A DNA stretch of 64,000 nt from a virus (taxonomy: Duplodnaviria > Heunggongvirae > Uroviricota > Caudoviricetes), in IMG/VR virus record IMGVR_UViG_3300028914_000001, positions 358,151 through 422,150 of that record; one strand, written 5' to 3'. Every line of letters begins with the position of its first letter. Position 1 is the first letter of the stretch. Under the pieces are notes generated by a model. The model did no database searches. It was not told the DNA's origin and was given only the letters and a program-made list of their open reading frames with translations. A program made the position numbers and the translations under genes. Positions 1 to 64,000 of this stretch are shown here, one piece after another.

Positions 1-121
1 TGAATACCGTTTCGTGACCGCTGATGAAGCCGAGCGTTTCATCGAAAGGGAAGTCAAGAACAGCAGTTCTTCGGCTACCATAGTCGTGAAGGAATTTACA
101 ATCAAAAACAGTAGGTAAAAC

Positions 122-643
122 ATGGAACTTACCGAAGAACAGAAGAAATTCAAGGAGGAGTCGCTCGAACTCCTCAAACAGTCCAACGATGCCGACTACA
201 AGGCGTTCCTGAAGAAGGTTGACGAAATTTCCAAGCGCAATCTCCCCCTCGATACGAAAATCGAGTATGTTACTGGCCGTTGCTGCGGCTTTGAAGGAAT
301 CGGCATCATCCTCAGCGGCGTCATCAGGTGGAAAGACCAGGTCATACTCGCCCGTTTCGACCGTCCGATGCGTACCAAGCGTGAAGGCGGGGAATGCCAC
401 GCATGTGTAGACGTTTTCTCGCTTGGCCGTGCGACGCTCGAACTTGAACCTAATCAGGGCGAGTATGTCATCTTCGAGACAACAATCGGCGACAAGGATG
501 CGTTCTGCAAGATTGTCAACAGCATGTGGGACTACACAGACCACCGTGGATACCTCGTCGAAGACCCGCATAAGATGTTCGGCGTGAAATCAAAGGCGGA
601 TGTACCCGATTTCGTTGAAACCAGTAACGTGCGAGAGGACTAA
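122..643 (+). CDS. hypothetical protein
   Basis: 173-aa ORF, AGGT upstream, phage-like codon usage. Confidence 0.75.
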   Translation: MELTEEQKKFKEESLELLKQSNDADYKAFLKKVDEISKRNLPLDTKIEYVTGRCCGFEGIGIILSGVIRWKDQVILARFDRPMRTKREGGECHACVDVFSLGRATLELEPNQGEYVIFETTIGDKDAFCKIVNSMWDYTDHRGYLVEDPHKMFGVKSKADVPDFVETSNVRED

Positions 644-644
644 T

Positions 645-1469
645 ATGACACTTGAAGAACTGTATCGGTGCTTGGGAAGTTATGTAGAAAACGGCTATGG
701 TAAACTGACAGTTTACGCCGAGAACGGCTTTGGCGAAGGCGGTGAGCTTAATGCCATAACTTTATTGAAAGACGGGGAGACCATAGTTTTAAGGGAAGAT
801 TTTGGTGGCCCATTCTTTGAAGGGGGTTTGTATGATGTGGACGGCAAGTCGCCATTTACTGCTAAGAGGGCTACTGGTGACGAGGGCCCAGGAGTGCATC
901 CAAATCAGTATATTCTTGAACGAGAAGAAGGAAACGGGATGATGCATACCATTGCTGACATTCCGAAAAATGCTCGTTTCACGGGAAATGTGGTGCCTAT
1001 AACAAAGATTCAGAAAGATGAAAACCTACAAGGGGTTCATTGTATGAAATCAAATGAATCATCAGTAAATGATGTCAGCTGGGACACTATCTTCGCTGAG
1101 GTTGTAAAAAAGCATAAGGATTATCTCGCAACAGATTTATCTCCTTGGCTGACCGAAACATATAGCAAGGCGGAAAAGAAAGAGTATGTGAGATTGAAGT
1201 CCCAGGCCGTAAGTATGCCCCAGGATGAAATCTATAAGCATCTCGCCGACAGCAAGATTTGGCAGCGAGTTTCAAGAGAAGAAATGAATCGCCGTAACGA
1301 CAAAAAATATAGAGCCCCTAAACATCCGGGACACGAGTATTATGAACCTGAGGCATGCCCGTGGTGTGGCCGGGAAAGTCTTGAAAAGCAAGAAGACGGC
1401 AACTACCACTGCACATGGTGCGGTTATGACCATCTGAAAGAACGAAATTCATATAACTGGGACGATTGA
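645..1469 (+). CDS. hypothetical protein with C-terminal Zn ribbon
   Basis: ATG at 645 after GAGG; CPWC...CTWC near the C-terminus. Confidence 0.7.
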   Translation: MTLEELYRCLGSYVENGYGKLTVYAENGFGEGGELNAITLLKDGETIVLREDFGGPFFEGGLYDVDGKSPFTAKRATGDEGPGVHPNQYILEREEGNGMMHTIADIPKNARFTGNVVPITKIQKDENLQGVHCMKSNESSVNDVSWDTIFAEVVKKHKDYLATDLSPWLTETYSKAEKKEYVRLKSQAVSMPQDEIYKHLADSKIWQRVSREEMNRRNDKKYRAPKHPGHEYYEPEACPWCGRESLEKQEDGNYHCTWCGYDHLKERNSYNWDD

Positions 1470-1480
1470 TTCTCTGTATA

Positions 1481-1519
1481 AAAAATTAGGGCGGTCATGC
1501 TATGATGAACGCCCTTTTT
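1481..1519. terminator. bidirectional intrinsic terminator
   Basis: AGGGCG...CGCCCT stem with A-run upstream and T-run downstream, between convergent genes. Confidence 0.65.
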
Positions 1520-1530
1520 CGTAACATTTT

Positions 1531-3312
1531 TTAGAATTCTATCTCGTCGTCTTCACTTGTGTACGGGTCCCTTTCATTCTCGTGCTCGGTGTAGTAATCT
1601 TCCTCGCTCGGGTCGCCTGGGTTGTCGGGGTCATATTCTTCTTCAGATGTGCGTACACGGCCTCCGTAGGTCGGTGCTTCGTCTGGATACAATGCGGAGT
1701 ATATATCTTCCTCGGACGGGGTGTCATCTGCGGTTTCGGCTGTACTTGCTGGCAGCCATAGTATCTTGGTTACAACCTGGAATGGATGCCCTGGCCTATG
1801 ATATTCTTCAAAACCTAATATATTACCGTTTTCGTCTGGCTTGATGCTATCGAAACTCATGTGATGAATTTTTACACTTAACGGATTAAACGGTGGAGTC
1901 GAATATCTGGTAAGTTTCGACACCTTGTACTCATTCGGCTCCCTAGCGGCAAAAGCCCTGGCTTTCTTGTACATAAGCATGAAATCATCGTACGTTTGGT
2001 CACGTCGTATTCCCAATATGTTTTCAAGGGAATTAGAGCGCATCTCACCAATACATCCTACATTGGACCCTTCTTTTTGGAGGGGGACGGAAGTATCAAA
2101 GGCATCTCTCGGTACCCAGATGTACTTGGACGAGCTGTAGTTAAACCCGTCGTGACAACCAAAGCTGAATCCCCATGAGTTTCCATTTTTGTCTTCAGGG
2201 ATGCTGTCATAATTTACGGATTGCACCTCGTTGGTATCAGTATCAATGAGGGGCATCTTATATTTTTTAATTGGACCTACATCGCCATAAGCTTCCATAT
2301 CGTCATGCATTTTCAGGAAATCGGCGTAGCTCACATTACTGCGTTTGCCTAAAGTTGAGCTTTTATAGTGTGATGTATAAACGTCACCCCTTTCATCGAC
2401 ATCTGGTTCTTGCAGTTTTCCAAACGAACCTTCGAGGCAAACCTTTGTTATATTCCCGACCGCTTCAAACTGATTCTTGCTAAGGCCAAGCTTGGCTACG
2501 TTTTCCATGAAAATATTGAATCTCTTATCCATTGTGTTACCATTGGTACTTTCACCCAATAGTTTATAACCTGTCGGTTCCGATGGAGTAAGGAAGTTCT
2601 TGATGGTGACTCGGTCGCCCATGATTTCTTTAAGACGGTTCAAGTCTGGGTTCATACCCATCTTTGCAATCTGGTTCCTTGCCCACATGTTGTACAGGTC
2701 TTCATATACGACGAAGCTTAAACCTTTGTCGAACCGGGGCCACCTCTCAAAATTCCCGTAGAAGCTCGGGTCGATAATATGGCGTACGGTATTACTGCTT
2801 GGACGGTGGATTTCTCCCCACATGAGCTGCTCGATGTTGATGTCCTCGGGAGAAATACTCTCATGCGCCATGACTACATCGGCATTGTTCCGCACATCAA
2901 AGTCGTCTATGCGGTATTTTCTCAGGTTTTCTGGGGAACAGTCGAGGGAAACTATCAACGGGCGAAAGGCATCGTATCCTCCGTTGCCGAATGGCTTGTT
3001 CATCGAAAACCATATACAATTAGATTCCCCGTTGTCGTTAATACGGAGTCCGTTAGTCAGTATGTCCCTGATGTCATCATTGTCCAATCCCGTCATGTAG
3101 CCGCAAATGTGGTACATCTTCGGGTAGCTTGCTCCGTCTACCGACTCCTTGAAAATGTGCATCTGTTGCAGATGTTCCTTCGCTTTCTTCTCGGACTTGT
3201 GCGAAGACAGGATTTTGCCCGTTTCGTGGCTCTTTATGACCCACTCGGCGAGTTCACCCTTGGAGTTGCGATGCCCTTTAATATGGCAGACGTATTCGTA
3301 TAGAGGTTGCAT
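1531..3312 (-). CDS. late multidomain protein with putative ADP-ribosyltransferase-like domain; internal start at 2532
   Basis: 593-aa ORF; YH-x(13)-IL-xx-GL...IWFS pattern; duplicated C-terminal domain; TATAAACT upstream of both 3312 and 2532. Confidence 0.7.
   Translation of the reverse strand: MQPLYEYVCHIKGHRNSKGELAEWVIKSHETGKILSSHKSEKKAKEHLQQMHIFKESVDGASYPKMYHICGYMTGLDNDDIRDILTNGLRINDNGESNCIWFSMNKPFGNGGYDAFRPLIVSLDCSPENLRKYRIDDFDVRNNADVVMAHESISPEDINIEQLMWGEIHRPSSNTVRHIIDPSFYGNFERWPRFDKGLSFVVYEDLYNMWARNQIAKMGMNPDLNRLKEIMGDRVTIKNFLTPSEPTGYKLLGESTNGNTMDKRFNIFMENVAKLGLSKNQFEAVGNITKVCLEGSFGKLQEPDVDERGDVYTSHYKSSTLGKRSNVSYADFLKMHDDMEAYGDVGPIKKYKMPLIDTDTNEVQSVNYDSIPEDKNGNSWGFSFGCHDGFNYSSSKYIWVPRDAFDTSVPLQKEGSNVGCIGEMRSNSLENILGIRRDQTYDDFMLMYKKARAFAAREPNEYKVSKLTRYSTPPFNPLSVKIHHMSFDSIKPDENGNILGFEEYHRPGHPFQVVTKILWLPASTAETADDTPSEEDIYSALYPDEAPTYGGRVRTSEEEYDPDNPGDPSEEDYYTEHENERDPYTSEDDEIEF
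2561..2568 (-). promoter_or_regulatory. putative late promoter TATAAACT (internal to ORF)
   Basis: 28 nt upstream of in-frame ATG 2532. Confidence 0.6.
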
Positions 3313-3339
3313 AGGGGAAACCAGATAGTTTTCCCCTAC

Positions 3340-3347
3340 AGTTTATA
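3340..3347 (-). promoter_or_regulatory. putative late promoter TATAAACT
   Basis: 27 nt upstream of ATG 3312. Confidence 0.65.
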
Positions 3348-3349
3348 TC

Positions 3350-3529
3350 TCAGGATAACGCCTTGCTGATGATATCCTGTGCGACTTCAATGCATGCATC
3401 GCCAAATCGCCATCCGTTGTTGATGCGGTCTTCAAACCTGTCGGCAATGTCCAATGCGTTGTTGCAGTTAGAGAGTTGCTTAATATGGTACGAGACCACG
3501 TTCTTGTATTCCTGATAATCCAAAGCCAT
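3350..3529 (-). CDS. hypothetical protein
   Basis: ATG 3529 after GGGG; tightly packed in the minus-strand operon. Confidence 0.6.
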   Translation of the reverse strand: MALDYQEYKNVVSYHIKQLSNCNNALDIADRFEDRINNGWRFGDACIEVAQDIISKALS

Positions 3530-3540
3530 TGTAATTTCCC

Positions 3541-3840
3541 CTAAAACTGGCATGCCTTGCGTTCGACACGATATTGGCCGTCGTTTGCATACTGGTATTT
3601 CTCCCTCGTAAGTCGGGAGCCGTACTCACTGGTGATACTTTCGACAATGACATTCTCCGTGTTCATTTCGAATTTAAGGTCGAAATCGCAGTTGGTCTTG
3701 GCGATTAGGATACCCTCATGGTAGATTAACCCCTGGATGCCTTCTGCCTTGCATTCGCATCCTCCGAACATTCCAAGGATGCTTACTAACAGGCAGAGTG
3801 CCCCCAGAAAATACATGACTCGTTTTGATTCCTTGCTCAT
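3541..3840 (-). CDS. hypothetical membrane or exported protein
   Basis: N-terminal hydrophobic segment; ATGA overlap with upstream gene. Confidence 0.65.
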   Translation of the reverse strand: MSKESKRVMYFLGALCLLVSILGMFGGCECKAEGIQGLIYHEGILIAKTNCDFDLKFEMNTENVIVESITSEYGSRLTREKYQYANDGQYRVERKACQF

Positions 3841-4370
3841 ACTTTATCTCCTTTTATTTCAGTTACGTCCAGTTCATACCATTTGCTGTCTTTTTTATTT
3901 ACTACCTTAATCTGCAATGTCTTGTCGCTATCGTCAGATATGTCATACTTGCGTTCGTCGAGGATTTCGGCGGATTCGCCATTATCATAGCAATGTAAAA
4001 GCTGTACATAGACATGGTTCTTTTCACGAGCACATTCGAACAGGATGAAGTTATTCTTGTCGATATGTTCGTTATTCCATGTATAGCAAAGACCGTTGAT
4101 ATTTTTGAAGTCAGAAAGTGAGAACTGGCATTCAATATCGGTAGGCGTTTTTGCCTCGATAGTACGCAAGTTATAGTCCGTATATACTACGTTCTTCATC
4201 TTTCTAAGTTCATCGGCAATTTTGCTGGGAACAATCGTCCTGTTGAAACATACCGTGGCAGAATTATCGTGGACTGAGATAACTCCATTGGATATGACAT
4301 CGAACTTGACATCGTATCGGTCCTGAAGCTCTTTCAGGTTAATGAGAAATGTTTTAAGATTATTGGTCAT
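3837..4370 (-). CDS. hypothetical protein
   Basis: likely ATG 4370 (MTNNLK), just after the upstream stop. Confidence 0.65.
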   Translation of the reverse strand: MTNNLKTFLINLKELQDRYDVKFDVISNGVISVHDNSATVCFNRTIVPSKIADELRKMKNVVYTDYNLRTIEAKTPTDIECQFSLSDFKNINGLCYTWNNEHIDKNNFILFECAREKNHVYVQLLHCYDNGESAEILDERKYDISDDSDKTLQIKVVNKKDSKWYELDVTEIKGDKV

Positions 4371-4387
4371 TGGTTGAATCTTTTTTG

Positions 4388-4744
4388 TTAGAATGGTAGC
4401 GTATCGTCCTTGTTGACAAGTAAAAGTTCCGTTAGCTCTGACTGGCTTAACGTGAACGGTGGGTAATACTTTCCCTTCACGTATTGCCTCGGCCTGTTCC
4501 ACTTCTCGTACAGAAGGAACGGCATGAGAACCCGTGAGACGAAACGGTAGGCCCGAATCATCTTGGTTACGAACGGGCTGTGGAAATCTTCTGGGTACAA
4601 TTCGTTGAGCACTCGGTACGCTTCTTCGTCGCTAACCTGTTCTCCGTAGTAGTCTCCCGTGATGCTTCCATAGATTTCGCTAAAATACACACAGTTTCTG
4701 CAACAGGAAGTCGCATATCGTCGGCAGCGGTCACATACAATCAT
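4388..4744 (-). CDS. hypothetical Cys-rich protein
   Basis: CDRC...CCRNC; ATGA overlap. Confidence 0.65.
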   Translation of the reverse strand: MIVCDRCRRYATSCCRNCVYFSEIYGSITGDYYGEQVSDEEAYRVLNELYPEDFHSPFVTKMIRAYRFVSRVLMPFLLYEKWNRPRQYVKGKYYPPFTLSQSELTELLLVNKDDTLPF

Positions 4745-5040
4745 TTTGTTTCCTTGTTGAAAGCGATGTTTTCTACCTGTTCGGCACCGAATTCTACGAT
4801 TGTCGGGATGTAGTCGTCATCGTCGAGGTCACGGCAAGCACGTTCGGCCTGTCCCAGTGATGAGTAGTGATGCCCAGTCGCCGGGTTGTCACTACACTCA
4901 CAGAATCGAACCTTCTGTAGCCAACCTCGGTTTAAAATCTTGCCTTTTATCTTCCACTGTACGAATACCATCCAGAAATGGAATGAGACATCCTTCGTAG
5001 GGAACTGGCGCTTTTCGAATGGAAGTGCTGTTCTACCCAT
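4741..5040 (-). CDS. hypothetical protein
   Basis: operon packing. Confidence 0.6.
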   Translation of the reverse strand: MGRTALPFEKRQFPTKDVSFHFWMVFVQWKIKGKILNRGWLQKVRFCECSDNPATGHHYSSLGQAERACRDLDDDDYIPTIVEFGAEQVENIAFNKETK

Positions 5041-5042
5041 TG

Positions 5043-5414
5043 CTATACCCCCATGTCTGGCGTACGGCAGCCAAGATGGTTTGACTTCGGCTTTGCCTTG
5101 CCGTCATTCCAGCACTTGAACCGACATTCGGGACAGAACGTGTAGTAGTCAACAATCACCTCGGGTGTCCATATGTCGGTGCCGCTGATGTTGTGCTCGC
5201 TCTGGACTTCCCGTGTCTTGCATTCGGTGATTTTCGTCTTGAACTCGCATCCGCATCTCGGGCACTTGAAGTCGAAGTACGGATTGCCGTGCTTGGTAAT
5301 CTCGGACGATTCTGCAACGGGCCTGTCGTCTTGCTTGTCGTCGATATCGTCGACCGATTCAAACCAGCCCCAGAATGTTTTCCACGATTTTTTAATCAGT
5401 TCTTTGATATCCAT
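5043..5414 (-). CDS. hypothetical Zn-ribbon protein
   Basis: CPRC...CPEC; ATG 5414 after AAGGGA. Confidence 0.65.
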   Translation of the reverse strand: MDIKELIKKSWKTFWGWFESVDDIDDKQDDRPVAESSEITKHGNPYFDFKCPRCGCEFKTKITECKTREVQSEHNISGTDIWTPEVIVDYYTFCPECRFKCWNDGKAKPKSNHLGCRTPDMGV

Positions 5415-5415
5415 G

Positions 5416-5655
5416 TTATCCCTTCTTTTCTTCACGGTCATCGACAGTCAATGACAGGATAATCTTTTTGCCAGTAGGGAGCTTCCAGGTGATTTCATAG
5501 GTATCGCTCCCCTTTTCAATCTTTCCCTTCATGTACTCGGCGACGGCACAGAGGGCCTCGTTGGTTACATCGTTCTTGACTTTCCAGACACCGGGCTTGC
5601 TTACGGTGCCTGCGTAGATTGCTGCCATCCCGCAGCCGACGTGGTATTCTGCCAT
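5416..5655 (-). CDS. hypothetical phage protein
   Basis: AAGGAG RBS; IYAG...DVT pattern. Confidence 0.7.
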   Translation of the reverse strand: MAEYHVGCGMAAIYAGTVSKPGVWKVKNDVTNEALCAVAEYMKGKIEKGSDTYEITWKLPTGKKIILSLTVDDREEKKG

Positions 5656-5664
5656 GTTAACTCC

Positions 5665-5829
5665 TTATAAGGGGGAACCCTTTATTGTCATTTTCTTGTG
5701 GCACTTTGTGCATTCAAACTTGTACGGCCACTTCTCTACGCCGTATCCGTCTCTGGACAGCCTTTCCTTGAACGCAGTGGGTTCCCATCTGTGCCAACAG
5801 AAAAACTGTTTTAGCTTTGATTTGAACAT
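5665..5829 (-). CDS. small Zn-binding protein (54 aa, not in ORF track)
   Basis: hand translation MFKSKLKQFFCWHRW...CTKC; GGAG RBS; fills the operon gap. Confidence 0.6.
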   Translation of the reverse strand: MFKSKLKQFFCWHRWEPTAFKERLSRDGYGVEKWPYKFECTKCHKKMTIKGSPL

Positions 5830-6233
5830 GATTGCTCCATTATTTTGTCAACATATTCGCACAACTCTTCAAGGTCTTTGTCGTACTCGACATCCATAGC
5901 GGCTACACTATCCATGTCCAATGCTAACACTTCTTTGAACTTGTCATCTTCCTTTACATACCGCTTTGGCAAGCAGTCGGAATAGATGAATTTGCTGCTG
6001 TCCGACGGGTCTACCCTGCAGTCTACTCCATAGAACATCTTTCCGCATTGGAACAGGGCGATATACCATTTACCAATGTCCGACGGTTCGACAACGAGGT
6101 CCGATTCACGGTTGTAAATCAGTTCCTTGACGATATCCTTCTTAATCCACTGGCAGAACATGTAAGCTTCTTTAAGCTGTTTGCCCCAATTCTTGGTCAG
6201 GTCAAAATCGTAGTAACTTTCTTCGTCCAACAT
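5811..6233 (-). CDS. hypothetical protein
   Basis: 140-aa ORF in operon. Confidence 0.7.
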   Translation of the reverse strand: MLDEESYYDFDLTKNWGKQLKEAYMFCQWIKKDIVKELIYNRESDLVVEPSDIGKWYIALFQCGKMFYGVDCRVDPSDSSKFIYSDCLPKRYVKEDDKFKEVLALDMDSVAAMDVEYDKDLEELCEYVDKIMEQSCSNQS

Positions 6234-6244
6234 ATTAGTAACCT

Positions 6245-6526
6245 TTAAGCAATCACTTCCTTGACTATGTTGCCATGTAGATATTTCTGGACATCTTCAT
6301 CAAGCTTTTTCTTTTCTTCCACTACATAATCGAGGGACTTCGAGCGGATTTCAACATACTTGTTGAGACGGACAGCTTTGTTCTGCCAATGGTGGATAAT
6401 TCCTAGCGGTTCGGTGTCCCAAATCTGGACGAGGTACTCGTCAGTTTCCATCTTGACGATACGGGTGGCCAGGTGATGGTGATGTTCGATGTGGAGGATG
6501 TCTTTGATTTTGTTAATGATGCTCAT
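6245..6526 (-). CDS. hypothetical protein
   Basis: AAGGAG RBS. Confidence 0.7.
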   Translation of the reverse strand: MSIINKIKDILHIEHHHHLATRIVKMETDEYLVQIWDTEPLGIIHHWQNKAVRLNKYVEIRSKSLDYVVEEKKKLDEDVQKYLHGNIVKEVIA

Positions 6527-6529
6527 GGT

Positions 6530-6856
6530 TTACTCCTTGTTTAAAATTTTAGAAACCAGTTCAGGTGGGTTCGGCTCCCAGGGGAGTGCATTCACGTCGA
6601 ACTTTTCTGGATGAAGCATGACGTGGAGCGGTATGCCGTAATGAATCGGTTTTTCTTTCTGTTCTTCACGGGCCGCTTTCAACAATGTGATGATTTCGCC
6701 CTCGGTCGCACACCCGCAGTCCTGCTCGTCGATAAGCAGGGTGGTTTCTTCTTCCGAATGGTGCTTGCGGTATTCTCCAAGAAGGATGTCGAACACCTCC
6801 TTGGAAACAAGGACGCACTTGTCGAGCGTTTCGATGGCGTTTTCTAGTGAACACAT
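6530..6856 (-). CDS. hypothetical protein
   Basis: GAGG RBS; first gene after the promoter. Confidence 0.7.
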   Translation of the reverse strand: MCSLENAIETLDKCVLVSKEVFDILLGEYRKHHSEEETTLLIDEQDCGCATEGEIITLLKAAREEQKEKPIHYGIPLHVMLHPEKFDVNALPWEPNPPELVSKILNKE

Positions 6857-6877
6857 GTAATTTTACCTCGTGGTATA

Positions 6878-6906
6878 AATATATTTTAAATATGGAATTT
6901 TGTCAA
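6878..6906 (-). promoter_or_regulatory. sigma70-like early promoter
   Basis: TTGACA-N17-TATATT. Confidence 0.8.
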
Positions 6907-6916
6907 GAGGACACCC

Positions 6917-7114
6917 ATGCTCCCATACGAGAATAATGAACCTAATCTAGTCCACTTGTATCAGGCCGAATGCCACAACCCTGATATTCAAGCCGAGTGT
7001 CATAACCCGGACATCCAGGCAGAGGCTTCCGACCTCGTGCGTGAGAACTGTGCTGGATTTCGCCGTATAAATTACGATGCAAACGGATTTCCCGTCCCTA
7101 ACGAAACTTGGTAA
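6917..7114 (+). CDS. small protein with tandem QAECHNPDI repeat
   Basis: GAGG RBS; repeat copies differ only at synonymous sites. Confidence 0.6.
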   Translation: MLPYENNEPNLVHLYQAECHNPDIQAECHNPDIQAEASDLVRENCAGFRRINYDANGFPVPNETW

Positions 7115-7122
7115 ATGATGCC

Positions 7123-7151
7123 TTGCCAAAATCGTGGGCGTTGTCTATATT
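7123..7151 (+). promoter_or_regulatory. sigma70-like promoter
   Basis: TTGCCA-N17-TATATT. Confidence 0.7.
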
Positions 7152-7188
7152 TTAGTTGATTGCGTACTTTTCAAAATGGATTTGATTT

Positions 7189-7965
7189 ATGATTATTATT
7201 GACCCTCACCCGTTCGTTTTCAAGCAGGTCAAGACGATGCTTAGGGAACTGTGCGACAAGCCCAAGTACGAAAAGACCATGGTCGTGCTCGGGTACAACG
7301 TGATGAACTGTTCCGAGGCAAGGCGGCTTAAAGCGAAGCATCCCGACCACAAGCTGGTTATCTACAACATGGAGCAACTCTACCGTGGGAGCCCATGGAT
7401 TAACTCGAATACGAGAGTATGGTTCGAACAGGCTGACGAAATCTGGGATTACAACTTGGAGAACATCCAGTTCTTCTCCGATGTTCTCGGTTACAGGGCG
7501 AGCTACCATCCAGTAAAGTGGGTCGAATCCCTGAAGACTATCGAGCAGGTGAAGCCTGAGGACATGCTGTATGACGTGCTTTTCTACGGGGAGGAAACCC
7601 CTAGAAGGACCAAGCTGATAGGGGCGATGCGTTCCGCACACCGTGACTGGGCGGTAATCACGGCCACTGGCGTAACGGGCAAGGCTCTCGACTACCTCAT
7701 TGCACATTCCAAGATTATCCTGAACATACATGCCTTTCCGCAGTACCAGTGTCAGGAAATCGTCCGCATGTTCTACCCGCTAATCAACGGGAAGTGCATC
7801 GTCAGCGAGCCGTCCAAGAACGACAACTATGCGGGCGACTCCATCGTCTATTCCTCCTACGACAACATGATTGAAACAGTTAACGGGCTTCTTACTGATG
7901 GTAAATGGATTAAAGTCGCTTCTGAGGCTTCTGACAGGTTCCGCAGACACACAACAGCCAAGTGA
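7189..7965 (+). CDS. glycosyltransferase-like protein (GT-B, CgeB/Glyco_trans_1_2-like)
   Basis: YDVLFYG...RR, KIILNIH, EIVR, GKCIVSE motifs. Confidence 0.7.
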   Translation: MIIIDPHPFVFKQVKTMLRELCDKPKYEKTMVVLGYNVMNCSEARRLKAKHPDHKLVIYNMEQLYRGSPWINSNTRVWFEQADEIWDYNLENIQFFSDVLGYRASYHPVKWVESLKTIEQVKPEDMLYDVLFYGEETPRRTKLIGAMRSAHRDWAVITATGVTGKALDYLIAHSKIILNIHAFPQYQCQEIVRMFYPLINGKCIVSEPSKNDNYAGDSIVYSSYDNMIETVNGLLTDGKWIKVASEASDRFRRHTTAK

Positions 7966-8794
7966 GCCTGTACAGGAGAAAAAGCCTCCTCGTAAAGTGT
8001 ACAAGTACACTGTAATCGAGTGTGTCCTCGGCGGGTATGACTTGGTCAGGGAAGTGAAGAATGCCAGCAGCGATGTCCATTACCTGATGATAACGGACAG
8101 CAAGAAGGTGAAAAGCAAGACATGGGATATCCACCACGTTTCGGAATACCCGTGCCTTGCGAACATCGACGATGCGATAGGTGTCCTTAACTACATCCGC
8201 TACCATACGTTCGAGTTTGCCGATACCGACGTGTCCATCTACATGGATGCAAGCATGCAGATAAACAAGCCCCTGACGAAGCTGTATGAAGACTTTGTCA
8301 ATTCCAAGTCCGATATCGGCCTGTCCATACACCCTTACAGGACGAATGTTTACGACGAGCTTCACGCATGGCAGTCGGCCCGTGGCCTTTCATCAGAAGA
8401 GGTTGCCAGCCAACGGAAGCTGTTCGCCAAGACCTCGTTCAACAAGTCCGTATTGTTCCAGTCTGGAGTAATCATCCGCCGGAATGTAAAGGTGGTCAAC
8501 ATAATTGACGACATCACATGGGCCATGCTGAGGCTTACCGGGGTGACTTCCTATACGGCGAGGGTTGACCAGACAATCCTCAGCTATGTCCTCGCCACAT
8601 ATTTCAGCGGGGTCAAGTTCCTCCTGTTCACGCAGCATCTGATTCAATCGAGTTACATAACATGGTTCAAGCACGGTTCAAACGAAAAGATTCTCATCGA
8701 CAAGAGATATTATGTACGGCCCTCCGTTTTTGGCGTGTATGTGACCCCTTATATGATTGAACCTGTCGAAAAGCCTGAAAATAAGGTATTTTAA
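7871..8794 (+). CDS. DUF616-type glycosyltransferase (start uncertain, possibly GTG 7961)
   Basis: GGYD, ITD, YMDAS, HPYR-x-VYDE, SGVIIR, RVDQ motifs. Confidence 0.7.
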   Translation: MKQLTGFLLMVNGLKSLLRLLTGSADTQQPSEPVQEKKPPRKVYKYTVIECVLGGYDLVREVKNASSDVHYLMITDSKKVKSKTWDIHHVSEYPCLANIDDAIGVLNYIRYHTFEFADTDVSIYMDASMQINKPLTKLYEDFVNSKSDIGLSIHPYRTNVYDELHAWQSARGLSSEEVASQRKLFAKTSFNKSVLFQSGVIIRRNVKVVNIIDDITWAMLRLTGVTSYTARVDQTILSYVLATYFSGVKFLLFTQHLIQSSYITWFKHGSNEKILIDKRYYVRPSVFGVYVTPYMIEPVEKPENKVF

Positions 8795-8830
8795 TAACGA
8801 CGGTGTGAACATGCCGTCAAGGATATTTGA

Positions 8831-9967
8831 ATGCAGTTTGGCGTTATTGAGAAGAGAATTACTCGTTTATGGTGCAAGACCCCGGCATTGCTCATAGGTC
8901 CTCCCGGAATAGGAAAGACCCAGTTCTGCCGCAGCCTTGCGGGAAAGCTTGGATTGAAACTTGTCTGCCTCGACTGTTCTCAGTCTGGCGACTCTGGCGA
9001 CCTTATCGGGTTGCTCGAAATCGAGAACCATGTTCACCACCACACCAAACCAGAATGGATGGACACAAAGGAAGCGACCCTAGTCTTTATCGACGAAATC
9101 AACCGTGCCAAGGGCGAAATCATCGCCGCCCTGATGAAGCTGTGTTCCCCCGAACAGTCGTTCAACGGTTTCACGCTCCCGGAAGGTTCCCGTGTCGTGG
9201 TCGCAATCAACCCGTCCAACGTGGATTCCAACCAGGTGCTTCCAATCAACAGGGCCCTGTTCACCCGTTTCGCCCGATACCATGTCGAGGTGGACGCCAA
9301 GTACTGGTGCAGGTGGGCGGCAAACGCCGGAATCAACCAGACGGTCATACGCTTCATAGACGGCCACAACAGCGCCCTCTATGTTGACGATACCGAGCTT
9401 GATTCGGAAGACGAAAACACGGCCAACCCCCGTTCATGGGAGAATTTCGCACGTCTTTTCGACAACGCATACAAGGCTGGCGACTATGTGGACGAGAACG
9501 GCCTGCCAAGACCGGGCGGGATGGAAACCCTGCTTGTGGACGCAACTTCGACCCTCGGCCCCGACATGGCGAAGACTTTCACCGAATGGTTCAAGAAGAA
9601 CGGGAATACTCTCGATGCAGAGGAGGTTCTTCATGCGAACGAATGGGACTGGGTGAAATTCAAGAGTATCATCGACGGGATGAGCGCAATGCAGCTTACA
9701 AAGCTGAGCGATGCCATTGTCGGCAAGATGGCGAACTCCTACGAGAATTCAAGGCAGACGAGGACGATGTCCCTGAACTTCTGGTACTACTACTTCGCAG
9801 TCAAGCCGGAGATAAAGGCCCAGATGTACAACATGCACCTGATAGACCTTGTCCTGCAGATTTCCGAGGGAAAGGACAACTGGCTATCTCGCCTTAGGGA
9901 ACATGTCGGCGAAGACAAGAAGGATATGCTCAAATCCAGTTTCAGCGAGTTCAACCAGGTTAACTGA
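8831..9967 (+). CDS. MoxR-like AAA+ ATPase
   Basis: Walker A GPPGIGKT, Walker B VFIDEINR, AINP, ALFTRF, NPRSWE. Confidence 0.9.
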   Translation: MQFGVIEKRITRLWCKTPALLIGPPGIGKTQFCRSLAGKLGLKLVCLDCSQSGDSGDLIGLLEIENHVHHHTKPEWMDTKEATLVFIDEINRAKGEIIAALMKLCSPEQSFNGFTLPEGSRVVVAINPSNVDSNQVLPINRALFTRFARYHVEVDAKYWCRWAANAGINQTVIRFIDGHNSALYVDDTELDSEDENTANPRSWENFARLFDNAYKAGDYVDENGLPRPGGMETLLVDATSTLGPDMAKTFTEWFKKNGNTLDAEEVLHANEWDWVKFKSIIDGMSAMQLTKLSDAIVGKMANSYENSRQTRTMSLNFWYYYFAVKPEIKAQMYNMHLIDLVLQISEGKDNWLSRLREHVGEDKKDMLKSSFSEFNQVN

Positions 9968-11283
9968 TGTCCGCACTCAGCAAGATAGAACAGGCCAAGG
10001 TGATTCTCGGCTCCGTGAATCCAGCCGCCATGTGCTACATAAACATGGCGCACCCTATCGTCGAGGACGACAGGACGGATACGCTCATGCTCGATGCGCA
10101 CCTTCCTGGGGAACTATACCTTGTCGCAAACAGCAGGTGGGTCGAGAGGATGGACATGAGCGACCTCGCCAAGATTCTCTACATAGAGGCTTCACGAATT
10201 GCGTTGCAGCATGTGACCAAGCGTGCTGTCGACAACAAATTCAACCTGCTTTCGAGCGACATCATTTGCTACTCGATGGCTAGGGGTTGCCTGACCCTGA
10301 ACGGAACGTCCTTCCCGGACTCTCTGGACAGGAGCAAGGCGAGCACCTACTATGAGCAGGGCAAGGTGCTGTACCAGAACGAGACGGGAAAGGAATGGAC
10401 CGACGAATGCGATTTCCACGAGAGGGTGGCGATGTGGATGGAACGGGCCGCCAACAATTCCGGCGACGGGGATGCGGACCCGGATTCCGACGGACAGCAT
10501 GACGAACCGTCTGGATGCGACGGCGATGGAAGCCCGCAGGAAGCCCTCGACGAATACTTCTGTGATGGAACCCGTTCCGACAACTGGTCGCCTAACGAGA
10601 CGGTTTCAAGCGACATTGCGATGGAGACGAAGCACCTGGAAGAGAATGGCGGATTCGACGGGACAAGCTGGGGACTCAGCGCTGGAGACCTCATGTTGAA
10701 GATTCTTGCCGCACAGAGACCGCCCGTGGACTACCGACGTATAATCCGCTCGTTCGTAGGCACTGTCGTCTCGCAGAGGACTGAATCCACCAGGCTGAGG
10801 CAGAACAGGCGGTACAACCTGCTGTTCCCCGGACAGCGTTCCGTATACGACTGCAAGCTGCTCCTTGCAGCAGACTCGTCTGGTTCCATGGACGAGGACG
10901 ACCTGTCTGCCGCCGGATGCCTGATAGCGAAGATAGCGACGGGAAGCCAGATAGACTACTGCTGGTGGGACTGCCACTGCACCCTTCCGAAGACATTCAA
11001 GAGGGGATTTTCCAAGAGCGGGTTCGAGGTCGAGGGCCGTGGCGGGACGAATCCCCAGTGCGTGTTCGACATGCTCAGGGATAATAAACTGATGGGTAAA
11101 TATTCGGGAATCATCATCTTTTCCGACATGATTTTCGACTACATACCGAAACCGAAGGGCATACCCGTGGACAACATGCTGTGGATATGCACTGCCGACG
11201 GCAAGGAGCCCCCTAGATGGGTTCCCCGACGAAGGATTATGCGTTGCAAGGAAATTATGAGCTGCATCAAAAAAGACCCTTGA
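9967..11283 (+). CDS. vWA-domain protein (DUF2201-like)
   Basis: MIDAS DSSGSM, GRGGT, IFSD; translationally coupled to the ATPase; HExxH site degenerate (IEASR). Confidence 0.85.
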   Translation: MSALSKIEQAKVILGSVNPAAMCYINMAHPIVEDDRTDTLMLDAHLPGELYLVANSRWVERMDMSDLAKILYIEASRIALQHVTKRAVDNKFNLLSSDIICYSMARGCLTLNGTSFPDSLDRSKASTYYEQGKVLYQNETGKEWTDECDFHERVAMWMERAANNSGDGDADPDSDGQHDEPSGCDGDGSPQEALDEYFCDGTRSDNWSPNETVSSDIAMETKHLEENGGFDGTSWGLSAGDLMLKILAAQRPPVDYRRIIRSFVGTVVSQRTESTRLRQNRRYNLLFPGQRSVYDCKLLLAADSSGSMDEDDLSAAGCLIAKIATGSQIDYCWWDCHCTLPKTFKRGFSKSGFEVEGRGGTNPQCVFDMLRDNKLMGKYSGIIIFSDMIFDYIPKPKGIPVDNMLWICTADGKEPPRWVPRRRIMRCKEIMSCIKKDP

Positions 11284-11308
11284 TTTTGTTTCTGACTGTA
11301 TTTATATT
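11280..11308 (+). promoter_or_regulatory. sigma70-like promoter for the DNA polymerase
   Basis: TTGATT-N17-TATATT. Confidence 0.55.
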
Positions 11309-11373
11309 TGGATAGATACAGTTAGCTTGTTCATAATATAGTTAATTAAATTGAGCTATTATGAGGTTTTTAC

Positions 11374-14316
11374 ATGAGCGATAAGCAAGAAGAGCTGCCT
11401 AAGAAGAAGATGTGGTCCACCATCTACCACGACACGGCAAACGACCAGATGTACATGTGGTATATCGACGGGACCAGCGAGGTTCTTCCAGTAAGGCACC
11501 GTTCCTATACGAACCGTCTTGGTGAATACGGTGCTGTCGAGTGCGGGATGAAGGACATCTTCGGAAACGATGTGTACGAGTTCTACCTGTCCCACAACGA
11601 GGAAAAGGAAATCAAGCGGAACTATCAGGGTTCGCAAAACCATTTCAACGAGATTGATATCGACCCACGATGCCGATTCCTGCAACAGCAGTATGAAGGA
11701 TACGACATCGAGCCGCCGAAAATCAAGGACATGAACCTTTGCTTCCTTGATATCGAAGTCTCGACCGAGGGTAGGTTTCCTGTCCCTTGGTTGGCTGAAT
11801 ACCCGATTAACCTCATCATCCTCAACTTTGCAGAATACTCAGTCCAGTTCGGAACCCTCGAAGTTGATGATGCGACCCTTGAAAAGTACAAGGCTTTGAA
11901 CTGCCAGTACATCAAGTGCGCAACCGAAGCGGAACTCCTGACGGGCACTTTCAACTACATCAGGGAGCATAACGTAGATATCCTCTCTGGTTGGAACTTC
12001 GCATACGATACCGAGTTCATTTACCGCCGTGCAAAGAAGCTTGGCATCCCTCTCAAACTCATGTCGAGAATGCCAGCCGGAACCGAAAGAGCTTACTTCG
12101 ACGAGAAGAAGAAAGAGCTTCATATCGCTGGTACGGAAGTCATGGACTTCTACCTCCTCTACAAGAAGTACACTTTCTCCGAAGAGCCGAGCTACAAACT
12201 CGATTACATCGCAGAAAAGGAAGTTGGCGAGAACAAGGCTCCGCTTCCTGATGGATACCTTTCGTGGAAAACATATCCCTCAGAGTTCTCATACTATAAC
12301 GTGATAGACGGTGTCCTGTGTAGAAAAATCCAGAACAAGAAAAAGATGTTCGACCTTGCGCTTATGTCCTCTGCTGAGGCACGAGTGCCGATTACATCCG
12401 TGTTCGAATCCAAGAAGATGATGGTGGGCTTCGTTCTGAACCACCTTCACAAGCAGCACATGGTGTTCCCTGTTTACAGGCCTACTGCAAAGGAGGAATA
12501 CCCCGGCGCATTCGTGTATTCCGTCCCTGGGTTCTACAAGATAGAGGTTTCGTACGACTACCGAAGCCTTTATCCGTCAATCATGATGACATTCAACATC
12601 AGCCCTGAAACCAAGGTTATCAAGCCGATTGACTATGTGCTTACCGAGGAGGAAAAGAAGGTCCTCATCAGGTCGCCGTGGACTCATAACGGCCAATACC
12701 AGGTGTTCTACCGCAAGGATGTGGAAGGTATCGTTCCTCAGGTTACTAGAAAGCTGTTCAACGGTCGTGCCGAACTGAAGATTAAGAAGAAGCAGGCCGA
12801 AAAGGACGGTAACGAAGAACTGATGGAAATATACGACATGATGCAGAAGGTGTACAAGGTGCTCGGTAACTCCCTGTACGGCTTGCTCGGTACTCCGTTC
12901 TTCGCTTTCTACGATATCGACAATGCTGCATCAATTACGGCTTACGGCCAAAAGCTCATCAAGTATACCTGCAAGAACCTTGCCGAGTACATCAACAACG
13001 ACTTGTCCAAGGACCAGAGGTTTATCAACACGTTCGGCTACTCCCCGAAAATCAACCCTGACTACTGCGGTGAAATCTTCTGGAACGAAGCGAACGTGGA
13101 CTTCGACGATGTTGAAAAGGCGACTGAATGGGGTTACGACATCACGAGTGACATCCTGCAACGAAGAATGTCCCACGGTGATACCGACTCCTTCTACGCC
13201 AAGTTCGATGACATCTACGAGGAGTTCAGCAAGAACCAGGGCAAGAAAGTTCAGGTTGTCGTGTATGACGGACACCAGATTATTCAGAAGAACGACTTCA
13301 ATGCACTGGACGAGATGGCCTACAAGAAGAACTTCGCCCTTATGGCCCATACATATTGCCCGGATGTCTACCATAACCCGAAGAACATGGAACCTCAGGA
13401 AGTCAAGGGCAGCAAGTTCAAGTTCACCAAGTTGCAGATTATGTACAAGGACGGCATGATTTCGAACAAGCGTTACCGGGTCATTCTCAACCGTTACCGC
13501 CTGACCGACTTCTGCCGTATGTTGGATGCTTCCATTCTTGAAGAGAAGCTGGATGAGTACATGCTTGGTTACGCATCGTCTTGGGGCTTCCGTACGAACG
13601 AACTGTTCCTGAAACGTGAAAAGTGCATCTACAAGACCATCGTGACCGCCAAGAAGAAATACATCTGCGTGGCCGAATCCAACGAAGACATCGTGTACCT
13701 TGACATGAAGAAGGAAGACCTCCCGATTCATCCGCACTACGCAATCACTGGTCTCGAAATCGTGCGTTCATCGACTACCATGTTCTCTCGTGAACGTATG
13801 ATGGACACCGTGGAGCTCATGATGGATACCATGGACAGGGAAACCCTCCGTAAGCGTGTCGTGGAAATCAAGGACGAGTACACCCAGAAGATTATGGACC
13901 AGTCGTACCTTGATATTTCCTGTCCGTCAGGTGTCAAGGAAGAACCTCCTGAATACACAGAGATGATTAACTTCCCTAAGGAAGAACTGAAGAAAATCGA
14001 CTGGCGTAGAAAGGCGGCCTCCGTTTGGAACTACCTTATCCTCAATGACCGTGAACTCATGAAGAAGCCGTACGAACCTATCCATGCTGGCGACAAGATG
14101 AAGTACATCAAGGTGTGCGACAACCCGTTCGGTATCACGGCTATCGGTTACACTGGCGATGTAGTCCCGCCTCGCTTGCTCCAACTGTTCCAGCCGGACT
14201 GGGAAGGCCACTGGAAGGTCACCGTGTCCAACATCCTTGGGCGTTTGTTCAAGGCGGTAGGATGGGGTGAGAACATCGAGGAAGACCAGACTGAAATGAT
14301 GTGCGACCTGTTCTAA
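11374..14316 (+). CDS. family B DNA polymerase (T4 gp43-like) with 3'-5' exonuclease
   Basis: Exo motifs DIE, GWN...YD, YNVID; polymerase motifs DYRSLYPS, KVLGNSLYG, GDTDS; KKKY; GLEIVRS. Confidence 0.97.
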   Translation: MSDKQEELPKKKMWSTIYHDTANDQMYMWYIDGTSEVLPVRHRSYTNRLGEYGAVECGMKDIFGNDVYEFYLSHNEEKEIKRNYQGSQNHFNEIDIDPRCRFLQQQYEGYDIEPPKIKDMNLCFLDIEVSTEGRFPVPWLAEYPINLIILNFAEYSVQFGTLEVDDATLEKYKALNCQYIKCATEAELLTGTFNYIREHNVDILSGWNFAYDTEFIYRRAKKLGIPLKLMSRMPAGTERAYFDEKKKELHIAGTEVMDFYLLYKKYTFSEEPSYKLDYIAEKEVGENKAPLPDGYLSWKTYPSEFSYYNVIDGVLCRKIQNKKKMFDLALMSSAEARVPITSVFESKKMMVGFVLNHLHKQHMVFPVYRPTAKEEYPGAFVYSVPGFYKIEVSYDYRSLYPSIMMTFNISPETKVIKPIDYVLTEEEKKVLIRSPWTHNGQYQVFYRKDVEGIVPQVTRKLFNGRAELKIKKKQAEKDGNEELMEIYDMMQKVYKVLGNSLYGLLGTPFFAFYDIDNAASITAYGQKLIKYTCKNLAEYINNDLSKDQRFINTFGYSPKINPDYCGEIFWNEANVDFDDVEKATEWGYDITSDILQRRMSHGDTDSFYAKFDDIYEEFSKNQGKKVQVVVYDGHQIIQKNDFNALDEMAYKKNFALMAHTYCPDVYHNPKNMEPQEVKGSKFKFTKLQIMYKDGMISNKRYRVILNRYRLTDFCRMLDASILEEKLDEYMLGYASSWGFRTNELFLKREKCIYKTIVTAKKKYICVAESNEDIVYLDMKKEDLPIHPHYAITGLEIVRSSTTMFSRERMMDTVELMMDTMDRETLRKRVVEIKDEYTQKIMDQSYLDISCPSGVKEEPPEYTEMINFPKEELKKIDWRRKAASVWNYLILNDRELMKKPYEPIHAGDKMKYIKVCDNPFGITAIGYTGDVVPPRLLQLFQPDWEGHWKVTVSNILGRLFKAVGWGENIEEDQTEMMCDLF

Positions 14317-14318
14317 TC

Positions 14319-14354
14319 AAAAAGCGGCCCGAAATTCGGACCGCTTCTTTTTTG
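14319..14354. terminator. bidirectional intrinsic terminator
   Basis: AAGCGG...CCGCTT stem flanked by A and T runs. Confidence 0.75.
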
Positions 14355-14371
14355 CATTGAGTAAAATTTGT

Positions 14372-15934
14372 CTATGCACCCCCGAAGGCTTTCTTTGCCT
14401 CGGCGGTTTTTTTCTTGACATTTTCGATGACGGTGCATATCGTCTGCACATCGGCCAAGAGCTTTTTATCATCACCCTGCTTGACAGCAGCGAGCATGTT
14501 GTCTGCATTGTCGAGAAGTTTTTCTAGCTCAGATACACAACTATCTACATCTTCTGCGCTCATGTCGTTTGAATGGCCTTTCTTGTACAGGTCGATGTTC
14601 TTTTCCATAGTTTTCTTGTAGTTCTCTAACAGAGTGCTCCAATTCTGCTTGTACTCAGTCTCGTCGAGTCGTTTAATGCCTGACACGAACTGGTTCATCA
14701 CTTCTTGCTTGGTGATTCCCATGAAGTCGAAGAAGATTTTAAGGGATTTCTTTACCTGACGGCGAGCGGCGGAGACAAGCCCGTTGATTTGCGTCTGTGC
14801 TTCTTTCTGTGTCATTTTGCCGCTGCTGAACTTTTTCTGTATATTGTTAACTTCCGCCTGGTCCTTCTCGTCAAGAATCTTAGTTTGCTTCAGGTTAAGA
14901 TAGTCGTTAATGTCGTCGCTTAATCTGGTGTTCTTAGATTCGTTTTCTTCTGGATTCATCCAGCTCATCGTACTATTTGGGTCAGATGCATTCAACTTGA
15001 TTCTGCCAAGATGGTACTTCTTGACAGCGATGTTCATGATGTAATCGGACAGCGCCTTACCAGAAGGATTTCCTTGGCAGAACTGATTGAATTCTTCATT
15101 TTCTGACGCCACAGTTTTGGCCAGTTTTGTCTTAGGGGCTCCATCGGCATTGGTAGACTGTGAACTGAACGTACTCTGCGCTGCAGCACTGTTTTCATCC
15201 AACGCCTGTATGCCGTACAACAGGTTTTGGATTTCTTCATCGAAATCCTTTACTTCGTCATAGAATTCCTCTCGTACACTCGATTTGCCGTCGCTTTCGA
15301 AATATTTTTTTAGCTCATCCAACATTTGCGGTACGATATCCGTCATGTCTGTTTTGATGGTGTCAAATGCGTGTTCTGTCTGCGTAAAGCTAAACCAAGC
15401 ATTTCCTTGTTTGAGGAATCCACTAAGGGCAGGAGGGAAATTCTCTGTACAGTATTTATCGAAGTTGATGAAGTTGTTGTACAGGTAAAGTACATGTATA
15501 GCGTTTTTCTGTAGAGACACTATACCCTTATCAGGGTTTTTAATTTCTAGGTATTTTTTATAATCCTTAACCTTGCTTGCTATTTCTGGCGGAAGACTGT
15601 CCAACTGACCGAGTATTGCATTCCATCCCTTAGCATCGTCATTGATGGTTGCTTCTTCCCTGTCGTCGTTCGAGACGGTGTAGTCGCTATCGTGAGCTTC
15701 CTTTGAGACGAACTCATCGTTCGGCTTCTCGGGTTGTCCAACCGTCTGTGTCTCCGTGGACGCACCGTCGTCCGAGACTTCCTGATAGTCGTAAGTTGCG
15801 TTGATAGCGTCTTCGTCCAAGCCAGCATTCTGCATGATTTCGTTGAGCTTCGCAAGAAGTTCTTTCTTAGTGCGAAGCACATCGTCTACACGCTTTCCAG
15901 TTTTCTTGTACAACAAATAAGATTTCGTTGCCAT
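14372..15934 (-). CDS. large helical hypothetical protein, possibly virion-associated
   Basis: ATG 15934 with AAGGAG 6 nt upstream; last gene of the late operon. Confidence 0.75.
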   Translation of the reverse strand: MATKSYLLYKKTGKRVDDVLRTKKELLAKLNEIMQNAGLDEDAINATYDYQEVSDDGASTETQTVGQPEKPNDEFVSKEAHDSDYTVSNDDREEATINDDAKGWNAILGQLDSLPPEIASKVKDYKKYLEIKNPDKGIVSLQKNAIHVLYLYNNFINFDKYCTENFPPALSGFLKQGNAWFSFTQTEHAFDTIKTDMTDIVPQMLDELKKYFESDGKSSVREEFYDEVKDFDEEIQNLLYGIQALDENSAAAQSTFSSQSTNADGAPKTKLAKTVASENEEFNQFCQGNPSGKALSDYIMNIAVKKYHLGRIKLNASDPNSTMSWMNPEENESKNTRLSDDINDYLNLKQTKILDEKDQAEVNNIQKKFSSGKMTQKEAQTQINGLVSAARRQVKKSLKIFFDFMGITKQEVMNQFVSGIKRLDETEYKQNWSTLLENYKKTMEKNIDLYKKGHSNDMSAEDVDSCVSELEKLLDNADNMLAAVKQGDDKKLLADVQTICTVIENVKKKTAEAKKAFGGA

Positions 15935-15944
15935 ACTCATCTCC

Positions 15945-17135
15945 TTATTCTTCCTTGGCATAGTCCAAGATGTTCTTGTGTTCAGTTTCCTTTGCATTGC
16001 CCTGTTGAGCCTTGTTATCTTCCGTCGGTTTCTGCGGCGTATTTACCGTTTTCTGCTCCGTAGGTTTCTGGGAAGAGCTTTCGTCAATGCAGTCGCTGTC
16101 CTTGATGTTTTCGGCAAGCTGGAACGTATTAGGTTTCATCTTGTCTCCACTTGCGTTCTCTGCGTCGCATCTTGCAATCCACCACTTGAACTGGTCACGG
16201 TCCTTCACATGCTTGATGACATATGTCCTAGCGGCTGCCCTAGACTTGAAGAATCCGATACGGACACGCCATACATCCTTGCGGCTAGAGTTATGCGCTT
16301 GACCATCGTACTGATAAATATACACGCCTTTCACGCCTTCGTCAAATTCGTGCTTTGCCTGGTATGCGGCGGTCTTTTTGTTATTGCTGCTGTATGACAC
16401 GAGGTTAACAACGTATGGGTATTTAGGGTTGCATTGCTCGCCTCTGATTTCTTGGAAATCACTGTCCTTCCATTTGTACTGCGGGGCCGGGGCCTTCTTC
16501 TCTGGTTTTTGTAGTTCCTGTGTCTTGACAGGCGCTTCGGTAACCTTCTTTGGTTCCGGGCATACTGGCGGGCATTCGACCTTCGGCGGTTCAACCTTCG
16601 GCGGTTCAACCTTCGGTTCTGGTTGCCTTACGGGAGTAGGAGGTTCTACCTGCGGAGGAGGTGGAGGAACATTGTCCCAAGCATCGTTGGCATGCATGTT
16701 GACACGAGCTTCATATCCTCTCGGGTCAATCTTTTGTCGTGAGCGGTTCATTTCGATTTGTTCGTAATGCTTGTCGGCTGCGTTTCCTCTGGGGTTAAAC
16801 TTCTGCCAAGCGATTACGTTTGCCCCTGTGGGAGGTTGCAGGCTTGCATTTCGGGCGACAGCGTCGTTTCCGTTGAAGCGTGTCTTTTCACTCCATCTGT
16901 TCGTTTTACGAGGGTCGGTTGCGCCAAGTCCAGTCCTGAAACGAACCCCCTCCCTGGTTACACCCTCACGGTACTCGAACAAGGCTCTGTGTGCGTTAGC
17001 TACTGCCTCGACAAGTTCACGGGGAGCGATTTCGCTTACTGCCTCGACGAAGGCACGAAAGCGCTTCTTTGCAATCCTTTTTGGACTAAGTGTGCCTTCC
17101 ATCAAGGCTACATCGTATTTTTCCCTATTATTCAT
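15945..17135 (-). CDS. Pro-rich protein with SPOR-like peptidoglycan-binding domain
   Basis: YVVNLVSYS...VWRVRIGFFKSRAAA; PKVEP repeats; AAGGAG RBS. Confidence 0.7.
   Translation of the reverse strand: MNNREKYDVALMEGTLSPKRIAKKRFRAFVEAVSEIAPRELVEAVANAHRALFEYREGVTREGVRFRTGLGATDPRKTNRWSEKTRFNGNDAVARNASLQPPTGANVIAWQKFNPRGNAADKHYEQIEMNRSRQKIDPRGYEARVNMHANDAWDNVPPPPPQVEPPTPVRQPEPKVEPPKVEPPKVECPPVCPEPKKVTEAPVKTQELQKPEKKAPAPQYKWKDSDFQEIRGEQCNPKYPYVVNLVSYSSNNKKTAAYQAKHEFDEGVKGVYIYQYDGQAHNSSRKDVWRVRIGFFKSRAAARTYVIKHVKDRDQFKWWIARCDAENASGDKMKPNTFQLAENIKDSDCIDESSSQKPTEQKTVNTPQKPTEDNKAQQGNAKETEHKNILDYAKEE
16579..16620 (-). repeat. 15-bp coding tandem repeat (PKVEP x3)
   Basis: cttcggcggttcaac units. Confidence 0.8.
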
Positions 17136-17153
17136 AGCATTCTCCTTAAACCG

Positions 17154-18713
17154 TTATTGTGCATCGCCTGCATCGAACATTTCGTGCAGGGCTTCGCTAA
17201 GACCGTCTATTTTCAAAGCCTCGTTAATTGCTTCCTGGTCAGTCTCGTTTGCAGATGAATATTCTTTAAGCATCTCTTTCGCCTTGCTTTCGTCACCGTC
17301 GTTCAGGAACATGAAGTATGCGGTGAGCAAGGAACCGACGAGCGCACCGACAGTTTTTCCTGTCGTACTGTCAAATCCGAGCAACTGCGCTCCGTATTTA
17401 CCAGCGATGCCTCCACCAATCACGGCGATTGCCTTGGCTACCGTCTTGGCTGTATCCATCTTGCTTCCGTCAATGTCAATCCATTCGAGGTTGATATCTT
17501 CCGGGTTAGTGATGATATCGTACAGCTTGTAGCCGCCATAAGTCAGTCCGGCAAGGGCACCAAGTTTGAGCGCTCCCTTGAATGCTTTCCATGCCCCAAT
17601 CCTTACTTGGTTCACCGTTCCGATTACAGGAATCCTGTTGATGAGTGAGTTGAGCAAACCGGGTTTACCGAATCTTGCATAGAACGGGATTCCGTACTGG
17701 TCAACATACATTCCTGCATTAGGGTTGCCGTTGAATCTCCTGTTTCTCTCGCTGAACGGGTTACGATTGGCTTGTGCGTTACCGAAGTACCGGGAGCTTG
17801 GCTGCGACAACCTGGCTTCTCTATTGACCATGTTGATTCGTTGGTCGATTTCATTTAATTGCGGTTGGTACCTCTGGATTACCTCATCACGGGCCTTATA
17901 ATGGTCATTAACGAGCTTGTTTAGTCGTTTTTTGTGGTTTACAGGCAGGATTGGTGCTATCTTCTGCTGCTCTTCGAGCTTTCTGAGATTTTCTTTGAAC
18001 GAGTTCTCTAGTTGTTCTATCTCTTGGTTTCGGGCGAACTCTATCTGTTCCTTTGAGTTTGCCAGTTCATTGACATTGAAGTTCCTCGAACCTTTGTTGA
18101 ATCCGATGTCCATCATTTCGTTGTACTCGGTTCCTGCTTTGCCGGATGCCTTGAACCTCAGGTCGTTCATCTTTTGACGAACCTTTTGTCTGCTGTCAAA
18201 TAGCTTTTCAGCCTTCTTTGCGTTTCTGCCGCTGAGATTGTATGGGTCGAGGCCCATTATCCTGTCAAGACGCTCGGACAGTTTAGCATCCTTGGTTGCG
18301 AGCTTGCCAAACTTCTCCAATCGGTTGGCTTTTCTGCCAGCGGTCGAAAACAGGTTCTTTACCCAAGTCATCGGGCCTTCCATAAGAATCTGTATCTGCT
18401 GGTCGTCAAGGCTTTCAAGGAAGTTCACCTTTTCATTATCGCTCATGCTATCGACCAACGCCGTCAAATTCTGCTGGTCTTCAAGGCTCATGATGCTAGG
18501 CGAAGCTTCGGCAACATCCGTTATGACCTGCTCGTCGGCTGCCGTATCTACTACGTCATCTACGGCGTCCTTTACGGCAGTTGCCACGGTATCGGCAACT
18601 TGTTCGGCATCCTGTGCCCCAAACAGTGCGTTATGGAGCTGCATGACGCTTTCAAGCTGGTTCTTCGAGAGAATCTTTCTCGCCGATTGCTCAAATAGCT
18701 GCTTATTGTTCAT
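17154..18713 (-). CDS. late protein with coiled coil and Gly-rich C-terminal membrane helices
   Basis: 519 aa; GALAGLTYGG, IGGGIAG and GALVGSLL segments. Confidence 0.75.
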   Translation of the reverse strand: MNNKQLFEQSARKILSKNQLESVMQLHNALFGAQDAEQVADTVATAVKDAVDDVVDTAADEQVITDVAEASPSIMSLEDQQNLTALVDSMSDNEKVNFLESLDDQQIQILMEGPMTWVKNLFSTAGRKANRLEKFGKLATKDAKLSERLDRIMGLDPYNLSGRNAKKAEKLFDSRQKVRQKMNDLRFKASGKAGTEYNEMMDIGFNKGSRNFNVNELANSKEQIEFARNQEIEQLENSFKENLRKLEEQQKIAPILPVNHKKRLNKLVNDHYKARDEVIQRYQPQLNEIDQRINMVNREARLSQPSSRYFGNAQANRNPFSERNRRFNGNPNAGMYVDQYGIPFYARFGKPGLLNSLINRIPVIGTVNQVRIGAWKAFKGALKLGALAGLTYGGYKLYDIITNPEDINLEWIDIDGSKMDTAKTVAKAIAVIGGGIAGKYGAQLLGFDSTTGKTVGALVGSLLTAYFMFLNDGDESKAKEMLKEYSSANETDQEAINEALKIDGLSEALHEMFDAGDAQ

Positions 18714-18740
18714 ATTTTAACTCAATGCTTAACTGCAAAT

Positions 18741-18748
18741 AGTTTATA
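18741..18748 (-). promoter_or_regulatory. putative late promoter TATAAACT
   Basis: 27 nt upstream of ATG 18713. Confidence 0.65.
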
Positions 18749-18766
18749 ACCTTTTCTGAAGCCCTG

Positions 18767-18795
18767 TTGACAATATCTGGTGTTTTTTCTATTTT
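18767..18795 (+). promoter_or_regulatory. sigma70-like promoter
   Basis: TTGACA-N17-TATTTT. Confidence 0.7.
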
Positions 18796-18815
18796 TACAT
18801 GAAAAGGAAAAAGAT

Positions 18816-19613
18816 ATGGAAGAAAAAGTTCCTAACCTATATGAGTTGAGCGAAATCCTGTGGAGCGCCTTCCGAGACATATATTTCGAGGAGGAAGGCC
18901 ACCGTTATACCGATTCCGAGGGTAACGTGTACAAGTCTGTATCTACGGTCATCGAGGAGCATCATGACGAGTTCAATGAAAAAGAAGTCGCTCCCCACAC
19001 GGCAGCGAAAATGACTAGGGAACTCAAGCGGGTCGTGACTACGAAAGAAGTGCTGGACATGTGGCACGACAAGAACAACTACGGGAAGGATATCGGGCAC
19101 GAGGTTCACAGCGTAATGGAAAACCTGTGGGCGAGAAAGTCCTATTTCCATAAGTTTAAAAAACGTTACAAGTACGACGATATCCAGGCTGATTTTGAAA
19201 GGCGTATACCAAAATGTAAAACTTTATTTTCAAAACTGGCTGAAAGGTATGTTCCCATCAGGACTGAGCTTCCTGTTTACGACAAGAAGCACCTCATTTG
19301 TGGAACCATGGATATCCTCTTATATGACAAGCAGACGGGAAAGCTTGTAATAGGTGACTGGAAAACGAATTCACACCTTGATTTTGAACCGAAGCCGTAT
19401 ACAACCCCGATGTATTCTCCGTTCGAAAACTTCTATGACATAAACTATCATCACTACTGCATACAGCTTAGCATGTACAAGGCGATACTTGAACTGAATA
19501 CACCCCTGAAAGTCGGGGCAATGTGGATATGCCACATTCCTGCCGAGGGGGAAGCCAAGCCGTATGGAATCATAGATGTGTCAGATGTAATCAAGAGGAC
19601 TATACTCGCATGA
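18816..19613 (+). CDS. PD-(D/E)XK exonuclease (RecB/Cas4-like superfamily)
   Basis: G-x-EVH, E, CGTMD, IGDWKT, QLSMY motifs. Confidence 0.85.
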   Translation: MEEKVPNLYELSEILWSAFRDIYFEEEGHRYTDSEGNVYKSVSTVIEEHHDEFNEKEVAPHTAAKMTRELKRVVTTKEVLDMWHDKNNYGKDIGHEVHSVMENLWARKSYFHKFKKRYKYDDIQADFERRIPKCKTLFSKLAERYVPIRTELPVYDKKHLICGTMDILLYDKQTGKLVIGDWKTNSHLDFEPKPYTTPMYSPFENFYDINYHHYCIQLSMYKAILELNTPLKVGAMWICHIPAEGEAKPYGIIDVSDVIKRTILA

Positions 19614-20095
19614 CTTTCGACGAAATAGACAGGATGCTGCTAGGATGCGGATTATCGAAAAACGTTGTAAAGACTTGGAAAGACTCCAAATCCAGCGCTT
19701 TCTATATCCCGTCCGCATGTAAATACGATGACGCAGCTTTCCTTGCTAAGATGTCGCAGACTTGTGTCGCCATGCTTACTGACACGACGCTTCGCCTATA
19801 CCCGTTCTACTCTCCAGAGGAAATCAACAAGCTGTCGTTCACCGACAGTAGTTCCTTCCTCAGCAATATCAATTTTGACAAGCTTGATGATACCCCTCAG
19901 GCAAAAATTGTAGTTGAATTTTATGAAAAATATGCAAATAACCCCATGTTGAACCGTGTAGACAACAAGGTAACGGTCAACTCAGTGTCAATCAACGACG
20001 TAAAGGCGGGTTTTAAAGTATTCGTTGTTGACATGCTTACTATGCAGCGTAAACTTAGGCAAATGAAGGCTGACAGGATACTTGCGGACTTTTAA
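19610..20095 (+). CDS. hypothetical protein
   Basis: ATGA overlap with the nuclease gene. Confidence 0.65.
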   Translation: MTFDEIDRMLLGCGLSKNVVKTWKDSKSSAFYIPSACKYDDAAFLAKMSQTCVAMLTDTTLRLYPFYSPEEINKLSFTDSSSFLSNINFDKLDDTPQAKIVVEFYEKYANNPMLNRVDNKVTVNSVSINDVKAGFKVFVVDMLTMQRKLRQMKADRILADF

Positions 20096-20112
20096 TTTTA
20101 GCCATTAGTTAT

Positions 20113-20496
20113 ATGAGTAAAAACGAAACAGAAAAACAATATTCACCAATCGTAAAGGAAGAACCCTGGTTTCTTCAAGAGGCTCTAACCATAGGTCTTA
20201 AACTTCTTCATAAAAAGACAGAAGACTGTGCCCCCAATGAGGTCGTGTATGTATTCATACACCGATTCGTAATAGTACGGATAAGGGTAAAGTTTGATAA
20301 GGCCAGCGGAATATTGAGCACTGGACATGTCGAACAGATTGGCCGTTTGCATTACAAGGAAGGCGAATTTTCTTTCGATGCCCGTCCAAAGGATGGGTTG
20401 CTATTCGCCGTTCAAGACGAAAGGAATACAATCGACAGTTTTCTTTCTATTTTGAATGTGAAGTTGCTCGAACCCGAGGTAAATAATGTATTTTAA
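20113..20496 (+). CDS. hypothetical protein
   Basis: operon packing. Confidence 0.65.
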   Translation: MSKNETEKQYSPIVKEEPWFLQEALTIGLKLLHKKTEDCAPNEVVYVFIHRFVIVRIRVKFDKASGILSTGHVEQIGRLHYKEGEFSFDARPKDGLLFAVQDERNTIDSFLSILNVKLLEPEVNNVF

Positions 20497-20529
20497 CTAC
20501 GCTACGGCGTAACAACCCAGAGGTATTTT

Positions 20530-21084
20530 ATGCAGGACCCGATTCTTGAATTTCTTAGTCAACTTCCAGGTGTAACCAAGGTGACCCCTATGGATTACCG
20601 CCAATACCGCCGCATGAACGCTGATTTGGCACAAAGGCGTGTAAACCCGGAAACCCCCAATGCCGCCACATCCAATCAGGAAATGGCGAATAAAATCAAC
20701 GAGCTGTACAACGAACTCAACCAGAAGGAGAGGGACTTGGGTGAAACCCGCAAGGCGCTCAGAAGCTTGCAGGAAACCCTCCTTGATTTTCGTCGTCGTG
20801 CAGAACATGCTGAACAGGATGCTGCAACCGCCCGTAAAAGTTACAATGAGCTTTCCGCCGAGTATAACAAACTGCTCGATAGCCACCGTGCAGTGAAGGC
20901 CGCCCTCAGAGCCGCAAAGAACCAGACAGTCTACACGGCTTCCAACCATCCCCCTGTCGCAAGTGTCGACTTCGCCTTCCCTGGCACCAAGGATAAAACT
21001 GCGGTGTCCACCCCAGAGGTCGATGCAATCGACCTCCCGCTGTCAGCAGCAGAAAATATCATCGACACATTGCTGAGGGGATAA
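20530..21084 (+). CDS. coiled-coil hypothetical protein
   Basis: heptad-rich central region. Confidence 0.7.
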   Translation: MQDPILEFLSQLPGVTKVTPMDYRQYRRMNADLAQRRVNPETPNAATSNQEMANKINELYNELNQKERDLGETRKALRSLQETLLDFRRRAEHAEQDAATARKSYNELSAEYNKLLDSHRAVKAALRAAKNQTVYTASNHPPVASVDFAFPGTKDKTAVSTPEVDAIDLPLSAAENIIDTLLRG

Positions 21085-21575
21085 TGGATATATCCAAGTT
21101 TCGTAACGAGGAAGGGATAATCACCACGGAGACCTACAACAGGCTCTACAACGAGTACAAGGAAAAGTGCGACAAGATTATACCCCTTGGTGAAAAGTAT
21201 GTCCTGAACAAGGCTGGGACCATCGGGGATGTAACACTCGCCGAAGGCGCCACCTTCGTAATCGAGCTTGCATACACTGTTGCATACACCCCGCAAATCA
21301 ACAGGATTGACCTCGTGGTTTCGTTCGAAAATGGGGAGTGCGCCGTGTTCGATGACATCGACGAACTGCTCTCCGTTCTCAAGACGCTTGATTTTTCGGT
21401 TTACAAGAAGGAGCTTGTCGAAAAGCTCGACTTCCTCAGGGAAGAGACAATCAAGCTGTTCCGCATGATGCAGGCTAACGATGTCGAACTCCTTCTCGAA
21501 CTGAAAGGGGTATTCCGCAAAATCGAAAAATATGCAGTTGACGCAGATTATTCAGTCAAGATAAAAGATAGGTAA
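21084..21575 (+). CDS. hypothetical protein
   Basis: TAATG coupling. Confidence 0.7.
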   Translation: MDISKFRNEEGIITTETYNRLYNEYKEKCDKIIPLGEKYVLNKAGTIGDVTLAEGATFVIELAYTVAYTPQINRIDLVVSFENGECAVFDDIDELLSVLKTLDFSVYKKELVEKLDFLREETIKLFRMMQANDVELLLELKGVFRKIEKYAVDADYSVKIKDR

Positions 21576-21579
21576 CGCT

Positions 21580-22086
21580 ATGCTAGTTAATAAAATTTTG
21601 AAGCTTTGCAAGGATTGCGGGCTTGAGAATGACCCGGTGAAAGCCGCTGCTGACATGGGCACTTCCATGCCGATTAAGAACGGAAAGTGGAGTGAGAAGG
21701 TATTCTTCGACGGTGAATCCGGGTATGCCATGTGCCTTACGGAGAAACATGTTCCAGCCAAGTATTATGACCGTGGCGGAAACGAAATACTCTACATGGA
21801 CACGTTCACATCGGACAAGGAGGGTACATTCGTCAAGAACCTGACGCTGTTCCTCCCGATGCTGAATCGAAGCGGAAAACTTGTGTTCGTGAAACGGGCC
21901 GTCGCATCTGAAATCTATCAAAAAGAATTGATTTTGAATGGGCTCGAAGAATCGTTCATTCTCGGCGAGGACTCGTACGAATCTTTCGTTCCTGAAATTC
22001 AGGTTCCCGAATGCGAGGACGCCGTCGTCGATATCATCAAGAAATACATCACCAATGTCGCTGCCGTATGCCGCACTTTGGTATAA
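21580..22086 (+). CDS. hypothetical protein
   Basis: operon packing. Confidence 0.7.
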   Translation: MLVNKILKLCKDCGLENDPVKAAADMGTSMPIKNGKWSEKVFFDGESGYAMCLTEKHVPAKYYDRGGNEILYMDTFTSDKEGTFVKNLTLFLPMLNRSGKLVFVKRAVASEIYQKELILNGLEESFILGEDSYESFVPEIQVPECEDAVVDIIKKYITNVAAVCRTLV

Positions 22087-22089
22087 ACT
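22082..22089 (+). promoter_or_regulatory. putative late promoter TATAAACT
   Basis: 25 nt upstream of ATG 22115. Confidence 0.6.
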
Positions 22090-22114
22090 GTAGAAGAATT
22101 AACGAGGTCTATAT

Positions 22115-25042
22115 ATGAGAATGTATACCAAGCAAGAAATGGCAGAAATCGAGGCCGAACTCGCCCACATGAAAACTGCTGCGTCAGACTCAAAATCACC
22201 CGTCGCTGTATTTATGCCGATTATAAATAGTTTCGACTGGGTACCAGTTCGTGAAGGCGAGACTAACACAATAGTTCTCGCATCAAATTACGGCGATGAT
22301 ATTGACAACGGTTGTATCATCTACAATCCTGAATTTATTCACCAGTTGGCTATGGACGACGATACTGTTACGTTCTTTGCTATCATCGCAACGATGGGGC
22401 TTGGCGTAAAGTGCGGATACTATGATTATCGTAACGGCGATGGCGAAGCCCATACGAAGGCCGTGCAAATCATGATGGCCAATTCAGGCATTTTCAACAC
22501 GCTAATGACTGGTAGTTCGGTCTTCAAGGAGAGGGTTGCTGCATTGCAGGCGTTGTATTCCAACCCGGCGACTATGCAGAAAGTCGAGGAAGTGTGCGAA
22601 AGCCTCGATAAAGAGCTTACTGACGATGACATGAACTTGGAAACAATCCGAAGATATATCATGCTGTACCAGCAGAATATCTCCGAACAGCTTCCTCCGG
22701 CATTTGGAGGAATGACTGCGCAAGATAATAAGCCGCAACAAGGTCAGCAAGGACAGGGCCAAGGTCAGCAACAGCAGGGCCAAGGTCAGCAAGGGCAGTC
22801 TCAGGACCAACAAGGTCAAAACCAGCCAGGTCAGAGCAGTTCTAAAACGAAAAGCCAGTTAGGTGCGGCTCTTCAAAAGTATAAGCAATCCCAAGGTCAG
22901 CAAGGGCAGGGTCAAGGTCAGCAACAGCAGGGCCAAGGTCAGCAAGGACAGTCTCAGGGCCAGCAAGGTCAAAACCAGCAAGGTCAAGGCCAGTCGGGTG
23001 GACAACAGGATAACCCACAAGATATTGCAAACCAGGGTAAAACCGACAGTAAGAATGCAAATTCTGCTGCTAGAAAGTGTTCAAGGGTATGTGGAAACTC
23101 TGCTGAGGCTCAGGAGGCTGCATCTGAAATGCAAAGTGCGGCCAAGGAAATGAAGAGTGCGTCTGAAGAGTATGAACGGGCTGCCAATGAAGGAAAGCAG
23201 CAAGAAATGCAGAATGCTGCAAATAAGATGCAAGAGGCTTCAAGTAAAATGCAGCAGGCTGCACAGAAGATGAAGCAAGCAATGGAAAATGCTGGAGTGG
23301 ACCCGTCCGACGATGACGATGCACAGGACATGCAGGATGCTGTATCATCTGCACAGCAATCTGCACAGAAGGCAAGTGAAAATGCTAAACAGGGTTCCAA
23401 CGGGCAACAGGGTTCTGATTCATCCGACGGTTCTGATGGTTCTGATGGTTCTGATGGTTCCGACGATTCTGACGATTTTGGTGGTTCTGACGGTTCTGAT
23501 GGTTCCGACGATTCTGACGATTTTGGTGGTTCCGACGGTTCTGACGGTTCTGACGGTTCCGACGGTTCTGACGGTTCGGAGGGTTCCGATGGTTCCGACG
23601 GTTCTGACGGCTCTGAGGGTTATGGTGGTTCTGAGGGTTTTGGTGGTTCCGAGGGTTTTGGTGGTTCCGGCGGTTTTGGCAAATCGGGTGGTAAGCAAGG
23701 TCCAACAGTTGACCCTGGTCCTGGAACATCTGGCGGCAAGCAAGGCACAACAGTTGAGGTTGGCTATGGTAAAGGCAGTAACCAAGATTCAACAGGTGAG
23801 CAGGGTTTCGATGGTTCTGATGAAGACGGCGAAGACGATAATAACTTCGTTGAACCGGGCCGTTCAGGCAATAAAGTTGACGTTGATAACATCCCCGAGG
23901 ACAGCCAGAGTTCCAATTCAGGTGAGCTTGGCTCCCCAGAGATTGGTAGACTTGCAGGACAAGTCATCAATCTTTCTGGATTCAATAAAAACATCGCACA
24001 GTTCGCTAACGATACCAAGACATTCTCCCAGGTGAAGGAAACTGCTAATATGGCTAATTCCAAGGAAGAGTCTTCATTTATGTACAACCTGCAGAAAGTC
24101 CAGAACCTGATAAATTCAAACATCGAGCTCAAACGGAAAGATGGTAGCGAGGCTGAAAAAGAACAGATGGAAATCCTTAATAAGCTCAGTGATGACCTTA
24201 ATCAAGGAGCAATCCAGTTCGATAAGGGCACGACGTATAAAATTGCAGGTACACTTGTGCATCTTGCTAACAGCGCAAGTAGGGAAACTGACCAGGCTGG
24301 TGATGCTAGAAACCTTCGTGATGTATCTCATAGCGACCTTTTACCGACAAGATTTAACACGTATAACAAAACAATTCCAAGAGTCCTTGTCGCTATTGAC
24401 GCATCATACTCTATGTGGAATAAGAAAAGCATTATTGTTGGTGCAACAGGCCTTCTTTCAAACATTGCCAACCACCTTCCGGGTAAAGCGATGATGTACT
24501 CATTCTGGGATGAAGCATGCGATATACCGTCGTTTTTCAATGCTAAGACGGCAGATAACATGAAGAAGAATCCGGGCAGTATTCAGGTTCAAGGAGTTCC
24601 TAGTCAGCAACTTGTATTGCATACATCTGTTGGTGGTGGCGGAACTAACGTATATAGCGTCGTTGACCGCTTGAGCCCGTATGTTTACCCAAATGAAACT
24701 GACAGTAACGGGGTTATGCTTCCTCCATCTCAGAGAACTAAAAAGTATTCCCCGGATATGAAGAGCAAATATAAGTTGACATATGAAAATGACTACGACT
24801 TAATTATCATTTACAGCGACTTTGAGTTCTATGGAGACGGTAGAATACCTTCGGATTTGGATTCGATAAAGCGTAGATTCGCTCCAATTAACTTGAAAAA
24901 ACTGTGCTGTATATGCTGCTCTCAACGGGGAGAAAGCGATACCCCAGTTATATTCAAAAAAAGTATAAGATATTGGGTTCCATTCACTATGTGGCAAAAA
25001 GAAATTGAAGCCTACGCAATGAGAGACTTGTATGGACATTAG
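22115..25042 (+). CDS. large vWA-domain protein (DUF2201-like) with Q/G and SDG low-complexity linker
   Basis: IIYNPEF near the N-terminus; VAIDASYSM, GGGGT, IYSD at the C-terminus. Confidence 0.85.
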   Translation: MRMYTKQEMAEIEAELAHMKTAASDSKSPVAVFMPIINSFDWVPVREGETNTIVLASNYGDDIDNGCIIYNPEFIHQLAMDDDTVTFFAIIATMGLGVKCGYYDYRNGDGEAHTKAVQIMMANSGIFNTLMTGSSVFKERVAALQALYSNPATMQKVEEVCESLDKELTDDDMNLETIRRYIMLYQQNISEQLPPAFGGMTAQDNKPQQGQQGQGQGQQQQGQGQQGQSQDQQGQNQPGQSSSKTKSQLGAALQKYKQSQGQQGQGQGQQQQGQGQQGQSQGQQGQNQQGQGQSGGQQDNPQDIANQGKTDSKNANSAARKCSRVCGNSAEAQEAASEMQSAAKEMKSASEEYERAANEGKQQEMQNAANKMQEASSKMQQAAQKMKQAMENAGVDPSDDDDAQDMQDAVSSAQQSAQKASENAKQGSNGQQGSDSSDGSDGSDGSDGSDDSDDFGGSDGSDGSDDSDDFGGSDGSDGSDGSDGSDGSEGSDGSDGSDGSEGYGGSEGFGGSEGFGGSGGFGKSGGKQGPTVDPGPGTSGGKQGTTVEVGYGKGSNQDSTGEQGFDGSDEDGEDDNNFVEPGRSGNKVDVDNIPEDSQSSNSGELGSPEIGRLAGQVINLSGFNKNIAQFANDTKTFSQVKETANMANSKEESSFMYNLQKVQNLINSNIELKRKDGSEAEKEQMEILNKLSDDLNQGAIQFDKGTTYKIAGTLVHLANSASRETDQAGDARNLRDVSHSDLLPTRFNTYNKTIPRVLVAIDASYSMWNKKSIIVGATGLLSNIANHLPGKAMMYSFWDEACDIPSFFNAKTADNMKKNPGSIQVQGVPSQQLVLHTSVGGGGTNVYSVVDRLSPYVYPNETDSNGVMLPPSQRTKKYSPDMKSKYKLTYENDYDLIIIYSDFEFYGDGRIPSDLDSIKRRFAPINLKKLCCICCSQRGESDTPVIFKKSIRYWVPFTMWQKEIEAYAMRDLYGH
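22739..22995 (+). repeat. duplicated Gln/Gly-rich coding block (153-bp period)
   Basis: caaggtcagcaa... at 22739 and 22892. Confidence 0.8.
23410..23680 (+). repeat. 9-bp SDG and 18-bp GGSEGF coding tandem repeats
   Basis: ggttc(t/c)ga(c/t) units. Confidence 0.9.
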
Positions 25043-25065
25043 TAATCGATAAATTCATATGAAAA

Positions 25066-25097
25066 TAAATCCCGCCCTCAATGAGGACGGGATTTTT
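25066..25097. terminator. bidirectional intrinsic terminator
   Basis: AAATCCCG...CGGGATTTTT. Confidence 0.75.
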
Positions 25098-25120
25098 GTA
25101 TGGAGTCAATATTATTCCAC

Positions 25121-26542
25121 TTACGCTTCACGATTCTGTATTCGAATCTGCTTGGCAAACTGATTCCGTGTAAGTCTGATTGCAGTCTCGCATGGAGTGT
25201 TCTTTAAGTGCAACTTGTGGGACATATCCAGCATTTCACCAAGAAGTGGAGACGGCTTTACACCAAGCTTCATGAAATCGGATGCTGTTGCCTCTGGACG
25301 CTTCATGAGTTCACGGTACTTGTTCAACCTGTCGGCAAGGACTTCATCGTACTTGGAGTAGTCTAGCTTAACACCTCGACCGAAGTGGTCTGCCTTGGCA
25401 AGCAACAACAGGTCTTCCGCATGTTTCGTCTGGTCGAACATGTGGTTGAATGCGTAGTCCGTCGCATCGTTCCCGACATACATGTTCGGACGCATATGCA
25501 GAAGTACGAGGTTCTGAACATACGAACGAATCTCGTTGGAAAGTCTGAGACGGTCCATGAACGCATCGACAAGGGGTTTCGCCGCCTGGTCGTGACCGTA
25601 TGCTACGAGTTTCTGCTTCGCTTCGTTGAAGAACGTCGTAGTTGCCTTCCCGTAGTCATGACAAAGAGCTGCCAACATGAATGCGTAAGGATTTTCAGCA
25701 CGGTCTCTCAACTTTGCTGCTTCATCAATTACGAGCATGGTGTGTTCAAATGCGTTGCCTTCTGGATGGTGAGCTGGCCATTGCGGGGTCTCGATGAGTG
25801 CCGCAAGTTCCGGGAACCAGAAATGGAGGGCGTCCATTTCAAGAAGCTTCCTGAAAAACACCGACGGCTTGTCTGATTTCATCAGGGCCTTGTGCATTTC
25901 GGATTCAACTCGTTCACCAGACAGGTCCATAAGCTTCTCGGAGATTGAGCGGGAGAGGGCGATTGTCTCGGGTGCGATGTCAAAATCGAATCTTGCTGCG
26001 AACTGTGCGGCACGGAAAACACGGAGTGCATCCTCGACATAAGTCTCGTCGCAAACATGACGGATAACCTTGTTTGCAAGGTCGTCACAACCGTGGTGGC
26101 AATCCACGATTTCGTCAGCTTCCACATCGTACATGAGGGAGTTGATGGTGAAGTCCCTTCGACGGCTTGCCTCGTCTACACCCATGAACGGGTCGACTGA
26201 TACGGCAAAGTCGGTGTGCTTGCTACCGATGCAGTGTTCCTTGCGGGGCATTGCGATATCGAAGTCGTAACCCTTGATACCGTACACGCCGAAAGAGGAG
26301 CCCTTCTTCAATGCGGGGCTACCGCTTACCACTAAAAGGATTTTCTCGATTGTTGCGGCATCGAGGCCGTGAATCTCGAAGTCGATGTCCTTGTTTTCCT
26401 TCCCGATGATTGCGTCACGGACAAAACCGCCGACGATATACGTCTTTCCGCCAGCAGATGAAACCGCACTGACAAGTTTCATCATGCAGGAGACGTTTCT
26501 ATCATCATTGTTTTGGTCAAAGTATTTCTTTATGGATGTCAT
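25121..26542 (-). CDS. cca: CCA-adding tRNA nucleotidyltransferase with HD domain
   Basis: VGGFVRD, DIDFE, RRDFTINS, EDALRVFR, HPEG...HT, LCHDYGK. Confidence 0.92.
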   Translation of the reverse strand: MTSIKKYFDQNNDDRNVSCMMKLVSAVSSAGGKTYIVGGFVRDAIIGKENKDIDFEIHGLDAATIEKILLVVSGSPALKKGSSFGVYGIKGYDFDIAMPRKEHCIGSKHTDFAVSVDPFMGVDEASRRRDFTINSLMYDVEADEIVDCHHGCDDLANKVIRHVCDETYVEDALRVFRAAQFAARFDFDIAPETIALSRSISEKLMDLSGERVESEMHKALMKSDKPSVFFRKLLEMDALHFWFPELAALIETPQWPAHHPEGNAFEHTMLVIDEAAKLRDRAENPYAFMLAALCHDYGKATTTFFNEAKQKLVAYGHDQAAKPLVDAFMDRLRLSNEIRSYVQNLVLLHMRPNMYVGNDATDYAFNHMFDQTKHAEDLLLLAKADHFGRGVKLDYSKYDEVLADRLNKYRELMKRPEATASDFMKLGVKPSPLLGEMLDMSHKLHLKNTPCETAIRLTRNQFAKQIRIQNREA

Positions 26543-27228
26543 TTTTCTAATCCTGTAAGTTGTGCGATTTCAGGTTCGTTTCCGTTTTGGTCGGCATTCC
26601 CCATGAGGCACTTGATTCCGAGGTCACGGAGACGGGATTCTGCGTAGGCGTTGACCTCGGTCTTGGCCTTTACCACGATTTTGCCCATTTCCTCCATGAA
26701 GCGGGTACGGAGGAATTCCAGGTTCGCTACGCTGTTTTGACGGAACCACTTCATGTTTTGGAGGAGTTCCTTCATCTGTGTCTTGGACATGGGCTTCCCG
26801 CTGTCGATTGCGTCGGACAGCTGCTTCTCGAAGCGCTTTATGCCGTCGGAGAACTCGTCGAAGTGTTCGTTCGTCGCTTCGAGATAGCTGTCGGCTACGC
26901 TTTCCTCTTCGGGTCTGGACATGCTCTTGCCGCCCACCCTGGTGATGGTGCAGGGCACGCCTTCCGACTGGCCTCCGCAAGTGAGGAACTCTGCCCACTG
27001 CAACGGTGTCATTTCGACCTCGATGTACGGACGGTTGTCTGGCAAGATGCTGGTGTCTGCAGCATCGCCGTGACGAATCACATGTGCCCTGTCGATTCGG
27101 ATGCAGACCGAGTGGCTTGTCTTGATGGCCGAACCGAACATTGGCTGCGGGGCCCCGAAATACGGGCGGCTCCACGATATGGTTCCCATGTAGTCCTTCT
27201 GGGGCAATTCTTCAAAGTTTTTGCTCAT
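26539..27228 (-). CDS. hypothetical phage protein
   Basis: MFGS...IEVEMT-x-QWAE...GVPCTI; ATGA overlap with cca. Confidence 0.75.
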   Translation of the reverse strand: MSKNFEELPQKDYMGTISWSRPYFGAPQPMFGSAIKTSHSVCIRIDRAHVIRHGDAADTSILPDNRPYIEVEMTPLQWAEFLTCGGQSEGVPCTITRVGGKSMSRPEEESVADSYLEATNEHFDEFSDGIKRFEKQLSDAIDSGKPMSKTQMKELLQNMKWFRQNSVANLEFLRTRFMEEMGKIVVKAKTEVNAYAESRLRDLGIKCLMGNADQNGNEPEIAQLTGLEK

Positions 27229-27254
27229 GATTGATTCCTTATCTTTATGTGTAT

Positions 27255-27283
27255 AATATAAATAATTAAATCATTGTTGTCAA
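27255..27283 (-). promoter_or_regulatory. sigma70-like early promoter
   Basis: TTGACA-N17-TATATT. Confidence 0.8.
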
Positions 27284-27304
27284 GGCATTTTTTTGATAAA
27301 TATG

Positions 27305-27328
27305 AAAAAAGCCCCAAATTTGGGGCTT
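27305..27328 (-). terminator. intrinsic terminator
   Basis: AAGCCCCAAATTTGGGGCTTTTTT on the minus strand. Confidence 0.75.
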
Positions 27329-27349
27329 AAATTAAATTGATTTGTATAT

Positions 27350-29044
27350 TTATTCGAAATCGTCCGGGAAATCTTCAATTCCATTCAAGATGTCGTCCCT
27401 TCTTTCACGTTCCTCGTCGGTCAATACATGTCCGTCTGCCGTTCTTCCGTTCAGTGCGAGGTGGAGATTGTTGAACGCATTGCTCACATCTTCCTTTGTG
27501 TACACACTTCCCTTCATTTTCGGAGCAACCGTGCTTGCACGGGCATTCAATTCGGCCATTCTGTTCTTGTAGTGCTCCGTGTTGTCGTTTGTTGGGTCAT
27601 CTGGATTGGCAAGCAGATTGTATATTTTGTTACGTGAGTATTCGGCATCAAGGTCATCGAAGTTGCCTTCTCCCACCGTTCGACGAGCGTCTGCTAATGC
27701 GTTTGATTCAATCATGAATGCTGATGCCGAGTTCTGCCAATCGGATACCGCATTGTATGCGACTTGGGGAAGTTCCGAACCTTTCACTTCGGGTATAGTG
27801 TATTCACCGTAATCTCCTGGGTTTATCCCACGGCCATGCAGAAGATAGGTGTAATCTACAAGTGCTTCTATTTCAGAACGGTCATCATATAACGGGTTGT
27901 CTGATGAAATTGGCAATGGTGCAACATTGACATCACAACGCAAACTGTCGAGAGGTCCCTCGATGCCATCGTAACCTATGCTTGGGGTGATGGTAAGAAC
28001 TTCCTTCATGGATGCGGTGTGTATGCACGAAACCTTCTCTTCCTTTTCGTTATAGGTTACAGAAAAGACTGCGTCTGTTTTCTTGCTTTTGAACTTTTCT
28101 TTGAGTTTTGTCCTAAGGAATACAGTCAATGCCTTGAACAAGTCATTATAGGTATGGTTATTAAGTGCATTGCGTACGGCATTATTATCGTTCATGTCAT
28201 CTTTAATAGTATTGTCGGTTTTTTCAGATGCTTGACCGAGAATATTGCTGATATCGTCGATAGATACATCCCGTATCTCATCTTCGGTAAATATTGGTTG
28301 CTCATCGCCGTTCTTGTCTTTATACTTTGTGTTGCAAATCTTTAATTTTAGTTTCTCTTTTAGAATATTTGTTGCGTCGGTTTGGTTCGTCGGAAGGTTG
28401 CAAATGTTTGATATGATGGTCTTCTCTAGAGAAGTGTTTCCCGTAAGTCTTGATTCAAGAGTGCTGCAAAGAGTTTCGATGCTATCGTTGTCAGCTTGTG
28501 CCTTTGGGAAAAGCTTGTACACCTTACCGCCAAGCTTATATCTTGTTTTGCAAATTTCATCCCTGAGCATGTCGGCCAGTGTTGCGGCGTCCTCATTGCA
28601 CATATCTAATACTTCAGTACGCATTTCGTCTTCGGTATCGCACATTGCCAGGTCATCACTGAACACCCGTATTGCTATATCAACTAGCGGGTCTATAGAT
28701 TCCCATCCGCCTGTCGGTTCGATTAGCTTGCTGAGGTCGGACAGTGCCTGTTGCCATATTCTCTTTGTATTCGAGCGTTCATCTTTTGTAAAGTCGAAAT
28801 ATGGCCTGTAATACTTGTAAGCAATGGTCCAAAGGCTGTTCGGCATTGGGTCTTTGAGCTGTTTAAGTTCGGAAAGTGCCTGTTGCCATACTCGGAAAAG
28901 ACCGTAATCGACATCCGGGGTAGAAATATGTTTTGCACCCAGTTGGTCGAGCGGGATGCTACGCTTACGTGAAATGTCATTAAGACTGTCTTTTGTAGTC
29001 TTGATGAACGATGCAAACTGTTCATTGAGGTCTTGATTTTCCAT
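27350..29044 (-). CDS. late hypothetical protein with an internal 44-aa-period duplication
   Basis: WQQALS(E/D)L occurs twice; agtgcctgttgccata at 28743 and 28875. Confidence 0.75.
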   Translation of the reverse strand: MENQDLNEQFASFIKTTKDSLNDISRKRSIPLDQLGAKHISTPDVDYGLFRVWQQALSELKQLKDPMPNSLWTIAYKYYRPYFDFTKDERSNTKRIWQQALSDLSKLIEPTGGWESIDPLVDIAIRVFSDDLAMCDTEDEMRTEVLDMCNEDAATLADMLRDEICKTRYKLGGKVYKLFPKAQADNDSIETLCSTLESRLTGNTSLEKTIISNICNLPTNQTDATNILKEKLKLKICNTKYKDKNGDEQPIFTEDEIRDVSIDDISNILGQASEKTDNTIKDDMNDNNAVRNALNNHTYNDLFKALTVFLRTKLKEKFKSKKTDAVFSVTYNEKEEKVSCIHTASMKEVLTITPSIGYDGIEGPLDSLRCDVNVAPLPISSDNPLYDDRSEIEALVDYTYLLHGRGINPGDYGEYTIPEVKGSELPQVAYNAVSDWQNSASAFMIESNALADARRTVGEGNFDDLDAEYSRNKIYNLLANPDDPTNDNTEHYKNRMAELNARASTVAPKMKGSVYTKEDVSNAFNNLHLALNGRTADGHVLTDEERERRDDILNGIEDFPDDFE

Positions 29045-29071
29045 GATTAAACCTGTCCTTCTTTCTAGTAT

Positions 29072-29079
29072 AGTTTATA
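29072..29079 (-). promoter_or_regulatory. putative late promoter TATAAACT
   Basis: 27 nt upstream of ATG 29044. Confidence 0.65.
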
Positions 29080-29914
29080 ATTGCTCCTGGGGTTCGTCCG
29101 TTGGCTTGGCGTCCAGATTGTTAAACACGTCATCCTTGGGAGGCTTTAGGCGTGTTGGGTCCAACTCATTGATGTCATACATGTTGGCCCAGAGATTGTC
29201 ATCATCCATATGTTCACGCAGCACATCCGCCTGATGCTCGTTTCCGAGGTATTCATAATGGGCTGCGACTAAGTTCTTGTTGTTTTCTGCCTTTATTGCC
29301 CTTACGGCTGCGGCATCCATATTGTACTTAACCGCATCGCAACAGCTGAGCCAGTAAGTTTCCATCTCATTCGCCTTCTTTTCAACCATACCTTTACCGT
29401 AGTTGAAATTGGTCTGCAAATTGCGGCTCATGATTCCCTTTCGTACATCCTGGCTGACCGCACCTACAAGTTCGCTGGATTTAGGGTGCAAATACTTACC
29501 ATTGTTTACGAACCTGTGAATTGCGTGATTGACTTCATGAAGGAATGTGGCTGCTTCGTTCAACCCCATGGTAATCTTGATGACACTCATATCACTTTTA
29601 TATGAAATTTTTCCTGACCTTGATGGTGGAATCTGGATATGTGGTTTTCCTTGGTCAAAGTCACCTGTGCCGATGCCGAGCATTCCTCCGGCATCATCTG
29701 GAACGGTCGGGTCGTTCAACGTAAGCTTAGGTTTACCGAATATGCTTTTTATATTAGTAGCCAAACGCACGAGGTTGTCTGCGATGGCTTTACCTAGCCT
29801 TCCTTCGGTATCAGGGGTTGCTACAATAATTTTACCCATGCTCTCGCCATTGACGACAATCTTAGGGAATTTACCCGTTTTTGCACTTTTTACAACATTT
29901 ACCCATTCTGCCAT
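29075..29914 (-). CDS. putative zincin metallopeptidase
   Basis: TFLHEVNHAIH plus downstream E-xx-A (EKKANEME). Confidence 0.6.
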   Translation of the reverse strand: MAEWVNVVKSAKTGKFPKIVVNGESMGKIIVATPDTEGRLGKAIADNLVRLATNIKSIFGKPKLTLNDPTVPDDAGGMLGIGTGDFDQGKPHIQIPPSRSGKISYKSDMSVIKITMGLNEAATFLHEVNHAIHRFVNNGKYLHPKSSELVGAVSQDVRKGIMSRNLQTNFNYGKGMVEKKANEMETYWLSCCDAVKYNMDAAAVRAIKAENNKNLVAAHYEYLGNEHQADVLREHMDDDNLWANMYDINELDPTRLKPPKDDVFNNLDAKPTDEPQEQL

Positions 29915-29941
29915 ATTAAACTCATTGGTTTATTCAAATCT

Positions 29942-29949
29942 AGTTTATA
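29942..29949 (-). promoter_or_regulatory. putative late promoter TATAAACT
   Basis: 27 nt upstream of ATG 29914. Confidence 0.65.
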
Positions 29950-30643
29950 ACCTTAGTCCCGGTATTTCTATCACGGAGTCGATGTCCCGTTCAAAAATAT
30001 ACGACATTATTCCGTTTATTATAGAGTACCTGCCTACTGCAAGGTTCATGTAGGTTTCCTTTTGCAGGAGTAGGTTTACTGGAACCTCGTGCAGGAAACG
30101 GCTGATTGAGAACTTGAGACCATGTTGTTCAAAGTTACCCAGTTCCGTCTTTCCCGTACCAGTCCGTATGCACCTTTCCTTTGTCGCCAGCTTCTGTGGT
30201 GTCCACCCCAACGATGCGAGATAGTTCATGATGTCCAGTTTACGAACGATAGCTATGTCGCACTGGATGATGTCATAGGGGGACTGGATGTCTGGACGGG
30301 TGGCCTGCGGTATCCACACGAACGAGAAAAGGTCGTTAGTGTGCTTCGGGTCGATAAGCCATCCCAGGTGGTGCTGCTGGTTAATATGGTTGTCCATGAA
30401 GCCGATTTCCAGCGCAAATGTCGATAGCGGCTTGCCTATGTACTTGACTGCGGCCTTTTCGTCGCAAGTCAGGTTCATGCCGTCGATATGGACTATTATG
30501 TCGCTACCCGCCTGTTGCTGGTCGGCGTCCACCACACGGCTTATATCCTTCATGTGGGTTGTCTGCGGGTAAGCGATGTGGTCGAGATACTTGTTTACCA
30601 CTTCTACTAATCTGTTGTCTTCCTTCCTTGTGCTAGCTGGCAT
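29945..30643 (-). CDS. hypothetical protein, PD-(D/E)XK nuclease-like
   Basis: Q-x-AGSD...DEK...FALE...GWL pattern. Confidence 0.6.
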   Translation of the reverse strand: MPASTRKEDNRLVEVVNKYLDHIAYPQTTHMKDISRVVDADQQQAGSDIIVHIDGMNLTCDEKAAVKYIGKPLSTFALEIGFMDNHINQQHHLGWLIDPKHTNDLFSFVWIPQATRPDIQSPYDIIQCDIAIVRKLDIMNYLASLGWTPQKLATKERCIRTGTGKTELGNFEQHGLKFSISRFLHEVPVNLLLQKETYMNLAVGRYSIINGIMSYIFERDIDSVIEIPGLRL

Positions 30644-30658
30644 GTATGTCTCACCTCA

Positions 30659-30952
30659 TTATTCATGGTAACGAGTCCAGTCGGAAACGGTAATGACATA
30701 GGAGCCGTGCGGGTAGTCCCCGGCGCTTTCCCTCGACGTTACGCACTCGGACGGGAAATGCGACTTCACTACTTGGAGTACGGCCTCTATCACGGTGTCC
30801 CTCGGAGCAGTGCGGCGTCCAGGTGCAGGGTTGATGACAAGCTTGAACGAGTTCCCGCTTTCGGGAAAGTCGATGAAACCCTCGTATTCGTAGTGGCCTG
30901 TCTTGTCGTTAAGGTCGTCAATAAACTTGGAAATGATTTCGTCACGCTTCAT
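30659..30952 (-). CDS. hypothetical protein
   Basis: GAGG RBS; follows a minus-strand promoter. Confidence 0.65.
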   Translation of the reverse strand: MKRDEIISKFIDDLNDKTGHYEYEGFIDFPESGNSFKLVINPAPGRRTAPRDTVIEAVLQVVKSHFPSECVTSRESAGDYPHGSYVITVSDWTRYHE

Positions 30953-30980
30953 TGTGATACCTCTCGGGTTGTTTTACTGA

Positions 30981-31057
30981 AAAATAAATAACTAACGGGC
31001 CGCTGGCAAGAGTTTTTCTTAAATACTCTTGCCAAATCCCATATATTGTTTTATATT
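30981..31057. promoter_or_regulatory. divergent sigma70-like promoter pair
   Basis: minus TTGCCA-N17-TATTTT (30981-31009); plus TTGCCA-N17-TATATT (31029-31057). Confidence 0.7.
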
Positions 31058-31097
31058 TGTCTATGTCTACCACGAGAAATTAAAACCGAGGTTCAAA

Positions 31098-31388
31098 ATG
31101 CAATATGAAGACCTGATGAAACTGGGGAAAACAGAAGTAGAGCGCCTTAGCAAGCTCTACGACGAACAAGTAATTTCGGTCGGTTGCACCCGAAACTACC
31201 AGACAGGCGAGGTTCACTATACCGAACCTGTGCCAGACGGCGCAGTCCCTGTTAACAGTTTTTCAAACGCCGTGCATTTTCTCCGCATGACGCCGGAGTT
31301 TGAAAAGTTGACTGAAAAACAGTTGGAACAACTGGGTTCATACACCAACGACAAGTATCGCCCGTCGTTCTTGGCATACCGTGATTAG
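31098..31388 (+). CDS. hypothetical protein
   Basis: GAGG RBS before ATG 31098. Confidence 0.7.
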   Translation: MQYEDLMKLGKTEVERLSKLYDEQVISVGCTRNYQTGEVHYTEPVPDGAVPVNSFSNAVHFLRMTPEFEKLTEKQLEQLGSYTNDKYRPSFLAYRD

Positions 31389-31844
31389 ATGGGTAACGAG
31401 GATTCCATGAACAACAAGATAACTACATTCGAACAGCTTGACAAGGCCCTTTCCGATAACGGCATAGTCGCTATCAAGAAGGGTCAATTCGACGATGAAG
31501 ACCGTTGCTGCACTAAGGTATCGTACGAATACCATTTGGCAGCGGACGGCAGGCAGGAAGTTCCCTTAATCACGGTGGAATACTGTGTTTCTGGAAAAGG
31601 GGATATCTTCATGGTGTTGAGCGCCGAGATGTTCGACGTAACGCTTGACGAAGATGGTTCCATTATTGGCAGGGCCGATGAGGGCGTGTCCTTATTGGAT
31701 GCCATCAACAAGGAATGCAATCTTCCCCGTTGCATGTCGAAGACTTTTAACGCCGCCTACCAGAATGACGAGGTAGAGGCTAAACTTGCAGAAATTATAG
31801 AAACAAACCTTGTCACTAAGCTTTTCGATAACATCATCGAGTAA
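31389..31844 (+). CDS. hypothetical protein (start possibly 31407)
   Basis: operon packing. Confidence 0.7.
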   Translation: MGNEDSMNNKITTFEQLDKALSDNGIVAIKKGQFDDEDRCCTKVSYEYHLAADGRQEVPLITVEYCVSGKGDIFMVLSAEMFDVTLDEDGSIIGRADEGVSLLDAINKECNLPRCMSKTFNAAYQNDEVEAKLAEIIETNLVTKLFDNIIE

Positions 31845-31872
31845 CTATCGAAAAAACACTAAAGAGGAAAAA

Positions 31873-32916
31873 ATGTCATATTCTAACCTTGATATCTTCA
31901 TGAAAGAATACGAGTCCATCGAGGCGAAGAGAACTCTCTTGCCGGGACTTCCAGTGTGCATCCGTCTTGACGGGCGTGCTTTCCACAATGTTACCAAGAA
32001 CTGCTTGCGTCCGTTCGATGCAGACCTTCGTGAGGTCATGTGCCGTGTAACGACAGCGCTCATTGAGGAATGCAATGCAGTAATCGGATATACACAGTCC
32101 GATGAAATCACCCTTGTGTTGAAACCGATGGCGCATATCGGCGATTACTACTTCGGTGGCCGTGTCCAGAAGATTTGCAGCATGCTCTCCGCTGTTGCAA
32201 GCGTAGAGTTCAACACCCTTGTACACAGCGGTGACTTCAAGGAACTCGAAAAGAGAATCAACCGCAAGGCTTACTTCGATTGCCGTGCATGGAATGTTCC
32301 GCACATGGAATTTGCCGCCCTCGTTCTCAGTTGGCGACAGGCTGATTCCATCAAGAACGCCATCAGCATGATTGCACAGACCCTTTATCCGCACAAGGAA
32401 CTTCTCAACAAGAACAGCGATGTCAAGCTTGAAATGATTAAGAAGGCTGGCTACAAGATGAACTGGAGCCCGACTGAATGGAATGGCGACCTGTTCTTCG
32501 ACAAGGAAGCGATGAACATGCAGGGAACCTTCATCGTCCGCAAGACTATTCTCCGCACGCTCACTAAGGAAGAACTGGAAAATCTTCCCCCGAAGCACAC
32601 GGCAAGGCAGAATCCTGACATGACGTTCCTCCGTCACGCATATATCCGTTTCGCTGGTGTCATCCTTAGAAACATCACGAACCAGGCTGGATATCTGTTC
32701 AACGGCGAAATCCCCAAGTACCGCACTGGTGCTCTTCCTGTAGAATGCGAAGAAGCAAATACGATGAGCAAGGTGATTGAGTTCTTCAAGACGGCATCCC
32801 CAGAGAAACGCAAGGAAGCAGAAAAAAGAATGAAGGAATCCGAAATCTGGGACAGGCTCCATTTGGATGATTTCACCGCTCTTTTCGCACCCAATGACAC
32901 CAAGGAGAAGAAGTAA
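31873..32916 (+). CDS. tRNA-His guanylyltransferase (Thg1/TLP)
   Basis: IRLDGRAFH, GYTQSDEITL, FGGRVQK, FDCR, WRQAD-x-IKNAI. Confidence 0.93.
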   Translation: MSYSNLDIFMKEYESIEAKRTLLPGLPVCIRLDGRAFHNVTKNCLRPFDADLREVMCRVTTALIEECNAVIGYTQSDEITLVLKPMAHIGDYYFGGRVQKICSMLSAVASVEFNTLVHSGDFKELEKRINRKAYFDCRAWNVPHMEFAALVLSWRQADSIKNAISMIAQTLYPHKELLNKNSDVKLEMIKKAGYKMNWSPTEWNGDLFFDKEAMNMQGTFIVRKTILRTLTKEELENLPPKHTARQNPDMTFLRHAYIRFAGVILRNITNQAGYLFNGEIPKYRTGALPVECEEANTMSKVIEFFKTASPEKRKEAEKRMKESEIWDRLHLDDFTALFAPNDTKEKK

Positions 32917-33449
32917 TGCCAGAACAATACGATTCTACCGCCGATACCAACAAGCATCGTGACTTCGTTCGCAATCTCATGTACCTTGTCGCAAAGGACA
33001 TCATGAACCATGCGGATGACCTTCGCATTCAGATGTACACTATGGCAAAGGACATCATGAACAGGGCTGACCATCATGATGACTCCAAGTTGCTTCCTCC
33101 CGAGAAGGAACTGTTTGACGAGTACACGCCGAAGCTCAAAGGATGCACCTACGGTTCTCCTGAATATCACGAGTTCCTGTCAGGTCTGAGAAAGGCTCTT
33201 GAACATCACTATGCAGAAAACAGGCATCACCCCGAGCATTTCGCCAACGGAGTTAACGGGATGAACCTTGTCGATATGATTGAGTTGATTTGCGACTGGT
33301 TCGCAGCGACGATGAGACACGACGATGGAAACATTGACAAGTCTCTTGACATCAACAAGGGTCGTTTCCACATGGATGAACAGACGGTTGCACTCCTCAA
33401 AAATACTGTCGATACGTATTTCCGCCAGTTCAAACACGAGGACTATTAG
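32916..33449 (+). CDS. DUF5662-like HD-related protein
   Basis: HDDSK, HHY-x-NRHHPEHF, DMIELICDW. Confidence 0.8.
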   Translation: MPEQYDSTADTNKHRDFVRNLMYLVAKDIMNHADDLRIQMYTMAKDIMNRADHHDDSKLLPPEKELFDEYTPKLKGCTYGSPEYHEFLSGLRKALEHHYAENRHHPEHFANGVNGMNLVDMIELICDWFAATMRHDDGNIDKSLDINKGRFHMDEQTVALLKNTVDTYFRQFKHEDY

Positions 33450-33857
33450 GTGTTCACGTCGTACTTTGCACAGGTGCCTAATATAGAGTACCCCGTGTCT
33501 ATCGCCAGGATTAACCCCGAGTGGTACGACCGGGCGTGTTACCCTAAGCTGGCGCCTTCAAAGGGACTACTTTACGATTTCAAATACGGACAGCACAAGG
33601 GTGACACCGAGTTCTACACATCCGTGTTTGAAACCTACCTCGAAAGCCTAGATTTCAACCAGGTGATGCGTGAACTTTCTGAGATATACGGCCCGGATGT
33701 TCTCGACCGTCTCACGCTCGTTTGCTACGAGAAGCCATCGGATTTTTGCCATAGGCATCTGGTCGCAAACTGGCTGAGGAAGCATGGGGCCGAAATTTCC
33801 GAACGGAAGTTTAACGAACGTCCGAGCCTGATTGACAGCGTTCTTGACTTCATGTAG
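33450..33857 (+). CDS. DUF488-family protein
   Basis: TSYFA, LAPS, LVCYEKPSDFCHRHLVA. Confidence 0.8.
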   Translation: MFTSYFAQVPNIEYPVSIARINPEWYDRACYPKLAPSKGLLYDFKYGQHKGDTEFYTSVFETYLESLDFNQVMRELSEIYGPDVLDRLTLVCYEKPSDFCHRHLVANWLRKHGAEISERKFNERPSLIDSVLDFM

Positions 33858-33869
33858 AGGATAACTTGT

Positions 33870-33905
33870 AAAAAGAAACCCACGGTTAAATCCGTGGGCT
33901 TTTTA
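33870..33905. terminator. bidirectional intrinsic terminator
   Basis: CCCACGG...CCGTGGG with A and T flanks. Confidence 0.75.
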
Positions 33906-33912
33906 TTTAGTT

Positions 33913-34692
33913 CTATAATATGCATCGATTAATTCTATCATTCTCAGCTAACACCTGGGCAACCGCACAATGTTTTAGTGCCCACTCCCTTTCCTTCTTG
34001 GTCATCCTTTCTTTAGGACGGTAGCACATTGTCGTTTCGTTTAAACCTAATGCTTTCGCCGCATCGCTATATAGGTGCTTGTAGGCATAGCGTGAGATGT
34101 ATATGCGCCAGTTCGTCGTGACAGGCAGTTCGGTCATATTTGTGACATGCTTGTTAATCTTGACTACTGTACTGGCTACATCATTATCTTTTTTCCCGTC
34201 GATGTAAGTTTTGACTCTTTTCTGGGATACAGTGTATTCATAATGCCCGCTCATGTTGCCGCCTTGGCCCCAGTAGTCGATTGCCTTCAAGTCACCGTTT
34301 GGGTGGTAAGTGAACCCGAAAAACTCGTACCAGTCGCCATCATAGGCTTCACCAAGACGGTTCCATACGTACTTAGGACGGTTGCTATTACCATCATACT
34401 CTATGATGAACAGCCTATTTCCGTTTATTCCTTTCTTGACTCGGCATCCTCCATGTAAATCATACAGGTATGTGTCGGAATAACGGTCTGGTTTAATCTT
34501 ATCATGCCATTGCCACTCGTTGACTTTCCTGTGGTAAGCGCTTGTACAGCGTCCAAGTGAATCCTTTTCGATGAACAGGTCGCTATATACCGCTCCTAGA
34601 ATGCCACGCATACCATCACCGTAGTATTCCCCGTGATGGTTATGCGAGAAATCAGGCGGATTTAGTTCAGGACAGCGGATTTCTTTGCTCAT
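33913..34692 (-). CDS. hypothetical protein
   Basis: 259-aa ORF with GAGG RBS. Confidence 0.7.
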   Translation of the reverse strand: MSKEIRCPELNPPDFSHNHHGEYYGDGMRGILGAVYSDLFIEKDSLGRCTSAYHRKVNEWQWHDKIKPDRYSDTYLYDLHGGCRVKKGINGNRLFIIEYDGNSNRPKYVWNRLGEAYDGDWYEFFGFTYHPNGDLKAIDYWGQGGNMSGHYEYTVSQKRVKTYIDGKKDNDVASTVVKINKHVTNMTELPVTTNWRIYISRYAYKHLYSDAAKALGLNETTMCYRPKERMTKKEREWALKHCAVAQVLAENDRINRCIL

Positions 34693-34701
34693 GGTAGGTC
34701 C

Positions 34702-35067
34702 TCACCGCTTTGCTTGTTTTACACGATTCAAAAGGCCGGAAAGACCGCCAGAAACAGGGATTCCCGTCTCGCCCTGGCCGATGTAGACATAGTTCATTCT
34801 GCCACTGAAATCCTTGCGAATCAATGCGATGGCATGGAGTCCCTGCGGGTTGCAATAGAACACTCTTGCATACTGGACGGAACCGTTCATTACCATCGTG
34901 TTCGCAAACTTGATTGCGTCGCATGCACTGTGGAATAACAGTGCCTTGTATCCTTCCATTACATACTGCGTTTTTCCTTCTGCCGTGTCCTTCCCGACAA
35001 ATCCATTCTTCGTGTTGATGTAGTAGCTACGCAGCTTGTCCAAATCTGTCTTGTTGCCCTGGTTCAT
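34702..35067 (-). CDS. hypothetical protein
   Basis: operon packing. Confidence 0.65.
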   Translation of the reverse strand: MNQGNKTDLDKLRSYYINTKNGFVGKDTAEGKTQYVMEGYKALLFHSACDAIKFANTMVMNGSVQYARVFYCNPQGLHAIALIRKDFSGRMNYVYIGQGETGIPVSGGLSGLLNRVKQAKR

Positions 35068-35069
35068 AC

Positions 35070-35330
35070 TTAGCCCTCGTAATTCATACAGAGATATTCT
35101 TGCAGGTCCTTGAATGACCAGTATAACACGGTTTCCTTTTCCTTGGCGTTATTGTCGTGCTTCACTACCTGGTAGCTATCATTGCTGTACGGGAATACGT
35201 CAATCCACAAATCATTGTATAGGATTACCTTAATGAAAGCGCCGTCCTTCGAATTAGAGTGGTATTCGAAGGTCATATCGGTAGGGTAAAGGTAATCGAA
35301 TAACTTTTTAAGTGTGCATTCATCTTTCAT
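35070..35330 (-). CDS. hypothetical protein
   Basis: GAGG RBS. Confidence 0.65.
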   Translation of the reverse strand: MKDECTLKKLFDYLYPTDMTFEYHSNSKDGAFIKVILYNDLWIDVFPYSNDSYQVVKHDNNAKEKETVLYWSFKDLQEYLCMNYEG

Positions 35331-35346
35331 GGGTTACCTCTTTATG

Positions 35347-35697
35347 TTAAGAATTCATTTCTTCGACAAACTTGTCAAAATGCGATTTATCGTTGATATG
35401 GTAGTCGAAACTGCTTAGCCCGCCATTTCCGTTGACAATGGTGATAGGGACGGTGCTTTTCTTAATGTGAACAGAATTTATCGTAGTGTCGATTAAACGG
35501 AAAATGACGACAGATGACTTCCGCACGAATATGGGACCGTCGGCGGTTTGAAGACATGCGAATGCCGGGGATGGCTTAGGCGGCTGAGGTTCCTGTTCCT
35601 GTTTCTGTTCTTCGGGAGCAGCCTTTTCTGGCGTTTCCTGTGCATTGTTGTCGATGGCTTCACTATCTGGAGGGCACCACTTTACTGTTTTCTCCAT
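35347..35697 (-). CDS. hypothetical protein
   Basis: GGAGG RBS before ATG 35697. Confidence 0.7.
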   Translation of the reverse strand: MEKTVKWCPPDSEAIDNNAQETPEKAAPEEQKQEQEPQPPKPSPAFACLQTADGPIFVRKSSVVIFRLIDTTINSVHIKKSTVPITIVNGNGGLSSFDYHINDKSHFDKFVEEMNS

Positions 35698-35707
35698 GTT
35701 AATCCTC

Positions 35708-35998
35708 CTACTTTTCGCAACGGACTGGCTGTCCTTTTTCGTCAAGATAGACGCTCATCCCGCTCGTATGGTATTGATGGTATCGGAAATATACAATGCC
35801 CGTTGAGTGGTCGCATATCAATTCACCATCGGTAAAATTCCTTATTTCCTCGAATGGCCAGTGCATTGCTTTATTCATGGCCTTGCGCTTTTCGATTATC
35901 CTTCGTTCCTCTTCCGAGTCGTGGCATGCTGTCATGATGCTTACGACGAAGAGCATGGATAAAAACAATATCTTTTTCATTTTTTCGAAACCCATCAT
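35708..35998 (-). CDS. putative lipoprotein
   Basis: KK, hydrophobic stretch, then MTAC lipobox-like sequence. Confidence 0.65.
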   Translation of the reverse strand: MMGFEKMKKILFLSMLFVVSIMTACHDSEEERRIIEKRKAMNKAMHWPFEEIRNFTDGELICDHSTGIVYFRYHQYHTSGMSVYLDEKGQPVRCEK

Positions 35999-36022
35999 TG
36001 CATAATGCTCCTTTCAAAGGGG

Positions 36023-36111
36023 AATATAGTAAATTCATGGCCTGCTGTCAAGTCGATTCCAATAAAACCCTGAATAAATCCCTTGACAGGTCGGGTAATA
36101 TTAGTTATATT
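36023..36111. promoter_or_regulatory. divergent sigma70-like promoter pair
   Basis: TTGACA-N17-TATATT on minus (36023-36051) and plus (36083-36111). Confidence 0.8.
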
Positions 36112-36140
36112 GTTGATACAAACCATTATAGGAAAATCCC

Positions 36141-36242
36141 ATGAAGAAGAAAATCATCCACGGTCTCATCTACATTCTTGTAGTAATCGCAGTCGGCATC
36201 TTCGAACGCAAGTGCAAGGAACGCTCAAAGGCAGAGAAGTAA
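36141..36242 (+). CDS. small membrane peptide (33 aa, not in ORF track)
   Basis: MKKKIIHGLIYILVVIAVGIFERK...; AGGA RBS. Confidence 0.55.
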   Translation: MKKKIIHGLIYILVVIAVGIFERKCKERSKAEK

Positions 36243-36244
36243 CG

Positions 36245-36475
36245 ATGTCCAACAAGAACAAAATCACGTTCCATACCGAGAAGGCGCCGCACGAGAAGCT
36301 GACAACCCTTGACCTCTTCGTTTCCGCCATGGCTATCGTCGTCACGTTCGTGTTTCTTACCGCAGCGCTTGGCACCATTGTCCAACCGTTGTGCGTTATA
36401 CTCGGCTTCGAATATAGTTGGATTATACCAGCAATCATCGCAGTCGTAATCATCATAGTGTTGTGTACCCGATAG
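36245..36475 (+). CDS. small membrane protein
   Basis: two hydrophobic helices. Confidence 0.65.
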   Translation: MSNKNKITFHTEKAPHEKLTTLDLFVSAMAIVVTFVFLTAALGTIVQPLCVILGFEYSWIIPAIIAVVIIIVLCTR

Positions 36476-36484
36476 GAGGATACC

Positions 36485-36976
36485 ATGGCCCAGAGTATCG
36501 AAGAACAAATTGCAATCATGAAGGCGTATGTCGAGGGAAAGCCTATATACATGAGGCATATAGACAGCGGTAACCCCATCGGAACACAGGTCGAACCTAC
36601 TGGCCACCAATTCAACTTTGAAGGTTGTGAATATTCGCTAATCCCCATGGACTGGTGTACGGGGAAGGATGCGGACGCTGCCTATTCCACTCTACTTCGT
36701 TACGGCACTGGACATGATGATGTACCGCAGACCTATTCGATTACCCGCTCGGCACCGCACCCGTATAAAGAAGGGGAGAAGCTGACCTATGATATGTCCG
36801 CCATAGACGTTGTCGATGTATATCCCATATTCATAGCTGGAGCAGAATGGGTTCTCAAAAACATGGATAACGGTATTGACTTTCAGAAATCGCTTGAAGA
36901 GTTCCGCAAGGAACGACAGGAAATGCAAGCTAATGAGTATAATGCATGTCACCGTGCATTACACGCATGGAGATAA
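36485..36976 (+). CDS. hypothetical protein
   Basis: AGGAGG RBS. Confidence 0.75.
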   Translation: MAQSIEEQIAIMKAYVEGKPIYMRHIDSGNPIGTQVEPTGHQFNFEGCEYSLIPMDWCTGKDADAAYSTLLRYGTGHDDVPQTYSITRSAPHPYKEGEKLTYDMSAIDVVDVYPIFIAGAEWVLKNMDNGIDFQKSLEEFRKERQEMQANEYNACHRALHAWR

Positions 36977-36980
36977 CCGA

Positions 36981-37181
36981 ATGAACGAAGACAACTACTA
37001 CGACTTTCTAACTAAAATGACTTTCAAGGCGCCCCACGAGGTCACCCAAGCAATCTACGAACACTGGATGAACACCCCGAAGGACAACATCCTTGTCAAC
37101 CTGTCCGCTTCCGTGGATTCCCTCCATAAGGCGAATATCGAGAAATCAAAGAAGATTTGGAAACTTTTCCTTTCCCTGTAA
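36981..37181 (+). CDS. hypothetical protein
   Basis: GGAG RBS. Confidence 0.6.
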   Translation: MNEDNYYDFLTKMTFKAPHEVTQAIYEHWMNTPKDNILVNLSASVDSLHKANIEKSKKIWKLFLSL

Positions 37182-37195
37182 CCGAGGTACGAACA

Positions 37196-37648
37196 ATGGT
37201 AAGAAACATTATTTCAAACCAGGATGTTGACGACATCATTTCCCACACGGTTGGCATCATCGACTCATTCCTCAGGAAATACGGAGCGCCGCATATCGAC
37301 CCCGTATTCGTTGAGGAACACGTCAGTAAGGTATCGGGTTCGGAACCCCTGCAGTATCAGGACGAGCTTATATACGAGATTGTGTATAAGGACGGCGTAA
37401 AGTTGAACGACACTGCTACTATCCAGAAGGTGTCCATCATCATTGAAGGAACTAGCGACAATGAGCCTTCCCGCTACATCAAGGCCGAGGTCGTGAGGAA
37501 GCCGACGTGCAAGGATAAATTCCTCGGTACGTGGAAACTCAACAACATGGCTGAGTTTAGAACGATGCTCAAGGAAATGATGGACGGTTCTGTATCAGAA
37601 CCATCGTATTCCCTTCCTCATCTTCTGTTCTTCCGTAGGATTGACTAG
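37196..37648 (+). CDS. hypothetical protein
   Basis: GAGG RBS. Confidence 0.7.
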   Translation: MVRNIISNQDVDDIISHTVGIIDSFLRKYGAPHIDPVFVEEHVSKVSGSEPLQYQDELIYEIVYKDGVKLNDTATIQKVSIIIEGTSDNEPSRYIKAEVVRKPTCKDKFLGTWKLNNMAEFRTMLKEMMDGSVSEPSYSLPHLLFFRRID

Positions 37649-37651
37649 CCT

Positions 37652-37837
37652 ATGACCGACTCCGAAATACCAAGAATATGCCGTGACTGCAAGTATTGCC
37701 GACGCTACCAACATATATCCGACTGGATGCCGCAATGGTTGCCATGGAAATACAAATGCGAAAACTCTGACCCATCTCCCAAGGAGTGGTCATACGAAAA
37801 GAATGACTATGTATGCAACAAAAAAGAAAAGATTTAA
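37652..37837 (+). CDS. small Cys-rich protein
   Basis: CRDCKYC motif. Confidence 0.6.
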   Translation: MTDSEIPRICRDCKYCRRYQHISDWMPQWLPWKYKCENSDPSPKEWSYEKNDYVCNKKEKI

Positions 37838-37856
37838 TAAATATGGGTTTGTCTCC

Positions 37857-37885
37857 TTGACAAACCTTTATTTATTGTGTATATT
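37857..37885 (+). promoter_or_regulatory. sigma70-like promoter
   Basis: TTGACA-N17-TATATT. Confidence 0.8.
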
Positions 37886-37891
37886 TTGGAC

Positions 37892-38584
37892 ATGCGTATA
37901 TTTTCAAAATTCAGAGACTATTATGACAGTGCGTTGAGCGTGTTCAACGACCCGACCATCGTGTATGAAAGGCATACCCGCATGGAAACCGTAACCACCA
38001 GCAAGGAATTGCCTACCCACATCTGCTTGGGCAAGAACGATGGGTTTGACGTATTTAACCATAATGAAACCCTGTTCCACATCGGCTTTTGCGGAAAGTG
38101 GTTCCATTGCTGCGGCCATCAAGACAGGAATACGCTCAAGACAACGTATATCTATGTGGACCAGGCGGAAATCCCGCATTTGCTCCCTTGGTACAGTCAG
38201 GGCAATGCTGTCTTAGACATGAATGCCGACCCGTTCTGGAACCGGGACGTCTTCGTCAAGTTCAACTCCCCGATTCTCGCCGTCGGATATTCCCCGAGGA
38301 AGTCCACCCCGACCAGTGACAAATATGCCTACAACGTGATTGTGAACCCTCAGCTCACCTGCGTCGACATGACAGAGCTCGTGCCGAACAGCTATCAAGA
38401 GGAGGACATCAGGTTCGTGACCAGGCTCGACCCGTTCACGGCGATGCAGGAACTTGAAATGTTCATTGGCAACGTACTCACAAACAACACCTCGCCCACG
38501 ATGCCTGTCGGCACTGACGACCAGATTAGGGACTCCAAGGGTTTCGACAAGTGGAGTTTCCGAAAGATGAAGGAAAAGAAATGA
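37892..38584 (+). CDS. hypothetical phage protein (probably leaderless)
   Basis: MRIFSKFRDYYD...DPFTAMQE...KGFDKWSFRK. Confidence 0.75.
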   Translation: MRIFSKFRDYYDSALSVFNDPTIVYERHTRMETVTTSKELPTHICLGKNDGFDVFNHNETLFHIGFCGKWFHCCGHQDRNTLKTTYIYVDQAEIPHLLPWYSQGNAVLDMNADPFWNRDVFVKFNSPILAVGYSPRKSTPTSDKYAYNVIVNPQLTCVDMTELVPNSYQEEDIRFVTRLDPFTAMQELEMFIGNVLTNNTSPTMPVGTDDQIRDSKGFDKWSFRKMKEKK

Positions 38585-38721
38585 AACTTATCGTAGCTGC
38601 GACAATGGCGTTTTTGTTCATGGCCTGTTCCGTAACCGAGAGCAAGCCTGTCAAAGAACTTGAAATTTTCCATCCGCAGCGAACTGTTGCGGACACCACT
38701 AGAATCATGGAGGAACTATGA
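38581..38721 (+). CDS. small putative lipoprotein (46 aa, not in ORF track)
   Basis: MKLIVAATMAFLFMAC; ATGA overlaps at both ends. Confidence 0.6.
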   Translation: MKLIVAATMAFLFMACSVTESKPVKELEIFHPQRTVADTTRIMEEL

Positions 38722-39167
38722 GCTGGTTTTCCAGAAAGCGCAAGAACCACTATATTGCCGTCATAACGAAGTATAATGAAAGGGAGCCGTTGAAAAACAC
38801 GATATGCTTGTGTATCGAGCTTGACAACCTCGTCAAAGCAAAGAATCTTATCCTAAACCAAATCAGGGTAAATATCTTAATCGACCATGCGCCAGCTATG
38901 GAGGATGACCCCGATGGCCAGAAAACGAAACGTTGCATAAAGGCGCTGCACTTCGAAGCAAACGGGGAAACCCTTCACGGGGAAAATGCGCTGCAGGCGA
39001 TAGGGGAAGCTCTCATCCCTTCATCAAGCTTCGAGACGGCTAAGGAGCGTGACGAATACTACGAGAACTTTGCCTCTACATCGCTTAGTTTCTGCACCAT
39101 CGACGACCACATGATGAGAAGCGTATACGGTGTATTCCTTAGGTTAAGACGAGACGGCGAGGCATAA
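38718..39167 (+). CDS. hypothetical protein
   Basis: GGAGG RBS. Confidence 0.7.
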   Translation: MSWFSRKRKNHYIAVITKYNEREPLKNTICLCIELDNLVKAKNLILNQIRVNILIDHAPAMEDDPDGQKTKRCIKALHFEANGETLHGENALQAIGEALIPSSSFETAKERDEYYENFASTSLSFCTIDDHMMRSVYGVFLRLRRDGEA

Positions 39168-39169
39168 AT

Positions 39170-39394
39170 ATGTCAAATGGCTACTATCTAGTAGAGCATA
39201 CCACATCCGATTTCAACCGTTTTTGCATCGTCAGGGCGGCAAACCCGTCGGAAGCTAAGAGGATTGCCAAGAAGCAGAACTACGACCCTCTATGGCGCCC
39301 AGGGTTCGAGAAGTTCAAGCTGAGGGAGTTTAAGGCGACCCCGATTGAAAAACTCGATATGATGAAATCGGGCTGCTCCTTATGTTTCGGATAA
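39170..39394 (+). CDS. hypothetical protein
   Basis: operon packing. Confidence 0.6.
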   Translation: MSNGYYLVEHTTSDFNRFCIVRAANPSEAKRIAKKQNYDPLWRPGFEKFKLREFKATPIEKLDMMKSGCSLCFG

Positions 39395-39422
39395 TTTTCT
39401 TACATTTTCTCCATATACCTCT

Positions 39423-39451
39423 TGACAGTGCTGTATTATTTATGTATATTA
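39423..39451 (+). promoter_or_regulatory. sigma70-like promoter
   Basis: TTGACA-N17-TATATT. Confidence 0.8.
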
Positions 39452-39484
39452 TTTTCAAAATAACACTCAATATGGAGAAACATC

Positions 39485-39952
39485 ATGGACAAGGAACTAC
39501 TTGAGGCTATCGAGAAGCAGAACAAGCTTACCGCCGAAGTCATGGAACAGGCTGCCACGCTCCGTCTGTCCGTAGCCGACCTCGAAAACAGAAACCAGCA
39601 GATGGCTCAGGAACTCGAATCCCTCCGCAAGATGCATTACAACAACGCCAAGCTGATGCAGTCCCGCCTGCTCTCACAGTGGGGGCTCCGTGTCCGTTAC
39701 GCCCGTGCGATGCATCGCCTGTTCGAATCCAAGTTCCGTGATGGAAAGGAAAAACTGTATACTTTCGACGGCTGCGGTCCGTACAAGTCCGTATCCGATA
39801 CTCCGAGGGAACTGCTCTCTGTCGGCGAATGGGTCCTGATTTGGTACGAGGTAGAAAAGCGTGTTACGAAACGCTACCAGATGTTCGCAGAAAGCATCAA
39901 GCGTATCCGTGAATCTGAAAAGAGGAAAAAAGATGAAAAAGAAATCAAGTAA
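39485..39952 (+). CDS. coiled-coil hypothetical protein
   Basis: GGAG RBS. Confidence 0.7.
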   Translation: MDKELLEAIEKQNKLTAEVMEQAATLRLSVADLENRNQQMAQELESLRKMHYNNAKLMQSRLLSQWGLRVRYARAMHRLFESKFRDGKEKLYTFDGCGPYKSVSDTPRELLSVGEWVLIWYEVEKRVTKRYQMFAESIKRIRESEKRKKDEKEIK

Positions 39953-40370
39953 ATCACCGTCGTTCAAGGTGCTCTTACACGAGTTTGACCAAATCAAGTT
40001 CGTCAACATTTTTGAACTTCCACAGTTTGCCGCCCTGATGAAGGCATTGAAAAAGCTCAAGAAGAAGCTTTACGCATGCTATGGAAAGGATGACGCCAAG
40101 TTCCAGAAAATCGTCAGTTCGATTATTTGTAGCGAAGCAGTCGTCAATTCGATTGTGGGCAAAAAGGGAAAGGCCGCCAAGCTCACTCCCGAGGACCTTA
40201 TCGAACATGAACTTCGCAATAAGTGCATGTATTTCTTCTGGGCCAAGTGCGAGTACGAGGTCGTCGTCACGGGATGGCCCAACACCGATATCGAAAAGAA
40301 AATCGACGTTTACCTGCAGTTGGCCGCCAACTGGGATGTTTTCAAACAACTTGTATTCGAGGCAATCTAA
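39933..40370 (+). CDS. hypothetical phage protein
   Basis: YFFWAKCEYE...KIDVY-x-Q pattern; GAGG RBS. Confidence 0.7.
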   Translation: MKKKSSKSPSFKVLLHEFDQIKFVNIFELPQFAALMKALKKLKKKLYACYGKDDAKFQKIVSSIICSEAVVNSIVGKKGKAAKLTPEDLIEHELRNKCMYFFWAKCEYEVVVTGWPNTDIEKKIDVYLQLAANWDVFKQLVFEAI

Positions 40371-40513
40371 TGAACAACCAACATGAACTCCTGACATATG
40401 CCCGTCCCTCAAACATGGAAGTAGCCCAGCGTTTGAACAAAATTTTCATCAACTCCTGTTACGACAGGTTTGTAGCCAGTCCCAAATTCCATCTTTATGA
40501 AGCGAAGAAATAA
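40370..40513 (+). CDS. small hypothetical protein
   Basis: TAATG coupling. Confidence 0.5.
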   Translation: MNNQHELLTYARPSNMEVAQRLNKIFINSCYDRFVASPKFHLYEAKK

Positions 40514-40515
40514 CT

Positions 40516-40944
40516 ATGTTCGGACCCTTTGGAAGAAAAGCGAGAAAAGAAGCTAGCGAACGCCTTGGGTTCGAGGTTACGCTGTGGATGGAAATACGGG
40601 CTCAAGCAGAAGTGTTTGCCAGGTGGGTATATAACAAAATTTTCCCCACAAAACAAATTCTCATCTCCATGTACTACAACATGATTAACCATTTCGCTTC
40701 TCCCGAAAAGGCTTACAAGTACATGAATGACAGCGGCATCGTCAAGGTAAAGCGTGGCTGGAACAAGATTACCGTATGGGCTAAGCGTCCCGGTATCTTC
40801 ATCGGCCCTGCTGGCAGGGAAGTCTACTATCTCGAAGAGAAGCTCTGCAAGAAGATAATCGTGAAGGAACACAGGAACCTGAATGCAGTCGAAAAGGCGT
40901 ACGAACACATGGCGTTCGTCTGTGCCTATCACGACGAATACTAA
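40516..40944 (+). CDS. KH-domain (ribosomal protein S3-like) RNA-binding protein
   Basis: ITVWAKRPGIFIGPAGREV-xx-LEEKL...IIVKE. Confidence 0.65.
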   Translation: MFGPFGRKARKEASERLGFEVTLWMEIRAQAEVFARWVYNKIFPTKQILISMYYNMINHFASPEKAYKYMNDSGIVKVKRGWNKITVWAKRPGIFIGPAGREVYYLEEKLCKKIIVKEHRNLNAVEKAYEHMAFVCAYHDEY

Positions 40945-40955
40945 CGGAGGTTAAA

Positions 40956-41255
40956 ATGAATTTCATCTCTCTCACATATAGCCTGAATACAGAACACACT
41001 ACATACGACTGGGTTGAATTTCTTAACGCATTCAAGGCCCTTGGCGACTGGCACCATCCGATTGAACCCATGTGGCTCCTATGCACGGAGCTTACTGTGG
41101 AAGAGGTTTACCAGAAGATAACCAAGGTCGCCGATAAATGTTTCGAAATTTATCACATAACTGAATTCAATCCACGAAATATGCACGGTTGCCTGCTGAG
41201 CCAGACATGGGCGTGGATAAAGGAAAAGGTGGATAAAGTCTATGGCCAGTCCTAA
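40956..41255 (+). CDS. small ferredoxin-fold (Cas2-like) protein
   Basis: TYSL...YD...LGDWHH...WLL-x-T pattern; GGAGG RBS. Confidence 0.55.
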   Translation: MNFISLTYSLNTEHTTYDWVEFLNAFKALGDWHHPIEPMWLLCTELTVEEVYQKITKVADKCFEIYHITEFNPRNMHGCLLSQTWAWIKEKVDKVYGQS

Positions 41256-41514
41256 CCATGTTCGCATCGTAGGCTCAACTTACCTCGTGTTCACCGAGGC
41301 TGGACTGAACGCAGCCTTGTATGAAGTATGCAAGGATGGCGGCACTACCCGAAAGCAGTGCAGAGAGATGCTGCGATACCGTGACGGAAAATATCCGTCT
41401 TTAATCCAGTTCGTCGACCTTTCGTTCGAATTGATGAAGGTCTTTATGTACCGCCGTGACCTTACCAAGGACGAGGCGGATGTTTTATACAATTCAATCG
41501 GTGAAGTAAAATGA
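41242..41514 (+). CDS. hypothetical protein
   Basis: operon packing. Confidence 0.6.
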   Translation: MASPNHVRIVGSTYLVFTEAGLNAALYEVCKDGGTTRKQCREMLRYRDGKYPSLIQFVDLSFELMKVFMYRRDLTKDEADVLYNSIGEVK

Positions 41515-42356
41515 AACTAATTTCTTTGGACACTATACTGTACAAATTTGGCAAGGCTCCGGCAAAGGACAACTTCGGATTCATTCCCGACAAGCCGAGA
41601 AAGAAGGCTTTGAAGCTCCGTGCGCAGCTTGAAGACATCAAGTTCGACTTGAACCCGTACAAGCATGGATATCTCCGTTTTGGAGAACTGTTCGAGCTTA
41701 CTTGCCGTAACTATACTGCTGAACAGCTTACAAAGCCCGAGGACCCGCTGTACGCCTGCTATGTACAGGTGAGATTGAAGCCAGAGGAAGGATGCACACA
41801 TCGTCTGGTGGAAATGTGTCGTAGAATCCTGTCCGTAGGCGACAAGAACTCGAAAGGGCTGGATTGCTGGTTCCCCTCATGGCAACTTGCATGCACCGAC
41901 ATTTACGAATCCATGGTGGACTATCTCAACAAGTTCCTCAAACATTTAATTGCTCTCTACGATAGACTATTCGAAGTCCAGGGATTGCCCGATAATATCG
42001 GTCTCTCATCTGAGTACTGCAAGGAGACGAATAGGCACGAGTTCCGCCTTGAAATCAGGCCGAAGGATGTCAAACCGATTCTCAATTTTTACGCTGCCGA
42101 CGGATGGTGCGCAGACGCATTGAAGGAATACCGAGAATACCTCGTCGAGTGCCTTGCCAAGGCTGCTGGCCAAACTATCACTCCGTGGGAACCCGTCGCT
42201 TTCGTCAGGCCCATCTTTGTCCACGTTGCCGTCCTGGATAAAAAGAAAGCAAAAGAGAAGCTGGAAAACGAGTGCAAGGATGTCATCAAGGATATCACGG
42301 CAAAGTCCAACGAACTCATGATAACCAACGCCCATAACAAGAAGGACAAGAAATGA
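41511..42356 (+). CDS. hypothetical protein
   Basis: 281 aa; ATGA overlaps. Confidence 0.75.
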   Translation: MKLISLDTILYKFGKAPAKDNFGFIPDKPRKKALKLRAQLEDIKFDLNPYKHGYLRFGELFELTCRNYTAEQLTKPEDPLYACYVQVRLKPEEGCTHRLVEMCRRILSVGDKNSKGLDCWFPSWQLACTDIYESMVDYLNKFLKHLIALYDRLFEVQGLPDNIGLSSEYCKETNRHEFRLEIRPKDVKPILNFYAADGWCADALKEYREYLVECLAKAAGQTITPWEPVAFVRPIFVHVAVLDKKKAKEKLENECKDVIKDITAKSNELMITNAHNKKDKK

Positions 42357-42769
42357 GTTTTCAGCCGAATATTGAGTTCCCTCTCCGTCTTGAAATGGAG
42401 GGGAATCCCTACAAGTGGATTCCTTTCCGTGATTCCGACGGTATCTACAAGCTTCCGTGCCACAGTGACGGATACGATGCGGACTATCTGGTTACCGACG
42501 GGCATTGGCACTACGAGATATACAACATGGGCGGAAAGCGACAAATGGGCGACATCGCCCATCTGCCGTATTCCTACTGGTTCTCCAAGCCGTTAGACAG
42601 GAATAGACGCATGAACAACCACGAGTGCCCTCTCGTGATGGAATACGGCGTCGAGTATCTCGTATGTATGAATTGGAGCAAACTTACATTCATTAGTATC
42701 GAAGGCCTGATGAAAGACGCCAACCCGATTTCATACTGGTACGACGACAAAGACCTTTTTCATATTTAG
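42353..42769 (+). CDS. hypothetical protein
   Basis: ATGA overlap. Confidence 0.7.
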   Translation: MSFQPNIEFPLRLEMEGNPYKWIPFRDSDGIYKLPCHSDGYDADYLVTDGHWHYEIYNMGGKRQMGDIAHLPYSYWFSKPLDRNRRMNNHECPLVMEYGVEYLVCMNWSKLTFISIEGLMKDANPISYWYDDKDLFHI

Positions 42770-42778
42770 GGGTTACCC

Positions 42779-43153
42779 ATGAAAGAAGAAGAATTTTTAC
42801 GAATGGCAAAAACATACGGCGTCCGTGTAGGTGCCGAAAAGACACATCCTGATTTCCCTGAAAGGGATTTTCGGGAACTCGTTCTGGCCGACATCCACAT
42901 TGGCGTCATCAATTACCAGACGCATTTTGGCGACCCAGATAAGTCGGGCCGCTATGTTGTCATCCAACCCGACCCGTACAGGATTCTCCGGGTGGATGAC
43001 GAATGCAAGGTTGATGACATCACCGAGGAAAAGTTCGTCGCCATGCTTCGCCGTCATGACATGTTCAGCTCTGAAAAGATTCTCAACATGATGGATAGGC
43101 TGGCTGGTTATCTCGATGATGTAATGGCAATGAAACGCAAGCTGGATGGATGA
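42779..43153 (+). CDS. hypothetical protein
   Basis: operon packing. Confidence 0.7.
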   Translation: MKEEEFLRMAKTYGVRVGAEKTHPDFPERDFRELVLADIHIGVINYQTHFGDPDKSGRYVVIQPDPYRILRVDDECKVDDITEEKFVAMLRRHDMFSSEKILNMMDRLAGYLDDVMAMKRKLDG

Positions 43154-43161
43154 GGTAAGAT

Positions 43162-43554
43162 ATGTACAATTATTTCAAAGGCGGCGAACAGTACCGCTAT
43201 GCCGACCGTCCAATCATCGTTACAATCCCCGAGGGAAGCCCGCATTATGGGGAGCACTGTACCGACTACCACTACATTTCCAAGACGAAAATCGAGCTGT
43301 CCAAAAGGTTCTATGAACTCTTCGGCATCCATATCGACTGGACGACATTCCGTCCGCAATATAAGGGTGAAGAACATGGATTGTACCCGTCATCAGTCAG
43401 ATTCTGGCTCCCTAACGAGGATATAACGCAGACTCCCTACAACACGCTTGGATTCTCCCGCCCATTCCGAAGATACCTGGCAAAAACCAAGAAGATTGAA
43501 CTGATGCGAGAAGATTCGATGTTCTACGATATTTTCATCAACGGGGACTTGTAA
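43162..43554 (+). CDS. hypothetical protein
   Basis: GAGG RBS. Confidence 0.7.
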   Translation: MYNYFKGGEQYRYADRPIIVTIPEGSPHYGEHCTDYHYISKTKIELSKRFYELFGIHIDWTTFRPQYKGEEHGLYPSSVRFWLPNEDITQTPYNTLGFSRPFRRYLAKTKKIELMREDSMFYDIFINGDL

Positions 43555-43597
43555 TGCCGAGAATCGAAATGATTTTCGGTTTTTTCATATCTATGTC

Positions 43598-43626
43598 TTG
43601 CAAAACCCGATTAAATATACTATATT
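43598..43626 (+). promoter_or_regulatory. sigma70-like promoter
   Basis: TTGCAA-N17-TATATT. Confidence 0.65.
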
Positions 43627-43663
43627 CTATCGTGGAATCATTTTTAAACCTAGGAGAAATTCT

Positions 43664-44056
43664 ATGAATGCAACACTAATTTTAGCTTGGGTGCTCTTTG
43701 CAGCTTGGATTGCACTTCAGGTATATATCAGACTGCAACCTAAAACTCATATCGTTACGGATTTTAGCAAGCTGCTCTGTTGTAATCAGTACGAACAAGC
43801 CGTTTACTTGCTTAAAAACAGCAACAAGAAGCATCTTGCCTGTGAACTGAAAGGCATTATGAAGGATGCCAAGAAAAAGGACCTCAAAGGCTATTGTAAT
43901 CCGGCGTGTAGTCAAAAGTGCCGCTACCGTTTCGCATACGAGCTGTATCTCATGTTTGTCGGGGAATTGAAAGTCAAGGCAGACTATCTTGACCAATGTG
44001 AGCTCGATGAAGGGAGAAGAGACTATATCGAACGACTTAAAGCTATCGTAGGGTAA
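43664..44056 (+). CDS. hypothetical membrane-anchored protein
   Basis: AGGAG RBS; N-terminal TM segment. Confidence 0.7.
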   Translation: MNATLILAWVLFAAWIALQVYIRLQPKTHIVTDFSKLLCCNQYEQAVYLLKNSNKKHLACELKGIMKDAKKKDLKGYCNPACSQKCRYRFAYELYLMFVGELKVKADYLDQCELDEGRRDYIERLKAIVG

Positions 44057-44059
44057 TGT

Positions 44060-44350
44060 ATGGTGAATTACAAAGAACTCAAATCCACAGAAGAAATCGA
44101 AGACGTGTTCGGTAAGCGTCGTGGCATCACTTTTCGTTGCGGGAATTGCCACTGTGCATTCATTCAGGACATGCGTCACATCCGCTTTTATGAATCCGTA
44201 AAGGGCGAGTCCAGCCTTTGGGACCGCCGTACATACGTTGTCAAGACGGAATGCCCTACATGTAAGCAGGAATTGTCCGTGGTTGCCGATAGTGAGTTGG
44301 CAATCAATCCCCGTGACTACTGGAAAGACAAACTCAAGGAGCGTAGATAA
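44060..44350 (+). CDS. Zn-ribbon hypothetical protein
   Basis: CGNC...CPTC. Confidence 0.7.
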   Translation: MVNYKELKSTEEIEDVFGKRRGITFRCGNCHCAFIQDMRHIRFYESVKGESSLWDRRTYVVKTECPTCKQELSVVADSELAINPRDYWKDKLKERR

Positions 44351-45258
44351 TGCAAGCGTTCATCCTATCAGACATTCACCCCGATGTATGGTTCTCCTGT
44401 GCGAACAAGCCGTCCATGCTGCGTGATGACGACCCGAAGGAAGAAGTCGTAGTCAAGACGATGGAGCATCTGTGGGACAAGTTCGATTATCCTATAATCG
44501 ACGCTATCATCGTTGCCGGGGACATCGCAAACGACTACCTCACCTACACCCGTGCAGTAAAGTGGTTGTCCAGCAAGTACAAGGAAGTCTACCTCTGTCT
44601 AGGGAACCACGATATCCTCGTCCGTGGCGCTACACCGTCCAAGTCGAACCTCCCGTTCAAGACATCCGAAGAAAAGATTGCCGCAATACAGAAGTTCTGT
44701 GGCTCTCTCGGGAATGTACATCTGCTCGAAGGCAGGAACATGGACAACATCTATGGCTGCATGGGCATGTGCGACTTCCAGGTTGAAGCGGCATCGTTCG
44801 GACACAACAAGAAGCTTCTCTGGAAGCGTGAATGGTTTGACGGAAACTACTGGCGATACTTCAAGCAAGACCCAGATGCCATCTGGGCCCACTACGACAA
44901 GATGATGACCGAGCTTGTCGAGAAGCAGCCAGCAGTCATGATGACCCACTTCGCCCCATACGAAGTAGGCGTGAACTTCGAGTATCGCAATAGCCCGCTG
45001 AACACATTCTTCTACTTCAACGGGAAGAAGTATTTCGACATGCTCGACCATGACGCAGTCTGGATTTGCGGCCATGTCCACGACAAGAAGATTTGCGAAT
45101 ACGAGAACGCAAAGGGAAAGATTATCAAGATTCTGTGCAACCCGAACGGGTATCCGGGGGAACACCGAGACTTCGCCGACACAATGACCATCGTCGGAGA
45201 TAAATTGAAACGTGGCAGCTGTCGTGTTTCCAACGAAGACTTCATAATTACAATCTAA
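44350..45258 (+). CDS. calcineurin-like metallophosphoesterase
   Basis: SDIH, AGD, GNHD, THFAP, CGHVH, NP-x-GY. Confidence 0.9.
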   Translation: MQAFILSDIHPDVWFSCANKPSMLRDDDPKEEVVVKTMEHLWDKFDYPIIDAIIVAGDIANDYLTYTRAVKWLSSKYKEVYLCLGNHDILVRGATPSKSNLPFKTSEEKIAAIQKFCGSLGNVHLLEGRNMDNIYGCMGMCDFQVEAASFGHNKKLLWKREWFDGNYWRYFKQDPDAIWAHYDKMMTELVEKQPAVMMTHFAPYEVGVNFEYRNSPLNTFFYFNGKKYFDMLDHDAVWICGHVHDKKICEYENAKGKIIKILCNPNGYPGEHRDFADTMTIVGDKLKRGSCRVSNEDFIITI

Positions 45259-45269
45259 GGAAAATCAAA

Positions 45270-45608
45270 ATGATTTACACACTAGAAGTTACAAAAGTAC
45301 TCTTCTCGCTCATTATTATCGTCCTCGTAGGTTTGTTTATAAGTTCCTTTATATTCAATAAGGACTATGTATCAAAGGTATCTAAGGTCTGTACCTATAT
45401 CATTGCCGTGTCAACAATCGCCCTGTTCATTGAAGTAGGAACAAGATACCATTACTTGGGATACAAACTGGTCAAGGATGATGGTCATGTGTGCCAGCCT
45501 CCTACATTCGTAATTGACTCGACAAAATATAATGGAGACTTCATTTACGAGAACGACAAGTTCTATATTAAGAGAACAGGCACCAATACAGTAATAATCG
45601 CAAGATAA
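45270..45608 (+). CDS. membrane protein
   Basis: two TM segments. Confidence 0.7.
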   Translation: MIYTLEVTKVLFSLIIIVLVGLFISSFIFNKDYVSKVSKVCTYIIAVSTIALFIEVGTRYHYLGYKLVKDDGHVCQPPTFVIDSTKYNGDFIYENDKFYIKRTGTNTVIIAR

Positions 45609-45619
45609 GGAAGGTTAAA

Positions 45620-46006
45620 ATGACCGATATCGAACTCGCATCGCAGCGTGGCCTTACCCCCGGCGCCTTCGTAAGGCATTTCAAGCGTGAAACACTCAGT
45701 AAAGAGGAACTAAAAAAGAATCCTCTTATGTACCTCTACCAGATTGTAGGCATCGCTGAGCATACCGAGAGCAAGGAGATGCTCATGGTTTACAGGGCTC
45801 TCTACGGAAAGCCCACGTTCTGTGCCCGTCCTCTCTCGATGTTCATGAGCGAAGTTGAGAAGGATAAGTACCCGTACATCAAGCAGAAGTATCGTTTTGA
45901 AGCAGACCCTTGCCCGTGCTATACCTGCAAGTGCCATTGCCAGAACGGATGCAAGGAACAGCGTGACTGGAACGAAGTTTACTCACGAGTTGCCGAAGGG
46001 CGTTAA
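45620..46006 (+). CDS. DUF1653-domain protein
   Basis: RHFK, AEHTE, VYRALYG, ARPLSMF, YRFE. Confidence 0.85.
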   Translation: MTDIELASQRGLTPGAFVRHFKRETLSKEELKKNPLMYLYQIVGIAEHTESKEMLMVYRALYGKPTFCARPLSMFMSEVEKDKYPYIKQKYRFEADPCPCYTCKCHCQNGCKEQRDWNEVYSRVAEGR

Positions 46007-46008
46007 CA

Positions 46009-46275
46009 ATGGAAGTTGAAACCCTTGAAATCCCGTGGAAGACATTCGCTGAGGAACTTCCTAAACGGAATGTATGGATTTGGGTCACTGGCCCAAAGGA
46101 TGGGTTCATTGATGCGTCCAAGACGACTCTCATGCCGAACTACAACAATAAGGACGAGATGATTCCTGACGGATATAATTTCCACTACGAGCGCCATATC
46201 CGCTACCTCAAAAGCAGCATGAATTGGAAATGGTGCCATGTCAGCGATATCAAATCAAAGCTAATGAAGGTATAA
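46009..46275 (+). CDS. hypothetical protein
   Basis: operon packing. Confidence 0.65.
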   Translation: MEVETLEIPWKTFAEELPKRNVWIWVTGPKDGFIDASKTTLMPNYNNKDEMIPDGYNFHYERHIRYLKSSMNWKWCHVSDIKSKLMKV

Positions 46276-46277
46276 CC

Positions 46278-46460
46278 ATGCGTTTTATCGTCGACATGAT
46301 TTCGTTGTTTGTATCGTCGGCATTCATTGTTGTATCCATAGCGTTCATAATAATGCCTGGATACTCCCGTGGGCCCGCAATAGTTATCCTTGCCGCCACT
46401 CTAATCGAGTTTGCCAGGGCGACGTGCGATTTCGCCCGCCACTTTAGGAAAAAAGAATAA
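46278..46460 (+). CDS. small membrane protein
   Basis: two hydrophobic helices. Confidence 0.6.
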   Translation: MRFIVDMISLFVSSAFIVVSIAFIIMPGYSRGPAIVILAATLIEFARATCDFARHFRKKE

Positions 46461-46461
46461 A

Positions 46462-46821
46462 ATGAACTATGATGATTTAAAACAAGAAGAAATCCTGTGC
46501 TGGTATGACGGCCCCCTGATTGAAACACTCAGGGACACTGACGGCAATGCCTATATCGCATACAACGACATCCCTGATGATGAGATTCTTGCCAAAGTCA
46601 GCAATGAACTGCTGATTAAGATGATTAAGAACCAGATATCAATTTCAGAATGTTTCAGGGCTGGCTCGCAGAAATGGAAATGGGACACCGAAAAGCGAGA
46701 ATATGTCGAAATCCCGGAGTTCAATCCAGATGACTTGCTCGACGATAAGGTCCATTTCGAAGATGTCTGTTATTTTGAATACGACAAGAATTATCTGACC
46801 ACACTAGAAAACAAGGAATAA
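46462..46821 (+). CDS. hypothetical protein
   Basis: WYDGPL motif; ATG 46462. Confidence 0.7.
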   Translation: MNYDDLKQEEILCWYDGPLIETLRDTDGNAYIAYNDIPDDEILAKVSNELLIKMIKNQISISECFRAGSQKWKWDTEKREYVEIPEFNPDDLLDDKVHFEDVCYFEYDKNYLTTLENKE

Positions 46822-46825
46822 TACT

Positions 46826-47512
46826 ATGGCAACGAAACCCGCAAAAGAATCCTTAAAGGAAACCTTCAATGATGTTCTTATCCAGATTTACTACAAACTG
46901 GATATCAAGGGCGGCATCAACCGTGAATGGATTGACCTTGCAGAAGAAAAGAAGATTCTGCCCGAGTTCCTCGCATGGTACTCTCCCACATGGTTCGCCA
47001 AGCGTTTCCCGCACAATGCAGACGACCTCCCGAAGGGCGTTACACCAGCACAGCATTTCGTCACCTTCGACCCGAAGAAGGGTCTCCTCCTCTGTGTAGG
47101 ATATTACTTCGACGAAAACCTTCTTGTAGACGACAAGGAATTTAAGTCCCTCCTGGAAGAAATCGTCGACGATGCCCGAGGGCAGTTCGCCGACGGATGG
47201 GGAGAAGGGTTCGAACAGCGTGACTTCAAGATTGGCCGCAAGACTTATTCCCCAGACCCTACCAGCAACGTGGTCTACATCGTCTCACCTATCGAATCTA
47301 GCGAGGCAATGATGATTCGCTGGAAATCCATTGCCGAAATCGAAAATGTGGACTGGATGCGTGACTACGACAACGACATCTGGAACATCCTCTACAATCC
47401 CAAAAAGCACAAGGAAAATAAGGAAGCCTCCAGTATCCGTTCATGGGGAGACAAGCTCGAAATGTATGAGTTCGTAGAAAAGAACAAGAACAAATTCTTC
47501 TTTGCATACTAA
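46826..47512 (+). CDS. hypothetical phage protein
   Basis: GQFADGWGEGFEQ motif. Confidence 0.75.
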   Translation: MATKPAKESLKETFNDVLIQIYYKLDIKGGINREWIDLAEEKKILPEFLAWYSPTWFAKRFPHNADDLPKGVTPAQHFVTFDPKKGLLLCVGYYFDENLLVDDKEFKSLLEEIVDDARGQFADGWGEGFEQRDFKIGRKTYSPDPTSNVVYIVSPIESSEAMMIRWKSIAEIENVDWMRDYDNDIWNILYNPKKHKENKEASSIRSWGDKLEMYEFVEKNKNKFFFAY

Positions 47513-47523
47513 TGAGGTGATAG

Positions 47524-47745
47524 ATGACTTTGACAAGCTGCTTGTTCGTCGCCGATATTCTCGTATTTTTCTTCTCCATAGTCGTCGCCTCCGCTATGGA
47601 CTCTGTATTGCCGAAGTTGAAGGAAACCCCGTCGTTGTATGCTGAATGCAAATTCATACGACTCACCATGCGAATAACCCTGGTAATCAGCATCCTCGGC
47701 TTTATCGCAACAACCCTATTCATGTATCTAAAGGATGGAGTATAA
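47524..47745 (+). CDS. small membrane protein
   Basis: two TM segments; GAGG RBS. Confidence 0.6.
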   Translation: MTLTSCLFVADILVFFFSIVVASAMDSVLPKLKETPSLYAECKFIRLTMRITLVISILGFIATTLFMYLKDGV

Positions 47746-47748
47746 CCT

Positions 47749-48027
47749 ATGAAAAAGTTTAATTTTTTCGACCCAAATGATTTCGGGAAAGTAACCCAAA
47801 GCACCCAGTACGCCGTGTACAACCGTAACCGACAGGAACTGGTTCACCGCAGAGGGGTCTGCTCTGCCGGGTTGCCACAGTTCTGGTACAATACCTATAA
47901 CCAGGCGGAAGAGCTTCTGAACGAAGCATTGAAATACTTTCCCGATAACGAAATCCTGACAATCATCAAGAAAGATGCAGTAATTACGTTCACCGATTGC
48001 ATGTCCGAGGATAAACATGAAGCCTGA
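47749..48027 (+). CDS. hypothetical protein
   Basis: GGAG RBS. Confidence 0.65.
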   Translation: MKKFNFFDPNDFGKVTQSTQYAVYNRNRQELVHRRGVCSAGLPQFWYNTYNQAEELLNEALKYFPDNEILTIIKKDAVITFTDCMSEDKHEA

Positions 48028-48517
48028 GGAAACCAATATCCCGACCCACTGGGAAATGGCACAGTGGCTTGCCCAAGGAAAGGGCGAGATGCTTGATACG
48101 AACGACTTCAACCGTGTCATCCACTCGTTCGACTACAGGCTTGAATATGAAAACGAGCCGCTTCACCCGCTGGAACTCGCACAGTACAAGATTCGCCTGT
48201 TCGGCGACCCGTTCTGGCACCAGCCAGATACCGTCTACATGGACATCCCCCGATGGAACCTCCACAAGTTCATCCACCACATCGCAGCAAAGTTCCCCGA
48301 GGGCACTTTCCCCGTGCATACAGACGTACTGCATGGCGCCTTCCATGTCAACGACATGTGTATCGCATGCTCGTTGGGCGTATACACATGTTGCAAGAAC
48401 GGGAAGCTGGAACTGGAAGATTACAGGACCCATTGGGATTCGATTACCGACGATGATGTCATGCGGATTGAAAAGGTCATCAGGAAACTCGTAAAGAAAA
48501 AATCCGAGACCACTTGA
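48017..48517 (+). CDS. hypothetical protein
   Basis: GAGG RBS. Confidence 0.7.
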   Translation: MKPEETNIPTHWEMAQWLAQGKGEMLDTNDFNRVIHSFDYRLEYENEPLHPLELAQYKIRLFGDPFWHQPDTVYMDIPRWNLHKFIHHIAAKFPEGTFPVHTDVLHGAFHVNDMCIACSLGVYTCCKNGKLELEDYRTHWDSITDDDVMRIEKVIRKLVKKKSETT

Positions 48518-48542
48518 CAATCCGACTTTAATTGTCTATATT
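48514..48542 (+). promoter_or_regulatory. sigma70-like promoter
   Basis: TTGACA-N17-TATATT. Confidence 0.8.
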
Positions 48543-48571
48543 ACTTCCAGTAACTCAACAGGAGACTGAAC

Positions 48572-48790
48572 ATGGCAGGAAACACTATTGAATCCTCGGG
48601 AAATCCGTCGTACACTCCCCGTGACTACGAGAAGGAGAACGACCTTGGCGTGTATGTCCACTGCGTAGAACGCATGGGCCAGATTGCCGCAATAATGAAC
48701 GTGTACCCTAAGACGATGACGCTCGAACAGGTGTACGAGTCCGTCCAGTACCAACTTGAAAAATACAGAAAGCTCGTCATCGGACGATAA
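48572..48790 (+). CDS. hypothetical protein
   Basis: AGGAG RBS. Confidence 0.7.
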   Translation: MAGNTIESSGNPSYTPRDYEKENDLGVYVHCVERMGQIAAIMNVYPKTMTLEQVYESVQYQLEKYRKLVIGR

Positions 48791-48801
48791 AGGAGAAACC
48801 T

Positions 48802-49215
48802 ATGAACATTGGAGACATTTTATACATAGTTTTGCTTGTCGCATTCGTCATGACGCTGTTGTCCACCGTCCTCTACAAGCGGATGATGGTAGGCAAGGTC
48901 CAGATAATGAAGGTCGGCGATTCCTATGCGGTCAGACAGTATGCTGGCGCTAGTTCTTTCGATTACATCCGTTTCGATGAACTGCTCGACTATAAATGGA
49001 GATGGCTTTACGGAGAAAGTGTTCTGAAGACGTGCGATTTTCCAATGACGATGCCGTATGAAGAGTCCGAGCGTGTTGCCAATCTAGCCCATGCCAAGTA
49101 CCTCGAATATCGAGAAAGCAAAAGACTAGAGAAGCAAAAGGCCAAGGAAAGACGGTTGGAAAAGAAAAAGAACAAACCTGTCCTCGTCAAGAAAATATCG
49201 AGCAAGGCGGACTGA
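48802..49215 (+). CDS. membrane-anchored hypothetical protein
   Basis: AAGGAG RBS; N-terminal TM; basic tail. Confidence 0.7.
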   Translation: MNIGDILYIVLLVAFVMTLLSTVLYKRMMVGKVQIMKVGDSYAVRQYAGASSFDYIRFDELLDYKWRWLYGESVLKTCDFPMTMPYEESERVANLAHAKYLEYRESKRLEKQKAKERRLEKKKNKPVLVKKISSKAD

Positions 49216-49232
49216 GCCGAAAGAGAAACAAG

Positions 49233-50258
49233 ATGGTTAATATAGACGCTAGACAATTTTTGAAAGAAGCCCGTGAACTCCATGAAGCTGACAAAGAGCG
49301 ATTCAGGGGCGTTAAAGATGTGAGCGATGTAGTCAGGGGATGGGGTGCCAATGATTTATCGCTTGACACATTCAAGCGCACACTGTGCCGCTATACAGAC
49401 CACTCGGGCCATGTCACCAATTACCTGTGTGCCCTCCTGAATTGCAAGCCTATATCGGAACTGATTGTAGATTCCGATGCACTGGAAGGACCATGGATTG
49501 AAGAACTAAGGGCTGCCGTAAAACGGGCCAAGGCCGAATGCGACTCGTGGTGGAGCTGCCTGGACCTTGATGAAATTTATATACTAGAACTTGTGCTCAA
49601 ACATTTCGACGAAATCGTCAAGAGGTTCAAACAACGGTTTGCCGAAGAGGATGCCATCACCGAGCTTAACAGGGCGCTTCGTAAATATCCGAAGGCCAAC
49701 TGTGACGGGGAAATGGGCGCCAAGGTCAGCGAGAGCATCTCCCTGTACAATGAAATCTCCTGTACCGAGTCCGATATCGAAAAATACAAGAAGATGATTG
49801 ACATTGGCAAGACGCTCGTTACCGACAATGCCGAGCTCATGACGATGATGACTGACAATATGAACGCCCGTTCAAACCGAATTAAACAACTCGCCGATGA
49901 ACACGGTAACGCCGAAGCCAACATACGCCAAGCCCTGCTCGATGCCATGAAAGGCAAGTTCATATACTGGGACGATAGAGATACACAACACTCACGGTAC
50001 ATGCGTCTCGTTGACGTGAAAATGGATGGTTGGAGCGACAAGGATGTCTTCCTGAAAGGACCGTTAATCTACTTCGACTGGGGTGTTAAACCCAAGTTCG
50101 AGGCCGATGGTTCCGTGTATTTATCGTACATGAGCAAACTCAGCGAGAAAGTCGATTGCCTGCATGTCGTCGAAATAGACGAGCTGCTGAAAGAGGTAGA
50201 GAAACATACCCCATTCATGCTCGACTTCATCAAGAAACTTACCGAAAACATGGCATGA
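49233..50258 (+). CDS. hypothetical protein
   Basis: 341-aa ORF. Confidence 0.75.
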   Translation: MVNIDARQFLKEARELHEADKERFRGVKDVSDVVRGWGANDLSLDTFKRTLCRYTDHSGHVTNYLCALLNCKPISELIVDSDALEGPWIEELRAAVKRAKAECDSWWSCLDLDEIYILELVLKHFDEIVKRFKQRFAEEDAITELNRALRKYPKANCDGEMGAKVSESISLYNEISCTESDIEKYKKMIDIGKTLVTDNAELMTMMTDNMNARSNRIKQLADEHGNAEANIRQALLDAMKGKFIYWDDRDTQHSRYMRLVDVKMDGWSDKDVFLKGPLIYFDWGVKPKFEADGSVYLSYMSKLSEKVDCLHVVEIDELLKEVEKHTPFMLDFIKKLTENMA

Positions 50259-50261
50259 CCT

Positions 50262-51191
50262 ATGAACAAACCATTCGATAAATTGGCTTACAACGAACGG
50301 CTGCAAGAATTACGCAATCAGTATGAGTTAGCCCAGGAATCCACAAAACAGGCCGAACAGAAACTGAATGAGGCGAAGGATAACGAAAGCAAGTCCCTTG
50401 CCGACATGACCGATTTCATAAAAAAGTCGTTCGTCACTCAGCTCAAGGAATTCTTCGACGGAGCCCCCGTCGCAATCCAGGTTTACAACCACTCTAAGGA
50501 CAATGTGCTTCCGCCCGAGGATGAACCAGACATGTACGGCGTTCGCATCCTCCCAACAGTACTGCAAGAAAATGACGTGTACGTTTCCGGGGAATATGCC
50601 AGCGTCAATCCCATAAGGATGGATTTCATCGACATACATCACGGGCAACAGCCGTGGATTCAGCCTTACGATGCGTATTACCCCAGTTATACCAACATCA
50701 TCTTCCTCCCGAATGATGGTCGCTGGGTTAAATCACGTTACATCCCCGTGAAAGACTTCTCGGTAATACAGGACATCATGGAAAGGAACCGCAAACTTTA
50801 CATGGAACGCCTGGACGAGGAAATCAGCAAACTGAGAGAGCTTTGTCCGAAATATAAAGCTTATACAGCGTCATGGAAGGATTATACCTACATCTTCCTC
50901 GTAGGAAAAGACGTTATTCATATACGGTACACGACAGACACGTTTCCACATGTTCTAAAAGGAGACGATGACGACCCGTTATGGTATAGAATGCTGGAGG
51001 AGAAGTATGAACGGAAAGAGATTTCAACCGACGATGTATGCAAAAGGCTAACCAGCATCGTAAGGGGAAATTTAAAGTATTACAAGGAAACCGTGGCGAA
51101 AGCGAAAAAATGGTTCGACGACTGCGTTAAACTGGCCGAAGAACACAAGACAGAAAATGGGCCTTCATCGAGATTCCAAACTGGAAGATAA
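50262..51191 (+). CDS. hypothetical protein
   Basis: 309-aa ORF. Confidence 0.75.
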   Translation: MNKPFDKLAYNERLQELRNQYELAQESTKQAEQKLNEAKDNESKSLADMTDFIKKSFVTQLKEFFDGAPVAIQVYNHSKDNVLPPEDEPDMYGVRILPTVLQENDVYVSGEYASVNPIRMDFIDIHHGQQPWIQPYDAYYPSYTNIIFLPNDGRWVKSRYIPVKDFSVIQDIMERNRKLYMERLDEEISKLRELCPKYKAYTASWKDYTYIFLVGKDVIHIRYTTDTFPHVLKGDDDDPLWYRMLEEKYERKEISTDDVCKRLTSIVRGNLKYYKETVAKAKKWFDDCVKLAEEHKTENGPSSRFQTGR

Positions 51192-51308
51192 TCCCAGGAA
51201 GCGCCTACTCGAAATCGTAAAAATAAGTTAACATTTCACTTTTTTGCCGTCTGTCTTATCGCAGGCGGTTTTATTTTACTATATTTATCAGTAAAGAAAG
51301 GAACAAAT

Positions 51309-51803
51309 ATGAAAGCCAACACGAAACTCGAAATGGAAGACTTCAACCGAATCTGCCTGGATTGCGGCCTTGTCCCCAACGAAGCCAAGAACAAGGAATA
51401 CAACAACGAGGCAAGCTACTTTAACCTCGTCCATCCCATTTCCAAGGAACCCATCGAAGCCGCCTACTATGAAGACTTCATCGATGACGACTACAGTACA
51501 ATCCATGTAGGCGCCCACATTCGCAGCATCCTTGGATACCACTTCTCCATCATAGATACGACACGGCTCGGTATCGACGAAGAATACATCCGTCAGTCCA
51601 TCGATAAGCTCAAACATTTCCTCGACGAAGAACTCGAAGCCAGAAAGAAGACCAAGGTTCCTCTCAAAGATTTCATCGACTTCATTGCCCCCCAGCGAGA
51701 ACTGGTCAGGAACGGCCTGGTCGAACTCTCCGTCCCGGTCAGCGAGTTCATCGCCAAGCTCGGCAAAAACCCCGTACTCAAAATTGACGTAACAAAGGAG
51801 TAA
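51309..51803 (+). CDS. hypothetical protein
   Basis: AAGGA RBS. Confidence 0.7.
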   Translation: MKANTKLEMEDFNRICLDCGLVPNEAKNKEYNNEASYFNLVHPISKEPIEAAYYEDFIDDDYSTIHVGAHIRSILGYHFSIIDTTRLGIDEEYIRQSIDKLKHFLDEELEARKKTKVPLKDFIDFIAPQRELVRNGLVELSVPVSEFIAKLGKNPVLKIDVTKE

Positions 51804-51808
51804 AACCC

Positions 51809-52369
51809 ATGATTGAACTGTTCGGATGGAACGACGCTTCCAACACTGAAATACCCCTGAATAAGGAAATCTTCGCCCTGCTCCAAGACCTGACGGACCC
51901 AGAAAAACTCAGTCCTGCAGTCATCGTCGCCAAGATGATGCCAGCACGGCAACTTACATGGGTGGAAAACGACGAAGGCGATGTCCTCTGCTACGATATC
52001 CCCGCAGCCCACTTCCATTGCTGCAACGGGGCCCAAATCAAGTACTGGAAAGCCGTTGATATCCCACAGAAGCTCGACTCCTGCGTCTGCGGCGTGGTTG
52101 AAGCACCCAAGGACTGCTTCGAGGCAGAACTCGCTATTCCACCAAAACCTAAGCCAAAGCGACCTTCACCAGAAGGATACTGGAAGTTCATCCCCCACTG
52201 CTTCGCACCAGACGAATACTATGTACAGTGGAAATGCGAATGCGGCACAGTAAACCAGTTCAGAAAGACAGTCCCGGACCTCTGCACCTTCCCGGCATTC
52301 TCCGTCTACTGCACCCACTGCAACAAGAAACTTGATGTCACCTTCGATTTATCCAAGATGAACACTTGA
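51809..52369 (+). CDS. Cys-rich hypothetical protein
   Basis: AAGGAG RBS; CECG...CTHC. Confidence 0.7.
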   Translation: MIELFGWNDASNTEIPLNKEIFALLQDLTDPEKLSPAVIVAKMMPARQLTWVENDEGDVLCYDIPAAHFHCCNGAQIKYWKAVDIPQKLDSCVCGVVEAPKDCFEAELAIPPKPKPKRPSPEGYWKFIPHCFAPDEYYVQWKCECGTVNQFRKTVPDLCTFPAFSVYCTHCNKKLDVTFDLSKMNT

Positions 52370-52394
52370 CAACCAGAAAATAATTATCTATATT
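52366..52394 (+). promoter_or_regulatory. sigma70-like promoter
   Basis: TTGACA-N17-TATATT. Confidence 0.8.
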
Positions 52395-52440
52395 GTTCAT
52401 GCAAACAAATACAAACCACACATACAAAAAGGACATCCCA

Positions 52441-52917
52441 ATGAACAATTCTGCACAAAAACAGGCTATCCTCGACGCTGACAACGCCAAAGGTGACGTA
52501 CTCGACCTCATCGCCCCGATGGTATGCGACAAGTCCCGATTCACCGTCGAAAACAAGTCCGTTCAACTGAACGTGCGAAACCCGATTACCGTCGAAGGCT
52601 ATGTCTCGACCTATTTCGATGACCTGCGAATCGATTTCTGCATGCACTACAACGAAGCCCGTGACGACTTCTACGGGACCGTTCTCGTCATGCACTTCGG
52701 TGTCCACCGCAACGAAGACGGGGAAATGGACGTAAAACCGAATTGGGAACCTCTCGATTACTTCTACACCGAAGACTCGTCATGGGCCCCAATCGAGACG
52801 CTGAAGGGAATCGCCAACCATATCCTCTACGCCCTCGACATGGCCAAGGTCTATAAACAGACCGCAGAGCAGCTTGCTGACCTCAGAAAAACCTACGGCA
52901 TCGCCAAAGATGACTAA
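52441..52917 (+). CDS. hypothetical protein
   Basis: AAGGA RBS before ATG 52441. Confidence 0.7.
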   Translation: MNNSAQKQAILDADNAKGDVLDLIAPMVCDKSRFTVENKSVQLNVRNPITVEGYVSTYFDDLRIDFCMHYNEARDDFYGTVLVMHFGVHRNEDGEMDVKPNWEPLDYFYTEDSSWAPIETLKGIANHILYALDMAKVYKQTAEQLADLRKTYGIAKDD

Positions 52918-52932
52918 AAAGGAGTAAATCCA

Positions 52933-53298
52933 ATGGAAGGATACATCACCACAGCCCGTGTCGGTGACACCATCAGCATCCTGGCGACAGCATCGGGCGA
53001 CCCCTCCTGCAAGGGCAAGGAAGGAACCATCACCCAACTCGACTCCGACGGAACCATCCACGGAACATGGGGAGACATCGCCCTCCTCCATGGACGGGAC
53101 TCCTACGCCATCGTCAAGAGAGCCCCGCTCACCGACAAGGAACTGCAGACGCTTTCCCCATTCGAACGCCTGGGAATCGGAGTCCCGAACGACATATTCT
53201 ATGCCGACAGGTGCGACACCCCGACGCAATCTTCCAACTTCATCCGAATGGTCGAAGAACTCAACAAGGTAAAGACCCATGGTAGACGTAATAATTGA
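52933..53298 (+). CDS. DUF4314-like protein
   Basis: VGDTI...GKEGTI-x-QLDSDGTIHGTWG-x-IAL...D. Confidence 0.7.
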   Translation: MEGYITTARVGDTISILATASGDPSCKGKEGTITQLDSDGTIHGTWGDIALLHGRDSYAIVKRAPLTDKELQTLSPFERLGIGVPNDIFYADRCDTPTQSSNFIRMVEELNKVKTHGRRNN

Positions 53299-53530
53299 CG
53301 GCGAAGCAGCATACTGCCTCCCAGACTGCACCTGCTGCACGGCATGCCACAAGCTCATTACCGAGGTGGATGAATGCCCGTTCCCCGAACCAGACGGCCT
53401 GTGGTCAGACAAGTACAAGTGCTCCCCAGACTGCAACTACTACCAGGAAATCTGGGACGACGAAGAACTTAAAAAGGAACTCGCCCTCGACGAGGACAAA
53501 ACCCTGTTGGAACCCTTGGAGGAAACCTGA
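53279..53530 (+). CDS. small Cys-rich acidic protein
   Basis: multiple Cys; operon packing. Confidence 0.6.
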   Translation: MVDVIIDGEAAYCLPDCTCCTACHKLITEVDECPFPEPDGLWSDKYKCSPDCNYYQEIWDDEELKKELALDEDKTLLEPLEET

Positions 53531-53700
53531 TGGACTCCCCTACGCTCGTCAGCATCGCCGCAGCGAACTCATCCGTAACCAACTCGGGGTTCGGCCCAGA
53601 TGTCGCCCTAGAATTCGCACTGGTATTCTTCGTGGCGTTCCCTCTGGCCATCTACGGGTTCGGAAAACTAATCAACTTTATCGAAAAGAAACGAGGCTAA
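53530..53700 (+). CDS. small membrane protein (56 aa, not in ORF track)
   Basis: TGATG coupling; GGAGG RBS; one TM segment. Confidence 0.55.
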   Translation: MDSPTLVSIAAANSSVTNSGFGPDVALEFALVFFVAFPLAIYGFGKLINFIEKKRG

Positions 53701-53702
53701 CT

Positions 53703-53825
53703 ATGAAGATTCCAAAGTCCGAAATAAAGAAGTTCCGAAAACTCTTCTATGAAGCAGTGCAGGAAGCCCTGGCTATCCCAACCCCATGGATGGAAAAGGC
53801 GTTCCCCGGATGGAAAAACGGCTGA
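53703..53825 (+). CDS. small hypothetical protein
   Basis: GAGG RBS before MKIPK. Confidence 0.5.
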   Translation: MKIPKSEIKKFRKLFYEAVQEALAIPTPWMEKAFPGWKNG

Positions 53826-53855
53826 TTTCTAACCATAAACAAAAAGAGGTACAAA

Positions 53856-54092
53856 ATGAAAGTAAAAGAACTCATCGAAAAACTCCAAAAGCTCAACCCC
53901 GAACTCGAAATCGTGGGCTACGAATCCGACATGGAACGCTCGGGTATCGAACCCGTCAACGTATATCCCCGTGTACAGAAGTTCAAGACCGAAAAACGCT
54001 CCACATGGGACCGCTTCGACGGCACGGACTATACCTACACGAGATACGTCGAAGACCCGAACGGCCCTATCGAAGCCGTCAGACTCTGGTAA
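53856..54092 (+). CDS. hypothetical protein
   Basis: MKVKELIEKLQ N-terminus; GAGG RBS. Confidence 0.75.
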   Translation: MKVKELIEKLQKLNPELEIVGYESDMERSGIEPVNVYPRVQKFKTEKRSTWDRFDGTDYTYTRYVEDPNGPIEAVRLW

Positions 54093-54098
54093 GGCCCG

Positions 54099-54368
54099 AT
54101 GAAACCGAATCCCCTCTACCAAAAGGTCACCAAGAACCTCAAACTCGACAAGGACACCTGCTCCTGGGCAAAGGACTTCTTCGCCGCTTCCCACAGGAGC
54201 AAGGCCGGACTTCTCGACGACGCCATCGAAAGCTACTCCGACGGCGTCCCCCGCCATATATTCAACAAGCACCTCGAAGACGATGCCGGGAAAATAACCA
54301 GCTTCACCACCATGCGTGAACTGCTCCTCTATATCTCCCAAGTGGCCGACTCCGAAGGCTTCTTCTAA
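54099..54368 (+). CDS. hypothetical protein
   Basis: operon packing. Confidence 0.65.
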   Translation: MKPNPLYQKVTKNLKLDKDTCSWAKDFFAASHRSKAGLLDDAIESYSDGVPRHIFNKHLEDDAGKITSFTTMRELLLYISQVADSEGFF

Positions 54369-54392
54369 CCCCCAAACTGAATCAGGTTAACC

Positions 54393-55061
54393 ATGGAACA
54401 TCTCACTTACGTCAAAGAAGACTTCCCGGACGGATGGAAGGAAACCCCGTTCGAACTGCTTTTCAAACGCCTCGAAGAAAACGGGTTCAAAACCACCAAT
54501 CAAGGGGAATTGTCGGCAAACGAAATGGTCATGGACGCCAGACCGCACTCCGACCTGTATAAAATCGAAAAGGACGGAAGATGCTTCTCGTTCGTCCTCA
54601 ATGCCACCACAAACCTCCGCAACGGGGCCGAACTCCTGGATTCTATCGGAGGCTTCAAAAACATATCCAATAAAATCAACAAGCGGGTCGAGTTCGAAAT
54701 CCCCCCAGACAGGGACGTGGACGGAAAATGCGCCGCTGTCGAATACTGGGTCAGAGACCTCGTCAACTACTTCTATGGAAGACCCGTCGAAAAACGAAAG
54801 TTCGATACCGAAAAATGGGATAAAATCCGTAGAGAAGAATACGCCGAACTCAAAGCGAAATCCGACGCCAGATGGAACGACTACCTCAAACACCCAGACA
54901 AGTACTCCGGCCCTCCACCTAGAATCGTCGAACCCCAGCTCTACCCCAATACCATCGTGGGAGTCATCCCCATATCCAAACCACAAGGCCTCGCCTTCGC
55001 CCTCAAATTCCTGGATACAGAACCCCTGTCTAAAACCCTCCTACGTAAAGGCAAGAAATGA
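54393..55061 (+). CDS. hypothetical protein with a C-terminal gp23-like motif
   Basis: IVGVIPISKPQGLAFALK. Confidence 0.7.
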   Translation: MEHLTYVKEDFPDGWKETPFELLFKRLEENGFKTTNQGELSANEMVMDARPHSDLYKIEKDGRCFSFVLNATTNLRNGAELLDSIGGFKNISNKINKRVEFEIPPDRDVDGKCAAVEYWVRDLVNYFYGRPVEKRKFDTEKWDKIRREEYAELKAKSDARWNDYLKHPDKYSGPPPRIVEPQLYPNTIVGVIPISKPQGLAFALKFLDTEPLSKTLLRKGKK

Positions 55062-55306
55062 ACAAGGACGAAATCTTCCAGTACCTCCTCTCCCACGGCT
55101 TCACCCGGAAAGACAACGAATTCAGGAAGGATATCCTAGTCGCCAGACATAACGAGGAAAAGAACAGACTCGAAGTCCTCTATGACATCGGTGAAAAACT
55201 CCCCGTCTACTGGTACTACGATATCCTCAAAGACTTCAACCCAAACGCCATCGACTCCTACTTCAATAACCTATATGACGCCATCAAGACATTTGACGAA
55301 CAATGA
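55058..55306 (+). CDS. hypothetical protein
   Basis: ATGA overlap. Confidence 0.65.
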   Translation: MNKDEIFQYLLSHGFTRKDNEFRKDILVARHNEEKNRLEVLYDIGEKLPVYWYYDILKDFNPNAIDSYFNNLYDAIKTFDEQ

Positions 55307-55838
55307 TATCGACCCCCTGCTCCAAGAAAGCAGGAACGCCTTCATCCATGAACAGGATTGCAAACTGAGCGAACAACTCAGGGTGTCCGCCGTTACCCAG
55401 ACTTTCACAGTCCAGATGACAGAAGCCTGCGAAAAGTTCTCCCACCTGATAGAAGAAATCCTCCAATACAAGAAATTCTTCCGCCTAAGGTTCAGCTTCT
55501 TTCCCAGAAGCATCGTCCTCGAAGTACAACCCTACTGGGGAAAATCCTCCTGGTCCTTCCACCCCCTCAGATACGGAATCGAGGATTTCTACCATTTCGC
55601 ATCCTGCATTATACAGAAGGACGAGAACGGCCTGTTCAAACCCTATATGGAAATACTCAGTAACGGATACGTCGTATCGGGCAAGGGAAAAGTCTGCAAC
55701 GACGGTTTCAAATACCTCAAATACTTCACAAAGAAATATACCCACAAGTGGATGGAAAAGGCCCTCAGGAAAGAACTGAAACGCTGCATCGCAAACAAAA
55801 GGCTCGAATCCGATGCCCGTGTCGATGCCGTCTCCTAA
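55275..55838 (+). CDS. hypothetical protein (start uncertain)
   Basis: last ORF before the non-coding block. Confidence 0.65.
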   Translation: MTPSRHLTNNDIDPLLQESRNAFIHEQDCKLSEQLRVSAVTQTFTVQMTEACEKFSHLIEEILQYKKFFRLRFSFFPRSIVLEVQPYWGKSSWSFHPLRYGIEDFYHFASCIIQKDENGLFKPYMEILSNGYVVSGKGKVCNDGFKYLKYFTKKYTHKWMEKALRKELKRCIANKRLESDARVDAVS

Positions 55839-55839
55839 C

Positions 55840-56345
55840 CAGGGATGAAACCCCCCACCCCCAAAAATTTTTTTCAAACCCCATACCCCCCTACCAAAAA
55901 TTTTTTAAAGGGGGAGGGGGCGCCTTTAAATATTTTTTTCTATTTTTCTGCCCCCAGTTTTGCATTTTGATTTTTTGACTGGGTGTTCATATCATGTTGA
56001 TATCATGTTGATAAGTTGTGCGTTTCATTTTGAAACATTGTTGACATCATGTTAGCAAGGTGTTGAGTCGCTGGTTGCAAGCCCGTGGTGTGAGCTGGGT
56101 GTGCAAGCTGTGTTCAGAACCTGGGTTGCAAGCTGTGTTCAGAACCTGGGTTGCAACTCCTGTTCTGAACCCCTGTTCTGAACCCCTGTTCTGAACCCCT
56201 GTTCTGAACCTGGGTTGCAACTCCTGTTCTGAACCCCTGTTCTGAACCATGTATTTTTAAAAAATAAAAAGTACCTGGCTTATCAAATATCAAATTAGCC
56301 TAGGCTAATACCCTATACGGGCCACCCCCTAAAACGACCCCTCAC
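55840..56345. other. non-coding control block: candidate replication origin or genome terminus
   Basis: C/G homopolymer and A/T tracts, iteron-like repeats, strand-composition switch. Confidence 0.5.
56095..56248. repeat. array of 8 GTTCWGAAC palindromes interleaved with TTGCAA
   Basis: copies at 56112, 56137, 56162, 56175, 56188, 56201, 56226, 56239 (13- and 25-bp periods). Confidence 0.9.
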
Positions 56346-56390
56346 GCTCAACATGGGTTATCACCCCCAACGGTGTGGAGCTGGGGGAAG

Positions 56391-56408
56391 TATACCACCC
56401 TATATTAA
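56391..56408 (+). promoter_or_regulatory. type-B promoter box TATACCACCCTATATTAA (also at 58951, 60256, 61451)
   Basis: four identical 18-mers, 43-44 bp after the motif start; contain the TATATT -10 but no TTGACA. Confidence 0.7.
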
Positions 56409-56455
56409 GGGTTGTCCCGAGGCAATGAAGCCAAGGGAAAACTATCGGAGTTGAT

Positions 56456-57754
56456 ATGTTCAAAACAAGAATGACGCCAAAGCAACTCAACGAATACGCT
56501 GATTTGGTTCGTTGTGTTAAGGGTAAGGAAGTTGTCCACACTATTAAGGGCATTGCCTTGGAGGGTGCTCCGGGCATGGGAAAAACCGCCTGCATTAGGG
56601 CTATTGCTAAGCGTTGGGAACAGCCTTGCATCACTGTCAGCATTAACCAGTGGGTTAATGCGGCTGATATTGTCGCCTACTCCTACAAGGGCTACAAGGA
56701 CGACCATGGCAACTTTGAACTTGCAGGTGAGGATGAAATCCCCCCTTGGCTCCCCGTTTATCGCATTGACCCAACGGACGTTACCAAACGAGTCAAGACA
56801 ACAGACTCCACAAAGGGCTTCAAGGTTTGGAGGGACAAAAAGACGGGTCAATTTGAGGCTCATCCGGCGGTGATTTTGTTGGATGAATTTTCAGCAGCTC
56901 GTCCTTCCGTTCAAGCAGCATTTTTGTGCGTTTCGCTTGACAGGGTGGTTAAAAATTTCAAACTTGACAATGATACCACTTTCTTCTTGGCTTTCAACTC
57001 TTGCGAACGTGCGGGATTTGAAATGCAAAATAATGAAATTTCTGATGCACTCGTCGGTCCGAACGGGCGTTTCGATTGCATCGAACTCATTTTTGAAGCG
57101 AAAGCGGTCATTGATTGCGTTCAGGCTAATCCGAACATTTCAACTTTTTGGAAAATGTTTACCAAAAAGGTTTTGAAAAGTTTGAAATTAGTGGACGATA
57201 ACGACCCGAACGATTACAATTCGTGCGGAAGAACTTGGGAAAATCTCATGGTTCTTTTGAGCAACGGAAATTTTGACTCCAAGAATTTCCCGTCTTTTGC
57301 TGAAATGTTGGTAAAAATGAACTTTGCTACTTCTGAAAAGCTTGCAGCACAGGTAATTACCGCAATCAAAAACTTCGATATTCCTACGGGTGAGGATTTT
57401 TTGAACGGAACCGCTGAAATTAAGACATTTTCCGATGCCATAATTGCAGTGAACGCAATCGGTATTACTTTGGGATTTAGAAAGAAGTCCAACGAACAAG
57501 TAATTTCCATGACGGAACAGGATAAACTTCATTCAATTCTCGATGCTCATTATCCGACAGGCATGAAACATGCCGATGGAACTCCGATTATCGGAAGCAA
57601 TAAAGAATTGTATATGGTTATGAAAAGCACGTTGCTCAGGGAAAATTTGGAAAATAACCTCGAATTTACCTTTGTTGCCGATGCGATTGATAACTTCGAT
57701 AATGAAGATAACGGAAATTCTTCCGACGAAAATGAGGAAGATATCCAATTCTAA
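56456..57754 (+). CDS. second MoxR-like AAA+ ATPase
   Basis: GAPGMGKT, ILLDEFS, LAFN, GRF, CGRTWE; GGAG RBS. Confidence 0.85.
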   Translation: MFKTRMTPKQLNEYADLVRCVKGKEVVHTIKGIALEGAPGMGKTACIRAIAKRWEQPCITVSINQWVNAADIVAYSYKGYKDDHGNFELAGEDEIPPWLPVYRIDPTDVTKRVKTTDSTKGFKVWRDKKTGQFEAHPAVILLDEFSAARPSVQAAFLCVSLDRVVKNFKLDNDTTFFLAFNSCERAGFEMQNNEISDALVGPNGRFDCIELIFEAKAVIDCVQANPNISTFWKMFTKKVLKSLKLVDDNDPNDYNSCGRTWENLMVLLSNGNFDSKNFPSFAEMLVKMNFATSEKLAAQVITAIKNFDIPTGEDFLNGTAEIKTFSDAIIAVNAIGITLGFRKKSNEQVISMTEQDKLHSILDAHYPTGMKHADGTPIIGSNKELYMVMKSTLLRENLENNLEFTFVADAIDNFDNEDNGNSSDENEEDIQF

Positions 57755-57783
57755 AAAGGGGAGCGAAAGCTCCCTTTTCTTTT
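57753..57783 (+). terminator. intrinsic terminator
   Basis: GGGAGC-GAAA-GCTCCC-TTTT. Confidence 0.8.
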
Positions 57784-57814
57784 CTCTTTAACTCAAACAA
57801 AAAGGAATAAAACC

Positions 57815-57898
57815 ATGGCTAAAAACACAATTAAAATCCCTAACACTTGGAAGATTTCCGCCTCCAAATTGGGCTTGAAAATCTATCGCAAAAAGTAA
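57815..57898 (+). CDS. 27-aa basic peptide, copy 1 (not in ORF track)
   Basis: MAKNTIKIPNTWKISASKLGLKIYRKK; AAGGA RBS. Confidence 0.75.
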   Translation: MAKNTIKIPNTWKISASKLGLKIYRKK

Positions 57899-57915
57899 GG
57901 GAAAAATCACTCCGA

Positions 57916-57942
57916 AAGGGGAGCCGAAAGGCTCCCTTTTTT
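57916..57942 (+). terminator. intrinsic terminator
   Basis: GGGAGCC-GAAA-GGCTCCC-TTTTTT. Confidence 0.85.
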
Positions 57943-58028
57943 ATTTGCCGCCACAGAGTTTTAACTTAGGTTATCACCCCTTTTCTGGCGAAAGCTTCGG
58001 AATAATCCAGCCTTTTCTGTTTCTCTTT

Positions 58029-58046
58029 TGTAAACTAGAATTTACA
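58029..58046. promoter_or_regulatory. TGTAAA-N6-TTTACA palindromic operator (variants at 59702, 62629, 63413)
   Basis: four copies 8 or 20 bp upstream of the -35 of cassette promoters. Confidence 0.6.
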
Positions 58047-58128
58047 CAAAAGCCTTATTCAGTTTCTTTTAATTATGTATATTTATAGGGTGCTTAATGT
58101 TGAGCATTTTAAATAGGAGTCCATAAAT

Positions 58129-58212
58129 ATGGCTAAAAACACAACTAAAATCCCTAACACTTGGAAGATTTCCGCATCTAAATTAGGCTTGAAGATTTAC
58201 CGCAAAAAGTAG
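58129..58212 (+). CDS. 27-aa basic peptide, copy 2 (not in ORF track)
   Basis: MAKNTTKIPNTWKISASKLGLKIYRKK; AGGAG RBS. Confidence 0.75.
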   Translation: MAKNTTKIPNTWKISASKLGLKIYRKK

Positions 58213-58220
58213 GTTTTAAA

Positions 58221-58412
58221 ATGAGTTTAACTAAATTTGATACCATGGGCTTGAAAGTAGGTGATAAAATCCGTATCATTGAAATGATAGGGGAACCACA
58301 ATATAACGGAAAAGAGGGAACCATAGAACAAATTGACGATATAGGGCAAATACATGGCTCTTGGGGTGGTCTAGCACTCCAAGCAGATAGGGACAAGTGG
58401 GAACGGATTTAA
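58221..58412 (+). CDS. DUF4314-like protein
   Basis: VGDKIRIIEM...GKEGTIEQIDDIGQIHGSWGGLAL...D. Confidence 0.8.
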   Translation: MSLTKFDTMGLKVGDKIRIIEMIGEPQYNGKEGTIEQIDDIGQIHGSWGGLALQADRDKWERI

Positions 58413-58436
58413 ACCTAGTTCATCCTAGTTCAGAAT

Positions 58437-58462
58437 AGGCACCCAACGAGGTGCCTTTTTTT
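58437..58462 (+). terminator. intrinsic terminator
   Basis: AGGCACC...GGTGCCT followed by a T-run. Confidence 0.8.
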
Positions 58463-58479
58463 CTGAGTAACTCAGGGTT

Positions 58480-58925
58480 CCAACATAGGTTATCACCCTT
58501 CTGCCGCTGGAGGCAGTCCCATTCAGACGAGTGCCTGTTGGGTTTGATAAAATTCCTGTTGGATATCCTGCGAGTTCGATTCTTTTTCCCGTTCTCAACA
58601 TAGGTTATCACCCTTATCCTGTCTTTCGAAAGGGGGGGTAGCCCATTCACGAGTGCCACGACCAAGCACCAGGTTTGATTTTCTATCCAGTCAGTGTTTC
58701 AACATGGGTTATCGCCCCTAACCGTGGCTGCCCCGGTGAAGGTCGTGGGGCACGAGTTGCTACGGTTACCCCAACCAAGGAGTTCGATAGCCCTGACGCC
58801 ATTACCCCTGAGTTCAACATGGGTTATCACCCCCTACCCGTGATTCGAAAGGGGGGCGTCAGGCTACCCTCGTAGTGCCACTTGACCTTGGTTGCCTTCC
58901 CGAGTTCCAACATAGGTTATCACCC
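58480..58925 (+). repeat. five motif copies with four gene-free spacers (96, 85, 96, 74 bp)
   Basis: repeat-spacer layout with a 219-bp higher-order period. Confidence 0.85.
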
Positions 58926-59016
58926 TCTGGCAGCTGGAGTCGGGGCGGAATATACCACCCTATATTAAGGGTTGTCCCAAGGCAATGAAGCCAAGGGAAA
59001 ACTAGGAGTTGTTACA

Positions 59017-59568
59017 ATGGATATCAATGTTACTCTCACCGTCAAGGGGTTCCCCTTGTTTGTTGAGCCGAGTGCGTTAAAAGTGAGCGGCAAGCTTGAA
59101 AACTATCGCCATATTCTTGCGAGGTTTGCCAGCAATATCTGGTGGCATCTTAACCTGTGCCGTCCCTATGGCATCAAGACTGACATATCTGCATATACTA
59201 AGCAAATTGACCGCAAGGGTCATGCAGCTATTAGAAAGGTATTCACCATTGATGAAGGTATGCCGACATTCGATAGTGTAGTTGATTATTGCGTTGATTT
59301 GTTTACGATGATGCTTCACTTATATGAACCTGTTGAGTTTGCGGATAACTTGTGCGAGTCACCTTGGTTTCTTGCTATTGAATCGTTCCAACACTATAAA
59401 CGTTTTTGGGAAGGTCACTTCATTACTGATAACGCATATGTATACCTGCAATCAATAAAAGAAGGTTTGAAAGATAATATTTTCTTTGATAAATCTTTTG
59501 CGGAAACTATTGTTTCTTCTATGATTCTTGACAAACAATATTCTATGGCTAATCTTATTAAAAAGTAA
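59017..59568 (+). CDS. hypothetical cassette protein
   Basis: AGGAG RBS before ATG 59017. Confidence 0.75.
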   Translation: MDINVTLTVKGFPLFVEPSALKVSGKLENYRHILARFASNIWWHLNLCRPYGIKTDISAYTKQIDRKGHAAIRKVFTIDEGMPTFDSVVDYCVDLFTMMLHLYEPVEFADNLCESPWFLAIESFQHYKRFWEGHFITDNAYVYLQSIKEGLKDNIFFDKSFAETIVSSMILDKQYSMANLIKK

Positions 59569-59584
59569 AGTTAATCTTCTCGTT

Positions 59585-59616
59585 AAGGTTTAACCCTCTT
59601 GGGTTAAACCTTTTTT
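59585..59616 (+). terminator. reused terminator T1 (also at 60771 and 61981)
   Basis: AAGGTTTAACCC-TCTT-GGGTTAAACCTTTTTT; three near-identical copies. Confidence 0.85.
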
Positions 59617-59727
59617 ATTTTTATCCGAGGGGTTTCAACATGGGTTATCACCCTATCCTGCCGGAGTCGAGCGACGAGGCTGCCTCGGTCAGGGTGGGTT
59701 TTGTTTACAGAAGTTTACATAAATGGT

Positions 59728-59756
59728 TTGGCAAACTGAATTTAATTAGGTATATT
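59728..59756 (+). promoter_or_regulatory. cassette sigma70-like promoter (type A)
   Basis: TTGGCA-N17-TATATT. Confidence 0.75.
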
Positions 59757-59781
59757 TATTTAATAAACTGCGAGGTGAAAA

Positions 59782-60159
59782 ATGAAATTCATAGACAAAA
59801 CCAAATGGAAAACTTTTAAGGCTGAAAAGCCGAAAGTGGGCGAATACATTTATATGATACCGCCAAAGGGAAAATCCTCTATCTTCGGCAAATATGAAGG
59901 TGGCGATTACATCTACGAAGAAGAAGGCTTTTGGGGAAAGAATGTCAAGTTTAAGCCTAATTGGTTATGGATAACTTTAAAGGACTATGAGAAGATGGAA
60001 CGGGAGTTCTACGAGAACCTAGCCAAGGTATCTATCAGCGACCTCGTTACTACCCTTGTCCGCAAGGTCATTACCCAGCACTTGTCTTGCGATAGTAATA
60101 GCTGCTTGTTTTGGGATGGGCGAAACGAGTTCGGTGCAGATAAAGACGAAGACAATTAA
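59782..60159 (+). CDS. hypothetical cassette protein
   Basis: GAGGTG RBS. Confidence 0.75.
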   Translation: MKFIDKTKWKTFKAEKPKVGEYIYMIPPKGKSSIFGKYEGGDYIYEEEGFWGKNVKFKPNWLWITLKDYEKMEREFYENLAKVSISDLVTTLVRKVITQHLSCDSNSCLFWDGRNEFGADKDEDN

Positions 60160-60322
60160 CATAATCCCCTGCCTGCAAAGGTTGGGGTTTCTCTTTGCTC
60201 CTCGCCGAGTTCCAATATAGGTTATCACCCTTCTGCCGCTGGAGCCGGGGCGGAATATACCACCCTATATTAAGGGTTGTCACGAGGCGATGTTGCCTCG
60301 GACAATTCAACGGAGTTGAACT

Positions 60323-60748
60323 ATGATTATGAACACTGGCGTTACGGTCGATGTTGAAAGCGACCTTTACAAGAAAGCGGTTGAACTTTGCAAGGGCATT
60401 GAAGTCCATTATGACAAGCAGTTCACTATCCCCTTCCCTAAGCAAGAAGTAGATACGGGCTGTGGCAAGTCCAAGTGCGATGCTTTGATGATGGACGTGA
60501 GCTATCGCAAGGCGGGGCGTAGTCTGTATAGCGGTGATACCTATCCCTCTTGCTACTACCTCAGCATTGTGCCCGTTGAACTAACTCCGCACGGATATAC
60601 CTGCCTGATGTTCGGTGGGGGCAACTGTATCATCAACGAGTGCAACCGCAACACGGCTAAGCAACAGGGGCTTGCGGCAAAGGCGGTTCAGAACGAGCTT
60701 GTGGACATTGTTTACAAAGCGTTCATCAAGTTTGGCGTGAAGTTCTAG
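60323..60748 (+). CDS. hypothetical cassette protein
   Basis: GGAG RBS. Confidence 0.75.
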   Translation: MIMNTGVTVDVESDLYKKAVELCKGIEVHYDKQFTIPFPKQEVDTGCGKSKCDALMMDVSYRKAGRSLYSGDTYPSCYYLSIVPVELTPHGYTCLMFGGGNCIINECNRNTAKQQGLAAKAVQNELVDIVYKAFIKFGVKF

Positions 60749-60900
60749 GATTTAACAACTCCGAAAACAAAAGGTTTAATCCTCTTGGGTTAAACCTTTT
60801 TTATTTTTTTCTTTGCGATATCAACATGGGTTATCACCCTATCCTGACGGGCTCGACCGACGGGTCATCTTCATTCGGAGCGACGAAAATAATTTTTCTA

Positions 60901-60929
60901 TTGACAAACTAGATTTAATTATGTATATT
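60901..60929 (+). promoter_or_regulatory. cassette sigma70-like promoter (type A)
   Basis: TTGACA-N17-TATATT; identical 29-mer at 62114. Confidence 0.85.
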
Positions 60930-60956
60930 TTTATAATAGAACGAAAGGGGTATTAT

Positions 60957-61352
60957 ATGGCACGAAAAAAGACAACTGAATACATCGCAACGGAACTGAA
61001 CTTAGATATGCTAGATAGCATAGTAGGTTCATTGAATAACATTGCAAATTCTTTGAGGGAAACTTACGATACCTCCGAGATTTATATTGCTTTGCGTGGG
61101 CTACATCGCTTTTCCGAGCACGGATTTGAAAAGATACTAGACCATGAGGGTCATTTCAAGTTCACTATGGTCTGTAAGGCACTCCCTCTACCGCCTACAC
61201 GCAGACGAAAGGTCTATGAGTATAGGTTTAGGGCTAATACCTACACGAACGATATCACTTGCATAGACGAGCATAACAACGAGTGGGCTATGCCCTTGCT
61301 GACGGACTCATTGGAAGTCATTAGGGAAAAAATACTTCAAGTGGTTGGCTGA
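60957..61352 (+). CDS. hypothetical cassette protein
   Basis: AGGGG RBS before ATG 60957. Confidence 0.75.
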   Translation: MARKKTTEYIATELNLDMLDSIVGSLNNIANSLRETYDTSEIYIALRGLHRFSEHGFEKILDHEGHFKFTMVCKALPLPPTRRRKVYEYRFRANTYTNDITCIDEHNNEWAMPLLTDSLEVIREKILQVVG

Positions 61353-61508
61353 TTAGTGGGCGGTTCCAATAAAGGTTCCGCCCTTTTGCTTGCCCGCCAC
61401 GGACATTCAACATGGGTTATCACCCTCTGGCAGCTGGAGTCGGGGCGGAATATACCACCCTATATTAACGGGCATAAGAAAGGGTAGAAACCCTTTGAGG
61501 AGTTGAAT

Positions 61509-61949
61509 ATGGAAACCTTAGCTGACATCGTAAAGAAATACAACCCTATTATCTGTGTAGAGGACATAGTTGATTACATCAAGAAGAAGAACCCTCGTTG
61601 GTTCAAGTCCTCGTGGGAAAAGCTAGGCGTTATCCCAGTGAACAACGCTGGCTATCCGTTGGGTATAGAAACGGTATCGGAAGGTAACGAAGACTCTTGC
61701 TCCTGTGGCTTCCGTAAGATGTTCAAGCTCATGTTCTCTAAACGCAAGTATTACACTGCGACCTACTTCGTGGTGGTTCACAACCACCCTAGCGGCAATA
61801 CCGAGCCGAGCTTGAAGGACATCAAGCTGACCCGTGATATCATAGGTGCAGGCAAGCTCTTGGAGTTCCCCCTAGTTGACCATATCATCATCAGTCCATT
61901 GGGAAGTTATTACTCTACCTGCCGAGTCCACCCGGATTGGTTTGAATAA
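61509..61949 (+). CDS. RadC-like JAB domain protein
   Basis: VHNHPSG-x-EPS-xx-D...LVDHIII; GAGGAG RBS. Confidence 0.85.
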   Translation: METLADIVKKYNPIICVEDIVDYIKKKNPRWFKSSWEKLGVIPVNNAGYPLGIETVSEGNEDSCSCGFRKMFKLMFSKRKYYTATYFVVVHNHPSGNTEPSLKDIKLTRDIIGAGKLLEFPLVDHIIISPLGSYYSTCRVHPDWFE

Positions 61950-62113
61950 AAATTTTTTATTAACAACTCCGATACAAACAAAGGTTTAACCCTCCTGGGT
62001 TAAACCTTTTTTATTTTTATCCGAGGGGGATTCCAACATAGGTTATCACCCTCTGCTGTCTGGAGTCGTCGTTCCCCCGGTCTGACGACAGCGATAATTT
62101 TTTCTAATAAGCC

Positions 62114-62142
62114 TTGACAAACTAGATTTAATTATGTATATT
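62114..62142 (+). promoter_or_regulatory. cassette sigma70-like promoter (type A)
   Basis: TTGACA-N17-TATATT. Confidence 0.85.
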
Positions 62143-62168
62143 ATTGATACATAAACGAGAGGTATCAA

Positions 62169-62249
62169 ATGGCACGCAAACCGACAAACAAAGACAAGAT
62201 TTCAGCTATCAAAATGGGCTTACGCATTTATAAGGGGAGCAAGAAATGA
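62169..62249 (+). CDS. 26-aa basic peptide, divergent homolog of the 57815/58129 peptides
   Basis: MARKPTNKDKISAIKMGLRIYKGSKK; GAGG RBS. Confidence 0.7.
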   Translation: MARKPTNKDKISAIKMGLRIYKGSKK

Positions 62250-62356
62250 AACTCTTTTTATTTATCATTCTTGTTCTGCTTGGAGTGTTCTATCCTCCTA
62301 TTACAATTCTCTACTCTATCATCGGACTAATCGTTTTAGTAAGGAAATTGGCATAA
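62246..62356 (+). CDS. 36-aa hydrophobic membrane peptide
   Basis: MKLFLFIILVLLGVFYPPITILYSIIGLIVLVRKLA; ATGA overlap; GGAG RBS. Confidence 0.6.
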   Translation: MKLFLFIILVLLGVFYPPITILYSIIGLIVLVRKLA

Positions 62357-62484
62357 TGAAAAAGTTTCTGCTCTATATCAAGAACGAAAAAGGTATCTAC
62401 GAGGAAACTGCAATCGGCTACTTCAAAGACCTACTGCCGTTGAGCTTTGGGCGGACGGCTAGGTTCGAGTGTTTGGGTAAGTAG
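62356..62484 (+). CDS. 42-aa hypothetical peptide
   Basis: TAATG coupling; followed by a terminator. Confidence 0.55.
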   Translation: MKKFLLYIKNEKGIYEETAIGYFKDLLPLSFGRTARFECLGK

Positions 62485-62505
62485 TCATCGCAGGGTATAT
62501 GGAGT

Positions 62506-62540
62506 TCCCCTAGGGTTCAACCCTAGGGGTTTTCTTTTTT
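62506..62540 (+). terminator. intrinsic terminator
   Basis: CCCCTAGGGTT-C-AACCCTAGGGG followed by T-rich tail. Confidence 0.8.
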
Positions 62541-62666
62541 CGTCGCCCCGATATTCAACATGGGTTATCACCCTCCGCCTGCTGGAGGCGTGCGTCGGTC
62601 ATCAGGCGTGGCTTGTCATCAGGCGGTTTGTAAACGAATGTTTACGCAGAAAGTTTCTTATGGGTA

Positions 62667-62695
62667 TTGACAAAATGGATTTAATTGGGTATATT
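62667..62695 (+). promoter_or_regulatory. cassette sigma70-like promoter (type A)
   Basis: TTGACA-N17-TATATT. Confidence 0.85.
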
Positions 62696-62721
62696 ATTAT
62701 ATATAAAACGGAGGTTTCACA

Positions 62722-62847
62722 ATGCAGACCGAGAAAGAAAAGGGATTTATCCATAGCTTTATAGAGGGCTTGGGAGTTCTTGTAGCATATTGCATGGTCT
62801 TCTACTTCTTGTGGGAAGGCTTGTTAGCCTACCTAGGGATTAAGTAA
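62722..62847 (+). CDS. 41-aa membrane peptide (not in ORF track)
   Basis: GGAGG RBS; MQTEKEKGFIHSFIEGLGVLVAYCMVFYFLWEGLLAYLGIK. Confidence 0.65.
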   Translation: MQTEKEKGFIHSFIEGLGVLVAYCMVFYFLWEGLLAYLGIK

Positions 62848-62858
62848 GGGGGTATATC

Positions 62859-63266
62859 ATGAACATTGAAATAGACGAAAATGTATATAACGCTTTGCTC
62901 GCTGACATTAAGCCGAGCGTAGTCTTCACGAGAGAGGAAGCGGAGCTTTACTGCAAGGACTATGTAACCGTGTTCCGCAAAGAGTCGCATAGGGGCTTTG
63001 CTATCCCCTTGAAAGTATCCGATATAGACAAGGCTGAGTCTTTCGTGGTTACTGACAATGTTACTGAAAACGAAAATGAAAAAGAACTCGGAGCTGTGCG
63101 TTGCGATACGCTTGCAGAAGCTATCAACGCAATGGTAAACGGAGTAGAGGGCAAGACAGAAGTTACATTCTATACGGAGCTTTGTGCTGACTTCGGTTCT
63201 GTTATAGAGGGGGTTGCTCGTTGGTCGCACCCGGCTCGTTATTCTGACGGGAAACAATGGAGTTAA
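62859..63266 (+). CDS. hypothetical cassette protein
   Basis: AAGGGGG RBS. Confidence 0.75.
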   Translation: MNIEIDENVYNALLADIKPSVVFTREEAELYCKDYVTVFRKESHRGFAIPLKVSDIDKAESFVVTDNVTENENEKELGAVRCDTLAEAINAMVNGVEGKTEVTFYTELCADFGSVIEGVARWSHPARYSDGKQWS

Positions 63267-63450
63267 TATAATATCCTCATCGTGAAACCTAGGGTTGCGG
63301 ACGACTGTTCGCAGCCCTTCTTTCTGGTCGCCCCGTGGTTTCAACATAGGTTATCACCCCTAACCAGAAAGCCCGCCGTCGGAGTCGTCTGGGTTCTGGC
63401 GGCTTGCCGTCATGTAACCGAATGTTTACACAAAAAGTTAGGTAGAGGGC

Positions 63451-63479
63451 TTGACAAAATGGCTTTAATTAGGTATATT
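63451..63479 (+). promoter_or_regulatory. cassette sigma70-like promoter (type A)
   Basis: TTGACA-N17-TATATT. Confidence 0.85.
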
Positions 63480-63504
63480 ATAAGCAACAACGAAAGAGGT
63501 TATT

Positions 63505-63876
63505 ATGCAGACTTTCAAAAAGAAATGGCAAGGGTTCAACTTCACTGAAAGCGGAACTAGAATGGGTCCTAACGGGAAGAGCTTGGCTCGCTCGTTCCAC
63601 AACCTTATGAAAAGGGTTTGTGCGAAGATTGGTGCAAAGGTGGTGCGTGCTGAAACGGGTCACTACTATGTCTTTGGGTTCATTCAGCGTAAGGACGGCT
63701 CGCTCGTCTACTACAACTATGGCGACTTCCGTGGCATGACTATTGATGTAGCCAACTGCGACTGCATGCATGGCGTATTGCTCCGCACGGCAACTAGCAC
63801 AACGGACTACACAGGCGGTCACAACAATTTCAGCTCCATAGCCGATTTGGAAACAAAGATACCGCAAATTAGATAA
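63505..63876 (+). CDS. hypothetical phage protein
   Basis: GAGG RBS; GHYY-x-FGF...DFR...LLRTA...DYTGG-x-NNF pattern. Confidence 0.8.
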   Translation: MQTFKKKWQGFNFTESGTRMGPNGKSLARSFHNLMKRVCAKIGAKVVRAETGHYYVFGFIQRKDGSLVYYNYGDFRGMTIDVANCDCMHGVLLRTATSTTDYTGGHNNFSSIADLETKIPQIR

Positions 63877-63896
63877 AAAATTTAGTCACCTCCGTT

Positions 63897-63927
63897 GATG
63901 GCAGACCTTGGGTCTGCCATCTTTTTT
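63897..63927 (+). terminator. intrinsic terminator
   Basis: GATGGCAGACC-TTG-GGTCTGCCATC-TTTTTT. Confidence 0.85.
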
Positions 63928-64000
63928 GCCTCGCCCCGTGGTTTCAACATAGGTTATCACCCTCCGCCAGCGGCTGCCAGTCCCCTGCTGCCTCGTTCCG

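Follow-up and report, generated by a model that had tools for sequence, protein, structure and literature searches.

A directional 19-bp sequence, YCAACWTRGGTTATCACCC, punctuates one early-gene segment of about 41 kb in a 422-kb T4-superfamily jumbo phage from the rumen. Judging from its sequence context, we propose, with a probability of roughly 0.55, that this 19-mer is a directional site at which a bound protein would insulate strong promoters placed in tandem, much as a stoperator does. It looks like a predicted insulator of an undescribed kind rather than the site of a gene-shuffling enzyme, and what is new is the geometry, i.e., the distance to the preceding terminator and the helical steps to the next promoter.

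A directional motif confined to one early-gene segment

The phage genome (G000) carries gp23, a T4-type terminase, gp15, a family B polymerase, and a RecA-like protein, and the host is probably Fibrobacter, a fibre-degrading rumen bacterium. The window, a stretch of 64,000 nucleotides of this genome, holds 15 motif copies between 56348 and 63962, all on the plus strand (chance level, 0.12), starting at 56348, 57961, 58480, 58595, 58699, 58814, 58907, 59635, 60212, 60821, 61407, 62033, 62555, 63341, and 63944. Both this count and the lack of copies in the first 56 kb agree with a first-pass annotation of the window, which had also noted that the array runs off its end. Indeed, 31 further plus-strand copies follow past the assembly join (G000 666-32,946), giving 46 unique copies on one strand from 414,498, across the wrap, to 32,946. 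Outside the array G000 has no copy, and its minus strand has none at up to three mismatches. The spread over the whole genome expected of an ordinary operator, which the annotation had named as counting against its own idea, was accordingly not observed, all copies lying in the one bracketed segment (about 41.4 kb in G000).

Across 75 related sequences, which partly overlap, we counted 679 copies. The refined consensus is the 19-mer given above, with a weak GATTT ahead of it and a conserved span of about 25 bp in a single orientation throughout. Positions 1, 6, and 8 vary by genome, and the remaining positions are kept at 96-100%. No match was found in cultured phages; lone matches in unrelated genomes and in G002 were discarded as apparent chance hits, being without the terminator-promoter context. 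Folding gave no signal for a hairpin in the motif or a structured flank.

The motif could also be functionless in itself, a relic left when an ancestral unit was duplicated, with ectopic gene conversion among junctions keeping it uniform. Flank sharing is higher inside a genome than from one genome to another and is higher for close neighbours, flank words hold a fixed register to the motif, and the variable motif positions are genome-specific, all as such conversion would predict. However, sixteen positions are near-invariant over lineages with 62% identity at four-fold sites, while the adjacent bases, subject to the same conversion, are hypervariable. Furthermore, indels on the right side of the motif persist mostly in steps of about 10 bp and those on the left scarcely at all, and we consider a relic improbable.

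The unit anatomy described in the annotation (motif, GC-rich spacer, promoter, ribosome-binding site [RBS], one to three small genes, and hairpin terminator) holds, as do its AAA+, DUF4314, and RadC assignments, and the region fits an array of the early, host-takeover type. All cargo is on the plus strand. A MoxR-like AAA+ ATPase (56456..57754) comes first in every array covering that end, followed by a 27-aa basic micropeptide (57815..57898; paralogues at 58129-58212 and 62169-62249, about three per genome) and the DUF4314 protein (58221..58412). Four lineage-specific units without a gene (58480..58925) measure 115, 104, 115, and 93 bp, and 116/104/115/95 and 117/105/114/96 bp in two relatives. 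These lengths are close to 9-11 helical turns, and no clear promoter was found in these units; whole-unit lengths showed no helical phase. Then come a variable unit with a 183-aa orphan (59017..59568; 2/16 arrays), a mobile unit with a 125-aa orphan (59782..60159), two conserved one-gene units (141 and 131 aa; 60323..61352), and a variable unit with a RadC-like JAB protein (61509..61949; 2/16 arrays). The remaining units (62169..63876) encode micropeptides, small membrane proteins, a variable 135-aa product, and a conserved 123-aa product. Rfam and tRNA searches gave no match inside the array. A restriction-decoy role of the GC-rich flanks was rejected, as the correlation was positive; GATC, CGCG, CCCGGG, CTCGAG, and other words are avoided genome-wide and are missing from the G000 flanks too.

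Geometry of terminators and promoters around the motif

The intrinsic terminator preceding the motif at 57961 lies at 57918..57945 on the plus strand, with equivalent hairpins at about 58437, 59585, 60166, 60769, 61980, 62507, 63291, and 63897 (hairpin z about -3; flank fold z about -0.3). Over 467 distinct junctions the end of the terminator stem stands 24.5±1.0 nt from the motif, with linkers just 49% identical and T-runs of 2-8, so that the loose gap of 10-25 bp given in the annotation becomes a distance of 24-25 nt from the stem end. None of 61 terminators outside the array carries the motif. Where units are fused, the promoters inside them lack all three together, i.e., terminator, motif, and GC flank; for the first motif copy and the four gene-less units, no terminator precedes the motif. 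At intrinsic terminators the RNA 3' end falls 7-8 nt beyond the stem. The expected 3' end here is 16-17 nt ahead of the motif and 12-13 nt ahead of the GATTT edge, predicted distances close to the 14 nt at which EcoRI-Gln111 roadblocks stop RNA polymerase (PMC5499547). Roadblocks also halt post-termination sliding (PMC11364550).

The array has two promoter types. Type I is sigma70-like (TTGACA-17-TATATT), as at 59728..59756 and also at 60901, 62114, 62667, and 63451, all on the plus strand; it occurs about 39 further times outside the array, where the motif is absent. Many -35 boxes have a TTTACA element 25-26 nt 5' of them. Type II, seen with its GC-rich flank at 56367..56408 (plus strand) and also at 58958, 60263, and 61458, is a -10-like element (ATACCACCCTATATTAA) lacking TTGACA. 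This box stands only 23-24 or 32-34 nt past the motif, spacings 10 nt apart, and nowhere else in the genome. From the motif to the next -35 box, distances peaked at 51, 62-63, 72-73, and 82-83 nt, i.e., in helical steps. For 167 dereplicated distances, whose counts are not phylogenetically independent, the phasing (R=0.55 at 10.25 bp) exceeded all 20,000 jitter nulls.

The type II boxes bear on the idea of an upstream activator site or a phage-type promoter core, with the motif playing the part that repeated elements play in G007 and G008. They resemble the TAT-N5-CTATA part of the G007/G008 element, and the motif GGG lies 36 or 46 nt before CTATA, compared to 26 in G007/G008. However, type II accounts for just 5-6/45 units, the G008 profile fails to match the flanks, sigma-region-4 genes were found in G007/G008 and not in the motif-bearing phages, and the terminator spacing is left unexplained. 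We judge this idea, which overlaps with the insulator explanation, highly improbable.

The explanation we favour is that of a terminator-coupled insulator. A sequence-specific protein would bind the 19-mer, which punctuates a tandem series of about 40 strong early promoters. Acting as a roadblock, the bound protein would hold RNA polymerase at the U-tract of the preceding terminator and so prevent read-through or post-termination sliding, and its helical face with respect to the following promoter would be fixed. Each unit would therefore be insulated, and expressed or switched as a block. That a protein binds the motif, that it affects transcription, and which protein it is are what we infer. 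Candidate binders would be the SpoVG-like (G000 10,732-11,073) or HTH_39 (G000 24,935-25,426) proteins encoded in the array, or whatever binds the boundary repeats. A SpoVG-like gene occurs in 4/4 motif-bearing phages and 0/2 motif-less relatives, six genomes in two clades that amount to one evolutionary contrast; SpoVG is a site-specific DNA binder (PMC3688583). Against an insulator, the hairpins already look like strong terminators, so that a roadblock is not obviously needed, motif-free copies of the same promoters occur elsewhere in the genome, and in-register gene conversion could help to keep the spacings uniform. If the insulator reading holds, the array offers a natural scheme, replicated 46-fold, by which strong promoters in tandem are insulated from one another, and its geometry can be tested with reporters without phage culture.

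Turnover of units and the search for recombinases

The first-pass annotation had chiefly proposed a crossover site for site-specific cassette exchange, as in integrons or pdif modules. The reassorted flanks behind this idea were recovered: copies 63341 and 63944 have 13 nt in common on the left, 58480/60212 and 58907/61407 share 14 and 43 nt on the right, and 59635/62033 have terminator and linker in common, with a small gap. Among relatives, units were gained, lost, and occasionally moved, as for RadC and for the 125-aa ORF, which occupies three different array positions and whose breakpoint mapped to the promoter region. Clean breaks inside the motif are seen in some rearrangements (G001:18 vs L065, L067:4), the 19-mer is invariant, and in 52/53 pairs with homology on the left flank only, identity ends no more than 4 nt from the right edge of the motif. 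However, the last pattern also follows from flank divergence, which is seen even between orthologues. Ten gains, losses, or moves mapped cleanly, six to the promoter/RBS, three to the motif, and one to the flank; by clean breakpoint rows the numbers were 8, 3, and 1, with 4.7/12 predicted in the motif from homology alone. Motif breakpoints are no more frequent than shared homology predicts, and the shuffling is of the kind known from promoter-early stem-loops (PeSLs).

Profile searches of G000, which may miss remote folds, found no tyrosine, serine, IS110, Y1, or reverse transcriptase enzyme (PF00589, PF02899, PF00239, PF07508, PF01548, PF01797, and PF00078 were negative, as were PF01844, PF01541, PF08299, and PF00521); an all-Pfam scan covered the ORFs except 16 that straddle locus borders and a few of great length. 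A single serine resolvase was found, only in G004. The TnsA-like nuclease in the genome is most likely a T4 gp4-type head-completion nuclease. A recombinase might be supplied by the host. Because unit order is mostly syntenic among relatives, no integrase-type recombinase was found, and breakpoints fall mostly in the promoter/RBS, the motif is probably not a site-specific crossover site, and we regard the dedicated site proposed in the annotation as unlikely. Of its alternatives, a binding site organising the region fits, and nicking is part of a less probable reading weighed below.

Integron and pdif arrays consist of unrelated single-gene units in one direction, split by a repeated site, with RadC, DUF932, and DUF2958-type cargo. 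The phage array shares all of these features. However, it has no integrase (tyrosine integrase was absent from G000 by profile search), attC fold, or dif geometry, its units have their own promoters, and their order is conserved. Where attC is a long imperfect palindrome that folds from a single strand, the motif contains only a 3-4-bp stem, the outer pair of which is often broken. It does not match the 28-bp pdif site (11-bp arms around 6 bp, in alternating orientation) either; one arm resembles that of XerD, with the 6-bp spacer missing. A diversity-generating retroelement was likewise not indicated, as G000 has no reverse transcriptase by the same searches.

The closest likeness is to PeSLs of T4-type phages (PMC2839356, PMC4122927), members of the same superfamily, in which terminator-promoter-RBS blocks recur between small early orphan genes and relatives differ by unit indels, with crossovers in promoter/RBS homology. 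PeSLs, however, are without an extra invariant word, whereas here a 19-mer is fixed at exact spacing between terminator and promoter, and the units form one single-strand array of about 41 kb bracketed by conserved elements. As for PeSLs, unit gain, loss, and movement may be a by-product of homologous recombination between repeated terminator-motif-promoter blocks, for which the phage-encoded RecA-like protein would be available. The array illustrates how PeSL-type shuffling can make use of a site that is maintained for a different role.

Boundary elements and related systems

Two origin-like elements bracket the array, and their strongly enriched repeats resemble halves of the motif. The left one (55840..56347), non-coding and conserved in relatives, has A-tracts, reverse-strand T(T/A)TCAAC-type repeats, and a 12-14-bp tandem repeat, and on its left side negative GC skew accumulates. 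A DnaA box, TT(A/T)TNCACA within one base, was not found in the motif halves, which have 2-3 mismatches to a consensus that may differ from the host's.

These elements raise the possibility that the motif is a signal for DNA transactions and not for transcription. The protein that reads the boundary repeats would also read the motif, as a site of nicking, replication priming, or ejection/anchoring, and the motif would organise a terminal repeat of about 40 kb or a first-injected, T5-like segment. Consistent with this, the motif consists of two head-to-tail copies of a unit that recurs in the boundary elements on both sides, GC skew changes sign at the right boundary and falls off over ~6-9 kb (three genomes), and motif spacing increases along the array (rho 0.75-0.83). 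The bracketed span is similar in G000/G001/G003 (37.6-41 kb) and distant G008 (~39 kb), about 9% of the molecule, and flanks diverge faster than four-fold sites. Similar boxes occur in the T5 iss (10.1101/866236, an in silico preprint), and T4-related jumbo phages with long terminal repeats exist (PMC5259590, PMC5852040). However, this reading alone leaves terminator distance and promoter phasing unexplained, G008 retains the boundary elements with another repeated element in place of the motif, and contigs ending in the boundaries number 6 vs about 19 spanning them. HNH, GIY-YIG, Y1, DnaA, and topoisomerase II also had no match in profile searches of G000. We hold it to be possible but doubtful.

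Host-takeover regions in terminal repeats, i.e., SPO1, the T5 first-step transfer DNA with its iss, and the long repeats of CBB and XacN1 (PMC5259590, PMC5852040, 10.1101/866236), resemble the array in their share of the genome (about 9%), dense host-type promoters, small genes, and a closing repeat-rich non-coding element with TTATCAACA-type boxes; no per-unit invariant site is known to have been described for SPO1, T5, CBB, or XacN1. The array segment is only a candidate terminal repeat. Stoperators of cluster A mycobacteriophages are 13-mers bound by the immunity repressor of temperate phages and spread genome-wide, with >20 asymmetric intergenic sites oriented with transcription and proposed to halt RNA polymerase when bound (PMC9283540). 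The array motif similarly forms many asymmetric intergenic sites oriented with transcription, but it is 19 bp long, confined to one segment, and coupled to intrinsic terminators, with no integrase found. The insulator and DNA-transaction readings may also be joined, although we offer this tentatively: a phage protein, possibly SpoVG-like, on 46 phased sites would be a terminator-coupled insulator and the organiser of a first-delivered segment of ~40 kb, with a recognition unit in common with the two origin-/stop-like end elements, so that the punctuation of transcription would be tied to DNA entry or replication. The array contributes about 70 early genes, unknown for the most part (RadC, DUF932, DUF2958, and SpoVG-like among them), which are likely host-takeover or anti-defence factors.

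Extent and boundaries of the motif array

All 15 copies of the 19-bp motif reported by the first-pass annotation were confirmed, every one on the plus strand, from 56348 to 63962 of the window, where 0.12 copies would be expected by chance. The record is complete at 422 kb, its ends joined through a 110-bp assembly overlap, and the window forms its final 64 kb; across this join the genome (G000) carries 46 unique copies spanning about 40.5 kb. A search of the whole of G000 found no copies elsewhere or on the other strand. Arrays of this same word were also present in three relatives (G001, G003, and G004) and many metagenome contigs, giving 679 copies in 75 sequences, which partly overlap. Sixteen positions were near-invariant, and positions 1, 6, and 8 varied with genome-specific preferences. 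Gene-less units measured 93 to 96, 104 to 105, or 114 to 117 bp, with one exception (141 bp). Along the whole array, unit length grows from ~0.5 to 0.6 kb to 2 to 3 kb (rho 0.75 to 0.83), and unrelated units cluster at 575 to 625 bp.

Both array ends consist of conserved non-coding elements. The right element (L015:12965-13610; G000 32,965-33,610) contains converging arrays of T(T/A)TCAAC repeats (11 to 13 copies with a period of 11 to 12 bp, versus 0.4 expected), an AT-rich core, and, at its close, an inverted degenerate motif copy. GC skew flips sharply there, from about −0.23 to +0.2, and then fades over several kb. In the left element, to the left of which the skew is negative, the repeats are also enriched, more weakly in G000. 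The skew pattern suggests that the elements may be origins, and the right one looks origin- or injection-stop-like. The motif itself can be read as two T(T/A)TCAAC-type units 13 bp apart, neither of which qualifies as a canonical DnaA box. On the coding strand, four-fold sites grow richer in C and poorer in T nearing these elements (window 48000-55840; G000 about 20,000-44,000), a gradient that dies away over several kb. A 12- to 14-bp tandem repeat at window 56071-56248, whose unit sequence differs among lineages, accounts for a 64-bp difference between the otherwise identical assemblies G000 and L177.

Motif geometry and candidate binding proteins

The motif array is real and undescribed in the literature searched, and it is probably stoperator- or insulator-like in function. 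The terminator stem ends 24 to 25 nt upstream of the motif in 297 of 378 junctions; in a larger set of 467, the distance was 24.5±1.0 nt, with linker identity of 49% and T-runs of 2 to 8. Downstream, the −35 box follows at distances that differ mostly by helical steps (51, 62 to 63, 72 to 73, and 82 to 83 nt; R=0.55 at 10.25 bp) and that shift by about 10 inside one orthologous unit. A second promoter-like box, confined to the array, is placed at either of two distances from the motif, 10 nt apart. Spacing held constant on one side and phased with the helix on the other would be typical of a site bound by protein. By the 14-nt rule for roadblocks (PMC5499547), the terminator spacing positions the motif where a roadblock is predicted to hold polymerase on the U-tract. 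In fused units, terminator, motif, and flank are absent jointly. About 39 further copies of the sigma70-type array promoter lie outside the array without the motif, and no terminator outside the array carried it.

As a lead to the binder, a gene classed as SpoVG-like by structure match (E=4e-10) lies within the array of 4/4 motif-bearing phages and is found in 0/2 motif-less relatives, a pattern that rests on one clade contrast. SpoVG proteins bind DNA site-specifically (PMC3688583). The HTH_39 gene product is a second candidate. Either protein could instead read a TTTACA element, which lies 25 to 26 nt 5′ of the −35 box in 218 of the 239 units having the imperfect palindrome TGTAAAC...GTTTACA, itself likely a second operator. 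In the window this palindrome occurs at 58031-58046, 59704-59719, 62629-62646, and 63413-63430.

Unit turnover and recombination breakpoints

The proposal of a gene-shuffling system held in part: whole units have been gained and lost and a few moved, but backbone order is conserved through all arrays. Among the window units, the RadC gene and a 183-aa gene each occur in 2/16 arrays; a 125-aa gene occupies three different positions among arrays. Informative sites allowed 12 breakpoint rows to be mapped cleanly, eight in promoter/RBS, three in the motif, and one in the flank; three promoter rows represent one event, leaving 6/3/1 events. Most clean breakpoints thus fall outside the motif, proposed earlier as a crossover site, and shared homology alone predicts 4.7/12 rows within it (observed, 3/12). 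Large indels in the closest pairs lie at −42, +3, and +125 relative to a motif. Profile searches of G000 matched no recombinase families. The pattern agrees with PeSL recombination, in which crossovers map downstream of the −10 box and ahead of the start codon (PMC2839356), and in its shuffling the array behaves like a PeSL array; it belongs to neither the integrons nor the pdif systems.

The GC-rich right flank diverges at 2 to 2.5 times the four-fold-site rate in close orthologues, an excess not seen in the very closest pairs. The flank is shared more within genomes than between them, and its words hold a fixed register relative to the motif, for which ectopic conversion between two homology anchors would be the simplest cause.

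Distant relatives, host, and cargo

The distant relative G008 (terminase 71 to 75%) has similar boundary elements about 39 kb apart, only slightly similar in sequence to those of G000; its skew pattern is the same and its cargo homologous, but it has no motif. G008 keeps the ~40-kb segment without the motif; the segment is therefore old and the motif a clade-specific addition. The analogy with CBB, XacN1, and T5 makes it plausible that the segment is a long terminal repeat or is injected first. In G008 a repeated element of another kind precedes the genes, at a constant distance from the RBS. G008 also encodes sigma-region-4 proteins, for which the motif-bearing clade gave no match. One-strand arrays of such multipart elements (ACTG, GGCGGG(A/G)CTGCC or CGGGTTTCCCC, TAT, and TATAC, set a constant distance ahead of the RBS) occur in G008 at 232,000-297,000 (L257-L260; about 64 copies) and in a second motif-less relative, G007, at 342,000-355,392 (L281; about 17). 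They are probably promoters for phage sigma factors, encoded by both.

With its gp23, T4-type terminase, gp15, family B polymerase, RecA-like protein, and 38 tRNA genes, G000 is a T4-superfamily jumbo phage. Record titles and the sample series point to the rumen as its habitat. Among named relatives, the best match to its thymidylate synthase comes from Fibrobacteraceae (82%), which makes Fibrobacter the tentatively assigned host. Array cargo families include AAA+, DUF4314, RadC, DUF2958, DUF932, DUF1281_C, GP88, SpoVG-like, and HTH_39; the majority of cargo proteins have no family. A basic 26- to 27-aa micropeptide without a Pfam match (window 57815-57898, 58129-58212, and 62169-62249) occurs in about three copies per genome in most arrays covering this end of the array. 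At L188:7748-9289, a 514-aa protein, a putative compact family A-like polymerase, shows 33% conservation in G007 and G008. Outside the array, G000 lacks GATC and CGCG; many 6-bp palindromes (ACTAGT, CCCGGG, CGGCCG, GCCGGC, CTCGAG, and TCCGGA) are absent or nearly so genome-wide, and this avoidance points to a host equipped with numerous restriction systems. Contigs of this phage group (L163, L165, L166, and L169-L172) were binned into two Bacteroidales MAGs; their promoter and RBS style argues for mis-binning.
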